Source: Thermoguttaceae bacterium (GTDB lineage Bacteria > Planctomycetota > Planctomycetia > Pirellulales > Thermoguttaceae). Taken from it: a stretch of DNA of 64,000 nt. Location of the stretch: contig JAZRWE010000033.1 of the NCBI GenBank assembly GCA_045599605.1, positions 85,687 to 149,686 of the forward strand, written 5' to 3'. Of this stretch, positions 1 through 64,000 are shown one piece after another. The notes under the pieces were generated by a model that ran no database searches, was not told the origin of the DNA, and saw only the letters and a program-made list of their open reading frames with translations. Within the stretch, counting starts at the first letter, position 1. Each line of letters starts with the position of its first letter. Both the position numbers and the translations under genes were made by a program.

Positions 1-1730
1 TTGTTGAAGCGTTTGGCGAAGCTGAGACCGTTGAATTGGAAACTGAAACTTCCAACTCCGAATATGAAAGCGTCGACGATTCCGTCGAATTGGATTCGCT
101 GTTTGAAGAAGAGGCCGCCGACGAAGTCGAACTTGACGACGAGCTTGTCGGTTTTGAAGTAGTAGAAGACAAAGTTGAAGACGCCGTCGAACTTGACGAA
201 GTTTTCGAAGACGCCGAAAACGTTGAAAACGAATTAGAAGAACTTGCCGAATTGGACGCCGCTTTTGAGGAAATGGAAGCCAATGAGGAAGCTCTTGAAG
301 AAGAATATGAAGAAGTCGTAGAACTTGACGCTATTTTTGACGAAGTCGCCGACGTTGAAGAAGCTGTTGAAGAAGAAATTGAAGAAGTCGAAGAAGCGAT
401 CGACGACCTTAGCGACCTGATCGACGTTGACGAAGAACCGATCGCGGAAGAAGAAACGGAAGACGTCGCCGCGGCGATCGAAGAAGCTGTTGTTGAAGAA
501 GTCGCCGAGGAACTTGTCGACGAAGTTATTGAAGAACAAGACGACGAGATCGTCGACGAAGTTGCTGAAGAAGCCGACGTTGAAGAGTTGGTCGAGGAAG
601 TTGTTGAGGAACAAGCTGACGAAGTCGTCGACGAATTGGTTGAAGAAGCCGCCGTTGAAGAGTTGGTCGACGAAGTTATTGAAGAGCAAGCGGAAGAAGT
701 TGTTGAAGAACAAGTCGAAGAAGTCGCCGAGACTGTAGTTGAAGAAAGTTCCGACGTTGTCGAGACTGCCGACGTTGCGGAAGTTGAAGTTCAAGAATCG
801 AACGAAGTCAGTTCTATTGAAGATCTTGGTCGCGCCGTTTCGGGCAATCCTGAACCCCCGCTTGCCGAATCTGAGTGGGTCGCGGAAGAAAAGGTCGAGA
901 TCGAGAACGGCGACGTTTCCGAAGTCTCTTATCTTGAAGACCAATACTGGATCGTCATGGCGAACGGCAACGACTTCTTCTGCCAAGTTCTTGACGGCAA
1001 CGTTTGGCGTCAGGTTCCCGCGAGCGAATTTTTCGCGAGCGACAACGCCCAGCGCAGCACGATCGTTTGGGTCCACGGTTTCCAAACCGATATGTCCGGC
1101 GCGGCTCAAAGCGGTTATGTTTTGCGCAACGTCGTCGCGAACGCTCGCGCGGCTTCCGGCTCCGATCGCGCTTTCCGTCTCGTCGTCTGGAAGTGGAATT
1201 CTGAACGCAATACGATGGCGATCCGTTATGACGCGATGCAAAAAGAGCGTCTTGCCGATATCGAAGGCGTCGCGCTTGGCAGATTCGTCGGTATGATCGA
1301 CGGTTCTAACAACGTCTCGTTCATCGGCTTCAGCTTTGGCGCTCGCGTTACCGGTTCCGCTTTGCAGACCCTTGCGACTTGTCAAAGCAAATATATGAGC
1401 AATAAGACCGGCAAGATCTCGTTGGTCCTCGCTAGCGCCGCCTGCGACGCGTGGGCTTTCGACAACGGCGTTTACGCCAAGGGCGCTCGTATCCCGTCTT
1501 ATGTTTTGAACGTATACAACCCCGCCGACCGCGCGTTGCGTTTTTATCCCGCCGTTTCGGAAACGCGCTCCACCGCCCAAGGCGTTATGCCGATCTCCGG
1601 TAACGCGTTCGTCTCCGCGCAAGGTTCTACGTTCAATCTGAACGTTAGCGGTTCTCTTGGCAACGAACATTCGTTCCAACGCGAGATCCAATCGATTCCT
1701 TGCAACGTGATATTCAACGCTCTTTTCTGA
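1..1730 (+). CDS. 5'-partial protein with an extremely acidic E/V/D-rich tandem-repeat N-terminal region and a C-terminal alpha/beta-hydrolase-like domain (GxSxG nucleophile elbow GFSFG)
   Basis: The frame is open from the window edge with no stop upstream of the annotated TTG at 36, and ends at a stop at 1728-1730. Translated residues 1-260 are roughly 20-aa repeats of EELVDEV(I/V)EEQA(D/E)EVVDE. The C-terminal domain contains VWVHGF and GFSFGAR (G-x-S-x-G), which is typical of the serine hydrolase fold. Confidence 0.6.
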   Translation, partial: VEAFGEAETVELETETSNSEYESVDDSVELDSLFEEEAADEVELDDELVGFEVVEDKVEDAVELDEVFEDAENVENELEELAELDAAFEEMEANEEALEEEYEEVVELDAIFDEVADVEEAVEEEIEEVEEAIDDLSDLIDVDEEPIAEEETEDVAAAIEEAVVEEVAEELVDEVIEEQDDEIVDEVAEEADVEELVEEVVEEQADEVVDELVEEAAVEELVDEVIEEQAEEVVEEQVEEVAETVVEESSDVVETADVAEVEVQESNEVSSIEDLGRAVSGNPEPPLAESEWVAEEKVEIENGDVSEVSYLEDQYWIVMANGNDFFCQVLDGNVWRQVPASEFFASDNAQRSTIVWVHGFQTDMSGAAQSGYVLRNVVANARAASGSDRAFRLVVWKWNSERNTMAIRYDAMQKERLADIEGVALGRFVGMIDGSNNVSFIGFSFGARVTGSALQTLATCQSKYMSNKTGKISLVLASAACDAWAFDNGVYAKGARIPSYVLNVYNPADRALRFYPAVSETRSTAQGVMPISGNAFVSAQGSTFNLNVSGSLGNEHSFQREIQSIPCNVIFNALF

Positions 1731-1761
1731 GCCTTGAATAGACTCTCCTAAACTGCAAATA

Positions 1762-1812
1762 AAGAACGCCGTCGATGTTCCACGTGAAACATTGGCGGCG
1801 TTCTTTGTTTTT
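1762..1812 (+). terminator. rho-independent terminator (long imperfect hairpin AAGAACGCCG...CGGCGTTCTT followed by TGTTTTT)
   Basis: A 10-bp stem sits at 1762-1771 and 1796-1805. The loop carries an inner palindrome, and a T-run follows at 1806-1812. It lies directly after the stop of the upstream + strand CDS. Confidence 0.5.
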
Positions 1813-1889
1813 CAAGACTTGAAAAGGTGAATGTTTCACGTGAAACGTTATCGCGATTTCGAGCTAGCGGCGAGTGTTCCACGTGAAAC
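1777..1889. repeat. three copies of a 14-bp palindrome: GTTCCACGTGAAAC (1777-1790), GTTTCACGTGAAAC (1833-1846), GTTCCACGTGAAAC (1876-1889)
   Basis: Read directly from the sequence. The copies are spaced 56 and 43 bp apart in the 175-bp convergent intergenic region between the acidic-repeat hydrolase gene and the CPBP gene. The core is CACGTG. Confidence 0.8.
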
Positions 1890-1904
1890 GTATAAGGGAG
1901 GACG

Positions 1905-3212
1905 TTAGGATAACGACATGCAGAGGAATAGTAGACTTGTGAAGTTTAGTCCGACGTGCATGCCGACGACGGTGGGATAGCTGTGCGTTTTGAAAAAGAC
2001 GACGCCTTCCCATAGCGCGAAGACTAGTATCGGGACCGGGTCTACCACTACGTTGGGAAGAATGTTCTTCAACGCGTTTTGGGTGAGGTAGATCAACGGC
2101 AATGAGAAACAAAACAGGATCGCCCCGCGAGCGAATTCGCCAAGGTATTGACGGAAGCGTTCCTGAATTTTCTCGGCGAACGATCCAAAACCAAGATCTT
2201 GTTTATTGGCGCCAAGACTTCGTTTTAGTATCGCGAGGCCGATCGCGACGACAAAGATGTTGCCGATAACGCTGCTCACCGTGGTCTTGAATAACGTCGC
2301 GGACTTTTCCGGATCGTTGGGGTCTTCGGGAAGCGAGAAGTGAAGTATCGCAAAGATCAACGCCGGGGGAAGGACGACGCGGAGAAAGTTCTTGAGGTTT
2401 AAACTCAACGCCGGAAGGAGCGCGGGCTCTTGTATTTCTCCGTCGACAACGATCCTGTCTCTACCTTGGCGATCGTAAGTAAGTTTTTCAAACGCGCCTT
2501 GGAGCACGACTCGGAAGATCAATTCCTCGACGATAGGAGCAATAATGACGACCGAGAGCGTGAAGAGGATGAAAGCGATCCAGAAATACGGTTTTCCTTT
2601 CGCGCGTAGCAACATTCTCGCGAAGGGATGTTGCGTGGCTAGGTCGCGGTCTTCTTTGGATAATTCTTTGACGTCTTTCGCGTCGGCGGTAGTCGCGTTC
2701 TCTTTGGCTTCTTCTACCGCTGTTTCTTCGCTTGTCTGACGAGCGATATCTTCCGTAGAAGTTTCTTGGGCTTTGTCTTGTTCGTCGGCATTGTCGACGG
2801 TTTGTGCGATAGTTTCTTGCGCGACGCTTTCCTGCGCCTCGTTTGCCGATTCGGACGCGTCGTCGTTTTCTTGCGACTGCTCTATTTGAATTTCGTTGTT
2901 GGTTTCCGTTTGGACTACTTGCTGTTCGTGGAAGTTGGGCGTCAGGTAGCGTTCCAACGGCATAACGGCGATCACGCCGATCGTGGGGCCGACGATCGTG
3001 AAAAGTAAAAAGAATCCAAACGCGACTCCGATCGACCATGGGACGGGCTTATATAGTTGAGGTTTGGAATCGTCTTTGTGAAATATTGAGAAACCGTACC
3101 GCCAGTTGGTTACCGAGAGAAAGACGTAAGCGCATACGATCGCGGTCGGGATCAGGAACCATGGCGAGCGGGTATTGAATGAAAATTCAGCGAAGAGACA
3201 GGCGTTCAACAT
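1905..3212 (-). CDS. CPBP-family (CAAX protease-like / Abi) intramembrane metalloprotease-like membrane protein with an acidic Q/E-rich loop insertion
   Basis: It has multiple hydrophobic segments. It carries the EExxxR motif (VEELIFRV) and an FxxxH motif (FAILHF) characteristic of PF02517. The third motif, HxxxN, is not evident. Confidence 0.55.
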   Translation of the reverse strand: MLNACLFAEFSFNTRSPWFLIPTAIVCAYVFLSVTNWRYGFSIFHKDDSKPQLYKPVPWSIGVAFGFFLLFTIVGPTIGVIAVMPLERYLTPNFHEQQVVQTETNNEIQIEQSQENDDASESANEAQESVAQETIAQTVDNADEQDKAQETSTEDIARQTSEETAVEEAKENATTADAKDVKELSKEDRDLATQHPFARMLLRAKGKPYFWIAFILFTLSVVIIAPIVEELIFRVVLQGAFEKLTYDRQGRDRIVVDGEIQEPALLPALSLNLKNFLRVVLPPALIFAILHFSLPEDPNDPEKSATLFKTTVSSVIGNIFVVAIGLAILKRSLGANKQDLGFGSFAEKIQERFRQYLGEFARGAILFCFSLPLIYLTQNALKNILPNVVVDPVPILVFALWEGVVFFKTHSYPTVVGMHVGLNFTSLLFLCMSLS

Positions 3213-3310
3213 AGTTTTACAAGGAATGGTTTTGAGAAGTCTTTATAAAAACGCCGGGGTCGACATAGGCGCCTACCCCGGCGAACAGAAGAAAACGAGT
3301 TGTCGTTCGC

Positions 3311-3952
3311 TCATTTCTTATTGAGCGTCATCGCGGCGCGGATATAGACCCAGCCGGAATAGAGCGTCAAATAGACGACGACGTACAACAACAAGACGAA
3401 CGCGACTTTGAGCCAACACGGCGCGGCGTCGCCCATGATGAGAATGAGGAAGCCGAGAGGCAGGTCGACGCATTGCAACGCCGTCTTCCATTTTCCGACC
3501 CACTTCGCGGAGAAGTCGCCGCCGCTAGATTCGACCATCGAGCGGAGCATCGTGACGAACATTTCGCGCATAATGATCGCGACGACCATCCAAGTGGCGA
3601 CGCCGATAGGAATTTTGCACATCGGACAAGACCCCGTCGCGCAAGCGCTATTGAAGAGGTCGTGTAGTTCGGGCACGGCGACGAAGTAGATGAACGTGCC
3701 GCAGACGAGCGCTTTATCGGCGAACGGATCCATGATGCGTCCGAATTGCGTCTTCTGGTTGAATTTTCTCGCCCACCATCCGTCGACGTAGTCGGTCAAC
3801 GCGGCGATAACGAACAGAACGAGGCAGGTCTTATAGTAATGGAACGGGAAGATCGCAAAGAGAACGAGCGAGAGGACGATACGCGCTACAGTTAACGCGT
3901 TCGGAACATTGTACAGTTTGCTATTCGGAGAGGCTTGTTGGTTCTCGGACAT
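3311..3952 (-). CDS. pgsA: CDP-diacylglycerol--glycerol-3-phosphate 3-phosphatidyltransferase
   Basis: It carries the CDP-alcohol phosphatidyltransferase signature D-G-x2-A-R-x8-G-x3-D-x3-D (DYVDGWWARKFNQKTQFGRIMDPFADK). It is a multi-TM protein of 213 aa. Confidence 0.8.
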   Translation of the reverse strand: MSENQQASPNSKLYNVPNALTVARIVLSLVLFAIFPFHYYKTCLVLFVIAALTDYVDGWWARKFNQKTQFGRIMDPFADKALVCGTFIYFVAVPELHDLFNSACATGSCPMCKIPIGVATWMVVAIIMREMFVTMLRSMVESSGGDFSAKWVGKWKTALQCVDLPLGFLILIMGDAAPCWLKVAFVLLLYVVVYLTLYSGWVYIRAAMTLNKK

Positions 3953-4000
3953 AGTTTTCGCTCCTTGATTTTTTTATTGCTTGGTGGGTTTAAGCGAAAG

Positions 4001-4942
4001 TCATTCCATGACGATAGTCGGTTCGCCGTCTTTGAACGCGTCGATCTTATTGACGTCGGCGAGCGCTTGAACGAGCGCTTGCGTGCCCTTGCGTTTTCCG
4101 CCTTGGGCAATGAGCGCGACGTAGAGTTGTTTGACGAGCGCGAGACCGGGTAACGATAGTTGCATAGCTTGCGCGTCGTCGAGCGCGATACCCATATCTT
4201 TAACGAAGTGTTCGACGTAGAAGCCGGGCTTGAAGTCGCCGCGCAACATTCTCGGACCGTAATTGGAGAGCGACCAACTTCCCGCCGCGCCTTGGGATAC
4301 CGCCGCCATCACGTCTTCAAGATCCAAGCCCGCGCGATACGCGTACAGGAGCGCTTCGCAGACGCCGATCATACCGCCGGCAATAAGGATCTGATTCGCC
4401 ATCTTGGTGCGTTGCCCCGCGCCGGAACCGCCCATAAGACGGATGTTGGTTCCAAGGTTTTGGAGGATAGGCGTAACGCGGTCGAGCGTTTCTTTTTCAC
4501 CGCCGACCATGATGGAGAGCGTTCCGTTCTTAGCGCCGACGTCGCCGCCGGAGACGGGCGCGTCGAGAGAACGGAAACCCGCTTTGGTAGCGGCGGCGTC
4601 GATCTTCTGCGCTAGCGTCGGGGAACTGGTCGTCATATCGACGAAGATCTTAGGTCGACCGTCGGCGCAGAGCGGTTCGTCTTTCCACGCGTTAAGGACG
4701 CCGCGTTCGCCGAAGAATATCTCGTCGACGTCGTAAGGATAACCGACGGTTGAGAAAACGACGTCGCAACGTTTCGCGAGTTCGTAAGGATCTTGGCTCC
4801 ATTCGGCGCCGGCGGCGAACAGCTTTTCAGCTTTCTCGCGAGTGCGCGTATAGACGGCGACTTGGTAAGACGCGTCAAGCAATCGCGACGCGCAAGACCC
4901 GCCGATGACGCCGGTCCCGATCCAACCGATTCGAAGACTCAT
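4001..4942 (-). CDS. NAD(P)-dependent beta-hydroxyacid dehydrogenase (3-hydroxyisobutyrate dehydrogenase / 2-hydroxy-3-oxopropionate reductase family)
   Basis: It has an N-terminal Rossmann motif GWIGTGVIGG, the family signature DAPVSGG, and a length (313 aa) typical of MmsB/GarR-type enzymes. Confidence 0.8.
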   Translation of the reverse strand: MSLRIGWIGTGVIGGSCASRLLDASYQVAVYTRTREKAEKLFAAGAEWSQDPYELAKRCDVVFSTVGYPYDVDEIFFGERGVLNAWKDEPLCADGRPKIFVDMTTSSPTLAQKIDAAATKAGFRSLDAPVSGGDVGAKNGTLSIMVGGEKETLDRVTPILQNLGTNIRLMGGSGAGQRTKMANQILIAGGMIGVCEALLYAYRAGLDLEDVMAAVSQGAAGSWSLSNYGPRMLRGDFKPGFYVEHFVKDMGIALDDAQAMQLSLPGLALVKQLYVALIAQGGKRKGTQALVQALADVNKIDAFKDGEPTIVME

Positions 4943-5154
4943 AGTGGCTCCTTACATATATGGACGAGACGAAAGGTAGGGCGTCTCGAAATTTTTGATC
5001 TGAGCGTCAAACGTTTCCGGAACGCGTTTGACATTGCGTTAATAATTGTGGTCGAAAAGGGGGCGGGCGTCAAGCGTCGAAGAAGCGCGTTAGTGAAGTT
5101 TTATTCTAGAAATTGTGGATGAAAAGAAAAAAAGAAAATTTTTAAAATAACCCC

Positions 5155-5182
5155 TTGCGTTAGGGGGAAGGAGTGGTATACT
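5155..5182 (+). promoter_or_regulatory. sigma70-like promoter for the tRNA: -35 TTGCGT (5155-5160), 16-nt spacer, -10 TATACT (5177-5182)
   Basis: The hexamers and spacing were read from the sequence. The predicted TSS lies about 15 nt upstream of the tRNA 5' end. Confidence 0.4.
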
Positions 5183-5203
5183 TACTCGTGTTCTAAGCAA
5201 CGC

Positions 5204-5288
5204 GCGGGCGTGGCGGAATTGGTAGACGCGTCAGGTTGAGGGCCTGATGGGAGCTAATCCCGTGGAGGTTCGAGTCCTCTCGCCCGCA
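5204..5288 (+). tRNA. tRNA-Leu (anticodon GAG), class II with a long variable arm
   Basis: A 7-bp acceptor stem pairs GCGGGCG with CGCCCGC. The anticodon stem-loop is tCAGG-TTGAGGG-CCTGa with GAG at positions 34-36. The T-arm is GGAGG-TTCGAGT-CCTCT. Total length is about 85 nt. Confidence 0.85.
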
Positions 5289-5293
5289 CTGAG

Positions 5294-5329
5294 AAACCCG
5301 GTAACTTCGGTTGCCGGGTTTTTCTGTTT
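5294..5329 (+). terminator. rho-independent terminator after the tRNA (AACCCGGTAAC-TTCG-GTTGCCGGGTT followed by TTTTCTGTTTC)
   Basis: A perfect 11-bp stem with a tetraloop is followed by a T-rich run. Confidence 0.6.
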
Positions 5330-5633
5330 CTTGTTGGTATTCATGAGTATCTTACTGATATATCTAGTTATGATTGAATAGTGAAACTTGGAAAACTGGG
5401 AGATTTAATAGCTTTTGAGATATACGTCGAGTCGAGTTGTTGTTTCCCGTCGCGTTGTTCGATACAATCGCAACTTCTGTCATTATTGCTCTTGAAAACC
5501 TGATAACTTTTGATTAGTATTGGATTTGTTCTATTCTCTCAAGGCGGATAGTCGATTTGATGACCACGCGTCGCAGAAACGTTTTCTGTTGAGAGCGTTT
5601 TCTCCGTTGAGGAAGCGGCGCGTTTGACTTAGG

Positions 5634-5972
5634 ATGAGAATAACAATGGTAGAAAGAAATAGAGACACGAACAGATCTTCGCAAGCGCAAGATCGCCGCC
5701 AATTTTGTCGCGTTTGTTTTGCGGCGTTGGCTAGCGCGTTAGTATTGCCCGGTTGCAAAACGCTGAACGAAGATCCTAAGAACGACCGATTCTGGTTCCC
5801 GACGATCGCGCCGCCGTCAAAGAAAGAGCGCGAGTTACGAGGGCGTTACGCCGAAGGGGGCGATCCTTACGTCGACGCCAACGTCGGACCGAAATCGTTT
5901 AACACGCGTCCGAAGGGGTGTACCGACCAACGCTCGCGAACTTATTACGACGATGAGATCGGCGGTTATTAA
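5634..5972 (+). CDS. small putative lipoprotein (lipobox LPGC)
   Basis: It has a signal-peptide-like hydrophobic stretch ALASALVLPGC followed by Cys. No homology was recognised. Confidence 0.4.
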   Translation: MRITMVERNRDTNRSSQAQDRRQFCRVCFAALASALVLPGCKTLNEDPKNDRFWFPTIAPPSKKERELRGRYAEGGDPYVDANVGPKSFNTRPKGCTDQRSRTYYDDEIGGY

Positions 5973-6030
5973 GTCGCGGAAATAAAGCGTTTCGCGAGCA
6001 CGCTGAGACGCCGGTTATATAATAATGAGA

Positions 6031-6060
6031 AACGTCGCTTAATGGCGGCGTTTTTTTATT
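6031..6060 (+). terminator. putative rho-independent terminator (ACGTCGC...GCGGCGT stem with a G-U pair, then TTTTTTTATTT)
   Basis: The hairpin and T-run were read from the sequence, downstream of the small lipoprotein gene. Confidence 0.4.
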
Positions 6061-6273
6061 TAATCGAAAAAGCTTTCTTTTTTGGAAAAATAGGTAAAAA
6101 GTTTTAAATTCTCTTTTCTTTTGCATTAAAAAATGATATAATCGCGACGACTATCGCATTTATACGTAGTCAATATTAATAGTAGTCGCCAAGGGAAGGC
6201 GACTGCGAACCGTTGAGACTCCTACGGTCCCCCCTGCACTTTGAAGTAATAAACTATGAAGGAGACGGACGTT

Positions 6274-7575
6274 ATGAAACGCCTGGCTGGAACGACTTAT
6301 AATAAATCCGGTTTTACGTTGTTGGAATTGCTTATCGTATTGGCGATCTTGATCGTCATTATTGGTATTCTTGGAACGACGATCTGGGGTTCCTATAAAA
6401 AAGCGTTGATCCGCGCGGCTACGGTCCAAGTTCAGACGACGCTCCAAAACGCTTGCGAAGACTTCCATATCGAATTTCATCGTTATCCGAACCAACAAGA
6501 AGGACTTTACATTCTTGCCGACATGGATAATCCGGAAGCCCCCGCGATGAATATGATGGACGCCAATAATATGAATAATATGAACGGCGGCATGAACAAT
6601 ATGGGCATGGGCAACATGGGCATGACCGGCGATATGAACGGCAACATGGGCATGGGTAACATGGGCGCCGGCAACATGGGCATGGCCGGCGACATGAACG
6701 GCAACATGGGCATGGGCAACATGGGTATGGCCGGCGACATGAACGGCAACATGGGCATGGGCAACATGGGCATGGGCAATATGGGCATGACCGGCGACAT
6801 GAACGGTAACATGGGCATGGGCAACATGGGCATGGGGAACACCGGTATGGGCGACATGACCGGCATGAATAACAACATGACGGGCGTTTCTATGACCGGC
6901 GACATGAACAACATGAATAACATGAACAATATGCCCGGCATGAACAACATGAACAACATGAACGGCACGGCTAATTCGACTATGCCGATGAATGGTTCCA
7001 ACACGATCTACAAGCGTCCTAAGATCAGCGTCCCGCTCATCAAAGAAAAAGACCTCATCGACCCGTGGAACAATCCTTACAAGTACGAATACCCGACGAC
7101 CAAGGGTGACGGCAAGAAGCCCGCGATCTGGTCTTGCGGTCCTGACGGTATCGACGACAACGGCGACGGCGACGACGTCATCAACTGGGACGCCGAAGAT
7201 ACTACCGGTATGATGAACGCTCAGCGTCAACAAATGCAACAAAACAACATGAACAACATGAATAACATGACCGGCGACATGAACAACATGAACGGCATGA
7301 TGCAACCGAACATGACCGGCGACATGAATAACATGAACGGCATGATGCAACCGAACATGACCGGCGACATGAACAACATGAACGGCATGATGCAACCGAA
7401 CATGACCGGCGACATGAATAACATGAACGGCATGATGCAACCGAACAACATGAACGGCGGTATGGGCGGTATGAACGGCGGCATGATGCAACCGAATAAC
7501 ATGAACGGCGGCATGGGTGGTATGAACGGCGGCATGAACGGCATGGGCGGCGGTATGACCGGCGGCATGTTCTGA
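6274..7575 (+). CDS. GspG-like major pseudopilin (prepilin-type N-terminal cleavage/methylation domain) with about 250 aa of Met/Asn/Gly-rich repeat insertions
   Basis: The N-terminus reads MKRLAGTTYNKSGFTLLELLIVLAIL, the classic prepilin leader plus hydrophobic helix. The GspG core elements QQEGLY and DPWNNPYKYEYP...GKKPAIWSCGPDGIDDNGDGDDVINWD are present. A perfect SD (AAGGAG, 6259-6264) precedes the ATG at 6274. The ORF track's ATG at 6256 lies inside that SD. Confidence 0.75.
   Translation: MKRLAGTTYNKSGFTLLELLIVLAILIVIIGILGTTIWGSYKKALIRAATVQVQTTLQNACEDFHIEFHRYPNQQEGLYILADMDNPEAPAMNMMDANNMNNMNGGMNNMGMGNMGMTGDMNGNMGMGNMGAGNMGMAGDMNGNMGMGNMGMAGDMNGNMGMGNMGMGNMGMTGDMNGNMGMGNMGMGNTGMGDMTGMNNNMTGVSMTGDMNNMNNMNNMPGMNNMNNMNGTANSTMPMNGSNTIYKRPKISVPLIKEKDLIDPWNNPYKYEYPTTKGDGKKPAIWSCGPDGIDDNGDGDDVINWDAEDTTGMMNAQRQQMQQNNMNNMNNMTGDMNNMNGMMQPNMTGDMNNMNGMMQPNMTGDMNNMNGMMQPNMTGDMNNMNGMMQPNNMNGGMGGMNGGMMQPNNMNGGMGGMNGGMNGMGGGMTGGMF
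6590..7446 (+). repeat. in-frame tandem DNA repeats inside the GspG-like gene: about 42-bp units (GDMNGNMGMGNMGM) across 6590-6960, and four near-perfect 45-bp units (MTGDMNNMNGMMQPN) at 7267-7446
   Basis: Direct reading shows ATGACCGGCGACATGAA(C/T)AACATGAACGGCATGATGCAACCGAAC repeated four times head-to-tail at 7267-7446. Upstream, GGCAACATGGGCATG...GGCGACATGAACGGCAACATGGGCATGGGCAACATGGGCATG recurs several times. Confidence 0.85.
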
Positions 7576-7758
7576 TCGTGAGCTCAGGTTGTTGTTTTGA
7601 TTTGACGCCGCTTCGAGAGCGAGGCGGCGCGTAAAGATATGACGCGATACGGTCGTTTGGCCGAATCGCGCCTTTTTCTGTTTCTAAGGCGAGCGCGACG
7701 GAGCCCCCTTTTGCCGATCGCGCGACATTCGTAGATATAGCTTCACGGCGAGGTTGGA

Positions 7759-9867
7759 ATGAGAAGAACCGCGTTCACGCTGCTTGAACTCTTGTTAGTT
7801 TTGGCGATCATCATCGCGATCGCCGGAATGGGAGTTATGGGGTACCAGCGTCAATACGCTCGTTCTCAATTCAAGAGCGGCGTGATACAGTTGCAGGTCG
7901 ATCTGACTTGCGCGCGCGTCTTGGCCATGCAGTCGGGCAACGCTTACGTCTTTCGCTATGTTCCCGGTTCTAACGTCTATGAGATCGCGCCTCTGAAAAC
8001 TCTGCAAGAAACTCTCTATCGCGTTAACGGCGATCTTGCCCAAGCGGACGGTTACGACTCTCTCGGAGGTTCGCTTACGACTTCCGTAGGTCCGACGCCT
8101 TCGCTCGGCGTTTCCGCGTTAGGCGCGAATCCTCTCGGTATGGATCTTCTAGGCGCGAACTCGTTGAACATGGGCGCGGGGACGACTTCTATCGGATTCG
8201 ATACCTCGGCGCTCGGCGCGTTGACCGGAACCGACCCCGCCGCCGCGATGATGGGGGCGATGATGGGCGTCAATATGGGATCGGGCGCCGCGACCGCGTA
8301 TACCGACGACCTTTTCTCGCCGGAGAATATTGCCGCCGATATGGCGGAGGCGATGAAAGCCAACGAACGCGACGCGCGCTTGGGCGCAACTAACGTCGAT
8401 CTGACCGGCGGTCTTGGCGGGAGTTTGAATTCGATAGCAGGCGTGCCCGCGCTTGCCTCTAATAATATGACGCCCGGACTTGGCGGTTCCGCGCTTGGCG
8501 GGACGGCGCTTGGCGGCGCCGCGATGATGAATGGCGCCGCGACTTCGGGCGTTGCGAGTCCTTACGGTTACGCGACCGATTACTCCGGTATGGGAGGCGA
8601 ATTTGGACTTGATGCGACGGGTATGACGACCGGACAAGTTCCGTCGGCGATACAGACGCTGCGCGATCTCAACGGTACCGAGAAATTACTTGCCGACGAA
8701 CACACGCTAATGTCGCGAGTCAATCTCGACGGTCTTATCATTCGTAAACAGATCGCCGGCGACGTCGTTTTCACTTTCATGCGCGTCTCCGATTCGACCT
8801 CGTCGCCGTTGCGCGCTCGACGTCCCGGCGCAGCGAAAAACGATTCGGCTAGTCCGATCACAGGCGCGAGCGAAGGCGAAGACCTCGGTTCCGCGCTCGG
8901 CGGATCGTTGCGCAGTATCCCAGTCGCTTCTAATAACGACGCCTTGGGCGGCGCGTTGAGCGCGATACCGGGAACGGATCCGACCGGTATGACCGACGCC
9001 GAGTCTTATGAGGAAGATCCGCTTGCGACGAGCATGTGGTCGGAACCGCTCGTGTTCTTTCCCAACGGTAAGACGTCGAGCGCCGTTCTCGGCTTCGCGA
9101 GTATGAACGAGTACTCGTTCTATTCCGAGATCTCGTTGCGCGGTATGACCGGCGTTTCGCGTATCTCCGCGATCTCCGCGGTTCCGCCGGAATACGACCC
9201 CGCGTCGACCGCGTTGACGCAAGAACAGCTCTTCCGACTCTATAATCCCGGCGTCGCGTATTCAGGAAACGACCCCGCAAACGCAAGCGCGACAGGCGGC
9301 GCGCTAAACTCGACGACTCCAAACGCCGCGCTTGGCGTGGACGCGCCCGACGTCGCGACGACGTCCGGATCGCTCGATACGCTTGGCGGACTTGGCGCGA
9401 GCGACTTGTCCGCTCCTTCTGTGAACTATGGTCGAGCGGGCGGAGGCGGTTACGGCTCTACGGAACGTCGCTCGGGCTACAGCTTCAACGCGACCGGCGG
9501 TCGCAACGGCGGCGCGCAAGGCATGCCCGACGCCGGCGGACTTGGCGTCGCGAACGGCGGTATGGACCAAGGCGCGTTAGGCGGAATGAACAACGCGAAC
9601 GGCGCTCTTGGCGGCATGAACGATCCGACAGGCGGAATGAACAACGCGACGGCCGGAGGCGGACTTGGCGGTTTGGGCGGCGCTAATAACGGCGCGCTTG
9701 GCGGTAACGACGATCCGTTTGGAGCAGTCGACGCGGCTATGGGCGGTCTTGGAAACGACGGCGGCGGTCTTGGCGGTAACGCGAACAACGCCGGCGGCGC
9801 GCTTGGCGGCGGCGAAAACGATCGCAACGACAGAAACGAACAAGATATTATGGGAGGCGGACTGTGA
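7759..9867 (+). CDS. GspH/FimT-like minor pseudopilin (prepilin N-terminus) with a long G/A/S/L/M/N-rich low-complexity C-terminal extension
   Basis: The N-terminus is MRRTAFTLLELLLVLAIIIAIAG. A GspH-like segment (GVIQLQVDLTCARVLAMQSGNAYVF) follows. The 702-aa protein is dominated by LGG/ALGG repeats, and an SD (GAGGT) precedes the ATG. Confidence 0.6.
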   Translation: MRRTAFTLLELLLVLAIIIAIAGMGVMGYQRQYARSQFKSGVIQLQVDLTCARVLAMQSGNAYVFRYVPGSNVYEIAPLKTLQETLYRVNGDLAQADGYDSLGGSLTTSVGPTPSLGVSALGANPLGMDLLGANSLNMGAGTTSIGFDTSALGALTGTDPAAAMMGAMMGVNMGSGAATAYTDDLFSPENIAADMAEAMKANERDARLGATNVDLTGGLGGSLNSIAGVPALASNNMTPGLGGSALGGTALGGAAMMNGAATSGVASPYGYATDYSGMGGEFGLDATGMTTGQVPSAIQTLRDLNGTEKLLADEHTLMSRVNLDGLIIRKQIAGDVVFTFMRVSDSTSSPLRARRPGAAKNDSASPITGASEGEDLGSALGGSLRSIPVASNNDALGGALSAIPGTDPTGMTDAESYEEDPLATSMWSEPLVFFPNGKTSSAVLGFASMNEYSFYSEISLRGMTGVSRISAISAVPPEYDPASTALTQEQLFRLYNPGVAYSGNDPANASATGGALNSTTPNAALGVDAPDVATTSGSLDTLGGLGASDLSAPSVNYGRAGGGGYGSTERRSGYSFNATGGRNGGAQGMPDAGGLGVANGGMDQGALGGMNNANGALGGMNDPTGGMNNATAGGGLGGLGGANNGALGGNDDPFGAVDAAMGGLGNDGGGLGGNANNAGGALGGGENDRNDRNEQDIMGGGL

Positions 9868-10652
9868 TCGTCAAACGAAGTTCCGGACTCTTGCGCCGCG
9901 AGCGCGAACGCGTTGCGGCGACACGTCGCGCGTTTACGTTGTTGGAGATCCTTGTCGTGCTCGCCGTCCTCGGCATGGGTATGGGGCTCATCACGCAGAT
10001 GACGCTCGTCGCGTCGCGTCACTCCGAACGCGTTGAAGAAGACACGTTCGTTCAACTTGCTTGCGAGAACATGATGAGTTCGATCCTTGCGGGGAACATG
10101 ACCGCGACGGTCGGCGTCTCTACTCCGATCCCCGACGCGCCAAATTGGGAAACGACGATCGAATTGCTCGACGGCCCGATCGAGAAACTTGTCGCGATAC
10201 GCATCACCGCGCAGCGATACGCGATCGAAGAGTACCCGTCGCAAGACGGTTCCGGGTTCCCTATTAGCGTGCGCGAACCGGAAGACGGTCGACGCTTCGT
10301 GATCAAGGAATACGCGCGTCGCGCCGACATAAAAACGCGCGTCGTCCAGACGAACGCTCAAGGCGAAATGACGGCGACCGACGGGACCGGCGAAACGTTC
10401 GCAAACGATCTCTTGGGTCAACAAAACGCGATGGGCGGCGGACTCGGTATGGACGCGCTCGACCCGTTTGCGGCGGTAGATCGCGGCATGGCGGCGACTA
10501 ACGGCGGTAATAATAACGTCGGCGGCGGTCTAGGCGGCGGAGTCGGCGGTCTAGGCGGCATGACCGGCGGCTTTGGCGGCGATAATATCAACGTCGGCGG
10601 CGGTCTTGGCGGCGGTAATCTCGATCGGGGATTCGGAAACCTTGGTTTCTGA
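9864..10652 (+). CDS. GspI-like minor pseudopilin (prepilin N-terminus), GTG start overlapping the upstream stop
   Basis: The sequence contains RRAFTLLEILVVLAVLGMG. A GTGA start/stop overlap with the previous gene is preceded by a GGGAGG SD. The C-terminus is G-rich GGGLGG repeats. Confidence 0.5.
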   Translation: MIVKRSSGLLRRERERVAATRRAFTLLEILVVLAVLGMGMGLITQMTLVASRHSERVEEDTFVQLACENMMSSILAGNMTATVGVSTPIPDAPNWETTIELLDGPIEKLVAIRITAQRYAIEEYPSQDGSGFPISVREPEDGRRFVIKEYARRADIKTRVVQTNAQGEMTATDGTGETFANDLLGQQNAMGGGLGMDALDPFAAVDRGMAATNGGNNNVGGGLGGGVGGLGGMTGGFGGDNINVGGGLGGGNLDRGFGNLGF

Positions 10653-10693
10653 TCGTAACACAAAAATGAAGCGCGAGTTTCGCGTTATACGAT

Positions 10694-13261
10694 ATGAAAA
10701 AGCAAGAAGACGATACGATGAGAACGAAATTGCGAGTCGAACGCGGCGCGGATCCAACGCGTCGTGGGTTTACTTTGCTTGAAATTCTCCTCGTCTTGGT
10801 GTTGATAGTCGTTCTACTTGGCGGTCTTGCTTCGTTAATACGCGTATTCACCAATAGTTATTTCTCAAATGAACGTCGCGTCGGTAGAGCGCAACTTGCG
10901 CGTTCGATATCGCAGATGCTTGAAGACGATCTTGGCGCCGCGATACAGGATCCAATACAAGCGGTCGCCGAAGACGCTAACCGCCAATTTATCCGCCACT
11001 TCGGACTTCGCGGGGACGCGCGGTCGTTACAGATCGACGTCGTGCAACCTAGCCTGTTTGCGAAGACGGCCACCGTCGACGAGAATATCCGCGTTCAATC
11101 CGGCGGGGATAAATCCGCAGCGTCGCGACAAGCGCCGGAATTGAAAACGATCTTCTACGAATTTGTTCCGATCAACGCAAGCGAAGTTATTGAAGGACAA
11201 CAAAATACGACAAACGGAACCGTCGCCGCGCAAGGCGAGGATCTTGGTTCTTCGCTGACCGGCTCGCTTTCCTCGACTTCGCCCGACTCGGCGTTGTCTA
11301 ACGTTAACGGTGACGTTCTCGCCGACTCGTCTTCTTTCCGCGATCCAACGCTTCCGCTCGCGCAGAAATACGGCTTGTCGCGTCGCGAACTCGATTTTGA
11401 GACGCCGGAAGAAGATACGGAAGAAACGGACCAACTAAGCGCGTACGATCTTGGCGCCTCTATCGATCCTGAGACGGGGGCGGCGACCTCGACGTTGAGC
11501 GGTTCGCTGACGTCCGCGCCGACGACTCAGAACTCTACGCTGACGTCGACCGATCCTAGCGTCAACGCCGCGCTCGGTATCGTCGACGCGACGCAATACG
11601 TTTACAAAGAACCGCTTACCGCCGTACAGATCGCGATGGATTCAGACGACGGCACGACGTGGGCGCCGGAAGTGCTCGATTGCCGTTTCAGCTACTTTGA
11701 CGGCGAAAAATGGCGCGATTCGTGGGATAGTATTCAAGATAAAGGACTTCCGATCGCGATCAAGGTCGAATTGAAGATGGCGCCGCTCGACGACGTCGAT
11801 CTCTATCGCAGCGCGCCGATCTTCGCGATGTTGCCCGTAGCGCCCGACCTTGAAACGCTTTCAAAACTAGCGACCGCGGGAGACCAACTTGTCGATACCG
11901 ACGAAGTTAACGTAAGTCGTTTGGCAGGCTCGCTTACTCGTACCGCGAAAGAAAAAGGCGAACCCGTCGACGTGTTCAATTCGTATCGGCCTCTTGCCGC
12001 TATTCGCGCCGCGATGGAAGGCGTGGTCACCAATCGCGACGGCGCTTCGACGTTCGCGGAAGTCGCCGCGTCCGCTATGCTGTTGCGTGCCAATGAGTTA
12101 GAAACGCAAAACGCGAGTTCGCCCGGCGATATGGAAGGCGGTCTGGCGTTCAGTAGCGGACTTGGCGGTTCGCTCAACGGTTCTTCTACGTCGACGGACG
12201 GCGCGTTAGGGGGCGGCTTGACTTCCGGAACCGCTAATACCGCCAACGTCAATACGGGCGACCCGAGTCTGGACCCGTCGATCGCGATCGTGCAGGAAAT
12301 GATGGCGAACGGCGCCGTATTTAACGAGGCGGGTATCTGCGTCGACTTCTCTAACGACGGTTCTTATGTAACGCTCGAACAGATCGCCGAGGAGATCGGC
12401 GTGACGGAACCCAATGTTTACGAAGTGATCGTCTATCTCCCGACGACTCCGCTCAGCCGCGCGACGACGGTCCAACGCCGCGTCGCGACGACGGTGCGCC
12501 AAGGCAATGTCTCGCAACGACGTAATACGAACGCCGCCGGCGGAAATAGTCGCGATCGTCGCGCGCAAGGTCAGAATCCTTACGCCACCGGTAGAGCGCG
12601 ACAATCGCAACCTCGTGAAAGAACGGAACGCACAAGAAACGAGCGCACGGCGCAAGATCGTCAACGCGCGGATCGGCAGACGGCGGAACGCGGACGCGCC
12701 GATCGTCAAGCGGTCGACCGCGGCGGCCCCGTCGAGCGACAAGCAAATAATCGTCAAGTTAACGAACGCCAAGGAGGCGAAGCGCGAACCGCAAATACGC
12801 GCGAAACGCGAGAACGCGTCGGACGCAACGGCGGTTGGACCGACGATAGCCCCAATACGGTCAACTACGGGAATCGTAACGCGAATAATAGAGCGCAAGT
12901 AGGAGATACTAACGGCGTCGGCGGTTTCGGTAACGCCGCCGCGGATCTCGGCGGTCTTGGCGATCGTAACGCGGTAACGCCGTCTCTTGGTCAAGGGGGC
13001 GGGCTCGCGGGCGGACTTGCCGGCAACGGCGGCGCCACGCAGATTCAGACCGATCCGTTTGCTATCGTCGACCAACAGATGAACGCCGCCTCGTCTGCGC
13101 CGTTTGCGTCGCAAAACGCTGATATGGATATTTTTGGCGGAATGACTACGCCGGGGTTGATCGAGACGCCTAACGGAACGAACACGGTCGCTTCTCCGAC
13201 CGCGCCCGCCGCGCCGCAACGCCAAGGTCAGCAACAAACGTGGATCCGCGGTAAGAAATAA
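10694..13261 (+). CDS. GspJ-like minor pseudopilin (prepilin N-terminus) with large S/T/G-rich and Arg/Gln/Glu-rich low-complexity regions
   Basis: The sequence contains RRGFTLLEILLVLVLIVVLLGG followed by a GspJ-like helix region. The protein is 855 aa, far larger than canonical GspJ. An alternative start is at 10718. Confidence 0.5.
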   Translation: MKKQEDDTMRTKLRVERGADPTRRGFTLLEILLVLVLIVVLLGGLASLIRVFTNSYFSNERRVGRAQLARSISQMLEDDLGAAIQDPIQAVAEDANRQFIRHFGLRGDARSLQIDVVQPSLFAKTATVDENIRVQSGGDKSAASRQAPELKTIFYEFVPINASEVIEGQQNTTNGTVAAQGEDLGSSLTGSLSSTSPDSALSNVNGDVLADSSSFRDPTLPLAQKYGLSRRELDFETPEEDTEETDQLSAYDLGASIDPETGAATSTLSGSLTSAPTTQNSTLTSTDPSVNAALGIVDATQYVYKEPLTAVQIAMDSDDGTTWAPEVLDCRFSYFDGEKWRDSWDSIQDKGLPIAIKVELKMAPLDDVDLYRSAPIFAMLPVAPDLETLSKLATAGDQLVDTDEVNVSRLAGSLTRTAKEKGEPVDVFNSYRPLAAIRAAMEGVVTNRDGASTFAEVAASAMLLRANELETQNASSPGDMEGGLAFSSGLGGSLNGSSTSTDGALGGGLTSGTANTANVNTGDPSLDPSIAIVQEMMANGAVFNEAGICVDFSNDGSYVTLEQIAEEIGVTEPNVYEVIVYLPTTPLSRATTVQRRVATTVRQGNVSQRRNTNAAGGNSRDRRAQGQNPYATGRARQSQPRERTERTRNERTAQDRQRADRQTAERGRADRQAVDRGGPVERQANNRQVNERQGGEARTANTRETRERVGRNGGWTDDSPNTVNYGNRNANNRAQVGDTNGVGGFGNAAADLGGLGDRNAVTPSLGQGGGLAGGLAGNGGATQIQTDPFAIVDQQMNAASSAPFASQNADMDIFGGMTTPGLIETPNGTNTVASPTAPAAPQRQGQQQTWIRGKK

Positions 13262-13307
13262 CGCTTGTTAACGCGGTAATTACGATAGTTCGGATGTGAG
13301 GAACGCT

Positions 13308-15224
13308 ATGGAAAACGACGCTTTAAATACGCAGACTGCCGCGAACGACAACGGCGCCGACTACGACGCCGCGGAACGCGAAGCGAAACGCGTGCGCCGC
13401 GCGATATATAATCTCTTGATATTCGTAGCGTTAGGCGTCGGTTTTGGTAAGATCGCCTCCGTCGATTCCGTTTACGATCGCGCTATTCAGAATTTCCGCT
13501 TGCAACAGATCCCGAAGACGTTGGAAGCTAAGGATAAAGAATTGCAAGACAAAGGCGTCGAACCGGAACGTCGACAAGCGGAATTAGAACGCGTCTACAA
13601 CTCTTTACTAGCCGACGCAAATAAAGCGCGTCCAACGCTTTGCGCTAACGACCGTAGTCGTTGGGCGACGATCCGCGCGCTCGTTGAACCGGATATGCGC
13701 GTCTATCGCTACACGCCTGTGTTCTCCGACGAACAAAAAGCCGATCGTATCTCGGAGCTGTCGATGCGAGAACCGAACAGCGCGAAGAAGATACGCTTTA
13801 AGTTCTACGATAACGAGATCTTACGAAATTGCGCGTCCGATTGCTCCGAACAATTTTCCAAAGAACACGCCGTCGCGAAGCGTTACACGCGAAAGCTAGT
13901 TCCTTACGCCGTCGACAAAGTCTGGGAAACGCCGGGTTGGGATTCTATCGACGTTGTCAAACATGGACTTAAAGACGAAGTTTACGTTCCTGAGAACCCG
14001 TCGTCAGGTTATATCTATTCCAGCAAACCGACCCTATTGCCGACGCTGATGGCGGCCCCGTATTGGGTCTTGTATCATTGCTGCGGATTGTCGCTCTCCA
14101 AAAATCCGTTTGAAGGCGTGAAGATACTACTTGTTTTCTATAACCTTATTCCGTTGGGACTTGCGTTCCTTTGCCTGACGTCGTTAATCGACTCTGTTGG
14201 GAAGACGACGTGGGGGCGGTTGTTCGCGGTCGCAACGCTGCTGTTCGCGTCTTTCGCGTTGACCTTTGTAGCGACGTTAAATAACCATATACCGGGTTTT
14301 GTGGCGATATCGATCTCGCTTTGGGCGGGGATGAAGATCTTACGCGACGGCAAAGATTCATGGATATACTACGCGTTAGCCGGGTTCTTTGGTGCGTTTG
14401 CCGTCGTCTGCGAGTTGCCCGCGCTGGCGTTTGCAGGAACGTTGTTCTTGTGCCTCGTTATAAGTAAAGCCAAGAAAACGCTTGGCGTTTCCGTCCCGTT
14501 TGGACTCGTCGTCGCCGTCGCGTTTGTTTCGACCGACATGATCGCGCATCAATCGCTCAAACCGGCGTATTCTCATAAACGCGATCATATGGCGTTGGCG
14601 GAACAAGCGAAAGCCGCTACGGATGAGACGGCGAAGAACGCCGACGGCGCGCCGTTATTTGAATTCGATCCTAACGACTGGTATTACTACGTTTATTATC
14701 CCGCGGGGAAGACTCGCGAGATGAAGAACGCGCGTATTAGCCACTGGGCTTATCGCACCGGTATCGATCGCGGGGAACCGTCGATCGCGCGTTACGCGTT
14801 CCATTCGACGATCGGCAGTCGCGGGGTATTCTCGCTTGCTCCGGTCTGGATATTCAGTATCTTTGGCGCGATCGCGTTCGCGTTGACAAAAGGAAAGACC
14901 GATCCCGGAAAACGCGCGCTCGGCGTAATGACGCTGGTGTTGACGGTCGTATTTTTTGCGTTCTTCCTGACGCGCGATCAAGGGGACCGCAATTACGGCG
15001 GGGTATGTTGTTACCCGCGTTGGTTCTTCCCGTTGATACCGTTGTTTGCGCCCGCGCTTACGCCGGCCGCCGACGCGTTGTCGAAACGAGCGTTCGGACG
15101 ATGGATCGCGTATTTGGCGTTATTTATCGCGGCGGCTTCCGCGTCCTATCCGACGTGGTCGCCGTGGGTCTCGCCGTGGTTCTATCAATTCGCCGTCGAT
15201 TGGAATTGGATGGAGCCGTATTGA
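13308..15224 (+). CDS. polytopic inner-membrane protein of unknown function (about 230-aa soluble N-terminal domain plus about 10 predicted TM helices)
   Basis: This is a long ORF with many hydrophobic helices. The ATG at 13308 has an SD (GAGGA) 5 nt upstream, whereas the ORF-track start at 13296 is GTG. It lies 35 bp downstream of the pseudopilin genes on the same strand. No recognisable family motif was found. Confidence 0.6.
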   Translation: MENDALNTQTAANDNGADYDAAEREAKRVRRAIYNLLIFVALGVGFGKIASVDSVYDRAIQNFRLQQIPKTLEAKDKELQDKGVEPERRQAELERVYNSLLADANKARPTLCANDRSRWATIRALVEPDMRVYRYTPVFSDEQKADRISELSMREPNSAKKIRFKFYDNEILRNCASDCSEQFSKEHAVAKRYTRKLVPYAVDKVWETPGWDSIDVVKHGLKDEVYVPENPSSGYIYSSKPTLLPTLMAAPYWVLYHCCGLSLSKNPFEGVKILLVFYNLIPLGLAFLCLTSLIDSVGKTTWGRLFAVATLLFASFALTFVATLNNHIPGFVAISISLWAGMKILRDGKDSWIYYALAGFFGAFAVVCELPALAFAGTLFLCLVISKAKKTLGVSVPFGLVVAVAFVSTDMIAHQSLKPAYSHKRDHMALAEQAKAATDETAKNADGAPLFEFDPNDWYYYVYYPAGKTREMKNARISHWAYRTGIDRGEPSIARYAFHSTIGSRGVFSLAPVWIFSIFGAIAFALTKGKTDPGKRALGVMTLVLTVVFFAFFLTRDQGDRNYGGVCCYPRWFFPLIPLFAPALTPAADALSKRAFGRWIAYLALFIAAASASYPTWSPWVSPWFYQFAVDWNWMEPY

Positions 15225-15246
15225 TTTCTTAAAATAATGGTATAAT
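15215..15246 (+). promoter_or_regulatory. possible extended -10 promoter (TGGTATAAT at 15238-15246) upstream of smpB
   Basis: A TGnTATAAT element sits 78 bp upstream of the smpB ATG. Only a weak -35 (TTGATT with a short spacer) is present. Confidence 0.3.
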
Positions 15247-15323
15247 AAAAGAAGCAGACGGCGCGACGCCGTACCGGGTCGAGCGATCCGAGACAATAGA
15301 TACAAATATAGAAGAAAGTCCCC

Positions 15324-15815
15324 ATGGCGGATAAAAATAAGAATAAGAAGAAGGAAGACGACGGTATCGAGCGCGTCGTCAGCGAGAATCGTAAAGCGCG
15401 TCACGATTACGATATTCTCGAAACGCTCGAATGCGGTATCGCGCTTGTCGGTAGCGAGGTCAAGAGCCTTCGCAGCGGCACGGTCTCGTTGTCGGAATCC
15501 TATGCGCGCGTTCGTGATAACGAAGTATTTTGGGTCAATAGCGACATTCCGGAATACATCGACGCCAATCGTTTCAATCATAAGCGTAAGCGCGATCGTA
15601 AGTTGTTGATGCATAAACGCGAAGTGCAGCGTTTCGCGAAACGCGCTATGGAAAAAGGGTTGACGCTCGTGCCGTTGAAACTCTATTTCCGCGGCGGACG
15701 CGCGAAGTTGCTCCTTGGACTCTGTAAAGGCAAGCAAGATTACGATAAGCGTCAAACGCTGAAAAAACAAGACGTTGAACGCGGTCTTCGCCAGATGAAG
15801 ATGTTCCGTAGATGA
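15324..15815 (+). CDS. smpB: SsrA-binding protein
   Basis: It carries conserved SmpB motifs NRKARHDYDIL, GIALVGSEVKSLR and FWV. The C-terminal tail is basic. Confidence 0.9.
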   Translation: MADKNKNKKKEDDGIERVVSENRKARHDYDILETLECGIALVGSEVKSLRSGTVSLSESYARVRDNEVFWVNSDIPEYIDANRFNHKRKRDRKLLMHKREVQRFAKRAMEKGLTLVPLKLYFRGGRAKLLLGLCKGKQDYDKRQTLKKQDVERGLRQMKMFRR

Positions 15816-17131
15816 GTCGCGATATCGATAATGCGTCGTTCGATAACGCAAGCGCTCGCAAGGCGTTATTGGCGTGGTTTGAAAGTTGTGGAAGAAAATT
15901 TCCATGGCGCGACGACCCTACGCCTTATCGCGTCTGGATCAGCGAGATAATGTTGCAACAGACGACGACGCAGACGGTTATCGGGTATTTCGAGCGATTC
16001 GTTACGCGTTTTCCCGATGTCGCGACCTTGGCGGCGGCGTCGGAAGAGGAAACGTTAAAATATTGGGAAGGCTTAGGTTATTATCGTCGCGCGAGAGCGT
16101 TGCGCGCGGCGGCGATCGAGATCGTAGAACGCTTTAACGGCGTCTTTCCCTCTGATTACGACGACGTTCTATCTCTTCCCGGCATAGGACGTTACGCGGT
16201 CGGCGCGATACTTTCTTTCGGTTTCGATAAGCGCGCCGCTATTCTTGAAGCGAACACGACGCGACTCCACGCGCGGTTGTTGGGCTTGCGAGAAGAGACG
16301 ACGCTCGCTGATTCTCAGAAAACGCTATGGCGTTTCGCGGAAGAATGGTTGCCCGAAGAATCTAAACGCCGCGAGTCTGGCGTTTATCGTAATATCAACG
16401 CGGCGTTGACCGATCTTGGGAGAATGGTCTGCTCCCCTAGTTCGCCTAATTGCGGCGCGTGTCCTTTGGCGCGGTTTTGCGAATCGAATCGGCTCGGGAT
16501 ACAAGACGTCGTGCCGGTCTTGAAGAAGAAACAAGAGACTATCCCGCGCGTCGACGTCGACGTATGGATAACGCGACAAGAACTTAGCGACGCGAAGAAT
16601 GTGAAAGACGACCCCGGGATTACAGCCGGACTCTTGGAACCGAAGCCGACGGACGTTTTACTTGTTCTGCGTCGACAAGGCGTTCTTTGGGCGGGGCTCT
16701 GGGAGTTTCCTCGTTTTGAGGCGGCGCAAGGTCGGAAATATTCGCTAGACGAGTTGCCGCGAGACGTGTATCTCAAAGACAGATTGCAATATTTTTTAGA
16801 AGAGGAAGTCGGCGCGACCTCGGGCGATCGCGGACTGACGCCGGCGGAAAAAACGATACGGCATAGCGTAACGCGTTACCGCGTCGAACTTGCGTTATGC
16901 AGATCGACCGCGGAAGGCGTTAGCGTGGACGAGCGACAAAACACGCTCTTCGAATTGGAACCGCGAGCGGAAAACACGAGTCGAGCCGAGGATACGAAGC
17001 CGGCGTTTTGCGCGCGTCAGGCGGAAGAATTGCGCTGGGTCCCGGTAGAGAAATTGGCGGAATATCCGTTGAGTTCGCCGGGTCGACGACTTGCGGACTA
17101 TATCGTGAAGAAGTCGCAAAAAAATAACTAG
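15812..17131 (+). CDS. mutY: A/G-specific adenine DNA glycosylase (with C-terminal NUDIX-like domain)
   Basis: It carries LLAWFESCGRKFPWR, the HhH-GPD motifs VWISEIMLQQTTTQTV and LPGIGRYAVGAI, and the 4-Cys cluster CxxxxxxCxxCxxxxxC (CSPSSPNCGACPLARFC). An ATGA overlap with smpB is present. Confidence 0.85.
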   Translation: MSRDIDNASFDNASARKALLAWFESCGRKFPWRDDPTPYRVWISEIMLQQTTTQTVIGYFERFVTRFPDVATLAAASEEETLKYWEGLGYYRRARALRAAAIEIVERFNGVFPSDYDDVLSLPGIGRYAVGAILSFGFDKRAAILEANTTRLHARLLGLREETTLADSQKTLWRFAEEWLPEESKRRESGVYRNINAALTDLGRMVCSPSSPNCGACPLARFCESNRLGIQDVVPVLKKKQETIPRVDVDVWITRQELSDAKNVKDDPGITAGLLEPKPTDVLLVLRRQGVLWAGLWEFPRFEAAQGRKYSLDELPRDVYLKDRLQYFLEEEVGATSGDRGLTPAEKTIRHSVTRYRVELALCRSTAEGVSVDERQNTLFELEPRAENTSRAEDTKPAFCARQAEELRWVPVEKLAEYPLSSPGRRLADYIVKKSQKNN

Positions 17132-17282
17132 TCAACAGTATAATAATTTTAAATTATTTGTGGATTTTTAATTCTAGCGCTTTGCGTAAATTCGTAAATT
17201 TGGTAGAATAGCATAGAAAATTGGCGCGTGTCGCCCTGACTCGCGCGTTTGGTAAATAGTCTATTTTGAAAGGACTTTAATT

Positions 17283-18638
17283 ATGAAGTTTTGGGCTACT
17301 TTAGCCGCCGTCGCTCTTATGTGCGGTTCCGTCGCTTTCGCTCAACAACCCGGTCAAGCTCCTCGTGGCGGCATGATGCGCGCCCCGATGATGATGGGTA
17401 TGACCCAACCCGAACCGCTCTTCGGTGAAAATCTCGAAAACGGCGATTTCCCGGAAGGCGTTTGGTACCTCGACGAAGACGGTTGCCTCTGCGCGAAGAA
17501 AGACAACGTCATTTGGACGAAACAAAAGTACTCCGCTTACGTCTGCTCGTTCGAATTCAATCTTTCCGAACACACCAACGGCGGTTTCCTCATCCAATGC
17601 TCCGATAAGGACAACTGGATCCCCAATACGATCGAGATCCAACTTCTCGACGATTTCGGTCAAGAACCGGATTACCACACCTGCGGTTCTATCTACGGTT
17701 TCCAAGCTCCTCGCGAAAACGCGACGAAGAAGCCCGGCGAATGGAACAAGATGGTCGTAATGGTCAATGGTCGCGATATCACCGTCGTCCTCAACGACAA
17801 GTTCGTCAACCACATCAATACCGCTGAATGGACCGACAACGCTAAGAGCCCGGCCGGCACCGATATTGAAGAAAAATTCCATGGCCGCACCCTCGCGTCC
17901 TTCGAACCTTACGGCTACATCGGCTTCCAAGGTCTGCACGGCAACTCCCCGATGAAGATCCGCAACGCGGTCATCTCCCCCATCAAGAATGCCGATACCT
18001 CTCGCGAAGGTTGGGTCTCCCTCCTCGGCGATAAGCTCGAAAACGCTGAATTCGATCCCGAAGTTTGGTCTATCGACGACGAAGGCGTCCTCCACGCCAC
18101 CAAAGACGAAGTCATTTGGGCGAAAGATAAGTATGAAAACTTCTCTCTCGACTTCGAATACCAAGTTACCGAAAAGGCTAACTCCGGTATCGTTATCCAA
18201 TGCACCGACAAGGCCAACTGGATCCCCAACTCCTTCGAAGTCCAGATCTTCGATTCCTATGGTCGCGACGTCGATATGAGCGACTGCGGCGCTATCTATG
18301 GCCGTTGCGCTCCCGAATTCAACGCCTGCAAACCGGCCGGCGAATGGAACCACATGACCATCAACGTCATGGGTCCTCGTATCTCCGTCATCCTTAACGA
18401 CCAACTCACCACCGTTATGGATAAGCGCCAATGGACCGAAAAGGATAAGAATCCTGACGGTACCGAACCTTACGGCTGGCTCATCAACAAGGCCCCGGCT
18501 GAAACCGAAAACGCCGGTTTCATCGGTCTCCAAGGCCTCCACGCCGGTCAACCCGTTGTCTATCGCAACGTCAAGATCCGCAAGTTCGAATTCCCGCAAC
18601 GCGGTCAAGGCCAACGCGGCCAACGTCGCGGCAACTGA
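17283..18638 (+). CDS. secreted protein with two tandem DUF1080 (3-keto-disaccharide hydrolase / LamG-like) domains
   Basis: A signal peptide (MKFWATLAAVALMCGSVAFAQQ) leads the protein. Two internally repeated domains of about 200 aa each end with GFIGLQGLH...(V/I)xYRNVKI, which matches the DUF1080 C-terminal signature. Confidence 0.7.
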   Translation: MKFWATLAAVALMCGSVAFAQQPGQAPRGGMMRAPMMMGMTQPEPLFGENLENGDFPEGVWYLDEDGCLCAKKDNVIWTKQKYSAYVCSFEFNLSEHTNGGFLIQCSDKDNWIPNTIEIQLLDDFGQEPDYHTCGSIYGFQAPRENATKKPGEWNKMVVMVNGRDITVVLNDKFVNHINTAEWTDNAKSPAGTDIEEKFHGRTLASFEPYGYIGFQGLHGNSPMKIRNAVISPIKNADTSREGWVSLLGDKLENAEFDPEVWSIDDEGVLHATKDEVIWAKDKYENFSLDFEYQVTEKANSGIVIQCTDKANWIPNSFEVQIFDSYGRDVDMSDCGAIYGRCAPEFNACKPAGEWNHMTINVMGPRISVILNDQLTTVMDKRQWTEKDKNPDGTEPYGWLINKAPAETENAGFIGLQGLHAGQPVVYRNVKIRKFEFPQRGQGQRGQRRGN

Positions 18639-18689
18639 GTCCAACTCAGTTTAACGTCTTTCTCTGAACGACGTTAGATAAGAACAAAT

Positions 18690-18726
18690 GCGCGCTTCTT
18701 CGTCATCGAGGAAGCGCGTTTTTTTA
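18690..18726 (+). terminator. rho-independent terminator (CGCGCTTCTTCG-TCAT-CGAGGAAGCGCG followed by TTTTTTTA)
   Basis: A 12-bp stem containing one G-U pair is followed by a 7-T run, 52 bp after the DUF1080 gene stop. Confidence 0.65.
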
Positions 18727-18949
18727 TGTCTACATAAGTAGTTTATCGTAAGATAAGTCGTTTGCCGCAATGCTTTTATACGCGTTCAGAACTTTCGCGA
18801 GATCGAAGGCGTTGAGGACGCGTAAAGCGTGTTGAGGTATGCGTTAACGCGCTAACGCAATAAGCGCGGTTCGCGTTCCGTTTTGGAACAACGAGCGAGC
18901 GCAGAATATTTTTATATGCGTAAAGTAATGAAGCGAGCGTTCAAGAAAT

Positions 18950-18983
18950 GAAAAACCCGTGAAACTCTAACGAGCGTCACGGG
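18950..18983 (-). terminator. rho-independent terminator on the minus strand (CCCGTGA...TCACGGG hairpin; A-run on the + strand equals a U-run in the minus transcript)
   Basis: The hairpin spans 18956-18983 and the A-run spans 18950-18955. It lies downstream of the small minus-strand lipoprotein gene. Confidence 0.5.
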
Positions 18984-19039
18984 CCTCAATATGATCATCA
19001 GCCTAGAAAACTAGGCCGGCTAATCGACTTGCGTCAATC

Positions 19040-19273
19040 TCATTCAGCAGCGGCTTCAACTTCGACTTCAGCGTCGGCTTCAACAGCGTCGGCGTCGGCG
19101 GCAGCTTCTTCGGTAGCGGCGGCTTCGTCAGCGGCGGCTTCTTCGGTGGTGGCTTCTTCGGTAGCGGTAGCTTCAGCAGCGGGTTGATCGGCAGCTTTGT
19201 CGGCGGGTTTGCAGCCGAAAGAGCAGAACGTGGCGCAAGCGGCGACGAGCATCAAAGCGATGAACTTTTTCAT
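19040..19273 (-). CDS. small acidic Ala/Glu/Thr-rich lipoprotein (lipobox SFGC)
   Basis: The N-terminus MKKFIALMLVAACATFCSFGC is a lipoprotein signal. An SD (AAGGAAA) lies 8 nt upstream. The remainder of the protein is low complexity. Confidence 0.45.
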   Translation of the reverse strand: MKKFIALMLVAACATFCSFGCKPADKAADQPAAEATATEEATTEEAAADEAAATEEAAADADAVEADAEVEVEAAAE

Positions 19274-19572
19274 TTTAATTTCCTTTTAAAGCGCTTTGAA
19301 AATTGTGTCAGAACGAAATGTCCTGACGTAAATTCATATACTATATGATAAATCGAACTATTTTTTATTCAATACCTAGCGCTGTGTTTTTTCCCATTTT
19401 TTCCGATTATGCTCATTAAATCGCAGTCTGTTTAACGACTAGGCAAAATAAAGAAAATGCAAGAGTTACGCTTTGTCTTGTATCGTTTTATTGAGACAAA
19501 CGGTCTTCCGGCGCCACTTGTAAGTCTAGTATTTAGGCTAATATCGCGTTACTGCCGTCGCGTCGACGCGTT

Positions 19573-20448
19573 TTAATGTCGCTTGAACGGTAGGGATAGC
19601 GCGTAGAAGAGCGCGACGACGAGAATGATGACCGGACCGGTCGAGCAGTTGAGTTTCATGCTGAGCCAGATACCAAGCCAAGAACCGACGAAACATACGG
19701 CGATCGAAGCAAGGACCATCGAGCTAAGTCTTTTCGTGAACCTACTTGCCGTAGCGGCGGGCAACGTCAGTAACGCGACGATCATCGCCATACCGACTAG
19801 ACGCAGCATCAAGACGACCGCGATCGCCGTTAAGACGAGTAATAAGCGGTTTTGTCTGCCAACGTCGATACCGCGTAGGCCCGCAAATTCCTCGTCAAAA
19901 CAGACTGCTTCTAACTTCTTGAAATTCCCAAAGATCAACGCGACGATCAACGCGCCGAAAACACCCGCCATTACGACGTCGAAAGACGTTACAAGTAATA
20001 TCTCTCCAAAGAGATAGGTCGACGCCGAAGACGCGTTGCCGCTGACGCGCTCCAAAAAGAGTAGACCGAGCGCCATCCCGATGGCCCAGATCGCGCCTAA
20101 GAGCGTTTCTTCGCGTTCTTTAGCGTGTCGGCGTATCCAGTCGACGAGTAACGCCGCGAGTATGGCGAAGACCATGGCCGCCGCGACAGGATCGATCCAG
20201 CCGCTAATGCGTTGACATACGGCGAGTTCTTTGCCTTCTTCGGTAAAGAGCCCGATCAACCCCGCGCCAAATCCGGCTCTTATCAGTTGTTGTAACCATA
20301 ATCCAAAACCGACTCCGCCAAACGCGCAGTGCGAGACCGCGCCGGTGAGGTACCCAATGCGGCGAGCGACGACAAACGCGCCGATAGCTCCAAATGTTAC
20401 GCTAGCGACGGCGCTTAGAAGATATACGTTTTTCAAGAACTCGGGCAT
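19573..20448 (-). CDS. ABC-3 family metal (Zn/Mn) ABC transporter permease, ZnuB/MntB-like; the likely true start is the internal Met
   Basis: From MPEFLKNVYLLSAV onward the protein is typical of ZnuB/TroC permeases (GAIGAFVVARRIGYLTGAVSHCAFGGVG). The upstream 60 codons of the 351-aa ORF look non-coding. No cognate ATPase or substrate-binding protein gene is adjacent. Confidence 0.7.
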   Translation of the reverse strand: MPEFLKNVYLLSAVASVTFGAIGAFVVARRIGYLTGAVSHCAFGGVGFGLWLQQLIRAGFGAGLIGLFTEEGKELAVCQRISGWIDPVAAAMVFAILAALLVDWIRRHAKEREETLLGAIWAIGMALGLLFLERVSGNASSASTYLFGEILLVTSFDVVMAGVFGALIVALIFGNFKKLEAVCFDEEFAGLRGIDVGRQNRLLLVLTAIAVVLMLRLVGMAMIVALLTLPAATASRFTKRLSSMVLASIAVCFVGSWLGIWLSMKLNCSTGPVIILVVALFYALSLPFKRH

Positions 20449-20736
20449 TGCGGAACCGTTGATAAGTGAAGAGTGATTGCAAGCGTTTCGATAAGTTATG
20501 CGACGTCGATCGTTACGCGTCGGCAAAGACGCGGTTCGGCTTTGTACGCGAGAACTTGACGACGCAAATATTAACGCGACGACATAAATAGATATCGCGC
20601 GGTCATAAATCAAAAAAACGGGAGCCAACGATTGCGACGTAGCGCAACGGACTCCCGTTTCTTATTTCAACACGAACACTCGTAAAGCGTTACGGCGTTA
20701 CGAATATTCGATTCGGCGAATCTGATCGCCGTTTGA

Positions 20737-21753
20737 TCACATATTGCCCATACGATAGATGAGGTCCGCGGCGCGGTTGGAGTAACCCATTTCGTTGTCG
20801 TACCAGGACAGGATCTTGACGAGGTTGCCGCCGATGACCATGGTCCATTCGGGAACGAAGATGGAGGAGTAGGTTTGGCCGACGATGTCAGCGAGGACGA
20901 TCGGGTCTTCGCAGTAATCCAAGATGCCCTTCATCTTGTCGGATTGAGAAGCGGCCTTGACGGCGGCGTTGACTTCTTCAACGGTGACGTCTTTGGCGAG
21001 TTCGGCGACGAGGTCGACGATGGAGCCGGTCGGGGTCGGGACGCGGAGGGAGATACCGGTCAACTTACCATTGACGGACGGGATGACAAGGCCGACAGCC
21101 TTGGCGGCGCCGGTGGTCGTCGGGATGATGTTGACGGAAGCGGCGCGACCGCGGTAGATGTTCTTGTAGGGGCGGTCAAGCGTGACTTGGTCGTTCGTGA
21201 AGGAGTGGACCGTGGTCATCAAACCCTTGACGATACCGAAGTTGTCGTTGAGGACCTTGGCGACCGGCGCGAGGCAGTTGGTCGTGCAGGAAGCGTTGGA
21301 GACGTATTTCTTGTCGGCGGTGAGTTCTTCGTCGTTGACGCCGAGAACGCACGTGAAGACGTCGTCGCCCTTAGCGGGAGCGGAGATGACGACCTTGTCG
21401 ACATTGTGGCTGTCATAGCCTTCTTTGTCTTCGGTGGAGTGAGCGGTGAAGAAACCGGTGGATTCGAGGACGATCTTGGCGCCGAGTTCTTTCCACGGGA
21501 TGCAGGACGGGTTTCTTTCAGCGGTGACCGGGATGGTCTTGCCGTTGACGATGAGGTTCTTTTCATCGTAATCGACGGTGCCGTCGAAGCGACCTTGCGA
21601 AGAGTCGTACTTGAGAAGGAGAGCCAACGTTTTCGTATCGGTCAAGTCGTTGATACCGACGACGTTGTACTTTTCCGGAGCCTTCGCCATTTGACGGAAG
21701 ACGATACGACCAATACGACCGAAACCATTAATACCAACATTAACAGCAGCCAC
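20737..21753 (-). CDS. gap: glyceraldehyde-3-phosphate dehydrogenase
   Basis: It carries NGFGRIGR, the active-site SCTTNCLAP, and full-length conservation over 338 aa. Confidence 0.95.
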
Positions 21754-22044
21754 AGTAAACTCCTTGATTGGTTAAAATAACCTTTTATATGAATCGTCTT
21801 CCATTTTTAGCGCGGAAAACCAGGACGCTTCCGGCTTGTGAAAAGACGGAACAATTATCGTGATCGCTCGCGGAGAGGCCTATCGGCTCTTTCCGCCCGA
21901 TTAGATAAAATCGTTCTCATTATAGGCGTCCGCGCCCCTTCTTCAAGCCCTAGGAACGCTGTTTTAGAATAAAATCTCAAAATTTTCAATTTTTTGCAAA
22001 TATTGAAATTGTTTGAATTACCTATTTTAACTAGTGTGAAAACG

Positions 22045-22093
22045 AAGAACGCCGAGCGCTCGTAGGAGACTCGGCGTGTTCTTGTGTTTTCTT
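22045..22093 (-). terminator. hairpin terminator downstream of the Nif3-like gene (AAGAACGCCGAG...CTCGGCGTGTTCTT), possibly bidirectional
   Basis: A stem of about 12 bp spans 22045-22083. It is flanked by an A-rich run on the left and a T-rich run (GTGTTTTCTT) on the right. Confidence 0.4.
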
Positions 22094-22161
22094 ATTGAGA
22101 AATTACGTTTTGCGTCTACGTTTTTGAAGTATTGCGCGCGCGAAACGTTCTTTTCCAACTT

Positions 22162-23049
22162 TCATACGACGCGGATGGGGTCGCTTTCTTTTTCGCTAGC
22201 GCAAACTTTGAGGCCGGGGAACTTGCGCGCGATACGATCCGCCATGATGCACATGGAGAAGCGTTCGGTGGCGTAGTGCCCGGCGAGGACCATGCCGAGA
22301 CCGCGAGCGCGACCTTCGAGACACGCGTGGAAGCGAGATTCGCCTAAGAGCAGCGCGTCGGCGCCTTCTTTCGCGGCTTGTTCCACAAATTCGTCGGCGG
22401 CGCCGCAACCGATGGCGACTTTACGAACGACGCGATTGTCGTCCCCTTCGACGAGGAGGCGTTCGATCTGGAGCATATCTTTGATCTGCGCGACAAGTTC
22501 CGAGAATTTCTTCGGTTTGGCGAAACGTCCAACGCGGCCCGTACCGAGAATCGACGCTTGTTTGTTCGCGTCTTTCTTGTCGTTGGCGGCGTACAGTTCG
22601 CGTTCCATCTCCGCGGCGTCGACGGGGTCGAGACCGTCGAGCATCTCTCTTGTCGCGGCGATCTTGCCGGGATAGAGCGGCTTCACGTCGATGAGACCGA
22701 GCCCTTCCGCAAGTTGGCGATTGACGCCGAAGAACGCGGAATCATGCGCGGTGTGAGGGCTATAGACGGCGATCTTCGCGCCGGCGAGTTTGAGCAACAG
22801 TTCGCCGTCGGGCGTGTCGGTCGTCCATTTTTTAGCGGCGTGGAACGGGAAGGGGTGATGCGAGACGATGCAGTCGACTTTCTTCTCGATCGCTTCTTCG
22901 ACGACGGCGCGATCGATCGTCAAGCAGGTCATGACGGAACCGACCTCTTGATTGCGATCCCCGAGAGACAATCCGACGTTGTCCCAATCCTCGGCGAGTT
23001 CTAGCGGACAGATTTTTTCAAGGTATTCGATCAGCGATTGCAGCTGCAT
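22162..23049 (-). CDS. Nif3-family dinuclear metal center protein (YbgI/YqfO-like)
   Basis: It carries DWDNVGLSLG, VSHHP, and GHYATER near the C-terminus. The length (295 aa) is typical of the Nif3/YbgI family. Confidence 0.85.
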   Translation of the reverse strand: MQLQSLIEYLEKICPLELAEDWDNVGLSLGDRNQEVGSVMTCLTIDRAVVEEAIEKKVDCIVSHHPFPFHAAKKWTTDTPDGELLLKLAGAKIAVYSPHTAHDSAFFGVNRQLAEGLGLIDVKPLYPGKIAATREMLDGLDPVDAAEMERELYAANDKKDANKQASILGTGRVGRFAKPKKFSELVAQIKDMLQIERLLVEGDDNRVVRKVAIGCGAADEFVEQAAKEGADALLLGESRFHACLEGRARGLGMVLAGHYATERFSMCIMADRIARKFPGLKVCASEKESDPIRVV

Positions 23050-23220
23050 GACGGGGTCCTTAGATTATGACCGGATATGATAAATAATAACATAATAAAA
23101 CGATAAGGCGGGAAAACGCGTCCCCTTTACAATCGTTTCTCGCGCCATTATACTAAATGATAATGATTTTTACTAGTAGCGCGCGGCTTTTTTCATAAAG
23201 ACGCCGATCGACCCGCGCGC

Positions 23221-24297
23221 TTGACGTCGATCCAACCATTTTTTAGAGAGCTCGCCGCCATGACGTCCAAAGACACGACGATCGCCTCTCGCGTTCCCGG
23301 GCGCGCCGCGTTATTCAGCTTCGCGGCGTTCGTCTTGTCGTTATGCGCGCTCTCGGTCTTGGAATCCGCTTATTGGAACGATCGACTCTCGCCCGAGGCG
23401 TTTGAACGCGCCTCCGCTCGATATCTCGTTTCCGGCGAACTTGCGTCGCGCGTTTCATGCGACGACGCTATCTTACCCGCCGCTCTTGACGACCGACTTC
23501 TCGATTCCGCGTCGAAGTACGCGCGTTTTCACGGCTCCGACGCGACGACGTTGCAAACGATCGCCGTCGGACTCGCGCGTTGGGGCGTCGACTCCGAGAA
23601 AACGCGCGACGCGTTAGGCGCTCCTACGGCGGAGACCGACTGCGCGAGATACGATTTCGTCGAAGCGCGATTCCGCGATTCGTTGGCCTCGCTTGACGCG
23701 AAAGACGCGCTGAACGCTATGGAGTCCGTCGATTCCCTCAACGACGCCAATCTGGCTGCCGCGCTCGATTTTCTTAACGCGTTAGACCCTTCGTCAGACG
23801 AATATCATAACGAATATGAAAACGAAAATCATAACGGAAATGATAATGGTTATGATAATAGATATGGTTATGAATATCGATATCGTTTTCATAATGAAAA
23901 CGGAAACGATAACGCAAGAGTCTATCTGTCGACCGCGGCGGTCGAGGGGAGCGATCCTATCGATTCCGTCCTCGTCGTATCTTCCGACGATATAATACCT
24001 TGTGAATACGCGATCTACGCGCGTCGCGCCTGCGAGGCGTCTTCGCGACTCTTCTTCTTACTTGCGTTGGGAACGTTGTTCTATCTCCCTGCCGCGTCGA
24101 GAATTAGCGATTCAGCGTTCGGCGTCGTTTACGGCGTCGCGAGTATCGTTCGCGCGATCGAGGAATACTTGAAACGTCTTAACGAGGCGTCGACGCGATT
24201 TCTCGCGATGATTCGCGTCTATCTTGTTGCCAATACTCGTCTTTTGAAAAACTCAAACGCTTTGGACGCGCTTGAGTCCGTACGTCTTTTGATCTGA
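23221..24297 (+). CDS. hypothetical protein with an N-terminal TM segment and an internal Asn/Tyr/Glu-rich low-complexity stretch
   Basis: The ORF is 358 aa with GC-typical codon usage. One hydrophobic segment (LFSFAAFVLSLCALSVL) is present. The low-complexity run is YHNEYENENHNGNDNGYDNRYGYEYRYRFHNENGNDN. The start is uncertain. Confidence 0.4.
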   Translation: MTSIQPFFRELAAMTSKDTTIASRVPGRAALFSFAAFVLSLCALSVLESAYWNDRLSPEAFERASARYLVSGELASRVSCDDAILPAALDDRLLDSASKYARFHGSDATTLQTIAVGLARWGVDSEKTRDALGAPTAETDCARYDFVEARFRDSLASLDAKDALNAMESVDSLNDANLAAALDFLNALDPSSDEYHNEYENENHNGNDNGYDNRYGYEYRYRFHNENGNDNARVYLSTAAVEGSDPIDSVLVVSSDDIIPCEYAIYARRACEASSRLFFLLALGTLFYLPAASRISDSAFGVVYGVASIVRAIEEYLKRLNEASTRFLAMIRVYLVANTRLLKNSNALDALESVRLLI

Positions 24298-24438
24298 TCG
24301 TCGACAGCTTGGATCGACGTCAAATTCTTCGTTTTTTTGTTCCAAATTTTTCTGTTCCAAAATGGAACGCAAAATGCGGATCTTGTCTTTAGTATTTATT
24401 TATTAATTAATAAACAAATTAATTAAACAAACAAACAA

Positions 24439-25446
24439 ATGAAAGATCGTTTTGGTTTTACTTTGGTAGAACTTTTAGTCGTTATCGCGATAATCGGAAT
24501 TCTGATCGGCTTGCTGTTGCCCGCCGTTCAAGCCGCTCGCGAAGCCGCTAGGAGGATGCAATGCCAAAACAACGTTAAGCAGTGGTGCTTAGCGTTGACG
24601 AATTACGCAGACGCGACGCTCGCGTTTCCGACGTTCACGAGCTGGGGAAACAGCGTAAGCGCGGGAACGACCGGACTCAATACCGGTTTTTCGATCCATG
24701 CGCGCATCTTGCCGTACATCGAGCAAGGTTCGTTTATGCTCGGGATAGATTTCGGCGACTACGACAAGTATCGCCTCTGGGCCAATCAGTCCGCGATCAA
24801 TTCCGCGCTCTTTGAGAAATGCGATTTCCCTTGCGCGACGCTGTGGTGTCCTAGCGAAGACCAGGAAAAAAAGGCGTTGCAACCGCGCAACGACAACTTG
24901 TACTGCAATAACGTGAACTACGTGTTCTGTTCCGGAACAAGCGTAGGGCGCGCGAACAACCTTGACGGGCTCATGAACGACGGGACGTTTCGTTACGCGC
25001 AGACGACGTTTGCGACGCTCGTCGACGGGACCTCGAACACGATGGTCGTCTCGGAAGCGCGTATGCAGCTTGCCGCGTTTTCCGACGCCGAGAAGACTAT
25101 GGATCGCATGAGCGTTTTAGGCGAGGGGACTTGCGAGTCGTATATCGACCCCGACTTGACGGCGATGCGTTCTCAAGCGTCGTTGACGCACCGCGGTTCG
25201 CCGTGGCTTGCGGGCAGACATTACGCGACCGGGTATTCCGCGTACTCCGCGCCTAACGCGAAAGTTCCGGGGATATGGCTGCGCGGATCGGAATTGCTGT
25301 TCGAGGGCGCGGCGTCGAATCATCCGGGCATAGTCGTCGTGGGATACGCCGACGGCAGCGCGCATATCGTCTCCGAGACGATCGCGCTAGACGTTTGGCG
25401 CGCCGCCGCGACCGCCGCGGGGGGAGAGACCGTCTCCGCGCTGTGA
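24439..25446 (+). CDS. DUF1559 (H-X9-DG) domain protein with prepilin-type N-terminal cleavage/methylation motif
   Basis: The N-terminus is MKDRFGFTLVELLVVIAIIGILIGLLLPAVQAAREAARRMQCQNN, which matches the stereotyped start of the large Planctomycete DUF1559 family. An HxxxxxxxxxDG-like element lies near the C-terminus (YADGSAH). Confidence 0.85.
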   Translation: MKDRFGFTLVELLVVIAIIGILIGLLLPAVQAAREAARRMQCQNNVKQWCLALTNYADATLAFPTFTSWGNSVSAGTTGLNTGFSIHARILPYIEQGSFMLGIDFGDYDKYRLWANQSAINSALFEKCDFPCATLWCPSEDQEKKALQPRNDNLYCNNVNYVFCSGTSVGRANNLDGLMNDGTFRYAQTTFATLVDGTSNTMVVSEARMQLAAFSDAEKTMDRMSVLGEGTCESYIDPDLTAMRSQASLTHRGSPWLAGRHYATGYSAYSAPNAKVPGIWLRGSELLFEGAASNHPGIVVVGYADGSAHIVSETIALDVWRAAATAAGGETVSAL

Positions 25447-25496
25447 GCTCGTCTCCGGTATTTTTTTAAGAAATTTTTTTAGAAATCACGAATGAA

Positions 25497-27101
25497 ATGA
25501 AAAATATTTACAATCTTTTACTTGTTGCCGGCGCTTGCGCGTCGTTATGCGTTCCCGCCGTTTACGCTCAGAAGCCGAGCGACGCCGAGAAGCCCGCGAA
25601 GAGGTCGTTCTTCTCGTTCGACACGATGGTCGACGCGTTTCGCACCAAAGACGGCAAGATCGACGTTTCCAACCTCCCCGAGTTCTTTATGCCGGAACGC
25701 GTGGTGACGGCGATCAAAAAAGCGGATAAAGACAAAAACGGACTCATCGACGCCGAAGAAGAAAAAGTCTTGCGCGCGCTCTTCCAAGACGAAAAGAAAG
25801 CCGCCGGTTCCGAGACTCGACCCGCGACTACGTCTAACGCCCAAAGTAACTCCCAAACTAACGCGCGCGGAGGTCGGCCCGCTAGCGCGGCGGGACAAAG
25901 CGGCGGCGCCGGACAAGGCGCGAACGGTCGCGGAGGCATGGGCGGCCCCGGCGGTCCGGGTATGGGCGGTCGCGGAGGTAACGGCGGCCCCGGCGCGTCC
26001 GCGCAAGTATCGCCCGCAAAGAAGATGCGCAGCGAGTTGAGCAAGGAAGAGAAAGCCGACCTCGAAGCGTTGCGCGTGAAGATGATCGACGACGGCGTGA
26101 AGCGGCTTGCCAAGTCGCAGGGCGAAAACGGTTCGTTCTCTGCGTCTCCTCGCGCCGGTATCGGTCCTACGCTCATCGACGCCATCGGGCTATTGCGCGT
26201 CGGCGTGAAGTTGGACGAGCCCGTCTTGGCCAACGCGATGAAATTCCTGGAAGCGTCGGTCCACGACGACGGCGGCGTCTATTCCGAGGGGATGCATCTT
26301 TCGTCGTACGAATCCTGCTTGGGTCTTGTGTGCTTCATGCTCGCCAACGAGCAAGCCGGCGACGGGCGTTACGACGAGGTCGTGAAGAACGCGGAACGTT
26401 TTGTTCGCGGGTCGCAGTACAACGAGTCGACCGGCGTTTCTCGCGAAGACGAGTATTTTGGCGGGGTAGGTTACGGCGCGGATAGTTCGTCGCGTCCCGA
26501 CCTCTCCAACACGCAGTTCTTTATCGAAGCGTTGCGCGAGATCGGCGTCGAGGAAGACGACCAAGCGATCCAAGACGCGCTCGTCTTCGTTTCGCGTTGC
26601 CAGAACCTCGAATCGGAACACAACGCTAGCGGGCAAGTCAAGACGAACGACGGCGGATTTATCTACACGTTCGTCGACGGCGAAGAGAACCCCGCCGGAC
26701 AGGAAGTCAGCGGCGGGCTGCGAAGCTACGGCAGCATCACCTACGCCGGACTCAAAAGCCTGATCTACGCCGGCTTGAAAGCCGACGACCCGCGCGTTGA
26801 CGCCGCGACGGGATGGATCAAAGAAAATTATTCGATGGAACAGAATCCCGGGTTGGGAAAACGCGGTCTGTATTACTATTATCATACGTTGTCGAAGTGC
26901 TTTAAAGTCATCGGCGACGAGACGATCGTCGACGCGAAAGGCGTCGAACATAACTGGCGTTCGGAGTTGATCGAGACGCTTGCGCTCGCGGAAAACGCGG
27001 ACGGTTCTTGGGTCAACGAGGATCGCATGTGGATGGAGACGGACGCTAATCTTGTCACGGGCTACGTCTTGATCGTTTTATCTTATTGCTCTAAAGAATG
27101 A
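25497..27101 (+). CDS. secreted protein with an N-terminal EF-hand calcium-binding loop, a Gly/Arg-rich linker and a prenyltransferase/squalene-oxidase-like alpha/alpha-toroid repeat domain
   Basis: A signal peptide is present (LLLVAGACASLCVPAVYAQ). A canonical EF-hand loop follows (DKDKNGLIDAEE). Recurring Q/W-type motifs (SQGENGSF, SQYNESTGV, CQNLESEHNASG, ENADGSWVNE) are spaced as in terpene-cyclase/prenyltransferase beta-subunit repeats. Confidence 0.5.
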   Translation: MKNIYNLLLVAGACASLCVPAVYAQKPSDAEKPAKRSFFSFDTMVDAFRTKDGKIDVSNLPEFFMPERVVTAIKKADKDKNGLIDAEEEKVLRALFQDEKKAAGSETRPATTSNAQSNSQTNARGGRPASAAGQSGGAGQGANGRGGMGGPGGPGMGGRGGNGGPGASAQVSPAKKMRSELSKEEKADLEALRVKMIDDGVKRLAKSQGENGSFSASPRAGIGPTLIDAIGLLRVGVKLDEPVLANAMKFLEASVHDDGGVYSEGMHLSSYESCLGLVCFMLANEQAGDGRYDEVVKNAERFVRGSQYNESTGVSREDEYFGGVGYGADSSSRPDLSNTQFFIEALREIGVEEDDQAIQDALVFVSRCQNLESEHNASGQVKTNDGGFIYTFVDGEENPAGQEVSGGLRSYGSITYAGLKSLIYAGLKADDPRVDAATGWIKENYSMEQNPGLGKRGLYYYYHTLSKCFKVIGDETIVDAKGVEHNWRSELIETLALAENADGSWVNEDRMWMETDANLVTGYVLIVLSYCSKE

Positions 27102-27120
27102 TATTTACGAAAGGTCTTTA

Positions 27121-27891
27121 ATGGAAGATATCAAAGCGCCGGCCGTTCAGACGATCGGCTTGACAAAGCGATATCCGCGCGGCGACGCGGAGTTTGACGC
27201 GGTCTCGAATCTCGATCTTACGGTCGAACAAGGCGATTTCGTCGCGATCATGGGAGCGAGCGGCTCGGGTAAGAGCACGGCGATGCACCTTATCGCGGGC
27301 TTAACGCGTCCCACCTCGGGCGAGGTCAGGATCGAAGGTGAGACTATCTCGAAGATGAGCGATCGCGCGTTGACGATCTTTCGTCGACGACGTATGGGGA
27401 TCGTTTTTCAGAGCTATAATCTCATTCCGCACTTGACCGCGGAAGAGAATATCTTGTTCCCATTACGCGCCGATCGTCGCAAGATCGATTCGACCACGAT
27501 GGATAAACTCCGCGCGTTTTGGGAAGAACTCGATATCGTTAAACAGCTTGGGCAATACCCCGACGCGTTGAGCGGCGGACAACAACAACGCGTCGCGCTG
27601 GCGAGAGCGTTGGCGACGGAACCGGCCGCGCTGCTTGCCGACGAGCCGACCGGCAACCTCGACTGGACGAGCAGTCAGAATATCTGTCGATTCTTCGATA
27701 AGTTGAATCGCGAAGAATCGCGGACGATCGTGCTTGTTACGCATGAGCCCGCCGTCGCTATTTGGGCGAAGCGCGTGGTCGTTTTGCGCGACGGCAAGAT
27801 CGCGATGGATTATCAGACCTCTCAATTCTCCGACGCGGCGGAATTGGCGGCGACGTATCAAAGCATAGCGCGCCGCGCCGACGAATGTTGA
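27121..27891 (+). CDS. ABC transporter ATP-binding protein (MacB/LolD/FtsE-like)
   Basis: It carries Walker A GASGSGKST, the ABC signature LSGGQQQRVALARAL, and Walker B LLADEPTGNLD. It lies 19 bp downstream of the preceding gene. Confidence 0.85.
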   Translation: MEDIKAPAVQTIGLTKRYPRGDAEFDAVSNLDLTVEQGDFVAIMGASGSGKSTAMHLIAGLTRPTSGEVRIEGETISKMSDRALTIFRRRRMGIVFQSYNLIPHLTAEENILFPLRADRRKIDSTTMDKLRAFWEELDIVKQLGQYPDALSGGQQQRVALARALATEPAALLADEPTGNLDWTSSQNICRFFDKLNREESRTIVLVTHEPAVAIWAKRVVVLRDGKIAMDYQTSQFSDAAELAATYQSIARRADEC

Positions 27892-27906
27892 CGAAGGGAG
27901 ACGCGT

Positions 27907-30900
27907 ATGAATTTCATCTGGAAACTCACGCTGTCGCGGATGTTGCGGCAGAAGGTGCGGCTCTTGTTCGTCTTGCTCGCGATCGCGGCTTCGTCGTGTT
28001 TAGTCGTCTGGACGATCGGCGGATTCCAAGCGCTCTTTATTGACGCGACGACCGGCGACGTCGACCACCTCGGCAATTACGACCTCCGCGTCGCCGCGGC
28101 GTTGCCTACCTCTATGCCCGACTTGCAAGCGCAAAACGCGCAAGGAGGCAAGGGAAACGAACGCGCTTTTAAAAGTCCGTTGGCGCGACCCGACGACAAG
28201 CAAAAACAGAACGCCGAAAAAGACGCTAAGAAGCCCGTTGCGGAAGAAAAAAATGAAGAGAGCGTAAATGAGCGTTCCGAATCGGAAAACGCTAGCGGCG
28301 AGCCTCAAAACGGCGCCAATGGGCGTTCTGAGAACGCGAACAAGCCTCGCGGAGGCCCTCGCGGCGGTTTCGGAGGACGGATGTTCGGCATGGGCGCGCC
28401 CGCGCTCGAGATACCCGAGACGCTAGCGGCCGAGATGCGCGCCGACGACGCCGTCGCGATCTGCGACGAAGTCTCGACGTTGAGGATGTACGTCTATTCC
28501 CCGGGCGTTGAGACGTCGATCTTAGAAGATTCCGACGGGGTCGACGAGGGCTTGAAACCGACGCTGAAACGCGCGTTGTCGATCACCGACGAAGAACTAG
28601 CGGCGGTAGGCGAAGCGCCGAAAGGCGTCGATCCGGAACTGCATCGCAAGGCGTTGGCGGCGTATCGCGCGACGATGGGAACGCCGTTGGGCAAAGGTTC
28701 GACTTTCCAAGCGACTACCGCCGGAAACTCGCCTTACGAGATACAAGAAGGGCGATGGTTTGAAAGTAAAGCCGCCGACGGAACCGTTCCTTTTGAAGCC
28801 GTTTTGACGACGAAGGGCGTCGCGAAATTTAACGCGAAAGTCGGCGATACGATCTTATTGCTCGACAACTCCTCGCAGCTGGGGATCTCCGCGGAATATC
28901 AGTTGAGCGTCGTCGGGATCGTCGACGACGTCGAGACCGATAGCTTTTACGTCTCGCGAGAATTGGCGAACGCGATATCCAAGTCGCCGGTCAAGACGAA
29001 CTCGTTGTATGTGAAGTTACGCGGCGACGTCAACGAATTTCGCGATCGTTGGAACGCGAGATTTGAGAAGGAACTGCCCGGCGCCAAGGCGGTGACGAAG
29101 GAAGAGATCAAAGAGGCGATCGCGAACGCGATGCGCGATAATCAGGCGTTCAAGTACCAATTTGCGAGCGGGACGTTGCTTGCGGCGTTGGCGGCGTTAT
29201 TGATAGTCTTCACGGCGTTGAATATGAGCGTCGACGAGGAAAAGCGTCTTATCGCGTTCTATCGTCTTGCGGGTCTAACGCGTTCTCAAGTCGGGCGATC
29301 GATCTTGATCGAAGCGACGATCTTGGCGTTGCCGGGTTGGGTCGCGGGGATGCTCAGCGGTTGGGCGTTAGTCTCGATCAACGCGGGCAAGGTCACGGGG
29401 CTCAATCCTCAAACGGTCGGGTATTCGTTCGTTTGCACGTTCATCGGCGGCGTGCTCGCGGCAATGTACCCGATATTCCGCAGCGCGAGAGTTAGACCGC
29501 TCGACGCGATCGGCGCGCCGGAGAAGAAATACGATACCGCGAAGACTCGCCGTCGTCAGAATATCAACTGCTGTATCGCGACGGCGATCGGCGTGTTGGC
29601 GATAGCCGCCGACTTGTATTTGGTCCACCATTTACCCGGCGATAGTTTGAAACGCGCGGCGCTCCATTCCGGCTACGGCGTGGCGCTCCTCGCCGTCGGA
29701 GTCGTCTGCATGTTGCCGCTGACGATACGCTTAGCGGAAATGCTCTTATTGCCGATACTCGCGTGGATATTCCGTTTTGACGCGAAAGTCTTGCGTCGCG
29801 AATTGTCGGGCAACGCGAGTCGCGTTATCGCCGTTTCCGTGGCGCTTAGCGTCGGCGGCGGTTTATTCTGCACGATGCAGATCTGGGGATATTCGATGCT
29901 CGATCCGTTCCTGCCGGGTAGACGCACGCCCGACGCGTTCGCGGCGTTCTTGCCTAACGGCTTGCGACCCGAGATCGTCGACGAGTTGAAGAAGATTCCA
30001 AATATCGATATGGAACGGTTTATACCCGTCGCCGTCGAACAAGCCGCGTTTACCGCCGATCTGATCCCCGACGACGAGAGGAAAAAGGAATTCGCCAACG
30101 TCGTCTTTTTTGGCGTCGACGTTGAAAAAGCGTTTCTGGGAAGATCGCCGCTCGTCGGGATGCGGTTCCGTCAAGGCTCCGTAAAAGACGCCGTTAAAGC
30201 GATGAAAGACGGACGAGGCGTTATCGTGACCGATTCGCTGCCGGGCGATTATAACTTGAAACTGGGAGACACGCTGAAAGTCATACATCCTCGCGATCCA
30301 GAGAAAGTATTGGAGTACCCGATCGTCGGGGTCGTGTCTTTCCCGGGATGGCAATGGTTGTCGAAGACGGGCGGCGTGCGACGTAATTTCGGCCGATCCG
30401 GCGGCGTGGTCTTCGCTCGCGAGGATATTATCGCTAGCGACTACGATATCGAGCGCAGGTCGTATTTCTGGTTCGACTCCAAAGACGGCAAGATCGATTA
30501 CGCGTCGACGGAATTTGCTTGCGACTACTTAGCGCGTAAGAACTTAGCCGCCGACGTCGCCGACGGGACTATCGATATCGCCGACGTGTTCTCGCAGACC
30601 GCTTACGTCAAGTTGTCGACGCGAGAATCGTTGACCGAGTCGATCTCGAGTCGCGCGGATTCCGTGATCTGGGCGTTGTCCAAGACGCCGCTCACGACGC
30701 TGATCATCTCCGCGATCGCGGTCGTCGGCGCGATCGCCAACTCGGTGCGCGCAAGACGCTGGGTCTACGGCGTGATGCGCGCCGTCGGGATGACGCGTTG
30801 GGCGATAATTCGCGCTATCCTTGTGGAGGCGATATTGATCGGGGTCGTCGCTTCGATCGCGAGTTTTTCTTTCGGGTTCCTAGCCGCGCACGGCGTGTTG

Positions 30901-31080
30901 AAACTCGGACAGAGCATGTTCGGGTCGTTCGATCCTCCGCTCGTCTTGCCGTTCAAGGGGTTGGCGTTAGGTTTCGGCTTGACGCTCGCGCTGTGCATGG
31001 CGGCGGCTATTTATCCCGCGATCAAGACCGGTAGAACGGAAACGCTCAAACTCTTGCAAGGCGGAAGATCCGTCGAGTAA
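27907..31080 (+). CDS. ABC transporter permease with two FtsX-like domains (MacB/LolE-like, duplicated) and large extracytoplasmic domains
   Basis: The protein is 1057 aa. Two 4-TM FtsX-type modules are present (around LAGLTRSQVGRSILIEATILALPGW and VGMTRWAIIRAILVEAILIGVV). It lies immediately downstream of the ABC ATPase. Confidence 0.75.
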   Translation: MNFIWKLTLSRMLRQKVRLLFVLLAIAASSCLVVWTIGGFQALFIDATTGDVDHLGNYDLRVAAALPTSMPDLQAQNAQGGKGNERAFKSPLARPDDKQKQNAEKDAKKPVAEEKNEESVNERSESENASGEPQNGANGRSENANKPRGGPRGGFGGRMFGMGAPALEIPETLAAEMRADDAVAICDEVSTLRMYVYSPGVETSILEDSDGVDEGLKPTLKRALSITDEELAAVGEAPKGVDPELHRKALAAYRATMGTPLGKGSTFQATTAGNSPYEIQEGRWFESKAADGTVPFEAVLTTKGVAKFNAKVGDTILLLDNSSQLGISAEYQLSVVGIVDDVETDSFYVSRELANAISKSPVKTNSLYVKLRGDVNEFRDRWNARFEKELPGAKAVTKEEIKEAIANAMRDNQAFKYQFASGTLLAALAALLIVFTALNMSVDEEKRLIAFYRLAGLTRSQVGRSILIEATILALPGWVAGMLSGWALVSINAGKVTGLNPQTVGYSFVCTFIGGVLAAMYPIFRSARVRPLDAIGAPEKKYDTAKTRRRQNINCCIATAIGVLAIAADLYLVHHLPGDSLKRAALHSGYGVALLAVGVVCMLPLTIRLAEMLLLPILAWIFRFDAKVLRRELSGNASRVIAVSVALSVGGGLFCTMQIWGYSMLDPFLPGRRTPDAFAAFLPNGLRPEIVDELKKIPNIDMERFIPVAVEQAAFTADLIPDDERKKEFANVVFFGVDVEKAFLGRSPLVGMRFRQGSVKDAVKAMKDGRGVIVTDSLPGDYNLKLGDTLKVIHPRDPEKVLEYPIVGVVSFPGWQWLSKTGGVRRNFGRSGGVVFAREDIIASDYDIERRSYFWFDSKDGKIDYASTEFACDYLARKNLAADVADGTIDIADVFSQTAYVKLSTRESLTESISSRADSVIWALSKTPLTTLIISAIAVVGAIANSVRARRWVYGVMRAVGMTRWAIIRAILVEAILIGVVASIASFSFGFLAAHGVLKLGQSMFGSFDPPLVLPFKGLALGFGLTLALCMAAAIYPAIKTGRTETLKLLQGGRSVE

Positions 31081-31105
31081 CGTCTAGCCGTTTACGGTAA
31101 TGAAA

Positions 31106-31151
31106 GAAGCCTTAGACCGAACGTAGAGTCGATCTAAGGCTTCTGTTATTT
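31106..31151. terminator. bidirectional rho-independent terminator between convergent genes (GAAGCCTTAGA...TCTAAGGCTTC, then TGTTATTT)
   Basis: An 11-bp perfect stem spans 31106-31143. It is flanked by an A-rich run on the left and a T-rich run on the right. Confidence 0.6.
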
Positions 31152-31168
31152 AACGAACGACGTTAACG

Positions 31169-32833
31169 TCATTCCGCTACTTTCATATCCGGCTCGACGG
31201 CTTCCGCGTCGACGACCGGCGCTTTTTCAACGGCTTGTTCCGTGCCCGCGAGCTTCGCGAAAACGTCCGGGAACTCGACGCCGCCGACTTCCTTCATGAC
31301 TTCGAGCATCGGCGGCAGCGTCTTCGCCATATTGCGCAACCAACTCGACGTGGCGGTCTCGCCGTTGGCGCCGCCGTTAGCGCCGTCCCAGACGACGACT
31401 TTATCGAATTTGATCGAGGAGATCGCTTGCGCGGACGCGGCGACGAGTTCGTCGAAGTGATCGAGCATGAGCATTTGGAACGCTTCTTTGGCGCCGCCGC
31501 ACGCTTCGACGATAGCCGCGAGACCTTCGCCCTTCTTCTTCAAGATCTCAAATTGACCGCGCGCCTCGGCTTCGAGCTTGGCGTAGATAGCCGCCGCTTC
31601 GCCTTCCGCCTCGATGCGTTTTTGTTCCGCCGCGGCTTCCGCCTCGACGATGATGCGCGCTTTTTCAGCCTTAGCCGGCGCTTCCAATTCTGCGCGGCGT
31701 TCCGCTTCGACGCGTTCCGCTTTCGCGGTCGCGGCGACGGCTTGCGCTTTGTGCTCGGCTTCCGCGACGGACGCTTCAGCTTGACGTTTGCGCGTTTCGG
31801 AGAGTTGGAACGCTTCCGCTTTCTTGATCGCGAGTTCCGCGGTGGAGTTGACGACGACGGCTTGCGCGACGTTTTCGCCCTTGACCGCTTCCGCGTTGGC
31901 GTTAGCGAGTCGTACGCGCATTTCGCGTTCCGCGTCTTTGATCTGAGCGTCTTTTTCAAATTCCGCGGATTGTTGACCAACGAGCTTGACGCGTTCGAGG
32001 TCGGCGAGGCGCACCGCTTGTTCTTGGTCGATCTCGGCGGTCTTGACGATCTGTTCGCGGTCCGCTTCTCTCGTACCGATGACTTGGTCTTTCTTCGCGT
32101 TCGCTACTTGGATCGCCTTTTCTTTTTCGGCGTCGGCGACGCGGATCTCGCCCATACGTTCGTTGTCGGCGACGTCGCCGCGCGCTTTTTGGATCGCTTC
32201 GGAAGCCGCTTTACGCCCGATCGCTTCGATATAGCCGGATTCGTCGGTGATGTCCGTCACGTTGACGTTGATGAGAACGAGACCGAGCTTCTTGAGTTCC
32301 GGTTCCAAAGACGCTTGGATGTTGGACAGGAACGCGTCGCGGTCGCGGTTGATCTCGTCGATCTTCATCGACGCGATAACTTGACGCAGTTGCCCGAAGA
32401 TGACGTCTTCCGCTTGTTTCGCAACCGCTTGTTTCGGCATGCCGAGCAAACGAATAGCGGCGTTTTGCATAAGTTCCGGGGTCGTGCCGATAGCGATCGA
32501 GAAGACGCTAGGGACGTTGACGCGGATGTTTTCCATCGAGAGCGCGCCGCGCAGCGGGATCTCGATCTGCATCGGTTCCAAGCTCAGGAACGCGTAGTCT
32601 TGGAACAACGGGACAATGAATTTCGCGCCGCCGTGGATGCACATCGCGGAGGATTTGCTCGACGAACGACCGAAAATGACCATGATCTTGTTACTGGGGC
32701 ATCTCTTGTAGCGCGTGCTGAAGAGAATGAGCGTGCCGAAGACCAGGAACGCGGCAAGAACCGCGCCGCTCGCAATGACGCCGGCGGCTCCAAGCAACGG
32801 CGTCGAAACGAAGGATAAAGCTGAAAGCGTCAT
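31169..32833 (-). CDS. flotillin-like SPFH/Band-7 family protein (YqiK/FloT-like)
   Basis: An N-terminal TM segment is followed by an SPFH domain and a long Ala/Glu-rich coiled-coil (EAEAAAEQKRIEAEGEAAAIYAKLEAEA). The length (554 aa) is typical of bacterial flotillins. Confidence 0.85.
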   Translation of the reverse strand: MTLSALSFVSTPLLGAAGVIASGAVLAAFLVFGTLILFSTRYKRCPSNKIMVIFGRSSSKSSAMCIHGGAKFIVPLFQDYAFLSLEPMQIEIPLRGALSMENIRVNVPSVFSIAIGTTPELMQNAAIRLLGMPKQAVAKQAEDVIFGQLRQVIASMKIDEINRDRDAFLSNIQASLEPELKKLGLVLINVNVTDITDESGYIEAIGRKAASEAIQKARGDVADNERMGEIRVADAEKEKAIQVANAKKDQVIGTREADREQIVKTAEIDQEQAVRLADLERVKLVGQQSAEFEKDAQIKDAEREMRVRLANANAEAVKGENVAQAVVVNSTAELAIKKAEAFQLSETRKRQAEASVAEAEHKAQAVAATAKAERVEAERRAELEAPAKAEKARIIVEAEAAAEQKRIEAEGEAAAIYAKLEAEARGQFEILKKKGEGLAAIVEACGGAKEAFQMLMLDHFDELVAASAQAISSIKFDKVVVWDGANGGANGETATSSWLRNMAKTLPPMLEVMKEVGGVEFPDVFAKLAGTEQAVEKAPVVDAEAVEPDMKVAE

Positions 32834-33250
32834 CTGAATGTCCTTGTTTGTAAAAAAATATTGGATCTGGCGGATAATTCTTTCGATCGGGAACGCGACG
32901 TCGTATAAAGACGGTATCGCGCTTATGAATGATATCTGCTAAAATAGTTAAAATAAAAAGCGAAGAAAAAATATTGCAAGATTGTTTGATTGTATCAGTT
33001 TTGTCGGAAAAGCGTGTCTCGGATTTTTCTCGAAAGATTGAAAATCAGGGCGAAGTCGTATCTTCTATCCTCGTAGAACTCCTAGCGCTTTACGCGTTTT
33101 ATGTAAGACGGAGAAAAATTTTTAGGAAATTTATAAAATTGATATTTATCATAACAGTAATAATCGCTATTATCGCGAAGCTATTTAGGTAATGCGGCGG
33201 AGTCTGCGCGCGAGGGTGCGACGCGGAAAGCCGCGGAATGGAGTGCTCAC

Positions 33251-33421
33251 ATGGTATTGATCGTACTTGCGTTGATCGTCGTCGCCCTTGTCGCGTTGAA
33301 CTGCTTTTATGACGTTTCCGGTCTGCTTTGTTATGTCGCCGGAGTCAAAGGACCCGCTTACGACGACTTCGCGCGTCGTCGTGAAGAAGTCAAACCGTTT
33401 AGCGATTCTGATTTCAATTGA
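33251..33421 (+). CDS. possible small membrane protein (56 aa, one TM)
   Basis: The ORF encodes MVLIVLALIVVALVALNCFYDVSGLLCYVAGVKGPAYDDFARRREEVKPFSDSDFN. An SD-like GGAGTG lies 7 nt upstream. It is shorter than the ORF-track cutoff. Confidence 0.25.
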   Translation: MVLIVLALIVVALVALNCFYDVSGLLCYVAGVKGPAYDDFARRREEVKPFSDSDFN

Positions 33422-33646
33422 TCGTTATCGCTTGTATCGACGGTAATATCGTCGCCTAGAATACTGACCTCGTCGCGCTCGTATTGAGTACGACGAGGTC
33501 TTTTCATATCGTTTTCAGTTCGTTTTCCACGGATTTTTGTTGCGCGACCCTGTTTTTGCGCTTACTATATTAGTATAATATTCGTAAAGTCTCGACGAAA
33601 TTACGTCGAACGACGCCGCTATCCATATTTACGAAAGGTAAGATTG

Positions 33647-34273
33647 ATGGAAAAACTCTTTTTCTTTTGCGCGATCTTTGGTTCCGTGTTTGTCGTCTTG
33701 CAGTTCGTAATGTCGTTGTTTGGCATGGATGGAAACGTCGACGCGGACGGCTCTTTTGACGACGGCGCGTTGGGCGACGTCGACGGCGACGGTTTCGCCG
33801 ACGCGCAACACCACGTCGATTCCAACGGTTCGCTCTTCTTGCGCGCGTTTACGTTCAAGACGGTGACCGCCGGCGTCGCGTTCTTTGGACTCGCCGGGAT
33901 GGCTTGCCGTAGCGCCGGATGGAGCGTCTCGGCTCAGTTGGGCGCCGCTTCCGCATGCGGTCTCGTCGCCGTCTACGCGGTCTATTTCATGATCCGCGCT
34001 CTCTCCTCGTTCAATCATAACGGTTCGATCAAGACTGCTTCCGCGGTCGGCGCGACCGGCAGCGTTTACCTCACGATCCCCGGCGCTCGTCAAGGTCGAG
34101 GGAAAGTTACGATCGTCCAACAGGAACGCTCTATGGAGTACGACGCCGTTACCGACGCGAAAGAACCGCTGCAAAACGGCGCGCCTATCGTCGTACTCGA
34201 AGTTCTGAACGATTCGCTTCTACTTGTCGCGTCGTGTAATAATGGCGTCGCCGCGCCTTCACTCGATAAATGA
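33647..34273 (+). CDS. NfeD-like membrane protein (YqiJ-like; TM segments plus C-terminal OB-fold), the usual partner of flotillin
   Basis: An N-terminal hydrophobic segment is followed by an Asp/Gly-rich linker, two TM helices and a C-terminal beta-rich domain (GSVYLTIPGARQGRGKVTIVQQERSMEYDAV...APIVVLEV), as in the NfeD short form. The ATG at 33647 lies just after the ORF-track TTG. Confidence 0.6.
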   Translation: MEKLFFFCAIFGSVFVVLQFVMSLFGMDGNVDADGSFDDGALGDVDGDGFADAQHHVDSNGSLFLRAFTFKTVTAGVAFFGLAGMACRSAGWSVSAQLGAASACGLVAVYAVYFMIRALSSFNHNGSIKTASAVGATGSVYLTIPGARQGRGKVTIVQQERSMEYDAVTDAKEPLQNGAPIVVLEVLNDSLLLVASCNNGVAAPSLDK

Positions 34274-34500
34274 GCGTCGAGTTAACGCGTTGAAAAAGAT
34301 CGCCATATCAAGACCGCCGCGCCGTTGTTGGTTCGACGGTCTTTTGATTTGGGACGTTTCATCGGAGCGTCGAATTTCTTTTCTTCATTTTTTGAATTTC
34401 GTTGTTGCTTTTTTCCTCGAACCGCTTACTAATGACTAGACGACGCGAACGACGTCGGTTCCACTAACTTGCGTAAATGCAAAACATAAGGAGAATGAAG

Positions 34501-34629
34501 ATGAATATCATTTTTGGAGCCGTTAATGTTATGGGGATGAATTGCTGGGTCGCCGCGGCCGCTATCGTCGCGATCTTTGGCGGAGCTTATTGCGTTTTCG
34601 ATCGAATGGAACGCGAACAAAGCAAATGA
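34501..34629 (+). CDS. possible small hydrophobic peptide (42 aa)
   Basis: The ORF encodes MNIIFGAVNVMGMNCWVAAAAIVAIFGGAYCVFDRMEREQSK. It is preceded by a perfect SD (AAGGAG, 34488-34493) at 7-nt spacing. Confidence 0.25.
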   Translation: MNIIFGAVNVMGMNCWVAAAAIVAIFGGAYCVFDRMEREQSK

Positions 34630-35016
34630 GGGACGCAACGAGCTGTCGGATAGACGACGCCGACGAAAGGGAATCGGTATAAGGAGCAGATAGTGAGAAC
34701 TTCATCAACGCGCGACGCTTTGAACGCGTCTTAGACCGCCGGTCTTCAATAAGATCGGCGGTTTTTTATTATCTTACGCGGACGTTGCGACCTCGAATTT
34801 CCGCGAGCGCGTTAGACCTTAACGTCTATGTTGAACTATTGATTATTACGGTTGTCTTTTCTTTTGAAAAATTGTGAAAATTCCTTCTCGGCGCTTGCAT
34901 AGAGATTGATAATTTAGTATCATTGACTATCGAGCGAGGTTGCGTCGGCCTTGCTTTTGCGGAGGCGCGGGCTTTGCGTTTTCGCTAAATGTTTTTAAAA
35001 GGTCTGCGGCAATACG

Positions 35017-36666
35017 ATGAGCGATAATTTGAACGAGTCTCGACTTGAAAGCGCGCAAGACGACGGAGCGAAAAGCGCGCCCGTTCGCGAGCAACAAGGT
35101 CTATTAAAGTATGCGGTCATCTTGGCTTCGATGGTCGTGATCTTGGCCGGCATACACTTCGCTCGCGGGGTGCTTGGTCCTTTCTTTCTTGCGACGTTCT
35201 TCGCAGTATTGCTGACGTCCCCTATCAACTGGCTGAAATCCAAAGGCTTGCCATCGTGGTGCGCGTTGACCGTCGCGGTCGTCGGCGTTGCGATCGTCGG
35301 TCTTGGCACGATGACGGTAGTCGGCGCGCAACTTGCGCAATTTGCCGTCAATATCCCGACGTATCGCGATCGTTTTAACGCGACGTTGGAGAGTTACGAC
35401 CTCGATATCGGCGAATTTATTCCGCTCTTGAAATCAGATAAAGCGAAAGAAGAAGGCGAAGAGGTCGAGGAAGAGACTCCCGAGGAAGAAGCGTATCTCG
35501 AGGAACTGCGTTTACGCGCCGAATACGCGAAAGATCCGGTTGCAGGAAAAGACGCCGCGGTCGAGAAGGAAACGGTCGAGACAAATAAGCCGGAGCCCGT
35601 TAAACAGACCGCCTATTTGAGCGATCCCGTTACGCCCGTCGCGCCTGTCGCGCTACAAAACGAGCTGCCCCACGAACTTGCCGCGGACGCGGAGCCCGTC
35701 GTCGCGACTCCGACCAACGAGGCGATCGATAGCGACTTGCTGAGCGGCGGTCTTACGCCGATGAATCCGCCGGAGTATTTCTCTCATCCCGACGCGATGA
35801 CGCAACATATCGACACGACGATCGCCAACGCGCTTGCCGGCGAATCCGAGCCGAACGCCGAAAAAGAGAACGGCGAAGCCGCGAGCGCAGCCTCCGACGC
35901 CGACAACGATTACGAAGAATACCTCCGCGCGTTGCGCGAGCGTAAAGATAAAGTCAAGGTGAGCGCGGTCAACGCGAGCTCGCAAGAATTGTTCCGCTTC
36001 TTACGCGGTCTTGTCGGCGAACTGAGCTATCTCGGTTCCAACGCGTTTTTGGTCACGCTGCTCGTTATCTTCATGCTGTGCGAAACGGCTAAGATACCTC
36101 AGAAACTTGTCGCCGCGTTAGGCAAACGCCGTTTCACGAACACGCATATTGAAGGCGTTATCGCCGATATCCGCAACTATATGGTCATCAAGACGCTGAT
36201 GAGCGTTTTGGTCGGTATGCTCGTCGCGGTCTTATGCGTCGTGTCCAACGTCCAGTACCCCGTATTGTGGGGACTCGTCGCGTTCTTGCTGAACTATATT
36301 CCGAATATCGGCTCCGTCGCCGCCGCGATCCCGCCGATCGTTTTGGCGACCGTCGATCACGGTCTGATGGTAGGTTGCGTCGACGCGATCTGTCTCGCGG
36401 CGATCAACTGCTTCGTCGGTTACGGCTTGGAACCGCGGCTCCTTGGAGACGGCTTGGACCTGTCGCCGTTGATCGTTTTGATCTCGTTGATCTTCTTTGG
36501 CTGGCTCCTCGGCCCCGTCGGGATGTTCCTTTCCCCGCCGCTAGCCGTCGTTATGAAGATCATTTTCCAATCCTTCCCGGAAACGAAATGGATCGCGGCT
36601 TTGATGGCGTTGAGACCGCCGAAGGTCGCCGTCGACGACGAAGAAGTCGCGGAAGCCGCCGCGTGA
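35017..36666 (+). CDS. AI-2E family transporter (PerM/YhhT, UPF0118) with an acidic insertion of about 200 aa
   Basis: Conserved TM regions of the AI-2E family are present at both ends (e.g. LLNYIPNIGSVAAAIPPIVLA...GWLLGPVGMFLSPPLAVVMKIIF). The central region (residues about 130-330) is E/D/A-rich low complexity. Confidence 0.8.
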   Translation: MSDNLNESRLESAQDDGAKSAPVREQQGLLKYAVILASMVVILAGIHFARGVLGPFFLATFFAVLLTSPINWLKSKGLPSWCALTVAVVGVAIVGLGTMTVVGAQLAQFAVNIPTYRDRFNATLESYDLDIGEFIPLLKSDKAKEEGEEVEEETPEEEAYLEELRLRAEYAKDPVAGKDAAVEKETVETNKPEPVKQTAYLSDPVTPVAPVALQNELPHELAADAEPVVATPTNEAIDSDLLSGGLTPMNPPEYFSHPDAMTQHIDTTIANALAGESEPNAEKENGEAASAASDADNDYEEYLRALRERKDKVKVSAVNASSQELFRFLRGLVGELSYLGSNAFLVTLLVIFMLCETAKIPQKLVAALGKRRFTNTHIEGVIADIRNYMVIKTLMSVLVGMLVAVLCVVSNVQYPVLWGLVAFLLNYIPNIGSVAAAIPPIVLATVDHGLMVGCVDAICLAAINCFVGYGLEPRLLGDGLDLSPLIVLISLIFFGWLLGPVGMFLSPPLAVVMKIIFQSFPETKWIAALMALRPPKVAVDDEEVAEAAA

Positions 36667-36757
36667 AAGATACTAGAGTTTTAAGAAAAGCTCGAAAGAT
36701 AAATAAAAAAAGGCGCGTTCCGAGCGAACGCGCCGCGCATGCCGAGATGACGAACGT

Positions 36758-36961
36758 TTACCACTTAGGTTTATCGGCTTGAAGGAAATCGTCGACCGTT
36801 TTGTCGTTTTTAGCGCTCTTGGTCGATTGGCATCCGACGCAACAAGCTCCGAGGAGAACGAGACACGCGAGCGACGCGAAACGTTTAATGGTTCTGCGTT
36901 TAGCTTCGTCGACGCGATCGTTCGAGTCAATATTTTGCGTATCGTTGTTATGAACGCGCAT
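36758..36961 (-). CDS. small putative lipoprotein (lipobox-like LLGACCVGC) with an unusually long charged n-region
   Basis: From the ATG at 36961 it reads MRVHNNDTQNIDSNDRVDEAKRRTIKRFASLACLVLLGACCVGCQS. An SD (AAAGGA) lies 8 nt upstream. A minus-strand terminator hairpin lies downstream at about 36700-36730. Confidence 0.35.
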   Translation of the reverse strand: MRVHNNDTQNIDSNDRVDEAKRRTIKRFASLACLVLLGACCVGCQSTKSAKNDKTVDDFLQADKPKW

Positions 36962-37266
36962 TTTCAAGTCCTTTTCGATCGATGAGGGGTTGAAACGTGA
37001 TCGGACGTTATAACCTGTTTAATAACGATTATACGTAAAAATCGTTCTTTAAGAAATATCGGATTTTTTATTCCATTTCTTAACGAGCGTCTCGTGATTT
37101 GTTGCGAATACTACGAAATTATCGTCGAAATACAGTCGCAAAAGCGCGCCTTCTCGCGTCGAGGTTCTTTTTTACCGGCCTCGTTTCGCTGAGTATCGCA
37201 ACCGTGCTTAGCGCAACCTACGGCGCCTGGTGCGCTTGGAATTTTATTATAGGAGTTTTGTTTAAG

Positions 37267-38526
37267 ATGAGTAAAGTTGAACAAGCGTTTGCTCTGGCTA
37301 AAGAACGTTATGCCGAACTTGGAGTCGACGTTGACGCCGCTATCGCGAAAATTGAAAACACGGCGATCTCGCTGCACTGCTGGCAAGGCGACGACGTTGG
37401 CGGTTTCGAAGCTGCCGGCGAAGCGTTGAGCGGCGGTATCCTCTCCACGGGCAACTATCCGGGCAAAGCTCGCACTCCGGACGAACTTCGTCAAGACGCT
37501 GAAAAGGCGATGTCGTTGATCCCGGGTAAACTTCGTTTCAACCTTCACGCGATCTATCTTGAAAACGGCGGCAAGAAAGTCGACCGCGACGAGATCGAAC
37601 CTTGCCATTTCCAAGGCTGGGTCGACTGGGCTAAGAAACAAGGCATTGGTCTTGATTTCAACCCGACGTTCTTCTCTCACCCGAAGGCCGCCGACGGCTT
37701 GACTCTTTCTCACCCGAGCAAAGAGATCCGCGACTTCTGGATCCAACACGACAAGCAATGCCGTAAGATCGCCAACTATTTCGGCGAACAACTCGGTACC
37801 GAATGCGTTGTCAATCACTGGACTCCGGACGGTATCAAAGACACGCCGGTCGATCGTCTTGCCCCGCGTCAACGCTTGGCCGAATCCTACGACGAGATCT
37901 TCTCCGTCAAGTACGATCCCAAGAACATCCGCGACGGCGTTGAAAGCAAGTTGTTCGGTATCGGCGCTGAAAGCTACACCGTCGGCAGTCACGAATGGTG
38001 CATGGGTTACGCGGTCAAGAACAACCTTATCGCGACGCTCGACGCGGGCCACTTCCATCCGACCGAATGCATCAGCGACAAGTTGACCTCGATCTCGATG
38101 TTCACCGAAAAGCTCTTGCTGCACGTCTCTCGCGGCGTTCGTTGGGACTCCGACCACGTCGTTATCTATAACGACCAAATGCGCGCTATCGCCGAAGAAT
38201 TGGTCCGCAACGACCTGCTTCCGAGAACCTATATCGCGCTCGACTTCTTCGACGGCTCGATCAACCGTATCGCCGCGTGGACCGTCGGTACTCGCGCCGC
38301 GTTCAAAGCGCTCCTTATTGCCGCGCTCGAACCGACCGCCGAACTTCGCAAGCTCGAAAACGAATTTAACTACTCCAAGCGCTTGGCTCTTCTCGAAGAA
38401 CTCAAGTCCGCGCCGTTCGCCGCCGTTTGGGATTACTACTGCGAAAAGAACAACGCCCCCGTCGGCGCCAACTGGATCGCCGATTGCGAACAATACGAAA
38501 AAGACGTCCTCAGCAAGCGCTGCTGA
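37267..38526 (+). CDS. rhaA: L-rhamnose isomerase
   Basis: It aligns in my recollection nearly end-to-end with E. coli RhaA ([45 protein letters not shown]). An SD (AGGAG) lies before the ATG at 37267, and the upstream 56 codons of the ORF track are not RhaA-like. Confidence 0.9.
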
Positions 38527-38559
38527 ATCTAGCGTCGTCGCGTGTTGAGCGCGACTAGG

Positions 38560-38609
38560 AAATAAGAAACGACCTTGCGTTCTCGTTGACGCAAGGTCGT
38601 TTTTGTTTT
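38560..38609. terminator. bidirectional rho-independent terminator between rhaA and hemD (AAACGACCTTGCG...CGCAAGGTCGTTT, then TTTGTTTT)
   Basis: A 13-bp perfect stem is flanked by an A-rich run on the left and a T-rich run on the right. Confidence 0.6.
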
Positions 38610-38633
38610 AGCTCGTTTTACTTCGACGCTTTA

Positions 38634-39422
38634 TTATTTATCGTTTTGCAAGCGTTTATGTAACGCCGCGACGGTCTCGACTAAGCTCTCGATAGTCGCT
38701 TCTTCCGCGATCGCGTCGACTTCGACGCCTTCTTTACGCATCGCGTCCGCCGTTAACGCGCTTAACGCGACCCAGCGCGTCTTCTTTACGTTTTCGCCTA
38801 AGAGGTTGACGAGCGCTTTGGCCGTCGCGGAACTCATGACGGTCGCGTAGTCGATCTTGCCGGCTTCCAACGCGCTCACGACTTCGGGCAAGGGCGTCGT
38901 CGCGTCGACGCTGCGATACGTTTCGACTTCGCGTATCTCGGCGCCTAGCGCGGTAAGTCGGTCGCGTAACGTCTTGCGCCCGCGGTTGGCGCGAAAAGAT
39001 ACGAATCGTTGTCGCGCGATATCGTCCGCGTGGAGCGCGACAAGCGCGTCGACGATCCCGTCGGCGTCAAATTTTGCGGGGACAAGATCGCATTGCAGTC
39101 CGGATCCCGCCAACGCGTCGCGCGTGCCCGAGCCTACCGCCGCTATCTTCACGTTATCGAACGCGACGACGTTTAACGCGTTTGCGCGTTCGAGCGCGTA
39201 TTTGACGCCGTTCGCGCTGGAAAATATCGCCCACTCGTATTCTCCGCGCGCGAGTCGAAACAGCTCGTCGTCAAGATCGGCGTAGTCGTTGGGCGGAAGT
39301 ATCTCGATACCCGGCTGCACTAGCGTTGAACCGCCGTACGACGCGACGAGGTCTTGAAGGTCTTGAGCTTGTTCTTTTGCGCGAGTGATCAGCGTGACGG
39401 TTCCGAGTAGTTCTGACGACAT
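38634..39422 (-). CDS. hemD: uroporphyrinogen-III synthase
   Basis: It has a HemD-like fold pattern (VTLITRAKEQAQDLQDLVASYGGSTLVQPGIEILPP ... WAIFSSANGVKY). The length (262 aa) fits HemD. Confidence 0.6.
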   Translation of the reverse strand: MSSELLGTVTLITRAKEQAQDLQDLVASYGGSTLVQPGIEILPPNDYADLDDELFRLARGEYEWAIFSSANGVKYALERANALNVVAFDNVKIAAVGSGTRDALAGSGLQCDLVPAKFDADGIVDALVALHADDIARQRFVSFRANRGRKTLRDRLTALGAEIREVETYRSVDATTPLPEVVSALEAGKIDYATVMSSATAKALVNLLGENVKKTRWVALSALTADAMRKEGVEVDAIAEEATIESLVETVAALHKRLQNDK

Positions 39423-39697
39423 AGCGTGCTTTCTATTTTTTTTGCAAAGAGCGCGTCAAGCAAGCGTATTGCTCTTGACGCTACGATCGATATTTTATCA
39501 AATAAAGATAACAAAAGAATGACCCAAACGGCGTAAGACGCATAAAAACGCGGATAGTTCGACAAAGAAAAATTTTTCCAACTGCTGTTGACGAAGTTTG
39601 TGAAAATGTTCACAATACGCAAAGTTTTACGGAAACAATTTTTCAAGCGTCGGCGTACCTGATTCGCGGCGTTTTGACTGATAAGGGATCATTTCAC

Positions 39698-40315
39698 ATG
39701 ACGAGATCGTTTCGACTTTGCTTTGCGTTGGCTGTGGCGTTGTCGCTGCCGTTGACGGGTTGCGGCAAAGGTAAGGCGACGGTAGGGCCAAGCGTAAGCA
39801 ACGAAGCCGTTGAAGTTAGCGACGAAAAAACAGAAGCCGTTCCCTTGGACGCTCCTGAACTCGACGAAACGCCTCTCGATTCGGAGAATCCCGACACGCC
39901 CGAAGGCGTTGTCAATATGTTCTTTAAGACGTTTTTCAGCGGAGACGACGACGGCGCGTTCGCCTTGTTGACTTCTCGAGCACAACGCGCGAAGCGTGAA
40001 CACTTTAACGCGCAAGAGAGCGACACCGTTCGTTGGCGTATCACGAAGAAGATGAAGCCCGTGCGCGGAAGAGTCTTGGTGCAAGTCGAAGTTGAAGACT
40101 ATACCGAGACCGGCGCGATCCAATTGGACGAATTGACGTTCGTGCTCACCAACGACGATTACGTCTGGCGTATCGCGGGTTTCAGCGTCGGCGAACTGGC
40201 GATCAATTTTGAAGAACAAGCCTCCGACGACGAAGAGTATTACGTCAAAGACGACGAGGATTCCGCGCCCGCGAGAACGGCGCGTGCGATCGAATCGAGC
40301 GTTCTCGTTCGATGA
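39698..40315 (+). CDS. lipoprotein of unknown function (lipobox LTGC), DUF4878-like
   Basis: The ATG at 39698 has an SD (AAGGGA) upstream. A signal peptide plus LPLTGCGKG follows. The mature part resembles small SnoaL/DUF4878-type lipoproteins (MFFKTFFSGDDDGAFALLTS). Confidence 0.5.
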   Translation: MTRSFRLCFALAVALSLPLTGCGKGKATVGPSVSNEAVEVSDEKTEAVPLDAPELDETPLDSENPDTPEGVVNMFFKTFFSGDDDGAFALLTSRAQRAKREHFNAQESDTVRWRITKKMKPVRGRVLVQVEVEDYTETGAIQLDELTFVLTNDDYVWRIAGFSVGELAINFEEQASDDEEYYVKDDEDSAPARTARAIESSVLVR

Positions 40316-40754
40316 GCCGATCAAAGAAACACTAACGCTGCGAGCAAGGATGCTCAATGACATGGACGTCGAAAGCGTTTTATTACCCAGCGGTACGCAA
40401 GGATGCGATCTAAGCAAGGATGCTTTTCCGCCGGGTTTTTTGTATTAACGTTAGTCCGCGTTTGCAAGCGCGGCGCGTTCCGAGACTTGGGAAACGGTTT
40501 CCCGGTTTTGTTCTATAAAGCGTCGATAACCTCGGCGCTTTTTTTTATTGCGTATAAGATCGGATATCTTTCGCGGTCGAGCGTCGTAGCGATAGAAATG
40601 CGGCGCAGGCGGCGATTAGATACCGGCGGGCAGATCGGCGACTTGTTAGAAGGAACCGTCGGAACCGGCGCAAGCTCTACGCCGTAAGAACGACGGCGAA
40701 GGGTAGGCGACTCTTCGACGCTTTGACACATTTCCTTCACGCGCTCGCGTCGAC

Positions 40755-40803
40755 AATAAAAAAGCCGGAAGACCTGTGAAGATCTTCCGGCGTATTTTAT
40801 TTA
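40755..40803. terminator. bidirectional rho-independent terminator (GCCGGAAGA...TCTTCCGGC flanked by AATAAAAAA and TATTTTATTT)
   Basis: A 9-bp stem spans 40764-40791. It lies 55 bp downstream of the minus-strand poly-Asn protein gene. Confidence 0.55.
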
Positions 40804-40845
40804 CGATAGTCGAACGCTAAGCGTTTATCTATCGAGCGTTGGAAC

Positions 40846-42375
40846 TCAGTCCCACCACCAAGCGGTAACGTCGTTGTTTTCAGCTTGGGCGCGTTTGGCT
40901 TCGACCGTACCTTTTTCGTCGTACTTCATGTGTTCTTGATCGAGCGCGACTTGGGGTTCGATGGAGACGCCGCCGCCGGTCGGGTAGGAGACCATGTTGT
41001 TACTACGACGAACGGTGTTGACCGCGGTTTGCGCGAATTCAACGGCGTTGAGGTTTTCAGTTTGGTATTGCGCTTCGTCGGCGAAGAATTCGGCGTTCCA
41101 GTTGGTCTTGCCGTAAACGTTTTCCTTTTGGAGGTAAGCGGCGACGATGGACATATCGATCAAGTTACGGAGGTTAGCGTAGACCGGAACTTGGTCGGCG
41201 ATCTTTTCGAATTTTTGCGTGAAGCTCTTAGCGTAAGCGCGAGTCGCGGGGTTGCCCTTGCCCTTGTTGGCGGAACGAGTACCGTCGGCGGCGACGAGTT
41301 CGTCTTCGCCAAGGAGGTTGACGCCGTTGCCAACGAGTTGCATCGCGTTGCCGTCTTCGGTCTCAACGACGCAATCGTAGTTGGGTTGGAAGTACCAACG
41401 AACGAGGGCGTTGGAAGCGTTGTTGCGCGGGTTAGATTTATCGACGTAGGTAACGAGCTTGACGGGGGATTCTTCAAGACCGATACCGATGAGTTTCATA
41501 CGATAGTCGGCGGCGACGAGGGTCACGGCGAAGTTGGTCTTGGGGGAGACGCCCCAGACGGTGACGTTTTGGAGCCCGAGCGCTTCGCGGATACCGGCGG
41601 CGTATTCGACGCAGTCGGCGTCGTTAGCGACGTTCGGTTGAGCGGCGGTGTTCAAGTAGGATTGCATCGAGCGGAGACCTTCTTCGGTCGGGTCGATGGA
41701 GCAGCCGACTAAGCTCGCGCCTTTGCCGTTGGCGGGATAAGCGCGCATGGCGACGACGAGGTCTTCAAGGCGAAGAGTCGGACGACCGCTCTTCATACCG
41801 ACGGTGGCGCCTTCAGCGCCGACGGTCCAACCTTCCGCGGGACCGGCGATAACGACGTCGCCCGTTTCGGGATAAACGAAGACGTTTTCAATACGAGTAA
41901 GACCGGCAAGATTCGCCATTTCGTCGGAAACGACGCCGTTGTTGGCTTGGATCGCGGCTTCAAGGCGATTCAAGGAAACTTTACGCATCTTGCTGACGGC
42001 GCGCATTTCGCTCGGGACGCTGCGATAGGCTTCTTCGCGGATCGAAGCGAGAAGACCGTCGTCCATGGAGACGCGTTGCAAAACGCCGTTAGGATCGACG
42101 ACGACGCCGGAACCGTAGGAGGAACCGTTGCCGCTGTTACCGCCGTTGTTGTTATTGTTATTATTGTTGTTGTTACGGCCGCCGTTGTTATTGTTGTTAT
42201 TATTGTTGTTGTTGTTGTTACGGCCGCCGTTATTATTATTATTATTATTATTATTATTGTTGTTGTAGTTCTGTCCGAAAGCCGTCGACATAGGCGAATT
42301 CGACATAGGCGCGGAAAAGAGAACGATCAGCGCCAGGATCGCGCTTAAACGAAGGACGAAATTACTCCGACTCAT
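40846..42375 (-). CDS. secreted protein of unknown function with an N-terminal poly-Asn/GGR tract
   Basis: A signal peptide (LSAILALIVLFSAPMSNSPMSTAFGQ) is followed by N14-GGR-N14-GGR-N10-GGN and then a 400-aa globular region. No family was recognised. Confidence 0.7.
   Translation of the reverse strand: MSRSNFVLRLSAILALIVLFSAPMSNSPMSTAFGQNYNNNNNNNNNNNNGGRNNNNNNNNNNNNGGRNNNNNNNNNNGGNSGNGSSYGSGVVVDPNGVLQRVSMDDGLLASIREEAYRSVPSEMRAVSKMRKVSLNRLEAAIQANNGVVSDEMANLAGLTRIENVFVYPETGDVVIAGPAEGWTVGAEGATVGMKSGRPTLRLEDLVVAMRAYPANGKGASLVGCSIDPTEEGLRSMQSYLNTAAQPNVANDADCVEYAAGIREALGLQNVTVWGVSPKTNFAVTLVAADYRMKLIGIGLEESPVKLVTYVDKSNPRNNASNALVRWYFQPNYDCVVETEDGNAMQLVGNGVNLLGEDELVAADGTRSANKGKGNPATRAYAKSFTQKFEKIADQVPVYANLRNLIDMSIVAAYLQKENVYGKTNWNAEFFADEAQYQTENLNAVEFAQTAVNTVRRSNNMVSYPTGGGVSIEPQVALDQEHMKYDEKGTVEAKRAQAENNDVTAWWWD
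42146..42266. repeat. trinucleotide microsatellite (GTT/ATT on the + strand, equal to AAC/AAT codons on the coding strand), about 120 bp, interrupted twice by ACGGCCGCC
   Basis: Read directly from the sequence (gttgttgttattgttattattgttgttgtt ACGGCC gccgttgttattgttgttattattgttgttgttgttgtt ACGGCCGCC gttattattattattattattattattattgttgttgta). It encodes the poly-Asn tract. Confidence 0.85.
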
Positions 42376-43109
42376 GAATATCTCCTAAATCAACTTAGGC
42401 TTTTGACGGTGATGATCTATCTAAATAACGGACGTTAAACCGTCCTCTCGTTCGCGCCGACGCGGAGTCGAAACGATCGATCGATCCGCATTGCGCTGCC
42501 GGACATAAAGTCGGCGTCCGATCGACGAGCGAACCGGCGGCATTTTTGCCGCGCGTGTTTTCCTATACCGGACCGCGCGTCGTCAACTTGAGACTACGGC
42601 GCCACAATCCTACTTTATAATGATAATTTGAGCGCGCCTTTTCTACAAGTATTAAGTTATGAAAATCCTTTTTTTTTGCTGAAAATTTTTCAAAGTAAGA
42701 TTGAAGTATCGATTTTAACGGCTGGTTAAGTAAAAGGGAATAGCGTGTTGTGTTTGTTAGGGTAAGTGAGGTTGATTTTACGCGACGCTTTATTATCTTG
42801 TTTTGTTTATTGAATTCGTTCTATCTTACCGCTTTTAAACAATAGGATTAAAACTCTTTTATATTTTTGTCGTTAAGCGAAAAGTAAGTCTGAAGTATTT
42901 TGTAAAAGACGACGAAAAAGAGAAATGAATTTATGTCGAGAAGTCTGTCGCGTAGACGGCTTCTTGAATTTGCTCGAGAGATTCGAGCTATCCGGTTCAA
43001 GACGAGACGCGCTTTGTTTCGTCGCCCGCGCCTTGTTATTGGCGCAGATCGATCGCGGCCGCGTTCCTGTAGACGGAATGATAAGTAGTCCGCGTATATA
43101 AAACGGAAT

Positions 43110-46013
43110 ATGGATATGACCTTTATTACCAAACTCACGACGTTCCGAGCGACTCCCGCTGTTTTGGCTTCGCTTGTCGCTCTTTTTTTGAGCTCCGCAG
43201 CCACCGCGCAAGACCCCGTCGGCGCGAACGCTCAGCAGAACGTTGTTAAAGTCGCTCAACGAGGAGTCGTTCGTTCTTTATTAGGCGTGCGCGATAACGA
43301 AGCCGGGACGCGCGACGCGCGCCTTGCGCCCTCTTATAACGCGAGCGCTAATAACGCCAATACGACGGAACGTCAATCTGCGCGCGCGACGCGTCGCAAT
43401 TCCGACGCGATTCCTCAAGGCACGGTTCGTATGCGTTCTAATAACGCGGAACAACAAGCGAAGGATACCGCTCCCGCGTTTACGCCCGTCTCGATGACGC
43501 GAACTGCGGACGCGCAAGACGAACCGCTTCCGACGCTCGATATAGTCGAAGAACCCGCCGTTGTTGAAGAGCAACAAGTTCCCGGCGACGGCGAAGACGA
43601 TCGCGTTTTAGAAGAAATGCAACAAGCGGCGGCAGAAGCGCAAGGCGCGGACGTACCCGCGGAAGTCAAGACGCGCGCGTTGGCTAACGTCGACGAAGAC
43701 GCGCCCGACGCCAAAGTGCGTTTGACCGATCTCGACGTTACAGAAGAAGCTATTGCCGAACATACGCAAGACGAACCTCAAACGGCGGTTGAGATCCCGG
43801 AACCGAAGACGATCGCTTCTAACGCGCCTCGTCAGACGAAGCCGGTTCTCGGTTTTGCGGATTCCGCGCGCGCCGTTCGTGATATGAGTTCCGACCTCGT
43901 CGAACAACTCAAGGCGCACGGCGGTTCCGAATTATACGCTCGTTGGCGCGCGTATAACGCGAGTATTCGTAGTCGTACCAATAGTTTGCAGACCGGCAAC
44001 GAGTTGAACAACCGCGCTCGTTTACAATGGTATGAGAAGTTGTATCAAGACCCGTTGAATTCCGTTAACGAAGCGGAAGCCGTTTCTCGCGCGTGGGCGG
44101 AAGAATTTATGGGGTCCGCCGACGACGTAATCGAAGGCGTTCGCAACGCTCGCGCGCATATGGGCGTTTCCGTTCGCGGTGAACGTCCGAAGCGTAAGGC
44201 CGTCGCTTCTTCTAACGACGCGCTCGATCAACTCAAGGCGGTATTGGTCGAAGCGGCTTCTTTACACGCCAAGGCAGTCGCGCCTTGCAGTAAGAACGAT
44301 CTTGCCGCCGTTATGAACGAAGCGTATTCGATCTTCTGCGGTCAAGTTCAAAGCGGTCACACGATCCCGAGTCGCGGTCGCGGTCAATACTTGATCGACG
44401 CGATGGAGAAGATGAACAAGGCCGCGTTGTACGAAGCGGGCGAAGCCGTCTTGTCGTTGATCGACGAAGATATGAAAGCCGCGTTGGCTAATATCGATTT
44501 CAATAGCTTAGAGAAAACGAAGATCGGCGACAACCAGATCGTCGGCCTTATTTCTACGGAAGCCGGCGATATCCTTATCGGCGATTCCAATCGCACGGTC
44601 TGGGATCTGGATAAATACCCGAAAGCTTGCTGCATTATCGATCTTGGCGGCAACGACGTCTATCGCGAAGGCGCTTGCGTTTTGGCGCGTCCTCTGCTCG
44701 TCGTTATCGACCTTGGTAAAGGCAACGACGAATATACCGGTAAGAATTACGCGATCCAAGCTGGAACCGTTCTCGGCGTCACGATGTGGTACGACGACGG
44801 CGGCAACGACTACTATCTCGCGAAAGATATTTGCCAAGGTTCCGCGATCGGCGGTTTCGCCGCGTTGATCAACGAAGAAGGCAACGATCGTTACGTCGGT
44901 TTCCGTCGCGCCCAAGGCGCCGCGCTTGGCGGTTTCGGCTTGTTGCTCGACCGCGCCGGTAAAGACGATTACCGCGCCGCGTTGCTCGCGCAAGGTTTTG
45001 GCGCGCCCGGCGGTTTCGGCGCTATCGTCGATAAGTCCGGCGACGACCACTACTATGTCGGCGGTTACTTCTTCGATTCTTATCCTGAACATCCCGGCTA
45101 CGACGGTTGGGGCCAAGGTATTGGCGCGGGCATCCGTCGTTGCGCTTGCGGCGGTATCGGGGTTCTTCTTGACGGCGCCGGCGACGACGCTTACGAATGC
45201 GACTATTTCGGCCATGGCGGCGGTTACTGGATGGGCGTCGGTATCGCTCGCGACTTTGGCGGCAACGATATGCGTTACTCCGCGACCTCGACGATGTACG
45301 ACGGTTCTCGCCGTCGCGAACAACGTTGGACGCGTTTCACTAACGGCTTTGGTTGCCATTACGCGGTCGGGTACTGCTTCGACGACCTCGGCGACGACGT
45401 CTACGGCGGCACGATCATGGGACTTGGCATGGGCTGGGACCTCGGTTCCGGTTTCCTCGTCGACTTCGACGGCAACGACTCGTTCGAAGCGACCGGCGGT
45501 CTGACGCAAGGCGCGGGCGGCGAAGGTAGTATCGGCGTCATCATGAACTATCGCGGCAACGACACGTACTTGGGCAACTACCAAGGCTACGCCAGCGGTC
45601 AGCTCTCCTATCACGCTCCTTCGAACTGCGGCGCGAACTTCAGCTTCGTCGTCGACCACGGCGGTAAGGACGTCTACGGCGGCGTCGGCAACGATCGTCG
45701 TCCGATCCAAAACAACGCGATCACCGTTCGCGGGTATTCCACCGGTCTCGTGATCGATCGTCCGTCCCCGACGGAAGAAAAAGATACGGCGAACGCCGCC
45801 GCGGCGACCGGTAAAGCGCAGATCGCTTCGTCCGGCATGTCCGCGAAGGAAGGTCAGGTCCGTACGATGGTCGAACCTCCGCCGCTCTACGACACTAACC
45901 CGCATCCGACGAGCAGCGGCACTAACGCGTTTAATCCTCAACCTGAATCCGGCGGTTTCGGCGGAGGTTGGGGCAACGGCGGCGGCCTCTTTGGTCGCGG
46001 CGGATTATTCTAA
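43110..46013 (+). CDS. large secreted repeat protein: N-terminal domain of about 470 aa plus about 12 degenerate repeats of 22-30 aa with a conserved (D)xGG(N/D)DxY core, and a Gly-rich C-terminus
   Basis: A signal peptide is present (ASLVALFLSSAATAQD). The repeats are DLGGNDVY, GKGNDEY, DGGNDYY, EEGNDRY, RAGKDDY, KSGDDHY, GAGDDAY, FGGNDMRY, LGDDVY, DGNDSF, YRGNDTY and HGGKDVY, each followed by Gly-rich hydrophobic strands. Confidence 0.7.
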   Translation: MDMTFITKLTTFRATPAVLASLVALFLSSAATAQDPVGANAQQNVVKVAQRGVVRSLLGVRDNEAGTRDARLAPSYNASANNANTTERQSARATRRNSDAIPQGTVRMRSNNAEQQAKDTAPAFTPVSMTRTADAQDEPLPTLDIVEEPAVVEEQQVPGDGEDDRVLEEMQQAAAEAQGADVPAEVKTRALANVDEDAPDAKVRLTDLDVTEEAIAEHTQDEPQTAVEIPEPKTIASNAPRQTKPVLGFADSARAVRDMSSDLVEQLKAHGGSELYARWRAYNASIRSRTNSLQTGNELNNRARLQWYEKLYQDPLNSVNEAEAVSRAWAEEFMGSADDVIEGVRNARAHMGVSVRGERPKRKAVASSNDALDQLKAVLVEAASLHAKAVAPCSKNDLAAVMNEAYSIFCGQVQSGHTIPSRGRGQYLIDAMEKMNKAALYEAGEAVLSLIDEDMKAALANIDFNSLEKTKIGDNQIVGLISTEAGDILIGDSNRTVWDLDKYPKACCIIDLGGNDVYREGACVLARPLLVVIDLGKGNDEYTGKNYAIQAGTVLGVTMWYDDGGNDYYLAKDICQGSAIGGFAALINEEGNDRYVGFRRAQGAALGGFGLLLDRAGKDDYRAALLAQGFGAPGGFGAIVDKSGDDHYYVGGYFFDSYPEHPGYDGWGQGIGAGIRRCACGGIGVLLDGAGDDAYECDYFGHGGGYWMGVGIARDFGGNDMRYSATSTMYDGSRRREQRWTRFTNGFGCHYAVGYCFDDLGDDVYGGTIMGLGMGWDLGSGFLVDFDGNDSFEATGGLTQGAGGEGSIGVIMNYRGNDTYLGNYQGYASGQLSYHAPSNCGANFSFVVDHGGKDVYGGVGNDRRPIQNNAITVRGYSTGLVIDRPSPTEEKDTANAAAATGKAQIASSGMSAKEGQVRTMVEPPPLYDTNPHPTSSGTNAFNPQPESGGFGGGWGNGGGLFGRGGLF

Positions 46014-46271
46014 GATCTAGCGCCTGGTCTTATGAGAGCGCGGCAAACGTTTTCGAGCGTTTGCCGTGTTTTTTTTATTTTCGTTTTGACGCCGCGTCCG
46101 GATCGCTTGAAAGCCAAGTTCCTTTTTGTAAAATATTGACGCGAGTTTGGACCGGTTAAGAAACTGACGAAACTTAGTCCTCCTTCATGATCAGAAAGCA
46201 ATACATTTTTTAGAACGATCGTAAGTATTCGGAGCAACGATCTTGCGCCGACCGGTCGTTCCGCCGTTCCT

Positions 46272-47117
46272 ATGATCGAAAAAGACGTTGAAGTATCCGA
46301 TTACGTGTCGCCGTCGAAGTTGTGCAATTACACGATCAATCCGTATGTCGGTTGTCCGCATGCTTGTCGGTACTGTTACGCGTCGTTTATGAAGCGTTTC
46401 ACGGAACATGAAGAACCTTGGGGGGAGTTCCTTGACGTCAAGCGTTGTTCTAAGCCGTTAGGCGCGAAGCGATTGACGGGCAAGACCGTCTTTATGTCGT
46501 CGGTCACGGATTGTTATAATCCTTGGGAGGCGAAGTACGGAATAACGCGTAGGATCTTGGAGGAGTTGGCGCCGATCGAATGCGAGCTGTCGATCACGAC
46601 GAAGTCCGATCTCTTGTTGCGCGACCTCGATCTGCTGAAAGCGCGAACGGAGTTGTTTCGACGTCCTAAGACATTATTTGACTTTGCCGAGCCCGACGAG
46701 CGTTGCGGGATACGCGTTCTCGCGTCGGTCAACACGCTCGACGAAGGATTCAGAACGGATATGGATCGCGCTTCCCCGATCGCGAAGCGGTTGGAGATGT
46801 TGAAGGTCTGTCACGCGGCGGGTATTCCGACGCTGTTGTTCATGTCGCCGATATTTCCGCATATCACCGACTTTCGCGCGATCGTCGACGCCGCGGCTTC
46901 TTATGTCGACGCGTTTTGGTTCGAGAACCTGAATCTTCGCCCTGATTTTGAAGACGCGATATTGTTTTATATTCGCGAACGTTATCCGCAATATTTTGAA
47001 ACGTATCTCGATATTTATCGTCGCGGCGATCTGTCGTATTGGCGCGCGCTAAAAGAAGAGATCAAAGAGTATTGCGAACATAAAGGCGTCGCGTTTCAAT
47101 TATGTTTTCACTATTGA
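46272..47117 (+). CDS. radical SAM protein, SPL (spore-photoproduct-lyase-like / DNA repair photolyase COG1533) family
   Basis: The N-terminal INPYVGCPHACRYCYASF contains the C-x3-C-x2-C radical SAM cluster motif in the exact context typical of the SPL family. Confidence 0.75.
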   Translation: MIEKDVEVSDYVSPSKLCNYTINPYVGCPHACRYCYASFMKRFTEHEEPWGEFLDVKRCSKPLGAKRLTGKTVFMSSVTDCYNPWEAKYGITRRILEELAPIECELSITTKSDLLLRDLDLLKARTELFRRPKTLFDFAEPDERCGIRVLASVNTLDEGFRTDMDRASPIAKRLEMLKVCHAAGIPTLLFMSPIFPHITDFRAIVDAAASYVDAFWFENLNLRPDFEDAILFYIRERYPQYFETYLDIYRRGDLSYWRALKEEIKEYCEHKGVAFQLCFHY

Positions 47118-47247
47118 CCCAACCCCTTAAAAAAAAGATACTGTTAGTTATAATATAGGGACGCTCTGTCGCGAGTACGCGCGCGTTAGCGAGGCGACGG
47201 AGAACGCTGTACGTTAAAAGAATCACTCAGGGTGGAGGAAAGCCCAA

Positions 47248-49011
47248 ATGAAATGGTCGCAAACGCTTATTCCGACGATGAAAGAAACTCCGAATGGAGC
47301 GGAAATTCCTAGTCATATCTTTATGCTCCGAGCCGGTATGATCTCTCAAGTAATGGCCGGCGCGTACGCTTATCTCCCGCTTGGATGGCGTTGTCTGCAT
47401 AAAGCGACGAATATCGTTCGCGACGAAATGAATAAGGCCGGCGCGGTCGAATTGTTCATGACGGCGCTTTGTCCTCAATCCCTTTACGAACAAACGAACC
47501 GCGTCGAAGCGTTCGGCAACGTTCTCGTCAAGACCGCGTTGGTACGCGGCGGCACGAAGACCCCCGTCGTCTTCTGCCCGACGCACGAAGAAGAGATCAC
47601 GAGCCTCGTTTCGCAATACGTTTCCAGCTATCGTCAACTCCCGTTGCTGCTTTATCAGATCCAAACGAAGTTCCGTAACGAAGAACGCCCGAAGTTCGGC
47701 GTTTTGCGTACGAGCGAATTCCTGATGAAAGACGCGTACAGCTTCCACACCGACCTTGAAACGCTCGACGCGACGTACAAGAAGATGTACAACGCGTATT
47801 GCAAGATCTTCTCGCGTTGCGGTCTGCCTTATCTGCCGGTCGAAGCGGAATCCGGCCCGATCGGCGGCGACGGTTCTCACGAATTCATGATCCCGTCTCC
47901 GAACGGCGAAGACGACGTCGTTTTCTGCCCGAGCTGCAAATACGCCGCCAACGTCGAAAAGGCCGAGATCGGCGCCGTCGATTACGCGCGTCCCGCCGAC
48001 GCCGTCCTCAAAGAAGTCGCCGAATTGGCCACGCCCGGCGCGCATACGATCGAACAAGTCTGCGCGTTCTTGAAGGCTAAGCCGAAGAAGGTCGTCAAGA
48101 CGCTCATTTACAGCGTCGACGGAACCCCCGTCGCCGTCCTCGTTCGCGGCGATTGCGACGTTAATGAAAACAAGCTCCGCCGCTTGCTCAAGGCGGAGAA
48201 AGTCGAACTTGCCGACGAAGCGACGATCCAACGCGTCACCGGCGCTCCTGTCGGTTTTGCGGGCCCCGTCGGACTCAAAGAGAAAGTCAAGATCGTCGCC
48301 GACCCGACGATCAAAGAGATGGTCAACGTCATCGTCGGCGCGAACAAGGCGGAAGCGCATTTGGTCAACGTCAACTTGGATCGCGATTTCACGGTCGACC
48401 TCTTTGGCGACGTCCGTAACGCGATCGTCGGCGACGCTTGCCCGCACTGCGGTCAACCGCTCACGATGGAAAACGCGATCGAAGTCGGTCACGTCTTCAA
48501 GCTCGGCACGAAGTACACCGACGCGTTGAACGCGAAGTATCTCGACGAAAACGGCACGTTGCAAACGATCATCATGGGTTGCTACGGCATCGGCGTCAGC
48601 CGCATCATCGCGGGTCTCGCGGAAACGAGCCACGACGACTCCGGTATCATTTGGCCTGTCGCGCTCGCGCCTTACGAAGTTTGCGTTTGCCCTGTCAAGG
48701 CGAGCGATCCCGTCGCGATGGAAGCTGCGGAAAAGATTACGGCGGGTCTCGAAGCGGCGGGTTGCGACGTCATTCTCGACGACCGCGACGAACGTCCCGG
48801 CGTGAAATTCAAGGACGCCGACCTCATCGGTTTCCCGTGCCGCGTTACGATCGGCAAGGGCTTGGCGGACGGCAAAGTCGAAGTCAAATGGCGTTGGGAT
48901 TCCGAATCGACGCTTATGTCTGTCGACGAAGTCGTCGAAACGCTCGCCGCTCAAGTCAAAGAAGAACGCGAGACCTCCGCGCGCTTCAACGCGGCGAAGA
49001 AGGCGAACTGA
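47248..49011 (+). CDS. proS: proline--tRNA ligase (bacterial type with editing domain)
   Basis: It carries class II aaRS motifs (FMLRAGMISQ, RxE, FRNEERPKFGVLRTSEFLMKDAYSFH), an insertion/editing domain and a C-terminal anticodon-binding domain. An SD (GGAGGA) precedes the start. Confidence 0.95.
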   Translation: MKWSQTLIPTMKETPNGAEIPSHIFMLRAGMISQVMAGAYAYLPLGWRCLHKATNIVRDEMNKAGAVELFMTALCPQSLYEQTNRVEAFGNVLVKTALVRGGTKTPVVFCPTHEEEITSLVSQYVSSYRQLPLLLYQIQTKFRNEERPKFGVLRTSEFLMKDAYSFHTDLETLDATYKKMYNAYCKIFSRCGLPYLPVEAESGPIGGDGSHEFMIPSPNGEDDVVFCPSCKYAANVEKAEIGAVDYARPADAVLKEVAELATPGAHTIEQVCAFLKAKPKKVVKTLIYSVDGTPVAVLVRGDCDVNENKLRRLLKAEKVELADEATIQRVTGAPVGFAGPVGLKEKVKIVADPTIKEMVNVIVGANKAEAHLVNVNLDRDFTVDLFGDVRNAIVGDACPHCGQPLTMENAIEVGHVFKLGTKYTDALNAKYLDENGTLQTIIMGCYGIGVSRIIAGLAETSHDDSGIIWPVALAPYEVCVCPVKASDPVAMEAAEKITAGLEAAGCDVILDDRDERPGVKFKDADLIGFPCRVTIGKGLADGKVEVKWRWDSESTLMSVDEVVETLAAQVKEERETSARFNAAKKAN

Positions 49012-49102
49012 CGCAACATATTCTCGTATAAGATTTTTCCGCGCGGACGCGCCTTGCGTCCGCGTTCCATATATAGCATAAAGCCAATAAAAAACGAATA
49101 AA

Positions 49103-51727
49103 ATGTTTACGACTAACGAAATTCGTGAAATGTATTTGACGTTCTTCGAATCGAAGGGCTGCGTTCGCCGACCTAGCGACGTGTTGGTTCCGTATTGGGA
49201 TCCTTCCGTCTTGTTCACGCCGGCGGGTATGAACCAGTTCAAGGACCACTTCCTTGGGCGTTGCAAATTGGATTTCACGCGCGCGACCACTTGCCAAAAG
49301 TGCTTGCGTACGGGCGACATCGACAACGTCGGTCGCACGGCGTTCCACCACACGTTCTTCGAAATGCTCGGTAACTTCAGTTTTGGCGACTACTTCAAGC
49401 GCGAAGCTATCCACTGGGCTTGGGAATTCCTGACGAGCAAGCAATGGCTCGGCATCGACCCCGCGATGTTGTCCGCGACCGTCTATAAAGACGACCACGA
49501 AGCCGCGAAGATCTGGCTTGAAGAGATCAAGCTGCCCGCCGAAAAGCTCCAATACCTTGACGAAGACGAAAACTTCTGGCCTTCTTCCGCCCCGAGCCAA
49601 GGTCCCGACGGCGTTTGCGGTCCGTGTTCCGAGATCTATCACAAGACCCCGCAAGGCGAAGTCGAGATCTGGAACCTCGTTTTCACGCAATTCAATCGCG
49701 TTGGCAACCCGCCTAACAACCTCCGCCCGCTCCCGAGCAAGAACATCGACACCGGTATGGGCTTGGAACGCGTCACCTCCGTTCTCCAAGGCGTTGAAAC
49801 GAACTTCCATATCGATTCTCTCCGTCCGCTCGTCGAAGCCGCCGCAGAGATCTGCTCGCAAAAATACGACGACGTCGATCTTACGAACGAAAACGGCCGT
49901 CGTCTGCGCCGTATCGCCGACCATGTCCGCGCTTGCACGTTCGCGATCCACGAAAACGTCTATCCGGGTCCGAAAGAAGAGAAGTACGTCATCCGTCGTT
50001 TGCTTCGTCGCGCGGTCCTCGACGGCGTCCAAATGGGCATGAAGAAGCCGTTCCTGCACCAACTCGTCCCGGTCGTCGCCGACCTCATGAAGGTCCCGTA
50101 TCCGGAACTTGGCGAAACCATCGAACGCGTTCAAGGCGTTATCTCCGCTGAAGAAGAACGCTTCATGAGCAGCATCGACGGCGGTCTTCGTCGTCTGGAC
50201 CACGTCTTCAAGACGATGGAAGAAGAAAAGCGCGCGACCGTCGCCGGCGCCGATGCTTTCGAAATGTATCAAACGTACGGTTTCCCGCCGGAATTGTTTG
50301 AAACGCTTGCCGGCGAACGCAACTACGGGTTCGACTGGGACGGTTTCGGCAAAGAGATGGAACGCCACGGCGAACTCTCCGGTCTGACCGAAAAGAACTT
50401 GCTCTTCAAACGTGACCCGTTGGAAGGCATTAAGAAGACGACGAATCCGCCGGAATTCCTTGGTTACGCGACCACCGAAACGACCGACGCTTCCGTCCTC
50501 GCTATCCTTGACGGCGAAACGCTCGTCGACTCCATCGAAGCCGACGCCGCTAAGAAGATCCGCATCGTCTTGAACAAGACCCCGTTCTATGGCGAAAAGG
50601 GCGGTCAAGTTGGCGATTCCGGCGTTATCACCGCCGGCAACGCGGTCTTCAACGTCGAATCCGCGCAATACGACGGCGAATTCATCGTCCACGTCGGCAC
50701 GCTCGTCGAAGGCACGCTCAGCGTCGGCTCCAACGCCGTCGCTAAGGTCGATTCCGCTCGTCGCGCGGCTATTTCTCGCGCGCACACCGCGACGCACTTG
50801 CTGCACTGCGCGTTGCACAAGCTTCTTGGCGAACACGCGAACCAACAAGGTTCGAAGGTCGACGCCGATATCTTGCGTTTCGACTTCACGCACCACAAGG
50901 GCTTGGATCGCGAAACGTTGATCCAACTTGAAGCGGACGTCAACGCGATGATCTTGGAATCCTTCCCGGTCTGCTGCGAAGAGATGCCGAAAGAAGAAGC
51001 GTGCAAGCTCGGCGCGATGATGTTGTTCGGCGAAAAGTATCCCGACGTCGTTCGCGTCGTCAAGATGGGTCCGTCCCTCGAATTCTGCGGCGGCACGCAC
51101 CTTAAGTGCGTCTCGCAAGTCGGTTTCTGCAAGATCGTCGCTGAAGAAAGCGTTAGCGCGGGCACGCGTCGTATCACTGCGTTGACCGGTCTTGAAGCGC
51201 TGAAGAAGATCCAAGCGGCGGACGAAGTCGAAACGGCTTTGGCCGGCGTTTTGCGCGTTCCGGCCGCCGATATCGTCTCTCGCGTCGAAAAGCTCGCCGC
51301 GGAAAACAAGAAGCTCCGCAAGGATCTTGAAGCCGCTTCTAAGAAAGAAGCCGTCGACGTCGACGCTCTTATCGCGAAGGCTGAAGAAGTCGCCGGCGCT
51401 AAGTTTGTCGCGTTCACTTGCAACGACGTCGACGCCAACGCGTTGCGCGAAGCGATCGACCAGATCCGTCGCAAGACTGAAAACGCCGCGATCTTCATCG
51501 CTAATATCGACACGAAGGCCGGTAAGGTCGCTCTCATGACCGCCGCGACTCGCAACCTCGTTGAAAAGAAATTCAGCGCGGTCGAATGGGTCAAGGCTGT
51601 CGCGTCCCTCGTCAAGGGCGGCGGCGGTGGTCGTCCCGATATGGCGCAAGCCGGCGGTAAAGACCCCGCGGGCGTTCCCGCCGCGATCGAAGCCGCGAAG
51701 AAGTTCCTCGCCGAAAAACTCGCGTGA
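49103..51727 (+). CDS. alaS: alanine--tRNA ligase
   Basis: The N-terminus (IREMYLTFFESKGCVRRPSDVLVPYWDPSVLFTPAGMNQFKDHFLG) is canonical AlaRS. An editing-domain HxxxH/CxxxH zinc site is present (HTATHLLHCAL...C), and the length is 874 aa. Confidence 0.95.
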   Translation: MFTTNEIREMYLTFFESKGCVRRPSDVLVPYWDPSVLFTPAGMNQFKDHFLGRCKLDFTRATTCQKCLRTGDIDNVGRTAFHHTFFEMLGNFSFGDYFKREAIHWAWEFLTSKQWLGIDPAMLSATVYKDDHEAAKIWLEEIKLPAEKLQYLDEDENFWPSSAPSQGPDGVCGPCSEIYHKTPQGEVEIWNLVFTQFNRVGNPPNNLRPLPSKNIDTGMGLERVTSVLQGVETNFHIDSLRPLVEAAAEICSQKYDDVDLTNENGRRLRRIADHVRACTFAIHENVYPGPKEEKYVIRRLLRRAVLDGVQMGMKKPFLHQLVPVVADLMKVPYPELGETIERVQGVISAEEERFMSSIDGGLRRLDHVFKTMEEEKRATVAGADAFEMYQTYGFPPELFETLAGERNYGFDWDGFGKEMERHGELSGLTEKNLLFKRDPLEGIKKTTNPPEFLGYATTETTDASVLAILDGETLVDSIEADAAKKIRIVLNKTPFYGEKGGQVGDSGVITAGNAVFNVESAQYDGEFIVHVGTLVEGTLSVGSNAVAKVDSARRAAISRAHTATHLLHCALHKLLGEHANQQGSKVDADILRFDFTHHKGLDRETLIQLEADVNAMILESFPVCCEEMPKEEACKLGAMMLFGEKYPDVVRVVKMGPSLEFCGGTHLKCVSQVGFCKIVAEESVSAGTRRITALTGLEALKKIQAADEVETALAGVLRVPAADIVSRVEKLAAENKKLRKDLEAASKKEAVDVDALIAKAEEVAGAKFVAFTCNDVDANALREAIDQIRRKTENAAIFIANIDTKAGKVALMTAATRNLVEKKFSAVEWVKAVASLVKGGGGGRPDMAQAGGKDPAGVPAAIEAAKKFLAEKLA

Positions 51728-51764
51728 GTTGCAAGATAACTTCTTGTTGAAGTGAAATAAAATA

Positions 51765-51804
51765 AGGACGTTTGGATCTTTGGTTCAAACGTCCTTTTTG
51801 TTTG
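51765..51804 (+). terminator. rho-independent terminator after alaS (AGGACGTTTG...CAAACGTCCT, then TTTTGTTTGG), plausibly bidirectional
   Basis: A 10-bp stem spans 51765-51795 and is followed by a T-run. Confidence 0.6.
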
Positions 51805-51904
51805 GTTAGGATATTGGCGCGGCTAGAAAAAAGTCGCGCCGTCGTTATCGACGAATCTTGATAGAAATTTCTTTCGCTTTTATCGTCTCGATACTAAAAG
51901 GGGA

Positions 51905-54900
51905 TCACGGTTCCGTTCGCGCGTTTCTGAAACCCGGTCTATCGGCTTCGGGGCGTTTGTCGGCGAGGGCTTTTCCTTTAAGTATAGCGTTGTACAGCGC
52001 TTGCCATTGCGCGTCGTCTTTTGACTCGAACACGAGCGCGGGCGAATCTTCCGGCGCGTTCTTATCGGTGGAGAGTCCGCGTCCGCCTGCGGCTTTGGCT
52101 AAGTGCGCGTTGAGTAGCGCGCTCTTTTCAGGTCGCGTGAGGTCGATCCAGCCGAAACGTCCTATCCAGTCGGTGTTCGGACCTTCAAAGACTTCGGAAC
52201 GATCGCGATTTTCGCCCGTAAGACGTTTATGGCAGTCCGCGCATTTCTCGGCGTAGATCGGCGCGAGTTCTTTACTGAACCAGTCTGCGAGTCCGGCTTT
52301 ATCGAGCGGCGCCCAGCGGTCGCGTCTGCCCGCGGATAGCGGCCGCGCGTTGGCGTAGGTCCCTTGATAGATCGCGTTAGAATCGAGCCAGAAATAGACG
52401 CGGCGCAGCGAGACGTCGTCGACTTCTTGACCGCAATGCTCTTTCGTGAAATATTCAGGCAAACGACTAGCGAGCGCGCCCGTCGTGTACGGCATATTGA
52501 CCGCGGAAGTCGTCCATAACAGCCAATAGAATTGCACTAACGGCTTGCCGAGCGCTTGTTGGTCTTCCGGCATTTCCCCGGTAAGCATATCCGCTTGACG
52601 ATACGAACGACTCTTTAATAACAACGATTCGTAACTTGCGCTGAAATAACGAGTAGCGTCGCCGCTGAGATCGTATCCGCCCGTCGGGTCGGCGCCGTCG
52701 TGACAGGAAACGCAGTAGCGATCCAGTACCGGTTGCATCAGCGACGGATAATCGACTACGCCGGCGTCGAGCGAGAGATTGCCGTCGTGCGATTGGCGGT
52801 ATTCGTACGCGTCGTAGATAAAATCAGGCAATACGGGCATATCGGGACTACGCAGCGCGGCGGTCGGGCGACGGCTCTCGTCTTGCGCGGTCGCGGGTAT
52901 CGAGTCGCGATCTTCGTGACAGCCGACGCAGCCGATCGATTCTCCGGGCATGAATTGCGCGGCGCTCGTCATGCGCTGTATCTCGCGTCCTTCCGCGTCT
53001 AGCGCTTGGAAATAGATCTCGCGCAACGCCGGGACGTAGAAATTCGCGCTGCCGTCTTCGTCGACCGGGACTTCGCCCCAGCAACGCTTGGCGTAATACG
53101 TCGCCACGCCCATCGACGGCGATTGGTCGAACGAACGGTCATACAGTTCTTCCGATTTGCGTATCTGTTCCATAATGCGCAGCTTCTTGACTTCGCCGCG
53201 CTTCACGATCGGTTCGAGCCCTTGATAGACGTCCGCGAGAACGACCTGTCCGACGGGGTCGCCTTCAAGCAGATCCATGCGTTCGGGGATCCCCCATTCG
53301 CCGACGGCAACGGCGGCGCCGTCGATCTCGCATTGCGATTCGTGCGAGACGTTATAGTATTCCGCGAGCTTGGAGTACTCGTTGCACGCTTCTACGCCGT
53401 CAGTCTTGCGCAAGCCGCTAAATACTTCCGCGGGTTTGAGTTCCGGACGGAGTTTCGCTTTCATGTCTTTCTCGACGATACGCGTAGGCAGCACGGGCGG
53501 TCGCGGCGTCTCTTCCACCGCGATCGGGCAAAACGCGTCGAATTCCGGGTCTTCCCAGAGGAGTCGCTTCTCGCCGTCGCAGTCGAGCAACCAGATGCGA
53601 TAGCGTTGCGTTTCCGCGTCGTTTTCGTCGATACGCGTCGCGCCGCCGTAAGCGCATAACGCGCGTTCCTCGTCTAGCGGGAACGGGTCGCGATACGCGT
53701 AGTCTCGCGAGACGTCCACGACCGTCGGGAACTCTTTCGTCCAGTACTTGTAGCCGCCCTTATCCGCGCCGGCTTCCACCCCCATCGCGCGGTCTACGAC
53801 GCCGATCGCGCCGTGAGGATAGCCATGGTGAGGCGTGAAGGTCGCAAGGACTCGCGACGACGGCGCGCCGGGAATAGGACGCGCTTGTAGGATCGAACCG
53901 AAGTCGCGCAACGTGTTGCCGTAATAGAGTTGGTAGAGCGTTCCCTCGGGATTCTGCGTCCATAGCGATTGTCGGTACGTCAGGTCGCGGTCGACGTATT
54001 CCCAACGCGTGAAGATAACGCGTCCGTCCGCAAGGACTTGCGGGTTAAAATCGGAGAGCGTGTTCATACTGACGCATTGGATATCGTCGCCGTTCTTGTC
54101 CATGCGGAAGAGGTTAGAGGCGGGACCGGGTTGACAAACGGTGCGTCCGAAACGTCGCGAGGAGACGAAGACGATACCGCCGTCGGGTAATTCCGCGGGC
54201 GAAACGTCGAAGAACGGGCCGTTGGTCAGTTGTCTTAACCCTTTACCGTCGACGCCGACGCTCCAGATGTTCCAGTAGGAGTTGTTCTTAGGGCGGTACG
54301 AGAAGTAGACGGTCTTCGCGTCGTACGACAAGTTCATATCGTATATCGAGCCGTCGGGGTCTTCAAATATCGTCTTGACTTCCGCGGTCGGGTCGGCGGG
54401 ATCGACCATGCGTATCGCGCAACCCGGCGTTTGCGGCGTCGCTTGCCAGAAGTCGTTGCCAACGGAATTAGGACGTCCGCGCATCGCTCTCGCGACGTAG
54501 ATGAACGGCGGTAAGTCGTCCGTAGCTAGCGTTTCCGGATAATCGCTCGACTCTTCTTCCGGCTTAACTAAGTCGACGGCGGTGAAGGGCGCGTCGACGA
54601 AACCGTCGGTCGTGGCGTCAAGACGAACGCGGAGATCGCGATACTCGACGTCGTTTTGCCAAGAACGGAACGTGAATGTGCCCGCGCGTAATGGATCGGT
54701 CGCTTTCAGTTCCGCCTCGTGGTATTCGCCTTTATAAACGCCGTCGAGATAGAACGCGAATCCTGTTTCGTCGAACTCGACGCGTAACGTGAAGTATTCG
54801 CCGACGGGCACGTCGTACGGCACGCGCGTTATCGCGGTATAGTTTTGGCGATGCGCGCCGACATTGACGTGTTTCTCGGCGGGATTGAATCCCAACTCGT

Positions 54901-55267
54901 AGCCGTTGAACGCGTCGGCGCCGATCCCGGAACCGCTTATCTTGAAACATATCCCGGAGTACCCCGGCGTCGCGGCGTTGAAACGCAGGTCTACTTCGAT
55001 CGCGCCGCGCGTCGCGTTAGCCCATTCCTGCGCGTCGTAAGTCAGTCGCGAGCCGGAATCGCCCTTGCATAAGAGAACGCCGTCGTTAAGCGTCCAAGAA
55101 CCGCCGTACGCCTCGAAACCTTCCAACGGTCTTGCGGGGCCGCTCGGCGTAAACGGCATAGCGAGTATGCGTTCAAGTCGAGTAGATTCCGCGGCTTGTA
55201 ACATAGCGCTCGGCGAAGCGACGAAGACGAGAACGAGTAATATATAGCGTAGGCGTTTCAAGTTCAT
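51905..55267 (-). CDS. large secreted multidomain protein: N-terminal LamG/DUF1080-like domain, central TolB-like beta-propeller region, and a C-terminal region with three CxxCH heme-binding motifs (Planctomycete cytochrome-c-domain-like)
   Basis: A signal peptide is present (ILLVLVFVASPSAMLQAAE). The N-terminal domain ends with the DUF1080-like FTFRSWQNDVEYRDLRV. The CxxCH motifs are CVGCHED, CVSCHDG and CADCHKR. The length is 1120 aa. Confidence 0.75.
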   Translation of the reverse strand: MNLKRLRYILLVLVFVASPSAMLQAAESTRLERILAMPFTPSGPARPLEGFEAYGGSWTLNDGVLLCKGDSGSRLTYDAQEWANATRGAIEVDLRFNAATPGYSGICFKISGSGIGADAFNGYELGFNPAEKHVNVGAHRQNYTAITRVPYDVPVGEYFTLRVEFDETGFAFYLDGVYKGEYHEAELKATDPLRAGTFTFRSWQNDVEYRDLRVRLDATTDGFVDAPFTAVDLVKPEEESSDYPETLATDDLPPFIYVARAMRGRPNSVGNDFWQATPQTPGCAIRMVDPADPTAEVKTIFEDPDGSIYDMNLSYDAKTVYFSYRPKNNSYWNIWSVGVDGKGLRQLTNGPFFDVSPAELPDGGIVFVSSRRFGRTVCQPGPASNLFRMDKNGDDIQCVSMNTLSDFNPQVLADGRVIFTRWEYVDRDLTYRQSLWTQNPEGTLYQLYYGNTLRDFGSILQARPIPGAPSSRVLATFTPHHGYPHGAIGVVDRAMGVEAGADKGGYKYWTKEFPTVVDVSRDYAYRDPFPLDEERALCAYGGATRIDENDAETQRYRIWLLDCDGEKRLLWEDPEFDAFCPIAVEETPRPPVLPTRIVEKDMKAKLRPELKPAEVFSGLRKTDGVEACNEYSKLAEYYNVSHESQCEIDGAAVAVGEWGIPERMDLLEGDPVGQVVLADVYQGLEPIVKRGEVKKLRIMEQIRKSEELYDRSFDQSPSMGVATYYAKRCWGEVPVDEDGSANFYVPALREIYFQALDAEGREIQRMTSAAQFMPGESIGCVGCHEDRDSIPATAQDESRRPTAALRSPDMPVLPDFIYDAYEYRQSHDGNLSLDAGVVDYPSLMQPVLDRYCVSCHDGADPTGGYDLSGDATRYFSASYESLLLKSRSYRQADMLTGEMPEDQQALGKPLVQFYWLLWTTSAVNMPYTTGALASRLPEYFTKEHCGQEVDDVSLRRVYFWLDSNAIYQGTYANARPLSAGRRDRWAPLDKAGLADWFSKELAPIYAEKCADCHKRLTGENRDRSEVFEGPNTDWIGRFGWIDLTRPEKSALLNAHLAKAAGGRGLSTDKNAPEDSPALVFESKDDAQWQALYNAILKGKALADKRPEADRPGFRNARTEP

Positions 55268-55523
55268 TTTTGGAACCTATATTAGCGGCGTCGAATAAAA
55301 TGCGACAGTTTAACTCTAACGCCTAATTATAACTTGCTAACGCGTAATATTCAAGAAAAAATAGTCGGGTCTTTATGTTCTGGCGCGGAAGAAATTATTT
55401 GACTTTCTAACGTCGTCGGTATACAATAACGTGGAAAATTTTGAACTGAACGTTCCCGTCGGAGCGTCGAATTATATTGGGATCAAGTCCCCCCGCCTCA
55501 ATGATAAGTAAAGGAATAGACTC

Positions 55524-56795
55524 GTGAAACGGTCGACTTCTATATGTGTTCTAACGCTATTGTTGACTATTGTCGTTTCCGGTTGCGCGCCCAAACAAGA
55601 CGCGGACGATAAGAAGAAAGAAGAAGGTCCGGTTCCCGCGCACGTCGTTCCGGTCGTGACTCGCAACGTCGTCGAGTACGCCGAGTTGACCGGTCGCACG
55701 GCCGCCGTCGAATCTGTCGAAGTACGCGCTCAAGTCTCCGGATATCTTGAATCGATCGACTTCAAGCCCGGCTCGATGGTGCGTAAAGGCGACGTGTTGT
55801 TCAAGTTAGATTCGCGCGTTTATAAGGCGGTATTCGATCAACGCCAAAGCGACGTCGACGCGAAAGAGGCGGAATTGAAACAACTTGCGTCCGACCTCAA
55901 ACGCCAAGAGACGCTCGATACGCGCAACGCGACCTCGAAACAACAAGTGGAACAAGCGCAGACGAATTACAACACCTGTCTCGCGCAACTTGAAGCCGCT
56001 CGCGCTAATCTCGAACGCGCTCGTATCGACCTCGATTACGCGACGATCGTTTCTCCTATCGACGGCGAAGTTAGCCGCGAACAGATCACCGTCGGGAACC
56101 TGGTCTCCTCCGGTACGACGCTGCTGACGAGAGTCGTAGCGGTCGACCCCGTGTATATCTTCTTTGACGTCGACGAACGCTCGTTACTACGGTTCCGCGA
56201 AGAATCTAAAGAGCTTGCCGCCGATGAAACGCTCACCGTGAAATTCGCGATCGGCGACGGCGCGTTTGACCGCGAAGCCGCGATCGATTTCTCGGAACCG
56301 CGTCTCAATGAAACGACCGGCACGCTCGAATTTCGCGCCGTCGTCGACAATAAGCCTAATGAAAAAGGGCGTCGCGACCTCATTCCCGGCTTGCGTCTGC
56401 GCGTTTTGTTCCCGGTCTCGCCGGAGTATGAGGCGACGGTCGTGCCCGAGGAAGCGATCGTGACCGACCAGAACGTCAAGCGCGTCTGGGTCTTGGGGCC
56501 CGACAACGGCGTTATCTCTACCCCGATCGAATTAGGACCGTTGCAAGACGACAATATGCGCGTCGTCAAGATGGGCTTGAAGCCGGGCGATAAAGTCATT
56601 GTCGACAACTTGTTGAAGATCCGTCCTAACTCTACGATCGACCCGACGGAAGCGCCCGCCGCGTCTACCACGCGCGTCGTTCGCGAAGACGGCACGATCG
56701 TTAATCCCGACGGCACGATAGAATACGACGGTATTTATGAATGGTCGCTAGAACGCGGCAAGGAGAAAGATCCTTCCGATTCCGACGACGCTTGA
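55524..56795 (+). CDS. RND efflux membrane fusion protein (periplasmic adaptor, HlyD/AcrA family), lipoprotein
   Basis: A GTG start has an SD (AAAGGA). The lipobox is VVSGC. Lipoyl/beta-barrel adaptor motifs are present (VEVRAQVSGYLESIDFKPGSMVRKGDVLFKLD) along with a coiled-coil hairpin. Confidence 0.8.
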   Translation: MKRSTSICVLTLLLTIVVSGCAPKQDADDKKKEEGPVPAHVVPVVTRNVVEYAELTGRTAAVESVEVRAQVSGYLESIDFKPGSMVRKGDVLFKLDSRVYKAVFDQRQSDVDAKEAELKQLASDLKRQETLDTRNATSKQQVEQAQTNYNTCLAQLEAARANLERARIDLDYATIVSPIDGEVSREQITVGNLVSSGTTLLTRVVAVDPVYIFFDVDERSLLRFREESKELAADETLTVKFAIGDGAFDREAAIDFSEPRLNETTGTLEFRAVVDNKPNEKGRRDLIPGLRLRVLFPVSPEYEATVVPEEAIVTDQNVKRVWVLGPDNGVISTPIELGPLQDDNMRVVKMGLKPGDKVIVDNLLKIRPNSTIDPTEAPAASTTRVVREDGTIVNPDGTIEYDGIYEWSLERGKEKDPSDSDDA

Positions 56796-56854
56796 AGCGT
56801 TTCGGTATTGGATCTCTCGCGAATAACCAAAATTGCAGATAAAGGGTCGTTCTC

Positions 56855-59800
56855 TTGGCACGTTTTTTTATCGATAGACCGATTTTTGCGAGCGTGCTCT
56901 CGATCTTGATCGTCTTGATCGGGGCGCTCGCGTATTTTAAACTCCCGCTAGCGCAGTATCCTAACGTGGCGCCGCCGACGATCAACGTCAGCGCGTCGTA
57001 CACCGGCGCGAACGCTCGCGCAGTCGCGGACTCTGTTACGACGCTTGTTGAAGAGCAGATCAACGGCGTCGAAGGGATGCTCTATATGGAGTCTAACAGC
57101 TCCAACGACGGGCGTATGAGCATCAATATCACGTTCGAGACGGGTACAAATCTCGACGACGCGTTAGTTCTTGTGCAGAACCGCGTTTCACTTGCGACGG
57201 CGAAGTTGCCCGAGCAGGTCAAGAAGAGCGGCGTCACCGTGCGTAAACGTTCCCCGACGAACTTGATGATGATCAACTTCATCTCGCCGGATAAGAAATT
57301 CAATCAGGTTTACCTCAGCAACTACGTCTCTTTACGCGTCAGAGACGCGTTGTCGCGCGTCGAAGGCGTCGGCGATATCTCCATCTTTGGCGAAAAAGCG
57401 TATAGTATGCGCGTCTGGCTCGACCCCGCCGCTATTGCAGCAAGACATATGAACGCGTCGCAAGTCGTCGCGGCGATCAAAGAGCAGAACAAGCAGGTCT
57501 CGGCGGGCACGCTCGGCGATCCTCCGATCGACAAACCGATCGTCTTTCAGATCCCGACGAACGTTCGCGGACGTCTTACCGAACCTGAGGATTTCGAGCA
57601 GATCGTCGTCAAGACGGACGACGCGGGGCGCGTCACGCTTCTTAAAGACGTCGCGCGCGTCGAGTTGGCGGCGTTGAGCACGACGATCACCTCCGCGTTT
57701 AACGGTCTTCCCACCGTCACGCTCTCCATCTACCAGTTGCCCGACGCGAACGCCGTCGCGACCGCTAAGCGCGTGCGTAAGACGCTTGCGGAACTCTCGA
57801 AGAGCTTCCCCGACGGACTCGTTTACGACGTTTCGTTTGACACGACCCCTTATGTCGAAGAATCTATCCGCGAAGTGAAGAAGACGTTTATCGAAGCGAT
57901 CGTTCTCGTCGCGATCGTCGTTATTCTGTTTTTACAGAGCTGGCGCGCCGCGGTCATTCCGTTGCTTGCCGTTCCGATCTCTTTGATCGGGACCTGCGCG
58001 GCGATGTACGCGTTAGGGTTCAGTTTGAACAACTTATCGCTCTTCGGACTTGTGCTCGCGATCGGTATCGTCGTCGACGACGCGATCGTCGTAGTTGAAA
58101 ACGTCGAACGGCATATGGCTAAGGGGCTTTCTCCGAAAGACGCGGCGTATGTCGCGATGAAAGAAGTATCCGGCGCGTTGGTGGCGATCGCGCTCGTCTT
58201 GGCGTCGGTATTTGTGCCCGCGTCTTGCGTTCCCGGTATCGTCGGGATGTTCTATCGCGAATTCGCGTTGACTATCGCCGTTTCGACGCTCATCTCGTGC
58301 TTCGTCTCGTTGACGCTTAGCCCCGCGTTGTGCGCCGTCTTCTTGCTTCCGAAAGGCGCGAGACGCGATCCTATCACGTTCCTCGTCGACGTTTGCTTCG
58401 GTTGGCTGTTCAAATTATTCAACGGCGTTTTCAATATCACGACGGCGGTCTATGTCGGGATCGTGCGCTGCTTATTGCGCGTCTCGTTGTTGGTATTGAT
58501 CGTTTACGGCGGCTTGATCTACCTTACCGCGCAAGAATTTACGAACACGCGCACGGGCTTCATACCCCAACAGGATAAAGGCATCATGCGCGGGGCCGTG
58601 CAGCTTCCCGACTCCGCGTCGTTGTTCCGCACGCGCGAGATGATGCGCAAGGCGTATCGCTTGGCGTTGGAAACCGAGGGCGTTAAGAACGTCATTGGAT
58701 TTGAGGGACGCAGTAATCTCGTCGACAGCGCCGCGTCTAACGTCGGCTCGCTGATGTTCATTCTCGCACCGTTTGAAGAACGCGCGAAGAGCGGACGCAC
58801 CGACGTCGTCATTCAAGAAGAATTGTTGAAGAAGTTTTCGCAACTTCAAGAAGGAAAAGCGTTTGTTTTCCGCTCTCCGCCGGTCGACGGCGTCGGACTT
58901 GGCGGGTTCAAAGTCCAGCTCCAAGACAAGAGCGGCTCCAAAGACCTTTCCAATTTGCAAGCGGTCGGCGATATGATCGTGGACGAGGGAACGCAGGTCC
59001 CCGAGATCTTCTCGCTGCAAAACGCGTTTCGCGGGGCAACTCCGCAGCTCTTTATCGACGTCGATCGTAAGAAGCTCAAGTCGATGAACGTCTCGCTCGA
59101 CGACGTATTCGACACGTTAAATATCTATCTTGGCTCCGATTACGTCAACGATATCACGTTCCTTGAACGCAGCTTCCGCGTCACCGCGCAAGCCGATTGG
59201 AGTCGCCGTTCTTGCGCCGACGATATCTATCGTCTCTATGTCCAGAACAAGAAGGGCGAGTCGGTACCGCTAGGCTCGTTATTGACGGCTCGCGATATCA
59301 CCGGCCCTATGGCGATCAAGCGATTTAATATGTTCCCGTCGTCGGCGATCAGCGGTCAGACCGCTCCCGGCTATTCTTCCGGCGAAGCGATGAAGGCGAT
59401 GGAACGATTGCTAGACGAGAAGTTGCCCGACAGCATGGGGTACGAATGGACGGAATTAGCGCTCCTGGAAAAGCGCGCGGGCAACACCGCGATCTACGTC
59501 TTCGCGCTCGCCGTCGTCCTCGTTTTCCTGCTTCTCGCGGCGTTGTACGAGAGTTGGTCGTTGCCTTTCGCGATCGTCTTAGTCGTGCCAATGTGCTTGT
59601 TATGCTCGCTCGTTGGCGTGAATATCGCGCAATCCGATATGAACGTGTTTACCCAGATCGGGTTCTTCGTCTTGATCGGACTGGCGTGTAAGAACGCGAT
59701 CCTTATCGTGGAATTCGCAAAAGACTTGCAAGAACAAGAAGATATGTCGAGCTTCGACGCGACGCTGCGCGCTTGTCGACTGCGCTTGCGTCCTATCGTG

Positions 59801-60001
59801 ATGACGTCGCTCGCTTTCATCTTGGGCGTCGCGCCCTTGATGTACGGTATGGGCGCGGGACACGAGATGCGCTTTGCGCTCGGCGTCGCCGTATTCTCCG
59901 GGATGATCGGCGTTACTGTTTTCGGCGTCTTCTTGACCCCGGTGTTCTACTACGTCATCAGAAAGTTTTCGTGGAAGAAACGCCGCGAAAGCGTGAAATG
60001 A
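56855..60001 (+). CDS. RND family efflux transporter (HAE1/AcrB-like), TTG start
   Basis: The N-terminus is (M)ARFFIDRPIFASVLSILIVLIGALAYFKLPLAQYPNVAPPTI, the canonical AcrB start. It has 12 TM helices and two large periplasmic loops over 1048 aa. An SD (AAAGGG) lies 8 nt upstream of the TTG. Confidence 0.9.
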   Translation: MARFFIDRPIFASVLSILIVLIGALAYFKLPLAQYPNVAPPTINVSASYTGANARAVADSVTTLVEEQINGVEGMLYMESNSSNDGRMSINITFETGTNLDDALVLVQNRVSLATAKLPEQVKKSGVTVRKRSPTNLMMINFISPDKKFNQVYLSNYVSLRVRDALSRVEGVGDISIFGEKAYSMRVWLDPAAIAARHMNASQVVAAIKEQNKQVSAGTLGDPPIDKPIVFQIPTNVRGRLTEPEDFEQIVVKTDDAGRVTLLKDVARVELAALSTTITSAFNGLPTVTLSIYQLPDANAVATAKRVRKTLAELSKSFPDGLVYDVSFDTTPYVEESIREVKKTFIEAIVLVAIVVILFLQSWRAAVIPLLAVPISLIGTCAAMYALGFSLNNLSLFGLVLAIGIVVDDAIVVVENVERHMAKGLSPKDAAYVAMKEVSGALVAIALVLASVFVPASCVPGIVGMFYREFALTIAVSTLISCFVSLTLSPALCAVFLLPKGARRDPITFLVDVCFGWLFKLFNGVFNITTAVYVGIVRCLLRVSLLVLIVYGGLIYLTAQEFTNTRTGFIPQQDKGIMRGAVQLPDSASLFRTREMMRKAYRLALETEGVKNVIGFEGRSNLVDSAASNVGSLMFILAPFEERAKSGRTDVVIQEELLKKFSQLQEGKAFVFRSPPVDGVGLGGFKVQLQDKSGSKDLSNLQAVGDMIVDEGTQVPEIFSLQNAFRGATPQLFIDVDRKKLKSMNVSLDDVFDTLNIYLGSDYVNDITFLERSFRVTAQADWSRRSCADDIYRLYVQNKKGESVPLGSLLTARDITGPMAIKRFNMFPSSAISGQTAPGYSSGEAMKAMERLLDEKLPDSMGYEWTELALLEKRAGNTAIYVFALAVVLVFLLLAALYESWSLPFAIVLVVPMCLLCSLVGVNIAQSDMNVFTQIGFFVLIGLACKNAILIVEFAKDLQEQEDMSSFDATLRACRLRLRPIVMTSLAFILGVAPLMYGMGAGHEMRFALGVAVFSGMIGVTVFGVFLTPVFYYVIRKFSWKKRRESVK

Positions 60002-60046
60002 CAATAGCGTAGACCTTGGAATCTGCTAGTCGCGCTTTAATGATAA

Positions 60047-60089
60047 AAGGCGTCGCGTATTTTGCTCGCGGCGCCTTATTTTATTTCTT
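60047..60089 (+). terminator. rho-independent terminator after the RND pump gene (AAGGCGTCGCG...CGCGGCGCCTT, then ATTTTATTTCTT)
   Basis: An 11-bp stem containing one G-U pair is followed by a T-rich run. Confidence 0.55.
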
Positions 60090-60518
60090 GCAAGACAAGA
60101 CGAAATGAAGAACGTTGGCTCGCCGAGGGTTCCGCATAACGTGTCGAGTTCTCGTGAAGAGTAGGGCGCGACGAAGAAACGCCGCCGTCTATGCGTCTAA
60201 GAACGTTGGTAAAGAAACGCGTAATTCAGCCGCAAGAAACAAAAAATCGGCGCGGTATCAAATGAAACGCACGCCGATTTTCAGAATACTATATATTGCT
60301 TATCTGGACTCTCTCGTAACAAAGAAGACGCGGAAGCGTCGTCTTTGTTCGATATTACGCCAAAATGGGTAAACACCCTAATAAGACGCTAATTCTCAAA
60401 GAATCAGCGTAACGATCAACGTATCGTTCGACGCTCGCATAAAGCGAGGATTGAGGCGCGACAGGACTAGGTCCTATCGCACGTGTGAAAGCGAAGGCGC
60501 GAGCTAACGCGCAACGAC

Positions 60519-60695
60519 TCATTCTTCGTCGGCGTCGTCTTGGTCGATATCACGACCGGGGTCGTATTCAGGACGAAGGAGAGCGGACTTGTCTTTATCA
60601 AGTTCTTGGTAGTCGTTGACGTTTTCTTTGGCTTCGAAAGACAAAACGGTGCAGACGGGCGCGGCGTACTTTTCGCGGTTGGCAAATTTCATCAT
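60519..60695 (-). CDS. small acidic protein (58 aa) of unknown function; candidate substrate peptide of the adjacent RRE/kinase/nucleotidyltransferase/peptidase operon
   Basis: The ORF encodes MMKFANREKYAAPVCTVLSFEAKENVNDYQELDKDKSALLRPEYDPGRDIDQDDADEE. An SD (AAAGGA) lies 6 nt upstream of the first ATG (60695). Upstream of it is a 275-bp AT-rich region, and a hairpin lies downstream at 60494-60510. Confidence 0.4.
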   Translation of the reverse strand: MMKFANREKYAAPVCTVLSFEAKENVNDYQELDKDKSALLRPEYDPGRDIDQDDADEE

Positions 60696-60991
60696 AGTGT
60701 TCCTTTTTATAAGCAATATTGTCGACGTAACAGCAAAAGCTGATCCCCACGTCGGCTGTTAAGGAGAAAGTCTCCTGTAATAGCCAAGCCTATTTCTCAA
60801 GACTATACGCCTTTGTATTGTATTATCTTTTTGGATAATGGCAAGGGCGCAGAAAGACTTTTTATAGAGTTTTGTTTTTTCTTTTTTTAGAATACAGTAA
60901 ACAGTTTACGATTATGTGATTTCTGTAATATATTGATTTTGGGTAATTTGTTAATGTGTTGATAAAATACGGCGTCTAGGAAATGTTTTTG

Positions 60992-61534
60992 TTATCTTTT
61001 AACTCTCGGAATAGGCGCTTTTTTACCGAATACGCTTCTTTTTATAGCCCCGAGTTTACGCCGAAAGAACTTCAGAGTTCGTTTTATCATCCGCCGCGTT
61101 TCCCTTTGCGCGTATAGTATTCGCGAATAGAGTTTGTAAGCGCGTGAACGTTCGCAATCTATGCGTAGCTTACCGCGTTCGATCGCGTAGACCTTGGCGT
61201 AGATATCTTCTTTATTTACCGGCGGTTCCGGATTCACGAACGCGTCGCCGCGAAAGATAGCGTCGCCGTTCTTTAATACGGCGACGACGCGATGGAGGTT
61301 GTATTTGCCGTTGGCGGCGCGATAGAGCGCGATATCGTATTTCTCGATCTTGTCGCATAAGCCAAGATAGACGACGTCTTTACGGTCGCGCAACGTCGGC
61401 TTCATACTTGTTCCGCCGGGACAAAACGCGACGCGCTTCTCCTTATCGCCGTCGAGCGTTTCTAGCAATAGCTTGAAATACTCTTCTGCGGGAAGCGTTA
61501 GATTCTCGCGTTCTTCGGCGTTATGGGCGTTCAT
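60992..61534 (-). CDS. soluble S26/S24-family signal-peptidase-like serine protease (SMxPTL catalytic-Ser motif; Ser/His-type)
   Basis: The segment VAFCPGGTSMKPTLRDRKDVVYL matches the signal peptidase I box B (G-x-S-M-x-P-T-L). Downstream, YNLHRVVAVLKNGDAIFRGD resembles box D (KRVIGLPGD), with His in place of the catalytic Lys as in ER/archaeal/SipW-type enzymes. No TM segment is present. A 4-bp ATGA overlap links it to the upstream PqqD-like gene. Confidence 0.6.
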   Translation of the reverse strand: MNAHNAEERENLTLPAEEYFKLLLETLDGDKEKRVAFCPGGTSMKPTLRDRKDVVYLGLCDKIEKYDIALYRAANGKYNLHRVVAVLKNGDAIFRGDAFVNPEPPVNKEDIYAKVYAIERGKLRIDCERSRAYKLYSRILYAQRETRRMIKRTLKFFRRKLGAIKRSVFGKKAPIPRVKR

Positions 61535-61797
61535 TCGCTCAGCGCTCCATTTTCACGCAGCTGAGTCAGGAACGTTTCGACGTCGCGCGCGGCGGTATCG
61601 TTATCGATCTCAAAGCGTTCGACGACGGCTTCGACGATAGCTTCCGCCGTCGTTTCTTCTTGCAGTTTCTCCGCGATGAACGCGCCGACTTTATTGAGCG
61701 TCAGCATTCCGTTGAATTTGATCATCTTCTTACCAAACGGCACGAGGACGGCGGAATCGACGACGCGGCGAAGTACGAAATCTGAACTGAGTTTCAC
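61531..61797 (-). CDS. PqqD-family protein (RiPP precursor recognition element, lasso B1-like)
   Basis: The 88-aa protein reads VLRRVVDSAVLVPFGKKMIKFNGMLTLNKVGAFIAEKL...AEAIVEAVVERFEID...AARDVETFLTQLRENGAL, which is the PqqD/RRE pattern (beta-strands followed by a winged helix-turn-helix). A GTG start has an SD. Confidence 0.75.
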   Translation of the reverse strand: MKLSSDFVLRRVVDSAVLVPFGKKMIKFNGMLTLNKVGAFIAEKLQEETTAEAIVEAVVERFEIDNDTAARDVETFLTQLRENGALSE

Positions 61798-61832
61798 GTT
61801 GCTGCCTTATTGATCGAAGTGTGAAGTTGGAG

Positions 61833-62546
61833 TTATTGGACGTTAGGAAAACGCATAGCGCGATAAGACGCTTGCGCGGCGTTTGGCGTGTTTGTGCAGC
61901 CGACGCGGTAGACGGGCACGGTCGTCAAGAGGTCGACGATCAGATCGAGCGCCTGTTCTAAAACGCGATGCTTCAACGGCGACATCGATTGCTTCATGAA
62001 TAGCCCGATCGCTTCGTCGGCGCCGATACGCGCGACGCTATCGACTTTGGCGCGTTCCAGGAAGCCTATGCCTTGTAACGGTACTTGTTTATTGACGTTG
62101 ATGAACGTCGAACCAGCCCACGGCGTACCGCAAGCGCGCCAGACGCCGTCGAATTTCCTGAGCGCCGGAGCGTCGTCGTTCAAAATATACGCGCCGTTTG
62201 CGCCGAAGTTTTGTAGCCAGTACCGCGTGTGCGTCGATTTGCCTACCCCGCTGTCCGCGGAGAAAAGATACGCGCGATCCTCGTAAACTACCGACGAGGA
62301 ATGGAGCACAAGCGTTCCGAAGCGCGTCGACTCGCGGTGGAATAGGTAACGCATGAACGCGTATTCCGCAAAATCCGGTTCGTTGCCGCTATACTTCAAC
62401 GCGTAGGCGATATCGTCGTCGGTCACCTTGAAGACGACGTCGGGCGCGAGACTGTCGTCGACTCGATACGGTTCCGCCTGTTTCAGCGATAATTCGTATC
62501 GCGCGTCGAACGCGACGGTTATGCCCGCCACTTGGTAATTGCGCAT
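61833..62546 (-). CDS. HPr kinase/phosphorylase C-terminal-domain-like P-loop serine kinase (lasso-peptide-kinase-like)
   Basis: The segment LHSSSVVYEDRAYLFSADSGVGKSTHTRYWLQNFGANGAYILNDDAP matches the HprK core (LHG..V..G.GVL..G.SG.GKSE....L...G..LV.DD). An ATGA start/stop overlap links it to the upstream gene. Confidence 0.75.
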   Translation of the reverse strand: MRNYQVAGITVAFDARYELSLKQAEPYRVDDSLAPDVVFKVTDDDIAYALKYSGNEPDFAEYAFMRYLFHRESTRFGTLVLHSSSVVYEDRAYLFSADSGVGKSTHTRYWLQNFGANGAYILNDDAPALRKFDGVWRACGTPWAGSTFINVNKQVPLQGIGFLERAKVDSVARIGADEAIGLFMKQSMSPLKHRVLEQALDLIVDLLTTVPVYRVGCTNTPNAAQASYRAMRFPNVQ

Positions 62547-63808
62547 CAGTCGTCTTCCTTCCAGTCTTGGGCGTTGAATCGGCTAGGATCTAACCCCGCG
62601 CGACGTTGGAACGCCGCCGCCGCGGAGACTTGCTTCTCGTTCGCGCTTAGGAACGTGCGGAGATTGCGATAGAAGTTCTTGCGCGTCAGGCGCGTATGCC
62701 AGAACTTAAAGAACAACTTCGTCGCGACCCAGGGCTTTTTCCACGTCGGGACGCCGCGCAGACGATGCACGACCTCGTAATTGACGCGTTGCGGGAAGAT
62801 CGTTAATAGATGCCGTATGCGCGCGAAACGTTTTTTCTTCCCGTCCGTCGCGGAACTCGCGAGATACGAGGAGTAACAGCAGACGGCGCCTTCTTCGTCG
62901 GAAGTCGCGTTCGTCTCGTGACGGAAGAACTGGTAGAGCGTCATCTCCGTCAATACCGCGTCGAGCGGCTTGTGTCCAAACCAAGCGTCGACAAGACGTT
63001 CGATATTTTTTTCGAATTCAAGCGTTCCCGCGGAGTCGAGATCCGCGTCGAGCTTCTTGCGATCGAGAGTCGCGCCGCGAGCGCGGAGATAGAGCGCGAC
63101 GTCGAGATAGTCGCGCAACGCCGTTTGGCTCTGGATCCAGTGCTTGAGTAGGTGTTCCAGCATATAGCGATAGAAGTCTTCGTCGGTGAAGCGGTATTCC
63201 GTCGACTCATACGCGACGAGCCGTTTCCACGAGACGCTTCTCCCGCGCTCGAACGCCCCGGAAGCGTTGAAGAGCTTGTAGTGCTGTTCGACCATGAATC
63301 GTCCGGCTTTGAGGAAGACGTCGTGATGCTCGTCTCCTTTGACGTATTCGTAGCCTTGGCGTTCAAGCGCTTCTCGCGCTTTATCAAAATCCTCCGGCCG
63401 AACTAACACGTCGTAGTCGGACATCGTCCTCAGATACGCTTCCGGATAAAGGTCTCTCATCAAGAACCCTTTGAGCGGCATATAGCAGACTCCGGCGTCG
63501 CGAAACGCTTGATTCAGCGCGTTGAATTCTTGTGTTTGCAGCGCTTCGTCTTCGACGGCGGCGTTGAGCGTGGAACCGCATTTCGCCAAGATCGCCGGGG
63601 TCGACGCGTTAGGCGCCGACAGCGAGACATACGCAAGCAGCGGCGCGACTTTTTGACGTTTCGCAAGTTGCGTCAACGCCTCTACGTCGAGTTCGTCGGG
63701 GGGATCGGGCGCCGCCTCGTTATTGAAAAACGCCGCCAACACGTCCAAGAGGTATCGCTCTTCGACGCGTAACGACGCGGAGCCGTATTGTTCGGTGACT
63801 TGCGGCAT
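62546..63808 (-). CDS. uncharacterised nucleotidyltransferase family protein (PF14907-like), first gene of the operon
   Basis: The 420-aa protein contains CYMPLKGFLMRDLYPEAYLRTMSDYDVLVRPEDFDKAREALERQGYEY, the GS/hG[SG]...D.D signature region of this nucleotidyltransferase family. A perfect SD (AAGGAG) lies 7 nt before the ATG, with an intergenic region of at least 190 bp upstream. Confidence 0.65.
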   Translation of the reverse strand: MPQVTEQYGSASLRVEERYLLDVLAAFFNNEAAPDPPDELDVEALTQLAKRQKVAPLLAYVSLSAPNASTPAILAKCGSTLNAAVEDEALQTQEFNALNQAFRDAGVCYMPLKGFLMRDLYPEAYLRTMSDYDVLVRPEDFDKAREALERQGYEYVKGDEHHDVFLKAGRFMVEQHYKLFNASGAFERGRSVSWKRLVAYESTEYRFTDEDFYRYMLEHLLKHWIQSQTALRDYLDVALYLRARGATLDRKKLDADLDSAGTLEFEKNIERLVDAWFGHKPLDAVLTEMTLYQFFRHETNATSDEEGAVCCYSSYLASSATDGKKKRFARIRHLLTIFPQRVNYEVVHRLRGVPTWKKPWVATKLFFKFWHTRLTRKNFYRNLRTFLSANEKQVSAAAAFQRRAGLDPSRFNAQDWKEDD

Positions 63809-64000
63809 AGGATCTCCTTAGGTTAGTCTTGCGCTACTCGGTAATTTTAACAATACGCATAAGAAAGTCAACGCGCAACCGGCCCCGAAACGTTGGCGTT
63901 TGGACCGCGATTTACGGCGTCGCGACTTCGGCTAATCGTTGACGTCGAAACGCTTCTTCGCTATAATCAACGCGATAACGCGCGGGTAGGGCTTGCGCGG

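Follow-up and report, generated by a model that had tools for sequence, protein, structure and literature searches.

A cluster of three putative parS sites between convergent genes in a Thermoguttaceae-like planctomycete

Organization of the locus

Near its left end, the window examined here (the whole 64-kb stretch of DNA that was analyzed) carries a pair of convergent genes, an acidic-repeat open reading frame (ORF) that ends at 1730 on the + strand and a CPBP/Rce1-like ORF that occupies 1905-3212 on the - strand, with three short palindromes lying between the two 3' ends. This convergent intergenic placement agrees with that given in a preliminary description of the sequence. The features considered below are as follows.

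1..1730, + strand: 3' part of the convergent partner gene, which encodes an acidic protein with Glu/Asp/Val-rich repeats; its frame is open at the left edge of the window
1760..1813, + strand: intrinsic terminator of the acidic-repeat gene, from a terminator scan; includes parS-1
1776..1791, no strand: putative parS-1, TGTTCCACGTGAAACA, identical to the 16-bp consensus; supplies the loop and the upper part of the stem in the terminator hairpin
1832..1847, no strand: putative parS-2, TGTTTCACGTGAAACG, matching the consensus at 15 of 16 bases, with a perfectly palindromic 14-bp core
1875..1890, no strand: putative parS-3, TGTTCCACGTGAAACG, 15/16 to the consensus; starts 15 bp past the CPBP stop codon
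1905..3212, - strand: gene for a CPBP/Rce1-like intramembrane protease (PF02517), whose 3' end is the conserved landmark that bounds the putative parS zone
6256-7575, + strand: gene

Homologs of the CPBP gene carry the name CPBP family intramembrane metalloprotease and come from Thermoguttaceae, and its synteny is kept in relatives, as is the convergent acidic-repeat homolog, the protein product of which has a conserved C-terminal domain with no Pfam match. The surrounding genes are of chromosomal type (SmpB, ProRS, GAPDH, MutY-like, HemD, and tRNA-Leu), and the Pfam content of the window includes DUF1559/SBP_bac_10, DUF1598, DUF1583_N, HZS_alpha, and many N_methyl prepilins. Judged from this gene content and from the names of homologs, the host is a planctomycete. 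A Firmicute such as Paenibacillus, which the parS match described below and a GC content of 54.5% might suggest, is rejected on the same evidence.

Identity of the palindromic motif

The sequence GTT[C/T]CACGTGAAAC occurs three times in the window, at 1777-1790, 1833-1846, and 1876-1889, with start-to-start distances of 56 and 43 bp, which reproduces the coordinates and spacings first reported. The outer two 14-mers read GTTCCACGTGAAAC and the middle one reads GTTTCACGTGAAAC. The earlier designation of a perfect 14-bp palindrome holds for the middle copy alone; the outer two are imperfect because a C at position 4 leaves one pair asymmetric (reverse complement GTTTCACGTGGAAC), a T/C variation that the same description had rightly noted. 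Its claim that the copies exceed chance was borne out, with three exact copies observed versus 0.00 expected in 100 dinucleotide-preserving shuffles. No further copy was found elsewhere in the 64-kb window, even when up to three mismatches to the 16-mer were allowed. The flanks of the three copies are unrelated to each other and only the 16-mer is common to them. At the level of RNA families, no Rfam family was assigned to the region (best E-values of ~0.09, far below gathering scores).

The addition of one base on each side of the 14-mer yields a sequence that corresponds to parS, the 16-bp binding site of ParB, with zero, one, and one mismatches to the consensus TGTTNCACGTGAAACA documented for Firmicutes, Actinobacteria, and Proteobacteria (PMC7022226). 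All three 16-mers fall within 115 bp. Each of the six half-sites reads GTT[T/C]CAC and thus has a G at position 1 and an A at position 6, the two positions that separate parS (G1, A6) from the sites bound by Noc (PMC7383237). The generic suggestion made previously, that the array could be bound by a dimeric DNA-binding protein, is supported by the match to parS, the identity of the motif as parS having gone unrecognized.

Conservation in related loci

Twenty-one distinct orthologous loci, the window included, were compared, with parS called at no more than two mismatches. Fifteen of the 21 have a putative parS site 10-250 bp past the stop codon of the CPBP ortholog, even though flanking proteins are just 30-45% identical and GC contents range from 43 to 62%. 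The preliminary description had held that absence of the palindromes from the orthologous locus of relatives would count against its reading; they are present in most. The number of copies at this position is one in most of these loci (L005, L006, and L012-L021), two in L003, three in the window, and five in L002. Loci L008 and L011 have none at the CPBP 3' end, yet each has three sites at +4.9 to +9.2 kb; a site at the exact CPBP 3' position is also missing from L001/L010, L004/L007, and L009. A second site is present at +4.6 to +5.8 kb in L005, L015, L016, and L018. These distal sites fall in divergent intergenic regions on the side that lies past the left edge of the window. In relatives, the motif is confined to a single syntenic zone of ~9-10 kb that extends from the CPBP gene in one direction, and the upstream flanks are devoid of it. 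The synteny of the locus is stable across many Thermoguttaceae MAGs.

At finer scale, TGTTTCACGTGAAACG is an invariant 16-mer at the orthologous position in 12 relatives. In an alignment of the spacer from nine loci, mean column identity was 45% and the sole invariant blocks were CGATGTTTCACGTGAAACGTC and the terminator stem, with parS and its flanks forming an invariant island of 21 columns. In the single-copy clade, a distance of ~80-150 bp separates the invariant island at parS from that at the terminator. In L002, the repeat unit is tandemly duplicated together with its spacer (TRF period of 45), giving spacings of 43, 45, 45, and 44 bp; the spacing in L008 is 43 bp.

The window thus holds 16-bp inverted repeats that match TGTTNCACGTGAAACA with G1 and A6 in each half-site, the copies are few, non-random, and restricted to one zone in the window and in the loci of relatives, and the exact site is conserved at the orthologous position. 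On these grounds, the three palindromes are very likely chromosomal parS, that is, centromere-like loading sites of a ParABS system, in a Thermoguttaceae-like planctomycete.

Relationship to ParA, ParB, and the replication origin

Genes for ParA or ParB were not found in the 64-kb window (Pfam and motif scan), nor did a motif scan of the 21 related loci find any less than 10 kb from the site; a cognate ParB encoded in the host genome is therefore assumed. This assumption draws its support from a preprint stating that certain Planctomycetes encode the ParA and ParB Pfam families on the chromosome (bioRxiv 10.1101/2024.01.22.576637). A metagenome scan for three motif cores at 38-64 bp spacing recovered at least 120 loci, and tight arrays of the motif are thus common in metagenomes. 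Among the matches listed, a ParA-type KGGxGKT motif was present in 59 of 120 and ParB box II in 30 of 120. In four of the array loci (L078, L136, L076, and L069), Pfam searches identified ParB_N plus HTH_ParB and ParA/AAA_31 proteins that directly adjoin the arrays. This association with parAB counts in favor of the parS assignment, as does the chromosomal gene context of the window sites. Similar triple arrays were also found on 19 viral contigs. When all window proteins were searched by tblastn against 139 metagenome and viral array loci, no matches were obtained, and none of these arrays is from a close relative.

GC skew is positive throughout the window, which weakly suggests an origin to the left, in the direction in which the putative parS zone continues. 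An origin-type switch in GC skew was not found in the window or in the loci of relatives, and dnaA and dnaN were not seen.

Alternative explanations

Of the alternatives to chromosomal parS, the one that fares best, though it is improbable, is that the palindromes are an operator or array for another regulator, either a ParB-family paralog (KorB-, Noc-, or VirB-like) that works as a transcription or nucleoid-occlusion factor, or an unrelated dimer that binds CACGTG, and not for the ParB of segregation. Regulatory paralogs within the ParB family do exist (PMC10653881; Noc, PMC7383237), and the lack of a visible parAB nearby would fit such a role. Against this, the sites are flanked by gene 3' ends on both sides, the scan of 1400-2300 gave no promoter-like site, and the 16-mer is the exact chromosomal consensus. 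The operator considered in the preliminary description is unsupported because the sites, besides being located between 3' ends, are conserved independently of any promoter. As regards Noc in particular, Noc-binding sites (NBS) are related palindromes of 14-16 bp bound by a ParB paralog, but they differ from the window sites at half-site positions 1 and 6 and are scattered throughout the genome, and Noc itself occurs only in Firmicutes (PMC7383237). Assignment to NBS is ruled out by the parS-type bases and the planctomycete host.

It is less probable still that the palindromes act purely in RNA, as bidirectional terminators or 3' stabilizing hairpins, and that their resemblance to parS is coincidental. 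The first copy is embedded in a strong terminator: the terminator scan identified a hairpin at 1760-1807 (20 pairs, 8-nt loop CCACGTGA) with TTTTT after it, and the RNA is predicted to fold with -32.9 kcal/mol (z = -8.9) on the + strand, confirming the earlier assignment of this copy to the apex of a terminator hairpin. The predicted fold on the - strand is -24.7 kcal/mol, and three G-U wobble pairs account for the greater stability of the terminator as + strand RNA. A homologous hairpin with a decayed parS center at its apex is present in L002, L004/L007, and L008, and the hairpin itself is therefore under selection. The GC-rich stem-loop and T-run of an intrinsic terminator are, however, features of copy 1 and not of copies 2 and 3, where a T-run is lacking and the fold is weak (-9.2 and -4.4 kcal/mol, z of -2.1 and -0.3); the previously proposed role as a protein-bound terminator is accordingly compatible with copy 1, in the terminator loop, but not with the other two. 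Moreover, the 16-mer is invariant in sequence, whereas an RNA hairpin would allow compensatory changes, parS and terminator are separate islands in the single-copy clade, and the distal sites of relatives are in divergent intergenic regions.

Two further explanations are weaker again. That the palindromes are REP-like or MITE-like dispersed repeats, whether served by a REP-associated transposase or by no specific protein at all, is hardly credible: short GC-containing palindromes that lie several together between convergent genes, and the tandem duplication of unit and spacer in L002, are what such elements might produce, but the window has a single cluster with unrelated flanks, the motif of relatives keeps to a ~10 kb syntenic zone and is missing from upstream flanks, and the sequence is that of the pan-bacterial parS, which adjoins parAB in unrelated contigs. 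Wide dispersal is wanting in the 64 kb and in the loci of relatives, a conserved extended unit is wanting among the window copies, and the dispersed-repeat proposal of the preliminary description did not survive. Equally doubtful is a relic or active centromere from the partition module of an integrated plasmid or prophage, as opposed to one belonging to the host chromosome itself: centromeres built as tight tandem arrays are a typical plasmid feature, F sopC with its 12 43-bp repeats being one example (PMC3177203), and viral contigs bear similar triple arrays, but the flanks are conserved and of housekeeping type with synteny that is stable across MAGs, no integrase, rep, or par genes were found near the locus, and GC content is unremarkable.

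Predicted function of the putative chromosomal parS cluster

As chromosomal parS, the sites can be considered in light of established ParB biology. By analogy, each 16-bp site would be recognized by a ParB dimer via its helix-turn-helix domains, after which ParB would bind CTP, shut into a clamp, and slide to flanking DNA. The three neighboring sites may jointly nucleate a dense ParB partition complex that would be moved by ParA and that, as in many bacteria, could load SMC condensin. The presence of three sites in 115 bp may provide redundancy and faster local loading. The cluster is probably the part within the window of a conserved zone of multiple parS sites that runs on past the left end. 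At the RNA level, copy 1 also forms the apex of the acidic-repeat gene's intrinsic terminator.

The parS motif and its function are textbook knowledge, and here they constitute an expected feature in a little-studied lineage. To our knowledge, Planctomycetes divide without FtsZ. A literature search found no description of chromosomal ParB-parS in Planctomycetes, and the sites reported here give an uncultured planctomycete family a concrete candidate centromere that is conserved. The candidate site could anchor the mapping of origins and centromeres in MAGs and could guide ParB ChIP or fluorescent tagging should a relative be brought into culture.

Comparison with characterized centromeres

The window sites share with the Spo0J/ParB sites of Bacillus subtilis the same 16-bp inverted repeat (zero to one mismatch) and the G1/A6 half-sites, and they resemble chromosomal parS in general in their small copy number, their restriction to one chromosomal zone, and their retention across relatives. 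The parS sites of B. subtilis are mostly inside genes. They are also isolated and kilobases apart (PMC5815017), unlike the three in 115 bp of the window, all of which are intergenic. A further difference from B. subtilis is that parAB is lacking within 62 kb on one side in the window and within 10 kb on the other side in relatives.

A closer parallel in arrangement is offered by Caulobacter crescentus, in which parS sites are clustered and redundant with the five strongest within 5 kb (PMC5815017), and by Corynebacterium glutamicum, which has ten parS within 35 kb, nine of them intergenic (PMC7083940). A proposed benefit of such clustering is a higher local density of ParB and greater robustness (PMC5815017, PMC7083940). 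Like these organisms, Thermoguttaceae have several redundant consensus sites in a short zone (~9 kb, in which 1-5 sites occupy the first position and 1-3 others follow). Unlike them, they belong to another phylum and the packing in the window is tighter (43-56 bp), that in L002 having arisen from the 45-bp tandem duplication. The distance between parS and oriC is ~8 kb in C. crescentus and 73 kb in C. glutamicum. Growth of parS clusters next to an existing site has been proposed from Tn-seq in Caulobacter (PMC5815017), and the range of one, two, three, and five copies at a single orthologous spot in Thermoguttaceae offers a natural example of it.

In layout, the array is also reminiscent of sopC of the F plasmid, in which each of the 12 direct 43-bp repeats contains a 16-bp inverted repeat bound by SopB (PMC3177203); both have 16-bp dyads arranged head-to-tail at ~43-45 bp (43 bp in the window, with the L002 and L008 spacings given above). 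The two nevertheless differ in binding sequence and in ParB subfamily, and sopC is carried by a plasmid rather than a chromosome. The resemblance is an analogy of layout only and not one of membership. As a sopC-type tandem centromere the window array was rejected, given that it has no tandem repeat at the sequence level, has a chromosomal context, and has no adjoining par genes.

A more far-reaching scenario, which is speculative and rather unlikely as a whole, is that the chromosomal centromere in Thermoguttaceae of gut and environmental origin is a parS zone that is unlinked from parAB and undergoes rapid birth-and-death, in which amplification would yield sopC-like arrays of 43-45 bp (one to five copies) while older copies decay, and in which the ancestral copy in the terminator loop would couple ParB loading to termination at the convergent gene pair. 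Such coupling might take the form of a ParB roadblock that strengthens termination, or of convergent transcription that confines or evicts ParB clamps.

Identity of the palindromic sites

Three copies of a palindromic 14-mer lie within the 174-bp spacer that separates two convergent genes:

1777-1790, copy 1, GTTCCACGTGAAAC
1833-1846, copy 2, GTTTCACGTGAAAC
1876-1889, copy 3, GTTCCACGTGAAAC
1-1730, + strand, ORF of an acidic Glu/Asp/Val-repeat protein, the convergent partner, open at the left edge of the window
1905-3212, - strand, ORF of a CPBP/Rce1-like intramembrane protease (CPBP gene)

The convergent intergenic position and the distances of 56 and 43 bp between copy starts agree with the preliminary description, as does its view that the cluster exceeds chance: zero exact copies occurred in 100 dinucleotide-preserving shuffles of the window, against the three present. 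Its description of the copies as perfect palindromes holds for the middle copy only, because a C at position 4 breaks one symmetric pair in the outer two. No Rfam family matched the copy region.

With one base added on each side, the 16-mers of copies 1, 2, and 3 (TGTTCCACGTGAAACA, TGTTTCACGTGAAACG, and TGTTCCACGTGAAACG) have 0, 1, and 1 mismatches, respectively, to TGTTNCACGTGAAACA. The latter is chromosomal parS, a highly conserved sequence to which ParB/Spo0J binds; near-identical consensus sequences are described for Bacillus, Corynebacterium, Mycobacterium, Caulobacter, Hyphomonas, Burkholderia, Myxococcus, and Pseudomonas (PMC7022226). The site bound by Noc, a ParB paralogue restricted to Firmicutes, has bases other than those of parS at half-site positions 1 and 6 (PMC7383237), whereas all six half-sites here carry the parS-type G1 and A6. 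The three copies are very probably chromosomal parS centromere sites. The feature is genuine, strongly non-random, and conserved, and its explanation is ordinary, namely a known type of site found in an uncultured and understudied lineage. Mildly interesting are the arrays resembling sopC (the F-plasmid centromere of direct 43-bp repeats) that arise through copy-number turnover, and the terminator loop that contains parS.

The terminator and its flanking gene

As had been noted, copy 1 supplies the loop and the upper part of the stem in a 20-pair hairpin (1760-1807) that is followed by TTTTT. The predicted fold energy is -32.9 kcal/mol (z = -8.9) as + strand RNA and -24.7 kcal/mol as - strand RNA, the latter being weaker because three G-U wobble pairs turn into mismatches. 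The stronger + strand fold and the T-run behind it identify the hairpin as the intrinsic terminator of the acidic-repeat gene. A role at the RNA level alone would suit copy 1 but not copies 2 and 3, which lack a T-run and fold weakly in isolation (-9.2 and -4.4 kcal/mol); it thus fits only one of the three sites.

The acidic-repeat proteins are 590-945 aa long and combine an extended acidic Glu/Asp/Val repeat region with a C-terminal domain of ~270 aa that is conserved but has no Pfam match. Across Thermoguttaceae, the gene keeps its synteny with the CPBP gene and parS, with homologues in related loci at:

L002, 2058-4643
L005, 2926-5499
L018, 11503-14340

Conservation in relatives

Related loci (n = 21, of which 20 are distinct since L004 and L007 are the same contig; 21 distinct with the window) were drawn from CPBP gene homologues and one scan of species-representative genomes. 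Gene order is kept (dehydrogenase, CDP-alcohol phosphatidyltransferase, CPBP protease, then the convergent acidic-protein homologue), with only 30-45% identity among the CPBP proteins and GC contents of 43-62%. Absence of the palindromes from the orthologous locus of relatives, which had been considered, is not what most loci show: parS (≤2 mismatches, 10-250 bp past the CPBP stop codon) is present in 15 of 21 distinct loci, the window counted. Copy number there is 1 in L005, L006, and L012-L021, 2 in L003 (whose contig ends shortly beyond), 3 in the window, and 5 in L002. L008 and L011 lack parS near the CPBP stop but have three sites apiece at +4.9 to +9.2 kb, and a second site occurs at +4.6 to +5.8 kb in L005, L015, L016, and L018, between a DUF1844 gene and a 5-formyltetrahydrofolate cyclo-ligase gene.

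Every placeable parS site in the relatives and the window is intergenic. On the upstream side of CPBP, no parS was found in the relatives or in the right-hand 62 kb of the window, except for one 2-mismatch match (L021). From this one-sided distribution, the window cluster would therefore be the edge of a multi-site zone, a conserved parS zone of ~9 kb whose remainder is predicted to lie beyond window coordinate 1. Across the aligned spacers of nine single-copy loci, where columns average 45% identity, two blocks alone are invariant: the 21-bp CGATGTTTCACGTGAAACGTC and the stem of the terminator. Such a pattern is a classic phylogenetic footprint, and it points to selection acting on the precise DNA sequence and not on a hairpin alone.

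An operator for some other regulator is improbable: the copies sit between two 3' ends and carry exactly the specificity bases of parS, and no promoter-like site was found in 1400-2300. The single cluster in the 64-kb window, the unrelated flanks, and the confinement of sites to the zone all contradict a REP-like dispersed element.

Turnover of sites

The five copies of L002 make up a genuine tandem repeat (period 45, 3.6 copies, 77% matches), and the window copies have nothing in common beyond the 16-mer. Short spacings group at 43-45 bp (43 in the window; 43, 45, 45, and 44 in L002; 43 in L008), with 56 bp in the window and 64 bp in L003 outside this range. Within the sub-clade closest to the window, the acidic-protein gene retains its terminator hairpin, and the following hairpins have a decayed parS apex that keeps the GTTyC...GrAAC stem parts and has lost the CACGTG centre:

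L002, 1975-2030 (aacgttccagagaaacatt)
L004/L007, ~3255-3300
L008, ~4985-5035

These remnants suggest that an ancestral parS-in-terminator may have stayed intact in the window lineage only. In the rumen Thermoguttaceae MAGs L001 (6339-7118) and L010, a DpnI-like restriction endonuclease gene (PF06044/PF17726) directly downstream of the CPBP gene takes the exact position of the other relatives' parS; the sole remaining parS-like site is the 2-mismatch CGTTTCACGTCGAACA, 2.1 kb further on. Tandem duplication, decayed apices, and the DpnI-like insertion thus point to local duplication as the source of new sites and to decay or insertion as the way in which sites are lost, all inside a stable zone. 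Such turnover fits the proposal that tolerance of new parS sites is limited to the neighbourhood of an existing cluster (PMC5815017).

Arrays elsewhere and proposed function

When metagenomes were scanned for triplets of parS cores spaced 38-64 bp apart, at least 120 stretches matched, as did 19 viral contigs; the loci listed include no relatives of the window organism. Tight arrays are not rare, hence the layout in the window is unexceptional. Among the matches listed, arrays have 3-10 copies at GC contents of ~20 to 74%, and the ParA-type KGGxGKT Walker A motif and the ParB box II motif occur in 59 and 30 of 120 short metagenome loci, respectively. Proteins with ParB_N and HTH_ParB and ParA proteins (AAA_31/CbiA) adjoin arrays in L078, L136, L076, and L069 according to Pfam, and the array architecture is thereby independently tied to ParABS. 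Tight tandem arrays of 5-10 consensus parS, regularly spaced with periods of ~38-62 bp, are found widely across metagenomes and on viral-classed contigs as well, for example:

L078, 1694-2226
L068, 893-1123
L157, 6138-6446

Many tight arrays among the matches listed directly adjoin parA-parB, and their spacing histogram peaks near 38-39, 45, and 55 bp, biased by the 38-64 bp search window.

As is established for ParB, its dimers nucleate at parS and require CTP for escape and sliding onto adjacent DNA (PMC7053999, PMC8367383). The partition complex is segregated by ParA and recruits SMC (PMC7083940), and where sites are clustered, ParB reaches a higher local density and the system gains robustness (PMC5815017, PMC7083940). 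The three window sites could serve as a redundant, high-flux loading point at which ParB would nucleate and then slide to build the partition complex; between convergent 3' ends, the nucleation complex would cover no promoter.

Chromosomal setting

The context of the window (GC 54.5%) is chromosomal, and a plasmid or phage setting is discounted. Planctomycetota-type proteins include DUF1559/SBP_bac_10 with N-methyl prepilin motifs, DUF1598, DUF1583_N, 3-keto-disaccharide hydrolase domains, and an HZS_alpha-domain cytochrome protein; housekeeping genes encode SmpB, a MutY-like glycosylase, GAPDH, prolyl-tRNA synthetase, HemD, and tRNA-Leu, and CPBP gene homologues are annotated to Thermoguttaceae MAGs. 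The stable synteny with housekeeping genes contradicts an integrated mobile element. Neither a ParA nor a ParB gene was found within the 64-kb window; chromosomal ParB in Planctomycetes has support at the phylum level only (bioRxiv 10.1101/2024.01.22.576637), and no description of a planctomycete chromosomal parS was found in the literature searched. GC skew is positive over the entire window, so no origin lies within it; by the usual leading-strand rule, an origin might tentatively be placed to the left.

The sole RNA gene found in the window is tRNA-Leu(GAG) at 5204-5289; no tmRNA gene was detected across the 64 kb (Rfam, ARAGORN), though SmpB is encoded at 15324-15815 (+). A prepilin-type gene at 6256-7575 (+), for which simple longest-ORF calling gives the wrong strand (6160-7491), has the N-terminal methylation motif GFTLLELLIVLAIL and a body of mostly Met/Asn/Gly-rich low complexity, with four near-identical 15-aa repeats (NMTGDMNNMNGMMQP) encoded by 45-nt DNA repeats at 7264-7443. 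It leads a pseudopilin-like run (7759-9867, 9864-10652, and 10694-13261) in which Gly/Asn/Leu-rich tails also occur. An AT-rich (TTG/TTA)n triplet run at 42131-42286, in the 5' part of the DUF1598 gene (40846-42375, - strand), encodes an N-terminal low-complexity segment rich in Asn.

Follow-up and report, generated by a model that had tools for sequence, protein, structure and literature searches.

A Thermoguttaceae pseudopilin operon enlarged by low-complexity sequence and its probable relation to type II secretion-type systems

Four co-oriented genes with prepilin-type N-termini, encoding proteins of 439, 702, 262 and 855 aa, occupy positions 6256-13261 of a stretch of DNA from a Thermoguttaceae bacterium (GCA_045599605.1, contig JAZRWE010000033.1, positions 85,687 to 149,686, forward strand), the whole 64,000 nt of which are called the window here. 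The locus raises the question of whether these genes belong to a type II secretion system (T2SS) or, as the original prediction had it, to a heavily decorated pseudopilus or fibre rather than a standard T2SS. The sequences compared, given by L numbers where genomes have to be told apart, all come from metagenome-assembled genomes. The features on which the argument depends are as follows.

6027..6056, + strand: terminator-like hairpin of the upstream lipoprotein-like gene, a 13-bp stem followed by a T-run
6274..7575, + strand: gspG-like major pseudopilin gene (Pfam T2SSG); the reading frame opens at 6256 (6256-7575, 439 aa)
6544..7005, + strand: Met/Asn/Gly-rich low-complexity insertion in the alpha-beta loop of G, residues about 97-250 of the reading frame
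7195..7572, + strand: Met/Asn/Gly/Gln-rich C-terminal tail of G, about residues 314-439, Phe last
7759..9867, + strand: gspH-like minor pseudopilin gene, 702 aa, A/F cleavage site, weak N-terminal GspH/ComGD matches
9864..10652, + strand: gspI-like minor pseudopilin gene, 262 aa, A/F cleavage site, GTG start, TIGR01707 at 7e-4
10694..13261, + strand: gspJ-like minor pseudopilin gene, 855 aa, G/F cleavage site
13308..15224, + strand: gene for a polytopic membrane protein resembling GT-C-fold glycosyltransferases, 642 aa; the reading frame opens at GTG 13296

The layout supports a single G-H-I-J pseudopilin operon. Its 5' boundary is the terminator-like hairpin, followed by AT-rich intergenic DNA (6057-6255), and the likelier start of G is the ATG at 6274, with an AAGGAG box at 6259-6264 and a resulting leader of 13 aa. 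Both the predicted run of four consecutive prepilin-type genes in this order, all on the + strand, and their union in one operon were confirmed: the GTGA overlap is real, with the GTG start of I at 9864-9866, the TGA stop of H at 9865-9867 and GGGAGG just ahead, the remaining gaps being 183 nt between G and H, 41 nt between I and J and about 46 nt between J and the next gene. The H-I start-stop overlap is conserved.

The N-terminus is of prepilin type in each of the four proteins: a basic leader of few residues ends in Gly or Ala (-1), Phe stands at +1 and Glu at +5, and hydrophobic residues follow. This motif is conserved across their homologues. The cleavage contexts are KSG/FTLLELL in G (predicted G/F site at 6310-6315), RTA/FTLLELL in H, RRA/FTLLEIL in I and RRG/FTLLEIL in J, so that all four have a plausible peptidase site. 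Pfam N_methyl (PF07963) or TIGR02532 is matched above cut-off by G, I and J, and weakly, below cut-off, by H. The Ala found at -1 in 68 of 79 H homologues counts against reading the genes as a T2SS-type module, prepilin peptidases being reported in the Pseudomonas pilin mutagenesis literature to cleave Ala at this position less well than Gly.

Judged by its sequence, G keeps the core of GspG. It matches Pfam T2SSG (PF08334) at 46.1 bits against a cut-off of 21 (5.8e-12) in two stretches split by an insertion, profile positions 57-108 aligning to residues 258-311 beyond the low-complexity block, and its C-terminal core is DPWNNPYKYEYPT...GPDGIDDNGDGDDVINW; the match to the stricter TIGR01710 equivalog (65.4 against 88.85; 5.3e-18) does not reach the threshold. 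The insertion is made up of in-frame tandem repeats of 15-105 nt, every period found by Tandem Repeats Finder in G being a multiple of 3 and the 45- and 105-nt units matching at 91-97%, and the tail of 45-nt repeats with 97% matches. With 20% Met, 18% Asn and 18% Gly, G is the most expanded of the four proteins and is poor in Ser and Thr.

The identity of H and I, by comparison, is putative and rests mainly on synteny. Neither reaches a threshold of the GspH or GspI family models on its own, and their matches are confined to the N-terminal helix region, which counts against the module reading: H matches the GspH family (PF12019, TIGR01708) in the N-terminal residues 6-63 only, at 22 bits against 80, I matches TIGR01707 at 20 bits against 44.35, and PF12019 (GspH) is matched by 1 of 22 H homologues (0.0095). 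In the profile search proposed as a check G passes T2SSG, and H and I score below threshold. By tblastn, however, window H is linked to the H-position proteins of L035 and L039, which match Pfam GspH over the full domain at 20.9 bits against a cut-off of 21, and window I matches the I-position genes of other planctomycete operons; the I-position protein of L037 matches T2SSI (PF02501) at 0.011. The core of H comprises residues 1-95, about 300-365 and about 425-500, the remainder being Gly/Ala/Ser/Leu-rich low-complexity sequence, and that of I residues 22-180, followed by a Gly-rich tail with DPFAAVD at residue 200 and Phe last; an AlphaFold2 model of I was of low confidence and too poor for use. 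J keeps the GspJ fold and belongs to GspJ (PF11612, TIGR01711) by fold or family model, the confident core of its predicted model comprising residues 28-81, 105-118, 149-158, 321-397 and 561-581; a long Arg/Glu/Gln-rich helix (residues 642-673) and a conserved C-terminus, QQTWIRGKK, are also present.

The extra mass of these proteins is low-complexity sequence in loops and C-terminal tails. The low-entropy fraction of the protein amounts to 0.82 in G, 0.56 in H, 0.50 in I and 0.49 in J, whereas MutY, AlaRS and the membrane protein have 0.06-0.19. The four are 3.0, 4.2, 2.1 and 4.4 times as long as GspG/H/I/J of E. coli K-12 (145, 169, 125 and 195 aa), and the two- to six-fold inflation originally claimed therefore stands as an enlargement of 2.1- to 4.4-fold, without its upper end. 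The low-complexity expansion itself is real, as had been claimed, since at least five genomes have uninterrupted reading frames and every repeat period is divisible by three; besides the window, L001, L003/4, L011 and L012 carry the decorated operon intact, at 45-65% identity in the cores. The low-complexity regions align less well than the cores, at lower identity and with far more gaps, yet J keeps a stable length (818-855 aa) despite this rapid change, and short motifs are conserved inside the fast-evolving sequence. H, whose composition is 18% Gly, 13% Ala and 10% Leu, has five LxGxL motifs in its low-complexity part, where DPFGAVD also occurs at residue 652, and LxGxL is about 26-fold enriched among 73 H homologues. 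The low-complexity sequence of J is predicted to be disordered, pLDDT being below 50 for 497 of its 855 residues, and no extra Pfam domain was found in the four decorated proteins except a compositional DUF1720 match in G.

Decoration of this kind was predicted to be lineage-specific, which holds for H and J, whose expansion was seen only within the gut Thermoguttaceae clade of the window, and fails for G. Of 38 full-length GspG representatives in Planctomycetia, 25 are expanded, Met/Gly/Pro-rich and with the insertion-plus-tail layout of window G, and the expanded representatives checked already bear the NCBI name GspG. MDR1385209.1, MCL2346981.1 and MGL6227184.1 ('type II secretion system protein GspG'), for instance, have an insertion before the DPW core and a long tail; expanded Planctomycetia GspG is Gly/Pro/Met/Gln/Asn-rich and often ends in Phe or Met, whereas window G is a Met/Asn-rich extreme (20% Met) with strongly expanded H and J alongside. 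The four-gene set is an unusual, undescribed pseudopilin variant, in which repetitive sequence is set on an otherwise normal pilin fold.

The absence of secretin, ATPase, platform and prepilin peptidase genes from the window was confirmed by two approaches. The Secretin, T2SSE, T2SSF and Peptidase_A24 profiles had no match in window ORFs of at least 150 aa, and tblastn of a relative's GspE and GspF and of E. coli GspC/D/K/L/M/O against the 64-kb window returned nothing; none of gspD, E, F, K, L, M and O was found within the 64 kb, and this absence, including that of a K-like cap, counts against the module reading. The relatives are differently arranged. Contiguous gspE-gspF-G-H-I-J-K-L-M operons are present in L032, L034, L035, L037, L039, L040 and L041, the K of L035 matching T2SSK_1st (5.5e-16) and L040 having a secretin upstream of the operon, and the cores of window G, H, I and J match the same-position genes of such operons by tblastn. 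In the rumen relatives L008 and L013-L018 the order is gspE, an EF-hand gene, gspF and then G-H-I-J, with a mature G of 434-468 aa (Asn/Gly-rich), H of about 245 aa, I of about 208 aa and J of about 455 aa. Encoding of gspE and gspF with G is seen in L008, L013-L018, L032 and L034-L041 and not in the window; an orphan gspF occurs in the gut Thermoguttaceae genomes L020-L031, L036, L042 and L049, with no link found to genomes that carry the window's operon. Because the rumen relatives keep gspE and gspF beside G-H-I-J, the window operon appears to be a detached T2SS-type module, not a separate invention, and the opposition to a standard T2SS was not borne out, the operon of these relatives lying directly downstream of gspE and gspF. 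The window therefore has a T2SS-type module that has been translocated, with the motor presumably encoded elsewhere.

Set against canonical T2SS GspG-H-I-J(-K) (E. coli Gsp, Vibrio Eps, Pseudomonas Xcp), the operon is alike in gene order, prepilin N-termini, Glu+5 and the GspG sequence core including its C-terminal Asp/Gly-rich loop, as well as, in the relatives, in following gspE and gspF and preceding K, L and M. It differs in proteins 2.1-4.4 times longer with a low-complexity share of about half to about 80%, in that K, L, M, D, E, F and O are not nearby, in the mostly Ala at -1 of H and in that H and I fall below family thresholds.

The locus is probably the pseudopilin module of a planctomycete T2SS-type machine, one of the type IV filament machines, with GspG as the major and GspH, GspI and GspJ as minor subunits, decorated by disordered loops and tails. 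In the gut Thermoguttaceae clade a rearrangement would have split this module from gspE, gspF, gspK, gspL and gspM, placing it upstream of a GT-C-type membrane protein gene and smpB. A prepilin peptidase encoded elsewhere would cut before Phe+1, a GspE/GspF motor likewise encoded elsewhere would pull the subunits out of the inner membrane, and H, I and J would prime the G filament. The disordered loops and tails would point outwards and thus make the filament a bottle-brush; in place of a folded surface, a flexible Met/Asn/Gly layer would do the work on G and a layer of LxGxL motifs on H and J. Each G subunit would bring about 300 disordered residues, too much bulk for a secretin channel, and a periplasmic (endo)pilus is therefore favoured over a long surface fibre; such a brush may act as a soft plunger or a ligand-capturing matrix. 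The modular type IV pilins PilB and PilC of S. sanguinis, minor tip-located pilins with a folded graft (vWA, lectin), offer a parallel (Raynaud et al. 2021, PMC8179133), in that extra, filament-displayed mass is grafted onto a pilin module. In the window, however, no additional folded domain was recognisable by signature or structure, and every subunit, the major one among them, carries the disordered graft, which has no domain match and would therefore coat the whole filament and not the tip alone.

The 642-aa polytopic protein encoded after J, described originally as of unknown function, weakly matches GT-C glycosyltransferases and may resemble them. Its scores lie below cut-off for PMT_2 (24.3 bits against 26.1; 4e-5) and NF047440 (33.6 against 200; 1.9e-8); among 29 homologues PMT_2 is matched by six, GT87 by two and Glyco_transf_22 by one, the glycosyltransferase matches being to GT-C families only, and no PDB sequence match was found. 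The family has invariant NDRSRW and YSSKP motifs, which presumably resemble those of ArnT. The gene adjoins J in the window, L001, L003/4, L011 and L012 and not in L005 or L008, an adjacency that is clade-specific; in the gut clade it is probably co-transcribed with the operon, and its part in the function of the system is uncertain.

This neighbour suggests another explanation, which we consider rather unlikely: that the GT-C enzyme acts on the low-complexity regions and the filament is a glycoprotein fibre, H and J being O-glycosylated at Ser and Thr of their periplasmic loops and tails from a lipid-linked sugar donor, possibly at sites in or beside LxGSL(T/S) motifs. The glycosyltransferases TfpW or PilO of P. 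aeruginosa and PglL of Neisseria modify pilins and are encoded by neighbouring genes, and the window would be comparable in its polytopic glycosyltransferase-like gene directly 3' of pilin genes with Ser/Thr-rich exposed regions. GT-C superfamily enzymes act on the periplasmic face, which fits pseudopilin topology; the gene starts about 46 nt past J in the window and comes immediately after J in all five decorated genomes seen, and Ser/Thr/Gly-rich expansions of H and J were seen only where it adjoins. The likeness, however, is one of layout, and the one-clade adjacency amounts to a single evolutionary event. Where no pseudopilin genes adjoin, the enzyme gene and smpB remain together, as in L005, where the pair (45% identity) has no pseudopilin gene and GspG (P0267) lies elsewhere on the same contig; in the Q4G69 genome the GT-C and J homologues have distant locus tags (02665 and 14250). 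Moreover, GT-C homologues are widespread in Planctomycetes (981 matches), the family assignment is below threshold, and G, the most expanded protein, is Ser/Thr-poor.

Less probable still is that the operon serves, instead of a T2SS pseudopilus, an extracellular fibre of the type IV pilus kind, primed by a counterpart of the FimU-PilV-PilW set and covered by an adhesive or polysaccharide-capturing disordered coat. This would accord with the lack of a K cap gene, with the lack of a visible secretin beside most planctomycete operons and with the fibres at crateriform structures and the polysaccharide uptake reported for Planctomycetes, which no literature found links to these genes. G is nevertheless a GspG-type subunit by Pfam and TIGRFAM, with relatives named GspG by NCBI; the ancestral operons include GspK, genes at the GspL and GspM positions (by position) and, in L040, the upstream secretin; and no PilT-like retraction ATPase was seen in the loci examined. 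That the four proteins stay unpolymerised, as periplasmic disordered proteins held in the inner membrane by the pilin helix or as decaying remnants of a broken T2SS operon, is very unlikely. Detachment from E, F, K, L and M and the fast evolution of the low-complexity regions would fit this, as would a disordered bulk that may hinder filament packing, but the cores are conserved (45-65% identity), the frames are uninterrupted in five or more genomes, none of the four proteins has lost Glu+5 or the cleavage motif, and translational coupling, J length and short motifs have been kept as well, all of which argues for purifying selection on assembly-relevant features.

The four pseudopilin genes G, H, I and J (gspG-, gspH-, gspI- and gspJ-like) share the forward strand with two upstream features, a tRNA gene and a small lipoprotein-like gene:

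5204-5289 (+): tRNA-Leu(GAG), upstream of the operon by about 1 kb
5634-5972 (+): small lipoprotein-like ORF of 112 aa ('...GCKTLNEDPKNDRFWFPT...'), directly 5' of G
6256-7575 (+): G, ORF of 439 aa
7759-9867 (+): H, ORF of 702 aa
9864-10652 (+): I, ORF of 262 aa
10694-13261 (+): J, ORF of 855 aa

All four pseudopilins carry a class III signal motif after a short basic leader, namely KSG/FTLLELL in G, RTA/FTLLELL in H, RRA/FTLLEIL in I and RRG/FTLLEIL in J, with Glu as the +5 residue throughout; Pfam N_methyl or TIGR02532 matches G, I and J above threshold and H weakly. The start-stop overlap of H and I, GTGA at 9864-9867, was found as described and is preceded by a GGGAGG box, and with these ORFs, motifs and box the original prediction of a four-gene prepilin-type operon is confirmed. 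ATG 6274 is the more likely start of G, judging by an AAGGAG box ahead of it and a resulting 13-residue leader as in orthologues. The gap between G and H (7576-7758, 183 nt) holds a GC-rich hairpin at about 7606-7628 without a clear T-run, which may be an attenuator setting the ratio of major to minor subunits. Further upstream, a strong terminator-like hairpin (5291-5324) directly follows tRNA-Leu(GAG), and the small lipoprotein-like gene has its own terminator at 6027-6056. This ORF, for which no family match was found, is kept upstream of G in every decorated genome, that is, every genome whose pseudopilins carry low-complexity expansions (L001 2592-2945, L004 2943-3293, L011 7950-8264; L numbers denote related planctomycete loci).

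The identity of G is established by a match to Pfam T2SSG (46.1 bits, cut-off 21) that is split into two stretches, profile positions 57-108 corresponding to G residues 258-311; in the TIGR01710 alignment, positions 1-74 correspond to residues 18-92. Because the alignments are interrupted there, a low-complexity block of about 155 residues can be placed in the alpha-beta loop. The C-terminal tail is another such block, about 125 residues long, and the core retains the typical DPW...Y.YEYP...GPDG.DDNGDGDD..NW. The analysis shows that G has kept the GspG sequence core and J the GspJ fold. For H and I, profile searches against PDB sequences gave matches confined to the N-terminal pilin helix, and hhalign comparison of H, I and J alignments with single E. 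coli K-12 GspH, GspI and GspJ sequences aligned the N-terminus alone. The original interpretation is largely right, with corrections needed. A conserved segment of J (residues 535-600) had raised the idea of a J-K fusion, which was rejected: the hhalign probability against E. coli GspK was 1.8%, J has no T2SSK match, the planctomycete K of locus L035 has no tblastn match in the window, and residues 561-581 of the model (pLDDT about 92) were taken as part of the core. Residues 642-673 of J (window 12617-12712), rich in Arg, Glu and Gln, are predicted to form one long isolated helix (pLDDT 63-85), likened here to a charged single alpha-helix spacer.

The enlargement of all four subunits stands, although its extent, originally put at two- to sixfold, is 2.1-4.4 when measured against the E. 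coli K-12 proteins: GspG, H, I and J of that strain (145, 169, 125 and 195 aa) are exceeded 3.0, 4.2, 2.1 and 4.4 times in length. The low-entropy fraction reaches 0.82 in G, 0.56 in H, 0.50 in I and 0.49 in J, against 0.06-0.19 in control proteins of the window, and G consists of 20% Met, 18% Asn and 18% Gly. H has about 350 residues of low-complexity sequence in a central block and about 200 in its tail, I has such sequence in the tail, and J in three loops and in a tail about 260 residues long; the analysis shows this placement, and where modelled, in J, the extra sequence is predicted to be disordered. G contains in-frame tandem DNA repeats whose periods range from 15 to 105 nt, with 91-97% matches for units of 45 and 105 nt. 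The low-complexity sequence is coding and no artefact of assembly or annotation: at least five independent assemblies have intact ORFs, each repeat period is a multiple of three, and the start-stop coupling is conserved. Runs of N, marking scaffold gaps, lie inside the G repeats of L001 (about 4400-4500) and L003/L004 (about 4030-4140); the repeats break short-read assembly, and their copy numbers are therefore uncertain.

Core identity among H proteins is 45-64%, and that of their low-complexity sequence 31-36% with 24-48% gaps; as judged from such alignments, the low-complexity sequence is evolving faster than the cores. The low-complexity regions of J contain just 6-9% gaps, and its total length is constant at 818-855 aa. 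Short motifs recur within this sequence: LxGxL (in forms such as LGGSL, LTGSL and LAGSL) is present in five copies in H and six in J, and in 73 H homologues it is about 26-fold more frequent than in shuffles (2.86 against 0.11 per protein). DPFAxVD is common to the tails of H, I and J and is present already in the short tails of the rumen clade. The C-termini are characteristic as well, H proteins usually ending in GG(S/A)L (window 9844-9864), I proteins and G in Phe (10629-10649 and 7555-7572, respectively) and J homologues in QxW(L/I)RG(K/R)(K/R) (13232-13258).

Homologues of the membrane protein encoded downstream of J place the window among gut and rumen Thermoguttaceae. Orthologous operons with the same flanks were found at L001/L002, L003/L004, L011 (on a 3.2-Mb contig of GCA_050949645.1) and L012, the common upstream flank comprising Rce1-like, CDP-alcohol phosphatidyltransferase, dehydrogenase and small lipoprotein genes and the downstream flank a GT-C glycosyltransferase-like gene, smpB and mutY; within this clade H measures 523-702, I 210-262 and J 818-855 aa. 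Further loci were reached by a J-core search (L008/L009) and by a scan with the L008 GspF that yielded 43 loci; the window cores were then run by tblastn against all loci. Rumen Thermoguttaceae (L008, L013-L018) have the order gspE (opposite strand), EF-hand gene, gspF, G, H, I, J, followed by a fucose-isomerase-like gene; their mature G has 434-468 aa, with 26-31% Asn and 23-24% Gly, and their H, I and J about 245, 208 and 455 aa. A contiguous gspE-gspF-G-H-I-J-K-L-M operon occurs at L032, L034, L035, L037, L039, L040 and L041, of which L039 is itself a Thermoguttaceae MAG, and there the sizes are near-canonical (G 146-192, H about 211-228, I about 145-155, J 382-434 aa). Matches in these operons are those of the L035 K (T2SSK_1st, 5.5e-16), the H of L035 and L039 (Pfam GspH, 20.9 bits over the full domain, cut-off 21) and the L037 I (T2SSI, weak), and a secretin-like one upstream in L040. 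A lone gspF of about 61% identity is present in many gut Thermoguttaceae MAGs (L020-L031, L036, L042, L049).

The absence of other type II secretion system (T2SS) components nearby, claimed from the start, was borne out: a Pfam scan of every plausible window ORF of at least 150 aa found no secretin, T2SSE, T2SSF or prepilin peptidase, and tblastn with a relative's GspE and GspF and E. coli GspC, D, K, L, M and O gave no match in the window. The comparison of loci shows that the window's module descends from a gspE-F-G-H-I-J-K-L-M operon, and we read the gut Thermoguttaceae as having fragmented an ancestral planctomycete T2SS-type operon, the window holding a detached G-H-I-J module. Across Planctomycetes, gspE and gspF are accompanied by a conserved gene for a 412-aa EF-hand protein (L008 4358-5596; L032, L035, L037, L040, L041), which separates the two in the rumen clade and elsewhere lies upstream of, and divergent from, gspE; it is absent from the window.

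Expansion of the major subunit extends further. The 76-residue C-terminal core of G, searched against 1.84 billion representatives, gave 460 matches, the best 150 of which include 38 full-length proteins with prepilin motif and DPW core. Of these 38, 25 have more than 250 mature residues and owe the extra length to an insertion in the loop together with a tail: F1 and DPW are separated by a median of 217 residues in expanded and 90 in short forms, and the median from DPW to the end is 150 against 49. Gly, Pro, Met, Gln and Asn abound in the 25 expanded proteins, 18 of which have a C-terminal Phe or Met; those checked come from Thermoguttaceae, Planctomycetaceae and Planctomycetia MAGs and bear the NCBI name "type II secretion system protein GspG". 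With 25 of the 38 full-length representatives expanded, enlargement of G is a class-wide feature; H and J enlarged to 500-855 aa were seen only in the gut clade of the window.

Pseudopilins are normally compact, with 125-200 aa, and models of the T2SS take the filament to be slim enough for the secretin vestibule. Such a picture does not accommodate a major pseudopilin predicted to be about three-quarters disordered, together with decorated H, I and J, and the mismatch suggests that Planctomycetia use a T2SS-type machine differently. In the literature, searches on planctomycete pseudopilins, on pilins that are disordered or Met-rich and on a Thermoguttaceae T2SS turned up nothing relevant beyond the paper on the "modular pilin", the nearest published concept, in which the grafts are folded (PMC8179133); the present proteins extend that idea to disordered grafts. 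Since expanded GspG is common in the class and no description was found, the phenomenon is probably under-appreciated rather than a single-genome curiosity. What appears to be new, from sequences that all derive from uncultured gut MAGs, is a set of T2SS-type pseudopilins with disordered low-complexity decoration on all subunits, whose function we infer.

In the proposed mechanism, a prepilin peptidase encoded elsewhere would process G, H, I and J, and GspE and GspF, likewise encoded elsewhere, would assemble the subunits into a G filament primed by H, I and J, the disordered segments pointing outward as a brush. We favour a periplasmic pseudopilus, its coat soft and possibly cohesive, over a long surface fibre, because each G would bring about 300 disordered residues, too much bulk for a secretin channel. 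The Met/Gly/Asn/Asp repeats are reminiscent of the Met-rich inserts by which CueO and CopA bind Cu(I), and of the Gly/Met elastomer abductin, both likenesses serving as leads only. The membrane protein downstream of J (13308-15224, +) scores 24.3 bits against PMT_2 (cut-off 26.1), has a sub-threshold match to a putative Leptospira glycosyltransferase family and no sequence relative in the PDB, and the glycosyltransferase matches among its 29 homologues are all GT-C (PMT_2 six times, GT87 twice, Alg9-like once). Glycosylation of the Ser/Thr-rich pseudopilin loops by this enzyme, although topologically plausible, seems unlikely, as it is argued from a single evolutionary association: J adjoins the GT-C gene in every decorated genome seen. 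A dedicated pilin glycosyltransferase was downgraded as an explanation, the adjacency not being conserved outside the clade; in L005 the GT-C gene and smpB stand together without pseudopilins, the GspG of that locus (P0267) lying elsewhere on the same 177,820-bp contig.

A bolder and distinctly improbable extension of the soft-coat pseudopilus makes the disordered regions the working part of the machine, stickers and spacers producing a cohesive, gel-like or elastomeric periplasmic brush. Hydrophobic stickers, namely Met in the window's operon, Phe or Trp in the rumen clade and the LxGxL motif of H and J, would alternate with spacers of Asn, Gly and Gln; secretion or the uptake of macromolecules could employ the brush as a selective plug or a soft piston, and the adjacent GT-C enzyme may also O-glycosylate H and J. 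Alternatively, the 20%-Met coat of G might bind Cu(I), as do Met-rich inserts of periplasmic copper proteins. If a working brush were real, this type IV filament would be the first with its function located in disordered sequence of the major subunit.

The adjacency of the GT-C gene and smpB (window 13308-15815; L005 10001-12362) is kept down to 45% identity, with pseudopilin genes present or absent. Other genes of the window are ordinary planctomycete housekeeping and transport genes, including those for DUF1559 and DUF1598 proteins. A DUF1559 prepilin-type protein (24439-25446, +) is followed by a 534-aa protein (25497-27101, +) with weak EF-hand or terpene-cyclase-like matches; the same pair adjoins gspE in rumen relatives (L008 1-1467; L013, L016-L018) and may be left over from the ancestral neighbourhood or represent another substrate of the same machine. 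Long ORFs without a Pfam family lie at 36-1730 (+)/234-1691 (-), 43110-46013 (+) and 47227-49353 (-), some of them overlapping on opposite strands so that the coding strand is ambiguous. The 1120-aa protein encoded at 51905-55267 (-) has a weak cytochrome c motif in addition to a hydrazine-synthase-alpha middle domain and a 3-keto-disaccharide hydrolase domain.

Follow-up and report, generated by a model that had tools for sequence, protein, structure and literature searches.

Here we describe a gene whose product is, by its sequence features, a GspG-type major pseudopilin of a Planctomycetota-specific long-form clade. The gene lies on the forward strand of a 64-kb window (the whole stretch of DNA analysed) and encodes, in addition to the leader, helix and beta domain of a major pseudopilin, two low-complexity regions rich in methionine, asparagine and glycine (hereafter LCR1 and LCR2). 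The reading that we favour, with modest confidence, is that this long-form GspG clothes the pseudopilus in a coat or brush that is soft, weakly hydrophobic and self-cohesive, with no dedicated metal site.

The open reading frame spans positions 6256–7575 (+), and the gene likely starts at the ATG at 6274, giving 433 residues. Exact look-up of the protein in its 439- and 433-residue forms returned no identical record. The gene and its product are laid out as follows.

6260–6265, forward strand: Shine-Dalgarno-like AAGGAG, 8 nt 5′ of the ATG at 6274, as read from the sequence
6274–7575, forward strand: gspG-like gene for a long-form major pseudopilin, 433 amino acids plus stop codon (Pfam, NCBIfam, phmmer, Foldseek)
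6274–6312, forward strand: prepilin leader MKRLAGTTYNKSG, with cleavage before F14 (G-1, F+1, E+5; motif KSG/FTLLELLIV, the slash marking the cut)
6313–6543, forward strand: alpha-1 helix and start of the alpha-beta loop, residues 14–90 (AF2 helix 16–68, block-mean pLDDT about 81–94), aligning to PulG 1–82
6544–7005, forward strand: LCR1, a Met/Asn/Gly insert in the alpha-beta loop, residues 91–244, delimited by composition and pLDDT
7006–7203, forward strand: folded beta domain with the Asp-rich loop GPDGIDDNGDGDDVINWD, residues 245–310 (pLDDT about 84–94; T2SSG stretch 258–311)
7204–7572, forward strand: LCR2, the C-terminal tail, residues 311–433, with a predicted helix at 311–332 followed by disordered Met/Asn/Gly/Gln repeats and a GGMF end

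The identity of the product as a GspG-like pseudopilin, proposed in an earlier note on this DNA, is supported by profile, sequence and structure searches. The Pfam family T2SSG (PF08334) matched at 46.1 bits (cut-off 21, E = 5.8e-12), in two stretches split by the insert, and N_methyl (PF07963) and TIGR02532 matched at 26.8 bits (cut-off 21.2) and 17.9 bits (cut-off 16.3), respectively. The score against the TIGR01710 equivalog model was 65.4 bits, under its cut-off of 88.85, and we therefore call the protein GspG-type or GspG-like and do not assign it to the equivalog. The match to that model is interrupted by the 154-residue insert. PDB matches found by phmmer were PulG, XcpT and GspG; PulG (5wda) aligns to residues 14–96 and 263–301, and the insert falls between PulG residues 82 and 92. 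The best 15 Foldseek matches in the PDB were all GspG, EpsG, XcpT or PulG major pseudopilins or pseudopilus filament models, with E-values that are weak (0.24 or above) because only 44–74 columns align, the insert, which is predicted to be disordered, fragmenting the alignment. The N terminus has the form of a class III signal peptide (MKRLAGTTYNKSG followed by FTLLELLIVLAIL), and F14, T15, L16, E18, L19 and L20 do not vary among 44 homologues. Three antisense open reading frames (6160–7491, 6507–7004 and 7227–7568) were dismissed as shadows of the stop-free repeats, the prepilin and T2SSG signatures being found in the forward frame only.

By sequence and AF2 model, the protein shares with GspG, PulG, EpsG and XcpT (PF08334; 5wda, 3g20, 4lw9 and 2kep) the leader, the long alpha-1 helix and a small beta domain, C-terminal to the helix, that bears the DPW...Y and GPDG...DD..W signature and its Asp-rich loop. 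Residues D263, W265, Y271, P283, W286, S287, G289, D300 and D301 of the beta domain are invariant across homologues. Within the Asp-rich loop (GPDGIDDNGDGDDVINW), D291 and D294 are nearly invariant alongside D300 and D301, making this a candidate Ca2+ loop. The corresponding loop binds Ca2+ in EpsG and GspG. By contrast, T2SS GspG is about 140–160 residues long, compared with 433 here, and has a loop of about 9 residues where the window protein has LCR1, in addition to which it carries the LCR2 tail.

LCR1 (about 154 residues; M 30%, N 26%, G 25%, D 4.5%, and zero K, R, E, H or C) takes the place of those approximately 9 PulG residues in the phmmer alignment. LCR2 (about 123 residues; M 30%, N 25%, G 22%) has a similar make-up. 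Both are charge-poor, Asp being the sole charged residue, and His, Cys and Trp are all absent. In the AF2 model, pLDDT is below 50 across residues 93–244, isolated residues excepted, and stays under 50 for the most part between residues 340 and about 421, with a slight rise at the extreme C terminus; LCR1 and most of LCR2 are predicted to be intrinsically disordered. A Pfam DUF1720 match at residues 316–385 was judged to reflect low-complexity composition and was disregarded, and an RTX-like Ca2+ nonapeptide reading of GDMNGN was rejected by eye, the GGxGxDxUx spacing being a misfit.

The protein contains 86 methionines (19.9%), 80 asparagines and 77 glycines, against a methionine background of 2.16% in the 26 other open reading frames of the window (binomial P for at least 86 methionines = 8e-55). 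Long Met-dense low-complexity tracts were found in gspG genes only, across 201 kb comprising the window and eight related loci; the other sense-strand Met-dense matches in these 201 kb were one short tract after a signal peptide and one membrane segment. The low background (2.2%) and this confinement to gspG rule out a proteome-wide methionine bias. In all, 309 residues are M, N, G, Q, D or T, and 241 of them lie in runs of at least 8 made exclusively of those six, so that the earlier count of about 250 of the 433 residues is fair. The low-complexity regions are encoded by three tandem arrays.

6597–6835, forward strand: 105-bp unit, 2.3 copies, within LCR1, with nested 15-, 45- and 60-bp periodicities (TRF 91%, score 401)
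7267–7446, forward strand: four head-to-tail 45-bp units encoding MTGDMNNMNGMMQPN four times (TRF 45 bp, 4.1 copies, 97%, score 354)
7428–7537, forward strand: 51-bp unit, 2.2 copies, encoding units of the NGMMQPNNMNGGMGGMN type (TRF 94%, score 199)

The peptide MTGDMNNMNGMMQPN is present in four exact copies, and GDMNGNMGMGNMGM in three, or four if its final M is dropped. The 45-bp units start at 7267, 7312, 7357 and 7402 and differ solely by a synonymous AAC/AAT, as the earlier note had described (four identical units save for one synonymous C/T); the C/T alternates, and the array is therefore effectively 2 × 90 bp. Copy number is as given in the assembly, and a typical short read would not span the 180 bp of near-perfect repeat. 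All high-scoring TRF periods (score at least 199) are multiples of 3, namely 15, 45, 51, 60 and 105 bp in the window gspG, and the same is true of orthologue DNA repeats (33, 36, 72 and 87 bp, and 27 and 48 bp). Length variation is thus expected, not on/off switching, and a phase-variable contingency locus is not supported, since no unit indivisible by 3 occurs among the high-scoring periods. The sequence supports the view of the earlier note that the repeats expanded recently; they are in-frame minisatellites of 15 to 105 bp, with TRF matches of 91–97%.

Clustered at 50% identity, the long-form GspG proteins retrieved by a profile search number at least 76 representatives; those known so far all come from uncultured Planctomycetota and bear the automatic annotation "GspG". 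At E ≤ 1e-30 there were 89 representatives, mostly 300–450 residues long, and lower-ranked matches were mostly canonical GspG of 140–160 residues. Among the at least 76 long-form representatives the window protein is the most Met-rich. A genome scan with the family alignment gave 34 loci, mostly unrelated GspG or pilins, the generic prepilin pattern dominating. The earlier suggestion that Met-rich pseudopilins lack precedent holds for the searchable literature, where searches on pilins or pseudopilins rich in Met, and on pseudopilins of planctomycetes, found nothing relevant and the long-form clade is undescribed; it does not hold for the sequence databases, which contain these representatives.

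The alpha-beta loop insert and the C-terminal tail recur at matching positions across the family. Among relatives whose folded parts are 100% identical, the insert ranges from 45 to 135 residues and the tail from 70 to 129, which supports the length polymorphism anticipated in the earlier note, although some of these differences may be collapse artefacts because the relatives are metagenome assemblies. Orthologue DNA repeat units differ from those of the window and are lineage-specific (83–97% identical at the DNA level), and the peptide units are diverse (GDMNGNMGMGNMGM, MMNDPMMGGNMN, GMGMQTGMGMDASG and GGMMPPGGGM). Replication slippage or unequal recombination would alter copy number and leave the reading frame intact, so that length and unit sequence would turn over quickly.

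Composition is held more tightly than sequence. Pooled low-complexity segments of the family contain about 20% M, 20–27% G, 12–15% N and 11% Q, with K, R, E, H and C near zero. In 110 low-complexity segments of at least 60 residues from 76 representatives, the hydrophobic total is 22.7 ± 4.7% (coefficient of variation (CV) 0.21), whereas methionine itself amounts to 13.2 ± 7.2% (CV 0.55) and ranges from 1 to 30%. Methionine content is inversely related to that of F, Y, W, L, I and V (rho = -0.78, p = 1e-23), which is partly a closure effect of percentages. Met-poor members bear FG-type repeats, such as QQQFGGQQGFGFDPT and GGFDQPFGANNPGGGF, and M and F are alike enriched after GG, inside GxG and before Asp in the clade segments. 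Judged from these segments, what is conserved in the low-complexity modules is composition rather than sequence. The interchange of Met and Phe is seen across the clade and not inside the window protein, the repeats of which are essentially without aromatics.

On our preferred reading, selection would maintain about 23% hydrophobic "stickers", usually Met and sometimes Phe, Leu, Ile or Val, among Gly, Asn, Gln and Pro spacers. Known pseudopili turn the alpha-beta loop and the C terminus outward; each subunit would therefore expose two flexible chains, studded with Met, at the surface of the filament. Through such a coat the pseudopilus could touch cargo, channel or matrix promiscuously and with low affinity.

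The same turnover could be mostly neutral or diversifying surface variation, in which slippage-prone repeats grew at a permissive loop and C terminus and the selected trait, if any, is variability itself, for example as escape from filament-binding phages, predators or host factors. The extreme length differences between proteins with identical folded parts, the lineage-specific repeat units, the in-frame nature of every main unit and the occurrence of low-complexity regions in the minor pseudopilins as well are all in keeping with this. However, both modules hold the same two positions down to approximately 30–35% aligned-protein identity, and the stable hydrophobic total, together with the almost complete exclusion of K, R, E, H and C, argues for selection on composition; we consider this explanation unlikely. 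It is compatible with a sticker coat and does not exclude one.

The earlier note had proposed a role in Cu(I)/Ag(I) binding. In such a metal-binding fibre, MxM, MxxM and MxxxM clusters and Asp would chelate these ions, and the pseudopilus would sequester or buffer periplasmic or extracellular copper. Metal binding is chemically possible, given the abundance of such motifs: 84 methionines lie in the two repeat regions, in 13 MxM, 30 MxxM and 28 MxxxM motifs. Met-only motifs of Ctr1 and Met-rich inserts of CueO, PcoA and CopA bind Cu(I), and the window repeats have in common with the Met-rich Cu(I) sites of Ctr1, CueO, PcoA, CopA and CusF dense MxM and MxxM motifs with interspersed Asp. Moreover, 65% of the family segments are Met-rich (at least 10% Met), with Met as their favoured hydrophobic residue, and the trait is specific to gspG and not proteome-wide. 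The repeats differ from those sites, however, in being devoid of His, Cys and Trp and in their genomic setting: copA, cus, cueO, copC/D and copper regulators are absent among the open reading frames scanned in the window, and the precomputed Pfam labels of the eight related loci include no copper-homeostasis gene. Methionine is also replaceable, Phe, Leu, Ile or Val standing in for it in matching motif contexts of homologues, and one orthologue-level relative (P0016) has only 1% Met. We find the proposed copper role unsupported and regard the metal-binding fibre as decidedly unlikely; were it correct, the fibre would represent a new type of metal buffer, but it is the less likely case on present evidence. 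To our knowledge, the repeat region is far longer and more repetitive than any characterised Met-rich Cu(I) site. The only RND pump in the window is of the AcrB type and lies 50 kb away from gspG.

Methionine could alternatively serve as a redox buffer or switch, the exposed side chains scavenging oxidants or the formation of Met sulfoxide reversibly altering the cohesion of the coat. The composition fits that of Met-rich Q/N/G prion-like domains, whose self-association is reported as oxidation-sensitive (PMC8394241 and PMC9312190). The source names of many members may also point to gut or other anoxic metagenomes. Against a redox role, no msrA, msrB or msrPQ adjoins gspG in any locus examined, and Met-poor, Phe-rich homologues exist. 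We hold this to be very unlikely.

The physical character that we favour for the modules, that of a cohesive sticker-and-spacer coat, has parallels elsewhere. GroEL has Gly/Met tails that are likened to abductin, contact its clients and act as a barrier, and Met side chains of the GroEL/abductin type have been proposed to act as soft hydrophobic contacts (PMC12571646). The (GGM)n tails of GroEL/Hsp60 and abductin share with the window modules Gly and Met, GGM-type units and a propensity for disorder or PPII; a 2.9-fold enrichment of M after GG is seen in the long-form family, and NGGMGGMNGGMNGMGGGMTGGMF closes the window tail. GroEL tails are, however, only about 19–23 residues long and cytoplasmic, whereas the window modules amount to about 280 residues per subunit and would be extracytoplasmic, Asn/Gln-rich and filament-attached. 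We take the likeness as a physical analogy, and homology is not implied. Cohesive FG-nucleoporin domains and Met-rich prion-like domains likewise have charge-poor G/N/Q/T spacers and regularly spaced hydrophobic stickers, and some long-form clade members contain FG repeats such as QQQFGGQQGFGFDPT. The window modules differ from these in being bacterial, exported and pilin-attached, with much denser stickers (methionines in the repeat regions are spaced every 2–5 residues). In an exported bacterial low-complexity domain, the clade offers a naturally occurring set of exchanges of Met for Phe/Leu stickers, which could help in studying Met cohesion, redox sensitivity and soft metal binding outside eukaryotic condensates.

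Modular type IV pilins, such as S. sanguinis PilB, offer a further comparison: a pilin module bears a grafted module that is presented by the filament (PMC8179133), and in the window protein, too, extra modules would be presented on a filament. Modular pilins are mostly minor, tip-located subunits with a folded domain attached through a linker, whereas here the major subunit carries two modules predicted to be disordered, one of which sits inside the pilin fold.

Downstream of gspG lie two hairpins, three minor pseudopilin genes and a gene for a polytopic membrane protein.

7606–7676, forward strand: two hairpins past the stop codon, the second at 7643–7670 and followed by a U-run (RNA fold)
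7759–9867, forward strand: GspH-like minor pseudopilin, 702 amino acids, with Gly/Ala/Leu/Asn low-complexity regions (motif AFTLLELLLV; weak GspH and ComGD matches)
9864–10652, forward strand: GspI-like minor pseudopilin, 262 amino acids, with a Gly-rich tail ending in GF (N_methyl match and weak gspI match)
10694–13261, forward strand: GspJ-like minor pseudopilin, 855 amino acids, with several low-complexity regions (N_methyl; sub-threshold T2SSJ, 25.4 against 28 bits)
13296–15224, forward strand: polytopic membrane protein, 642 amino acids, at the expected gspK position (sub-threshold PMT_2 and LA_3751-family matches; syntenic in related locus L035)

The hairpin region folds at -41.5 kcal/mol (z = -2.4). 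Because a U-run follows it, the second hairpin looks like a terminator or attenuator at the boundary between gspG and the minor pseudopilin genes; a pattern scan made no call on the 7606–7676 hairpins. As with GspG, PulG, EpsG and XcpT, genes for putative H-, I- and J-like minor pseudopilins, supported by weak matches, follow downstream. Unlike in the T2SS, the minor pseudopilins are greatly enlarged and gspK, gspD, gspE and gspF are not seen nearby: no GspK was recognised downstream of the minor pseudopilin genes, and neither the open reading frames scanned across the 64 kb nor the flanks of related loci yielded gspD, gspE or gspF (secretin, ATPase and platform).

Major pseudopilins are viewed as small, compact, highly conserved and sized for the T2SS channel. 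A subunit of which about two thirds is predicted to be disordered Met-rich repeat, accompanied by minor pseudopilins that are also inflated, challenges this classical geometry, and the enlarged pseudopilins suggest a different use of the filament by planctomycetes. Some 280 disordered residues per subunit would be hard to fit in a secretin vestibule, which counts against a coat on a classical pseudopilus; the machine may therefore not be a classical T2SS. A more far-reaching proposal by analogy, to which we attach only a very slight probability, is that cohesive, charge-free modules of the MG/FG type make up a hydrogel-like brush or plug on a Planctomycetota filament that spans the periplasm or lies at the surface, for example in a secretin or crateriform pore, acting either as a barrier that is selective and seals itself or as a sticky surface for macromolecule capture, with Met as the preferred sticker in anoxic habitats. 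Such a plug would be a bacterial counterpart, outside the cytoplasm, of the permeability barrier of FG nucleoporins or of the GGM plug in GroEL.

The membrane protein encoded at 13296–15224 is possibly GT-C-like, which raises the question of glycosylation. The alpha-beta loop is a classical site of pilin modification, and the recurring Thr and Ser (MTG, DMS) could be O-glycosylated by this protein, much as TfpW/PglL-type enzymes modify pilin alpha-beta loops. Thr makes up 5–8% of the low-complexity regions, at fixed repeat positions, and the weakly PMT_2/GT-C-like protein occupies the fifth position of the operon and is syntenic in L035. However, the GT-C matches are sub-threshold (24.3 against 26.1 bits, and 33.6 against 200), a PDB search with the 642-residue protein found no relative, and distant relatives have a solitary long-form gspG with no GT-C-like gene beside it. 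We hold a glycosylation scaffold to be very unlikely. The gspG locus is syntenic with related loci L035 and L037, the closest such loci, whose flanking genes share only about 70% DNA identity with those of the window. The low-complexity regions of the minor pseudopilins in the same operon pair Leu with Gly.

The window protein is firmly assigned as a GspG-type subunit. It bears two Met-rich modules, disordered and poor in charge, and in known pseudopili the sites that they occupy point outward. At its N terminus lies a class III signal peptide (MKRLAGTTYNKSG/FTLLELLIV), and Pfam matches were obtained to N_methyl and T2SSG, the latter at 46.1 bits against a cut-off of 21. The T2SSG match is split in two pieces, the best (C-terminal) stretch covering residues 258–311 of the 439-residue open reading frame (ORF), and the NCBIfam GspG equivalog scores 65.4 bits, under its cut-off of 88.85, with the best stretch N-terminal (18–92). 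Alignment to PDB sequences pairs query residues 14–96 with residues 1–82 of PulG (5wda) and query residues 263–301 with PulG 92–125; about 166 residues therefore stand in place of about nine in PulG. AlphaFold2, run with a 44-sequence alignment, gave block-mean pLDDT values of about 81–94 for residues 11–90 and 250–330 and values below 50 across nearly all of residues 93–244 and about 340–421. Each of the 15 best Foldseek matches in the PDB was either a major pseudopilin or a filament model of a pseudopilus (GspG, EpsG, XcpT and PulG), with E-values that are weak (at least 0.24) because only 44–74 columns align. An Asp-rich loop, GPDGIDDNGDGDDVINW, is present; D300 and D301 do not vary among homologues, and D291 and D294 hardly do. 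Both the alpha-beta loop, where the insert lies, and the C terminus, from which the tail extends, are exposed in pseudopili, as seen in the PulG and EpsG structures.

The ORF enclosing gspG spans 6256–7575 (+ strand). Translation most likely begins at 6274, at an ATG with AAGGAG upstream of it (6260–6265), and yields the 433 residues reported earlier. Of the protein's residues, 86 are Met (19.9%), 80 Asn and 77 Gly, against a Met background of 2.16% in 26 other window ORFs (binomial P = 8e-55 for at least 86 Met), and runs of at least eight residues drawn only from M/N/G/Q/D/T take up 241 residues. An exact look-up returned no record of this sequence. As the earlier note had observed, the DNA is repetitive: four 45-bp units, starting at 7267, 7312, 7357 and 7402 and encoding the exactly four copies of MTGDMNNMNGMMQPN, differ solely by a C/T change, the copy number being that of the assembly. 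Because this change alternates between units (AAC/AAT), the array is effectively 2 × 90 bp. Tandem Repeats Finder located two further arrays, and all high-scoring periods in the gene are multiples of three.

Tandem arrays in the window gspG
6597–6835, 105 bp × 2.3, 91%
7428–7537, 51 bp × 2.2, 94%

Long antisense ORFs over the repeats (6160–7491, 6507–7004 and 7227–7568, − strand), rich in His/Val/Ala or Met/Pro/Phe/Leu, were rejected as genes and are shadows of stop-free repeat DNA.

That the repeats expanded recently and vary in length through slippage or unequal recombination, as predicted earlier, is supported by the homologues, with the caveat that metagenome assemblies may collapse repeats. 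Among proteins with 100% identical non-repeat parts, inserts range from 45 to 135 residues and tails from 70 to 129; in one such pair, P0011 and P0019, inserts are 66 versus 79 residues and tails 114 versus 153. Orthologues carry minisatellites of their own: the related locus L035 has periods of 33, 36, 72 and 87 bp, and L037 has periods of 27 and 48 bp (83–95% matches; main periods all multiples of three). Judged from these repeats, the outcome of repeat change is length variation, not frameshift switching. That the modules are neutral or diversifying surface variation we regard as unlikely.

A first search returned 46 homologues, of which all named ones come from Thermoguttaceae, Planctomycetia or Planctomycetaceae metagenome-assembled genomes and are labelled GspG. 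When 1.84 billion representatives were searched with a profile, 89 matched at E ≤ 1e-30, mainly of 300–450 residues, with lower-ranked matches being mainly ordinary GspG of 140–160 residues; ten more members that we looked up belong to uncultured Planctomycetaceae or Planctomycetales. The architecture is family-wide, with a low-complexity insert at one loop position and a low-complexity tail. The claim that Met-rich pseudopilins lack precedent holds for the searchable literature: neither Met-rich pilins or pseudopilins nor planctomycete pseudopilins carrying low-complexity modules turned up in full-text searches. It does not hold for sequence databases, where many such proteins are already present as plain GspG and the protein is not new as sequence.

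Comparison of orthologues indicates that composition, not sequence, is conserved in the low-complexity segments. Repeat units are wholly different (GDMNGNMGMGNMGM in the window, MMNDPMMGGNMN in P0002, GMGMQTGMGMDASG in P0011 and GGMMPPGGGM in P0045). Pooled over the segments, the composition is stable.

Composition of pooled low-complexity segments
M, about 20%
G, 20–27%
N, 12–15%
Q, 11%
T, 7%
P, 5–8%
D, 3–4%
K, R, E, H and C, essentially absent

The window protein, with 30% Met in both modules, is the highest among members seen. In 110 segments of at least 60 residues from 76 representatives, Met reaches at least 10% in 65% of segments and its percentage is strongly anticorrelated with that of aromatic plus aliphatic residues (rho = −0.78, p = 1e-23), while the total hydrophobic fraction (22.7 ± 4.7%, CV 0.21) is far steadier than Met alone (CV 0.55). 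Met-poor members carry FG-type repeats (QQQFGGQQGFGFDPT, GFDPNNPN and, in P0016, GGFDQPFGANNPGGGF). M and F are alike enriched after GG, inside GxG and before Asp, and Pro typically comes next after Asp. In 37 of 70 long-form representatives the chain ends with M or F (for example, ...GGMF, ...QQPMF and ...GGGF), which suggests a conserved hydrophobic C-terminal end in long-form GspG (P0002–P0187). Minor pseudopilins of the same operon instead use Leu with Gly in their low-complexity regions. A proteome-wide Met bias was ruled out because, in 201 kb (the window and eight related loci), long Met-dense low-complexity tracts are confined to gspG genes, the other sense-strand Met-dense matches being only one short tract after a signal peptide and one membrane segment.

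These substitutions bear on the earlier proposal that the Met clusters bind Cu(I)/Ag(I). Some affinity is chemically plausible because the window repeats abound in suitable motifs (13 MxM, 30 MxxM and 28 MxxxM). However, the repeats lack His, Cys and Trp, no copper-homeostasis genes were found among the scanned window ORFs or the precomputed Pfam labels of the eight related loci, the sole RND pump is AcrB-type and 50 kb off, and Phe, Leu, Ile and Val stand in for Met across the clade, so that a metal site is quite unlikely. A redox sink or switch is very unlikely.

We lean, by a small measure, towards a GspG-type subunit whose modules would form a soft, weakly hydrophobic, cohesive brush over the filament. 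Such a coat might seal a pore, or it might contact cargo, channel or matrix promiscuously and with low affinity. Physically, the proposed brush most resembles cohesive FG domains, Met-rich prion-like domains (PMC8394241, PMC9312190) and the (GGM)n tails of GroEL/Hsp60. Those tails help client proteins to fold, act as a barrier on the floor of the cavity and have been compared with abductin, a Gly/Met elastomer (PMC12571646). Among described concepts the modular pilin, a usually minor pilin that bears a grafted folded domain, comes nearest (PMC8179133); by contrast, the window protein is a major subunit with disordered modules, one of them inside the fold. For planctomycete fibres that emerge from crateriform structures, a role in macromolecule uptake has been proposed (PMC5394234, PMC12673574). 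That the modules would build a cohesive barrier or capture brush of FG or GGM type on an envelope filament in planctomycetes is highly improbable in our estimate.

Downstream of gspG lie three greatly enlarged minor pseudopilin genes and a membrane protein gene.

Genes downstream of gspG
7759–9867, +, GspH-like, 702 aa; prepilin motif, own Gly-rich low-complexity regions
9864–10652, +, GspI-like, 262 aa; prepilin motif, own Gly-rich low-complexity regions
10694–13261, +, GspJ-like, 855 aa; prepilin motif, own Gly-rich low-complexity regions
13296–15224, +, polytopic membrane protein, 642 aa, at the expected gspK position; sub-threshold matches only, to PMT_2 and the LA_3751 family (GT-C-like)

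The low-complexity regions of the three pseudopilins consist of Gly/Ala/Leu/Asn (for example, GGLGG and ALGG units), and the GspJ-like protein has an additional charged stretch rich in Arg/Glu/Gln/Thr. Past the gspG stop codon are two stable hairpins (7606–7676, +; U-run on the second; fold z = −2.4), which may serve as a terminator or attenuator and so keep the ratio of major to minor pseudopilin high. The 642-residue protein, for which no PDB relative was found, could be a glycosyltransferase that modifies pilins, given the recurrent Thr of the gspG repeats; that the modules serve as its glycosylation scaffold seems hardly probable.

L035 and L037 are syntenic with the window (about 70% DNA identity) and share the order Rce1-like, CDP-alcohol phosphatidyltransferase, dehydrogenase, small lipoprotein and gspG-H-I-J. 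L035 additionally has mutY and a syntenic 646-residue counterpart of the membrane protein (16848–18788), and the L037 contig stops inside the gspJ-like gene. Remoter long-form gspG members are solitary or have different neighbours. The 112-residue lipobox (LPGC) protein just upstream of gspG (5634–5972, +) has no family match, is conserved at that position in L035 (9367–9717) and L037 (5103–5444), and its gene is followed by a terminator-like hairpin (6027–6056).

Elsewhere in the window, a short Met tract, GGMMRAPMMMGM, comes right after the signal peptide of a secreted protein (17283–18638, +) that has two 3-keto-disaccharide hydrolase domains. Besides it, the sense strand of the window has only one further Met-dense tract outside gspG, a 6-Met membrane segment (3536–3625). 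A DUF1598 protein (40846–42375, −) has long poly-Asn tracts behind its signal peptide. In the related locus L044, a DUF1598 gene (11388–12761) lies directly downstream of long-form gspG, an adjacency that hints at a possible functional link. In a 1120-residue protein (51905–55267, −), a hydrazine-synthase-alpha middle domain occurs together with a 3-keto-disaccharide hydrolase domain and a cytochrome c-like motif. DUF1559 prepilin-like proteins are typical of Planctomycetota; one is encoded at 24439–25446 (+), followed by an ABC/FtsX-type transporter cluster (27121–31080).
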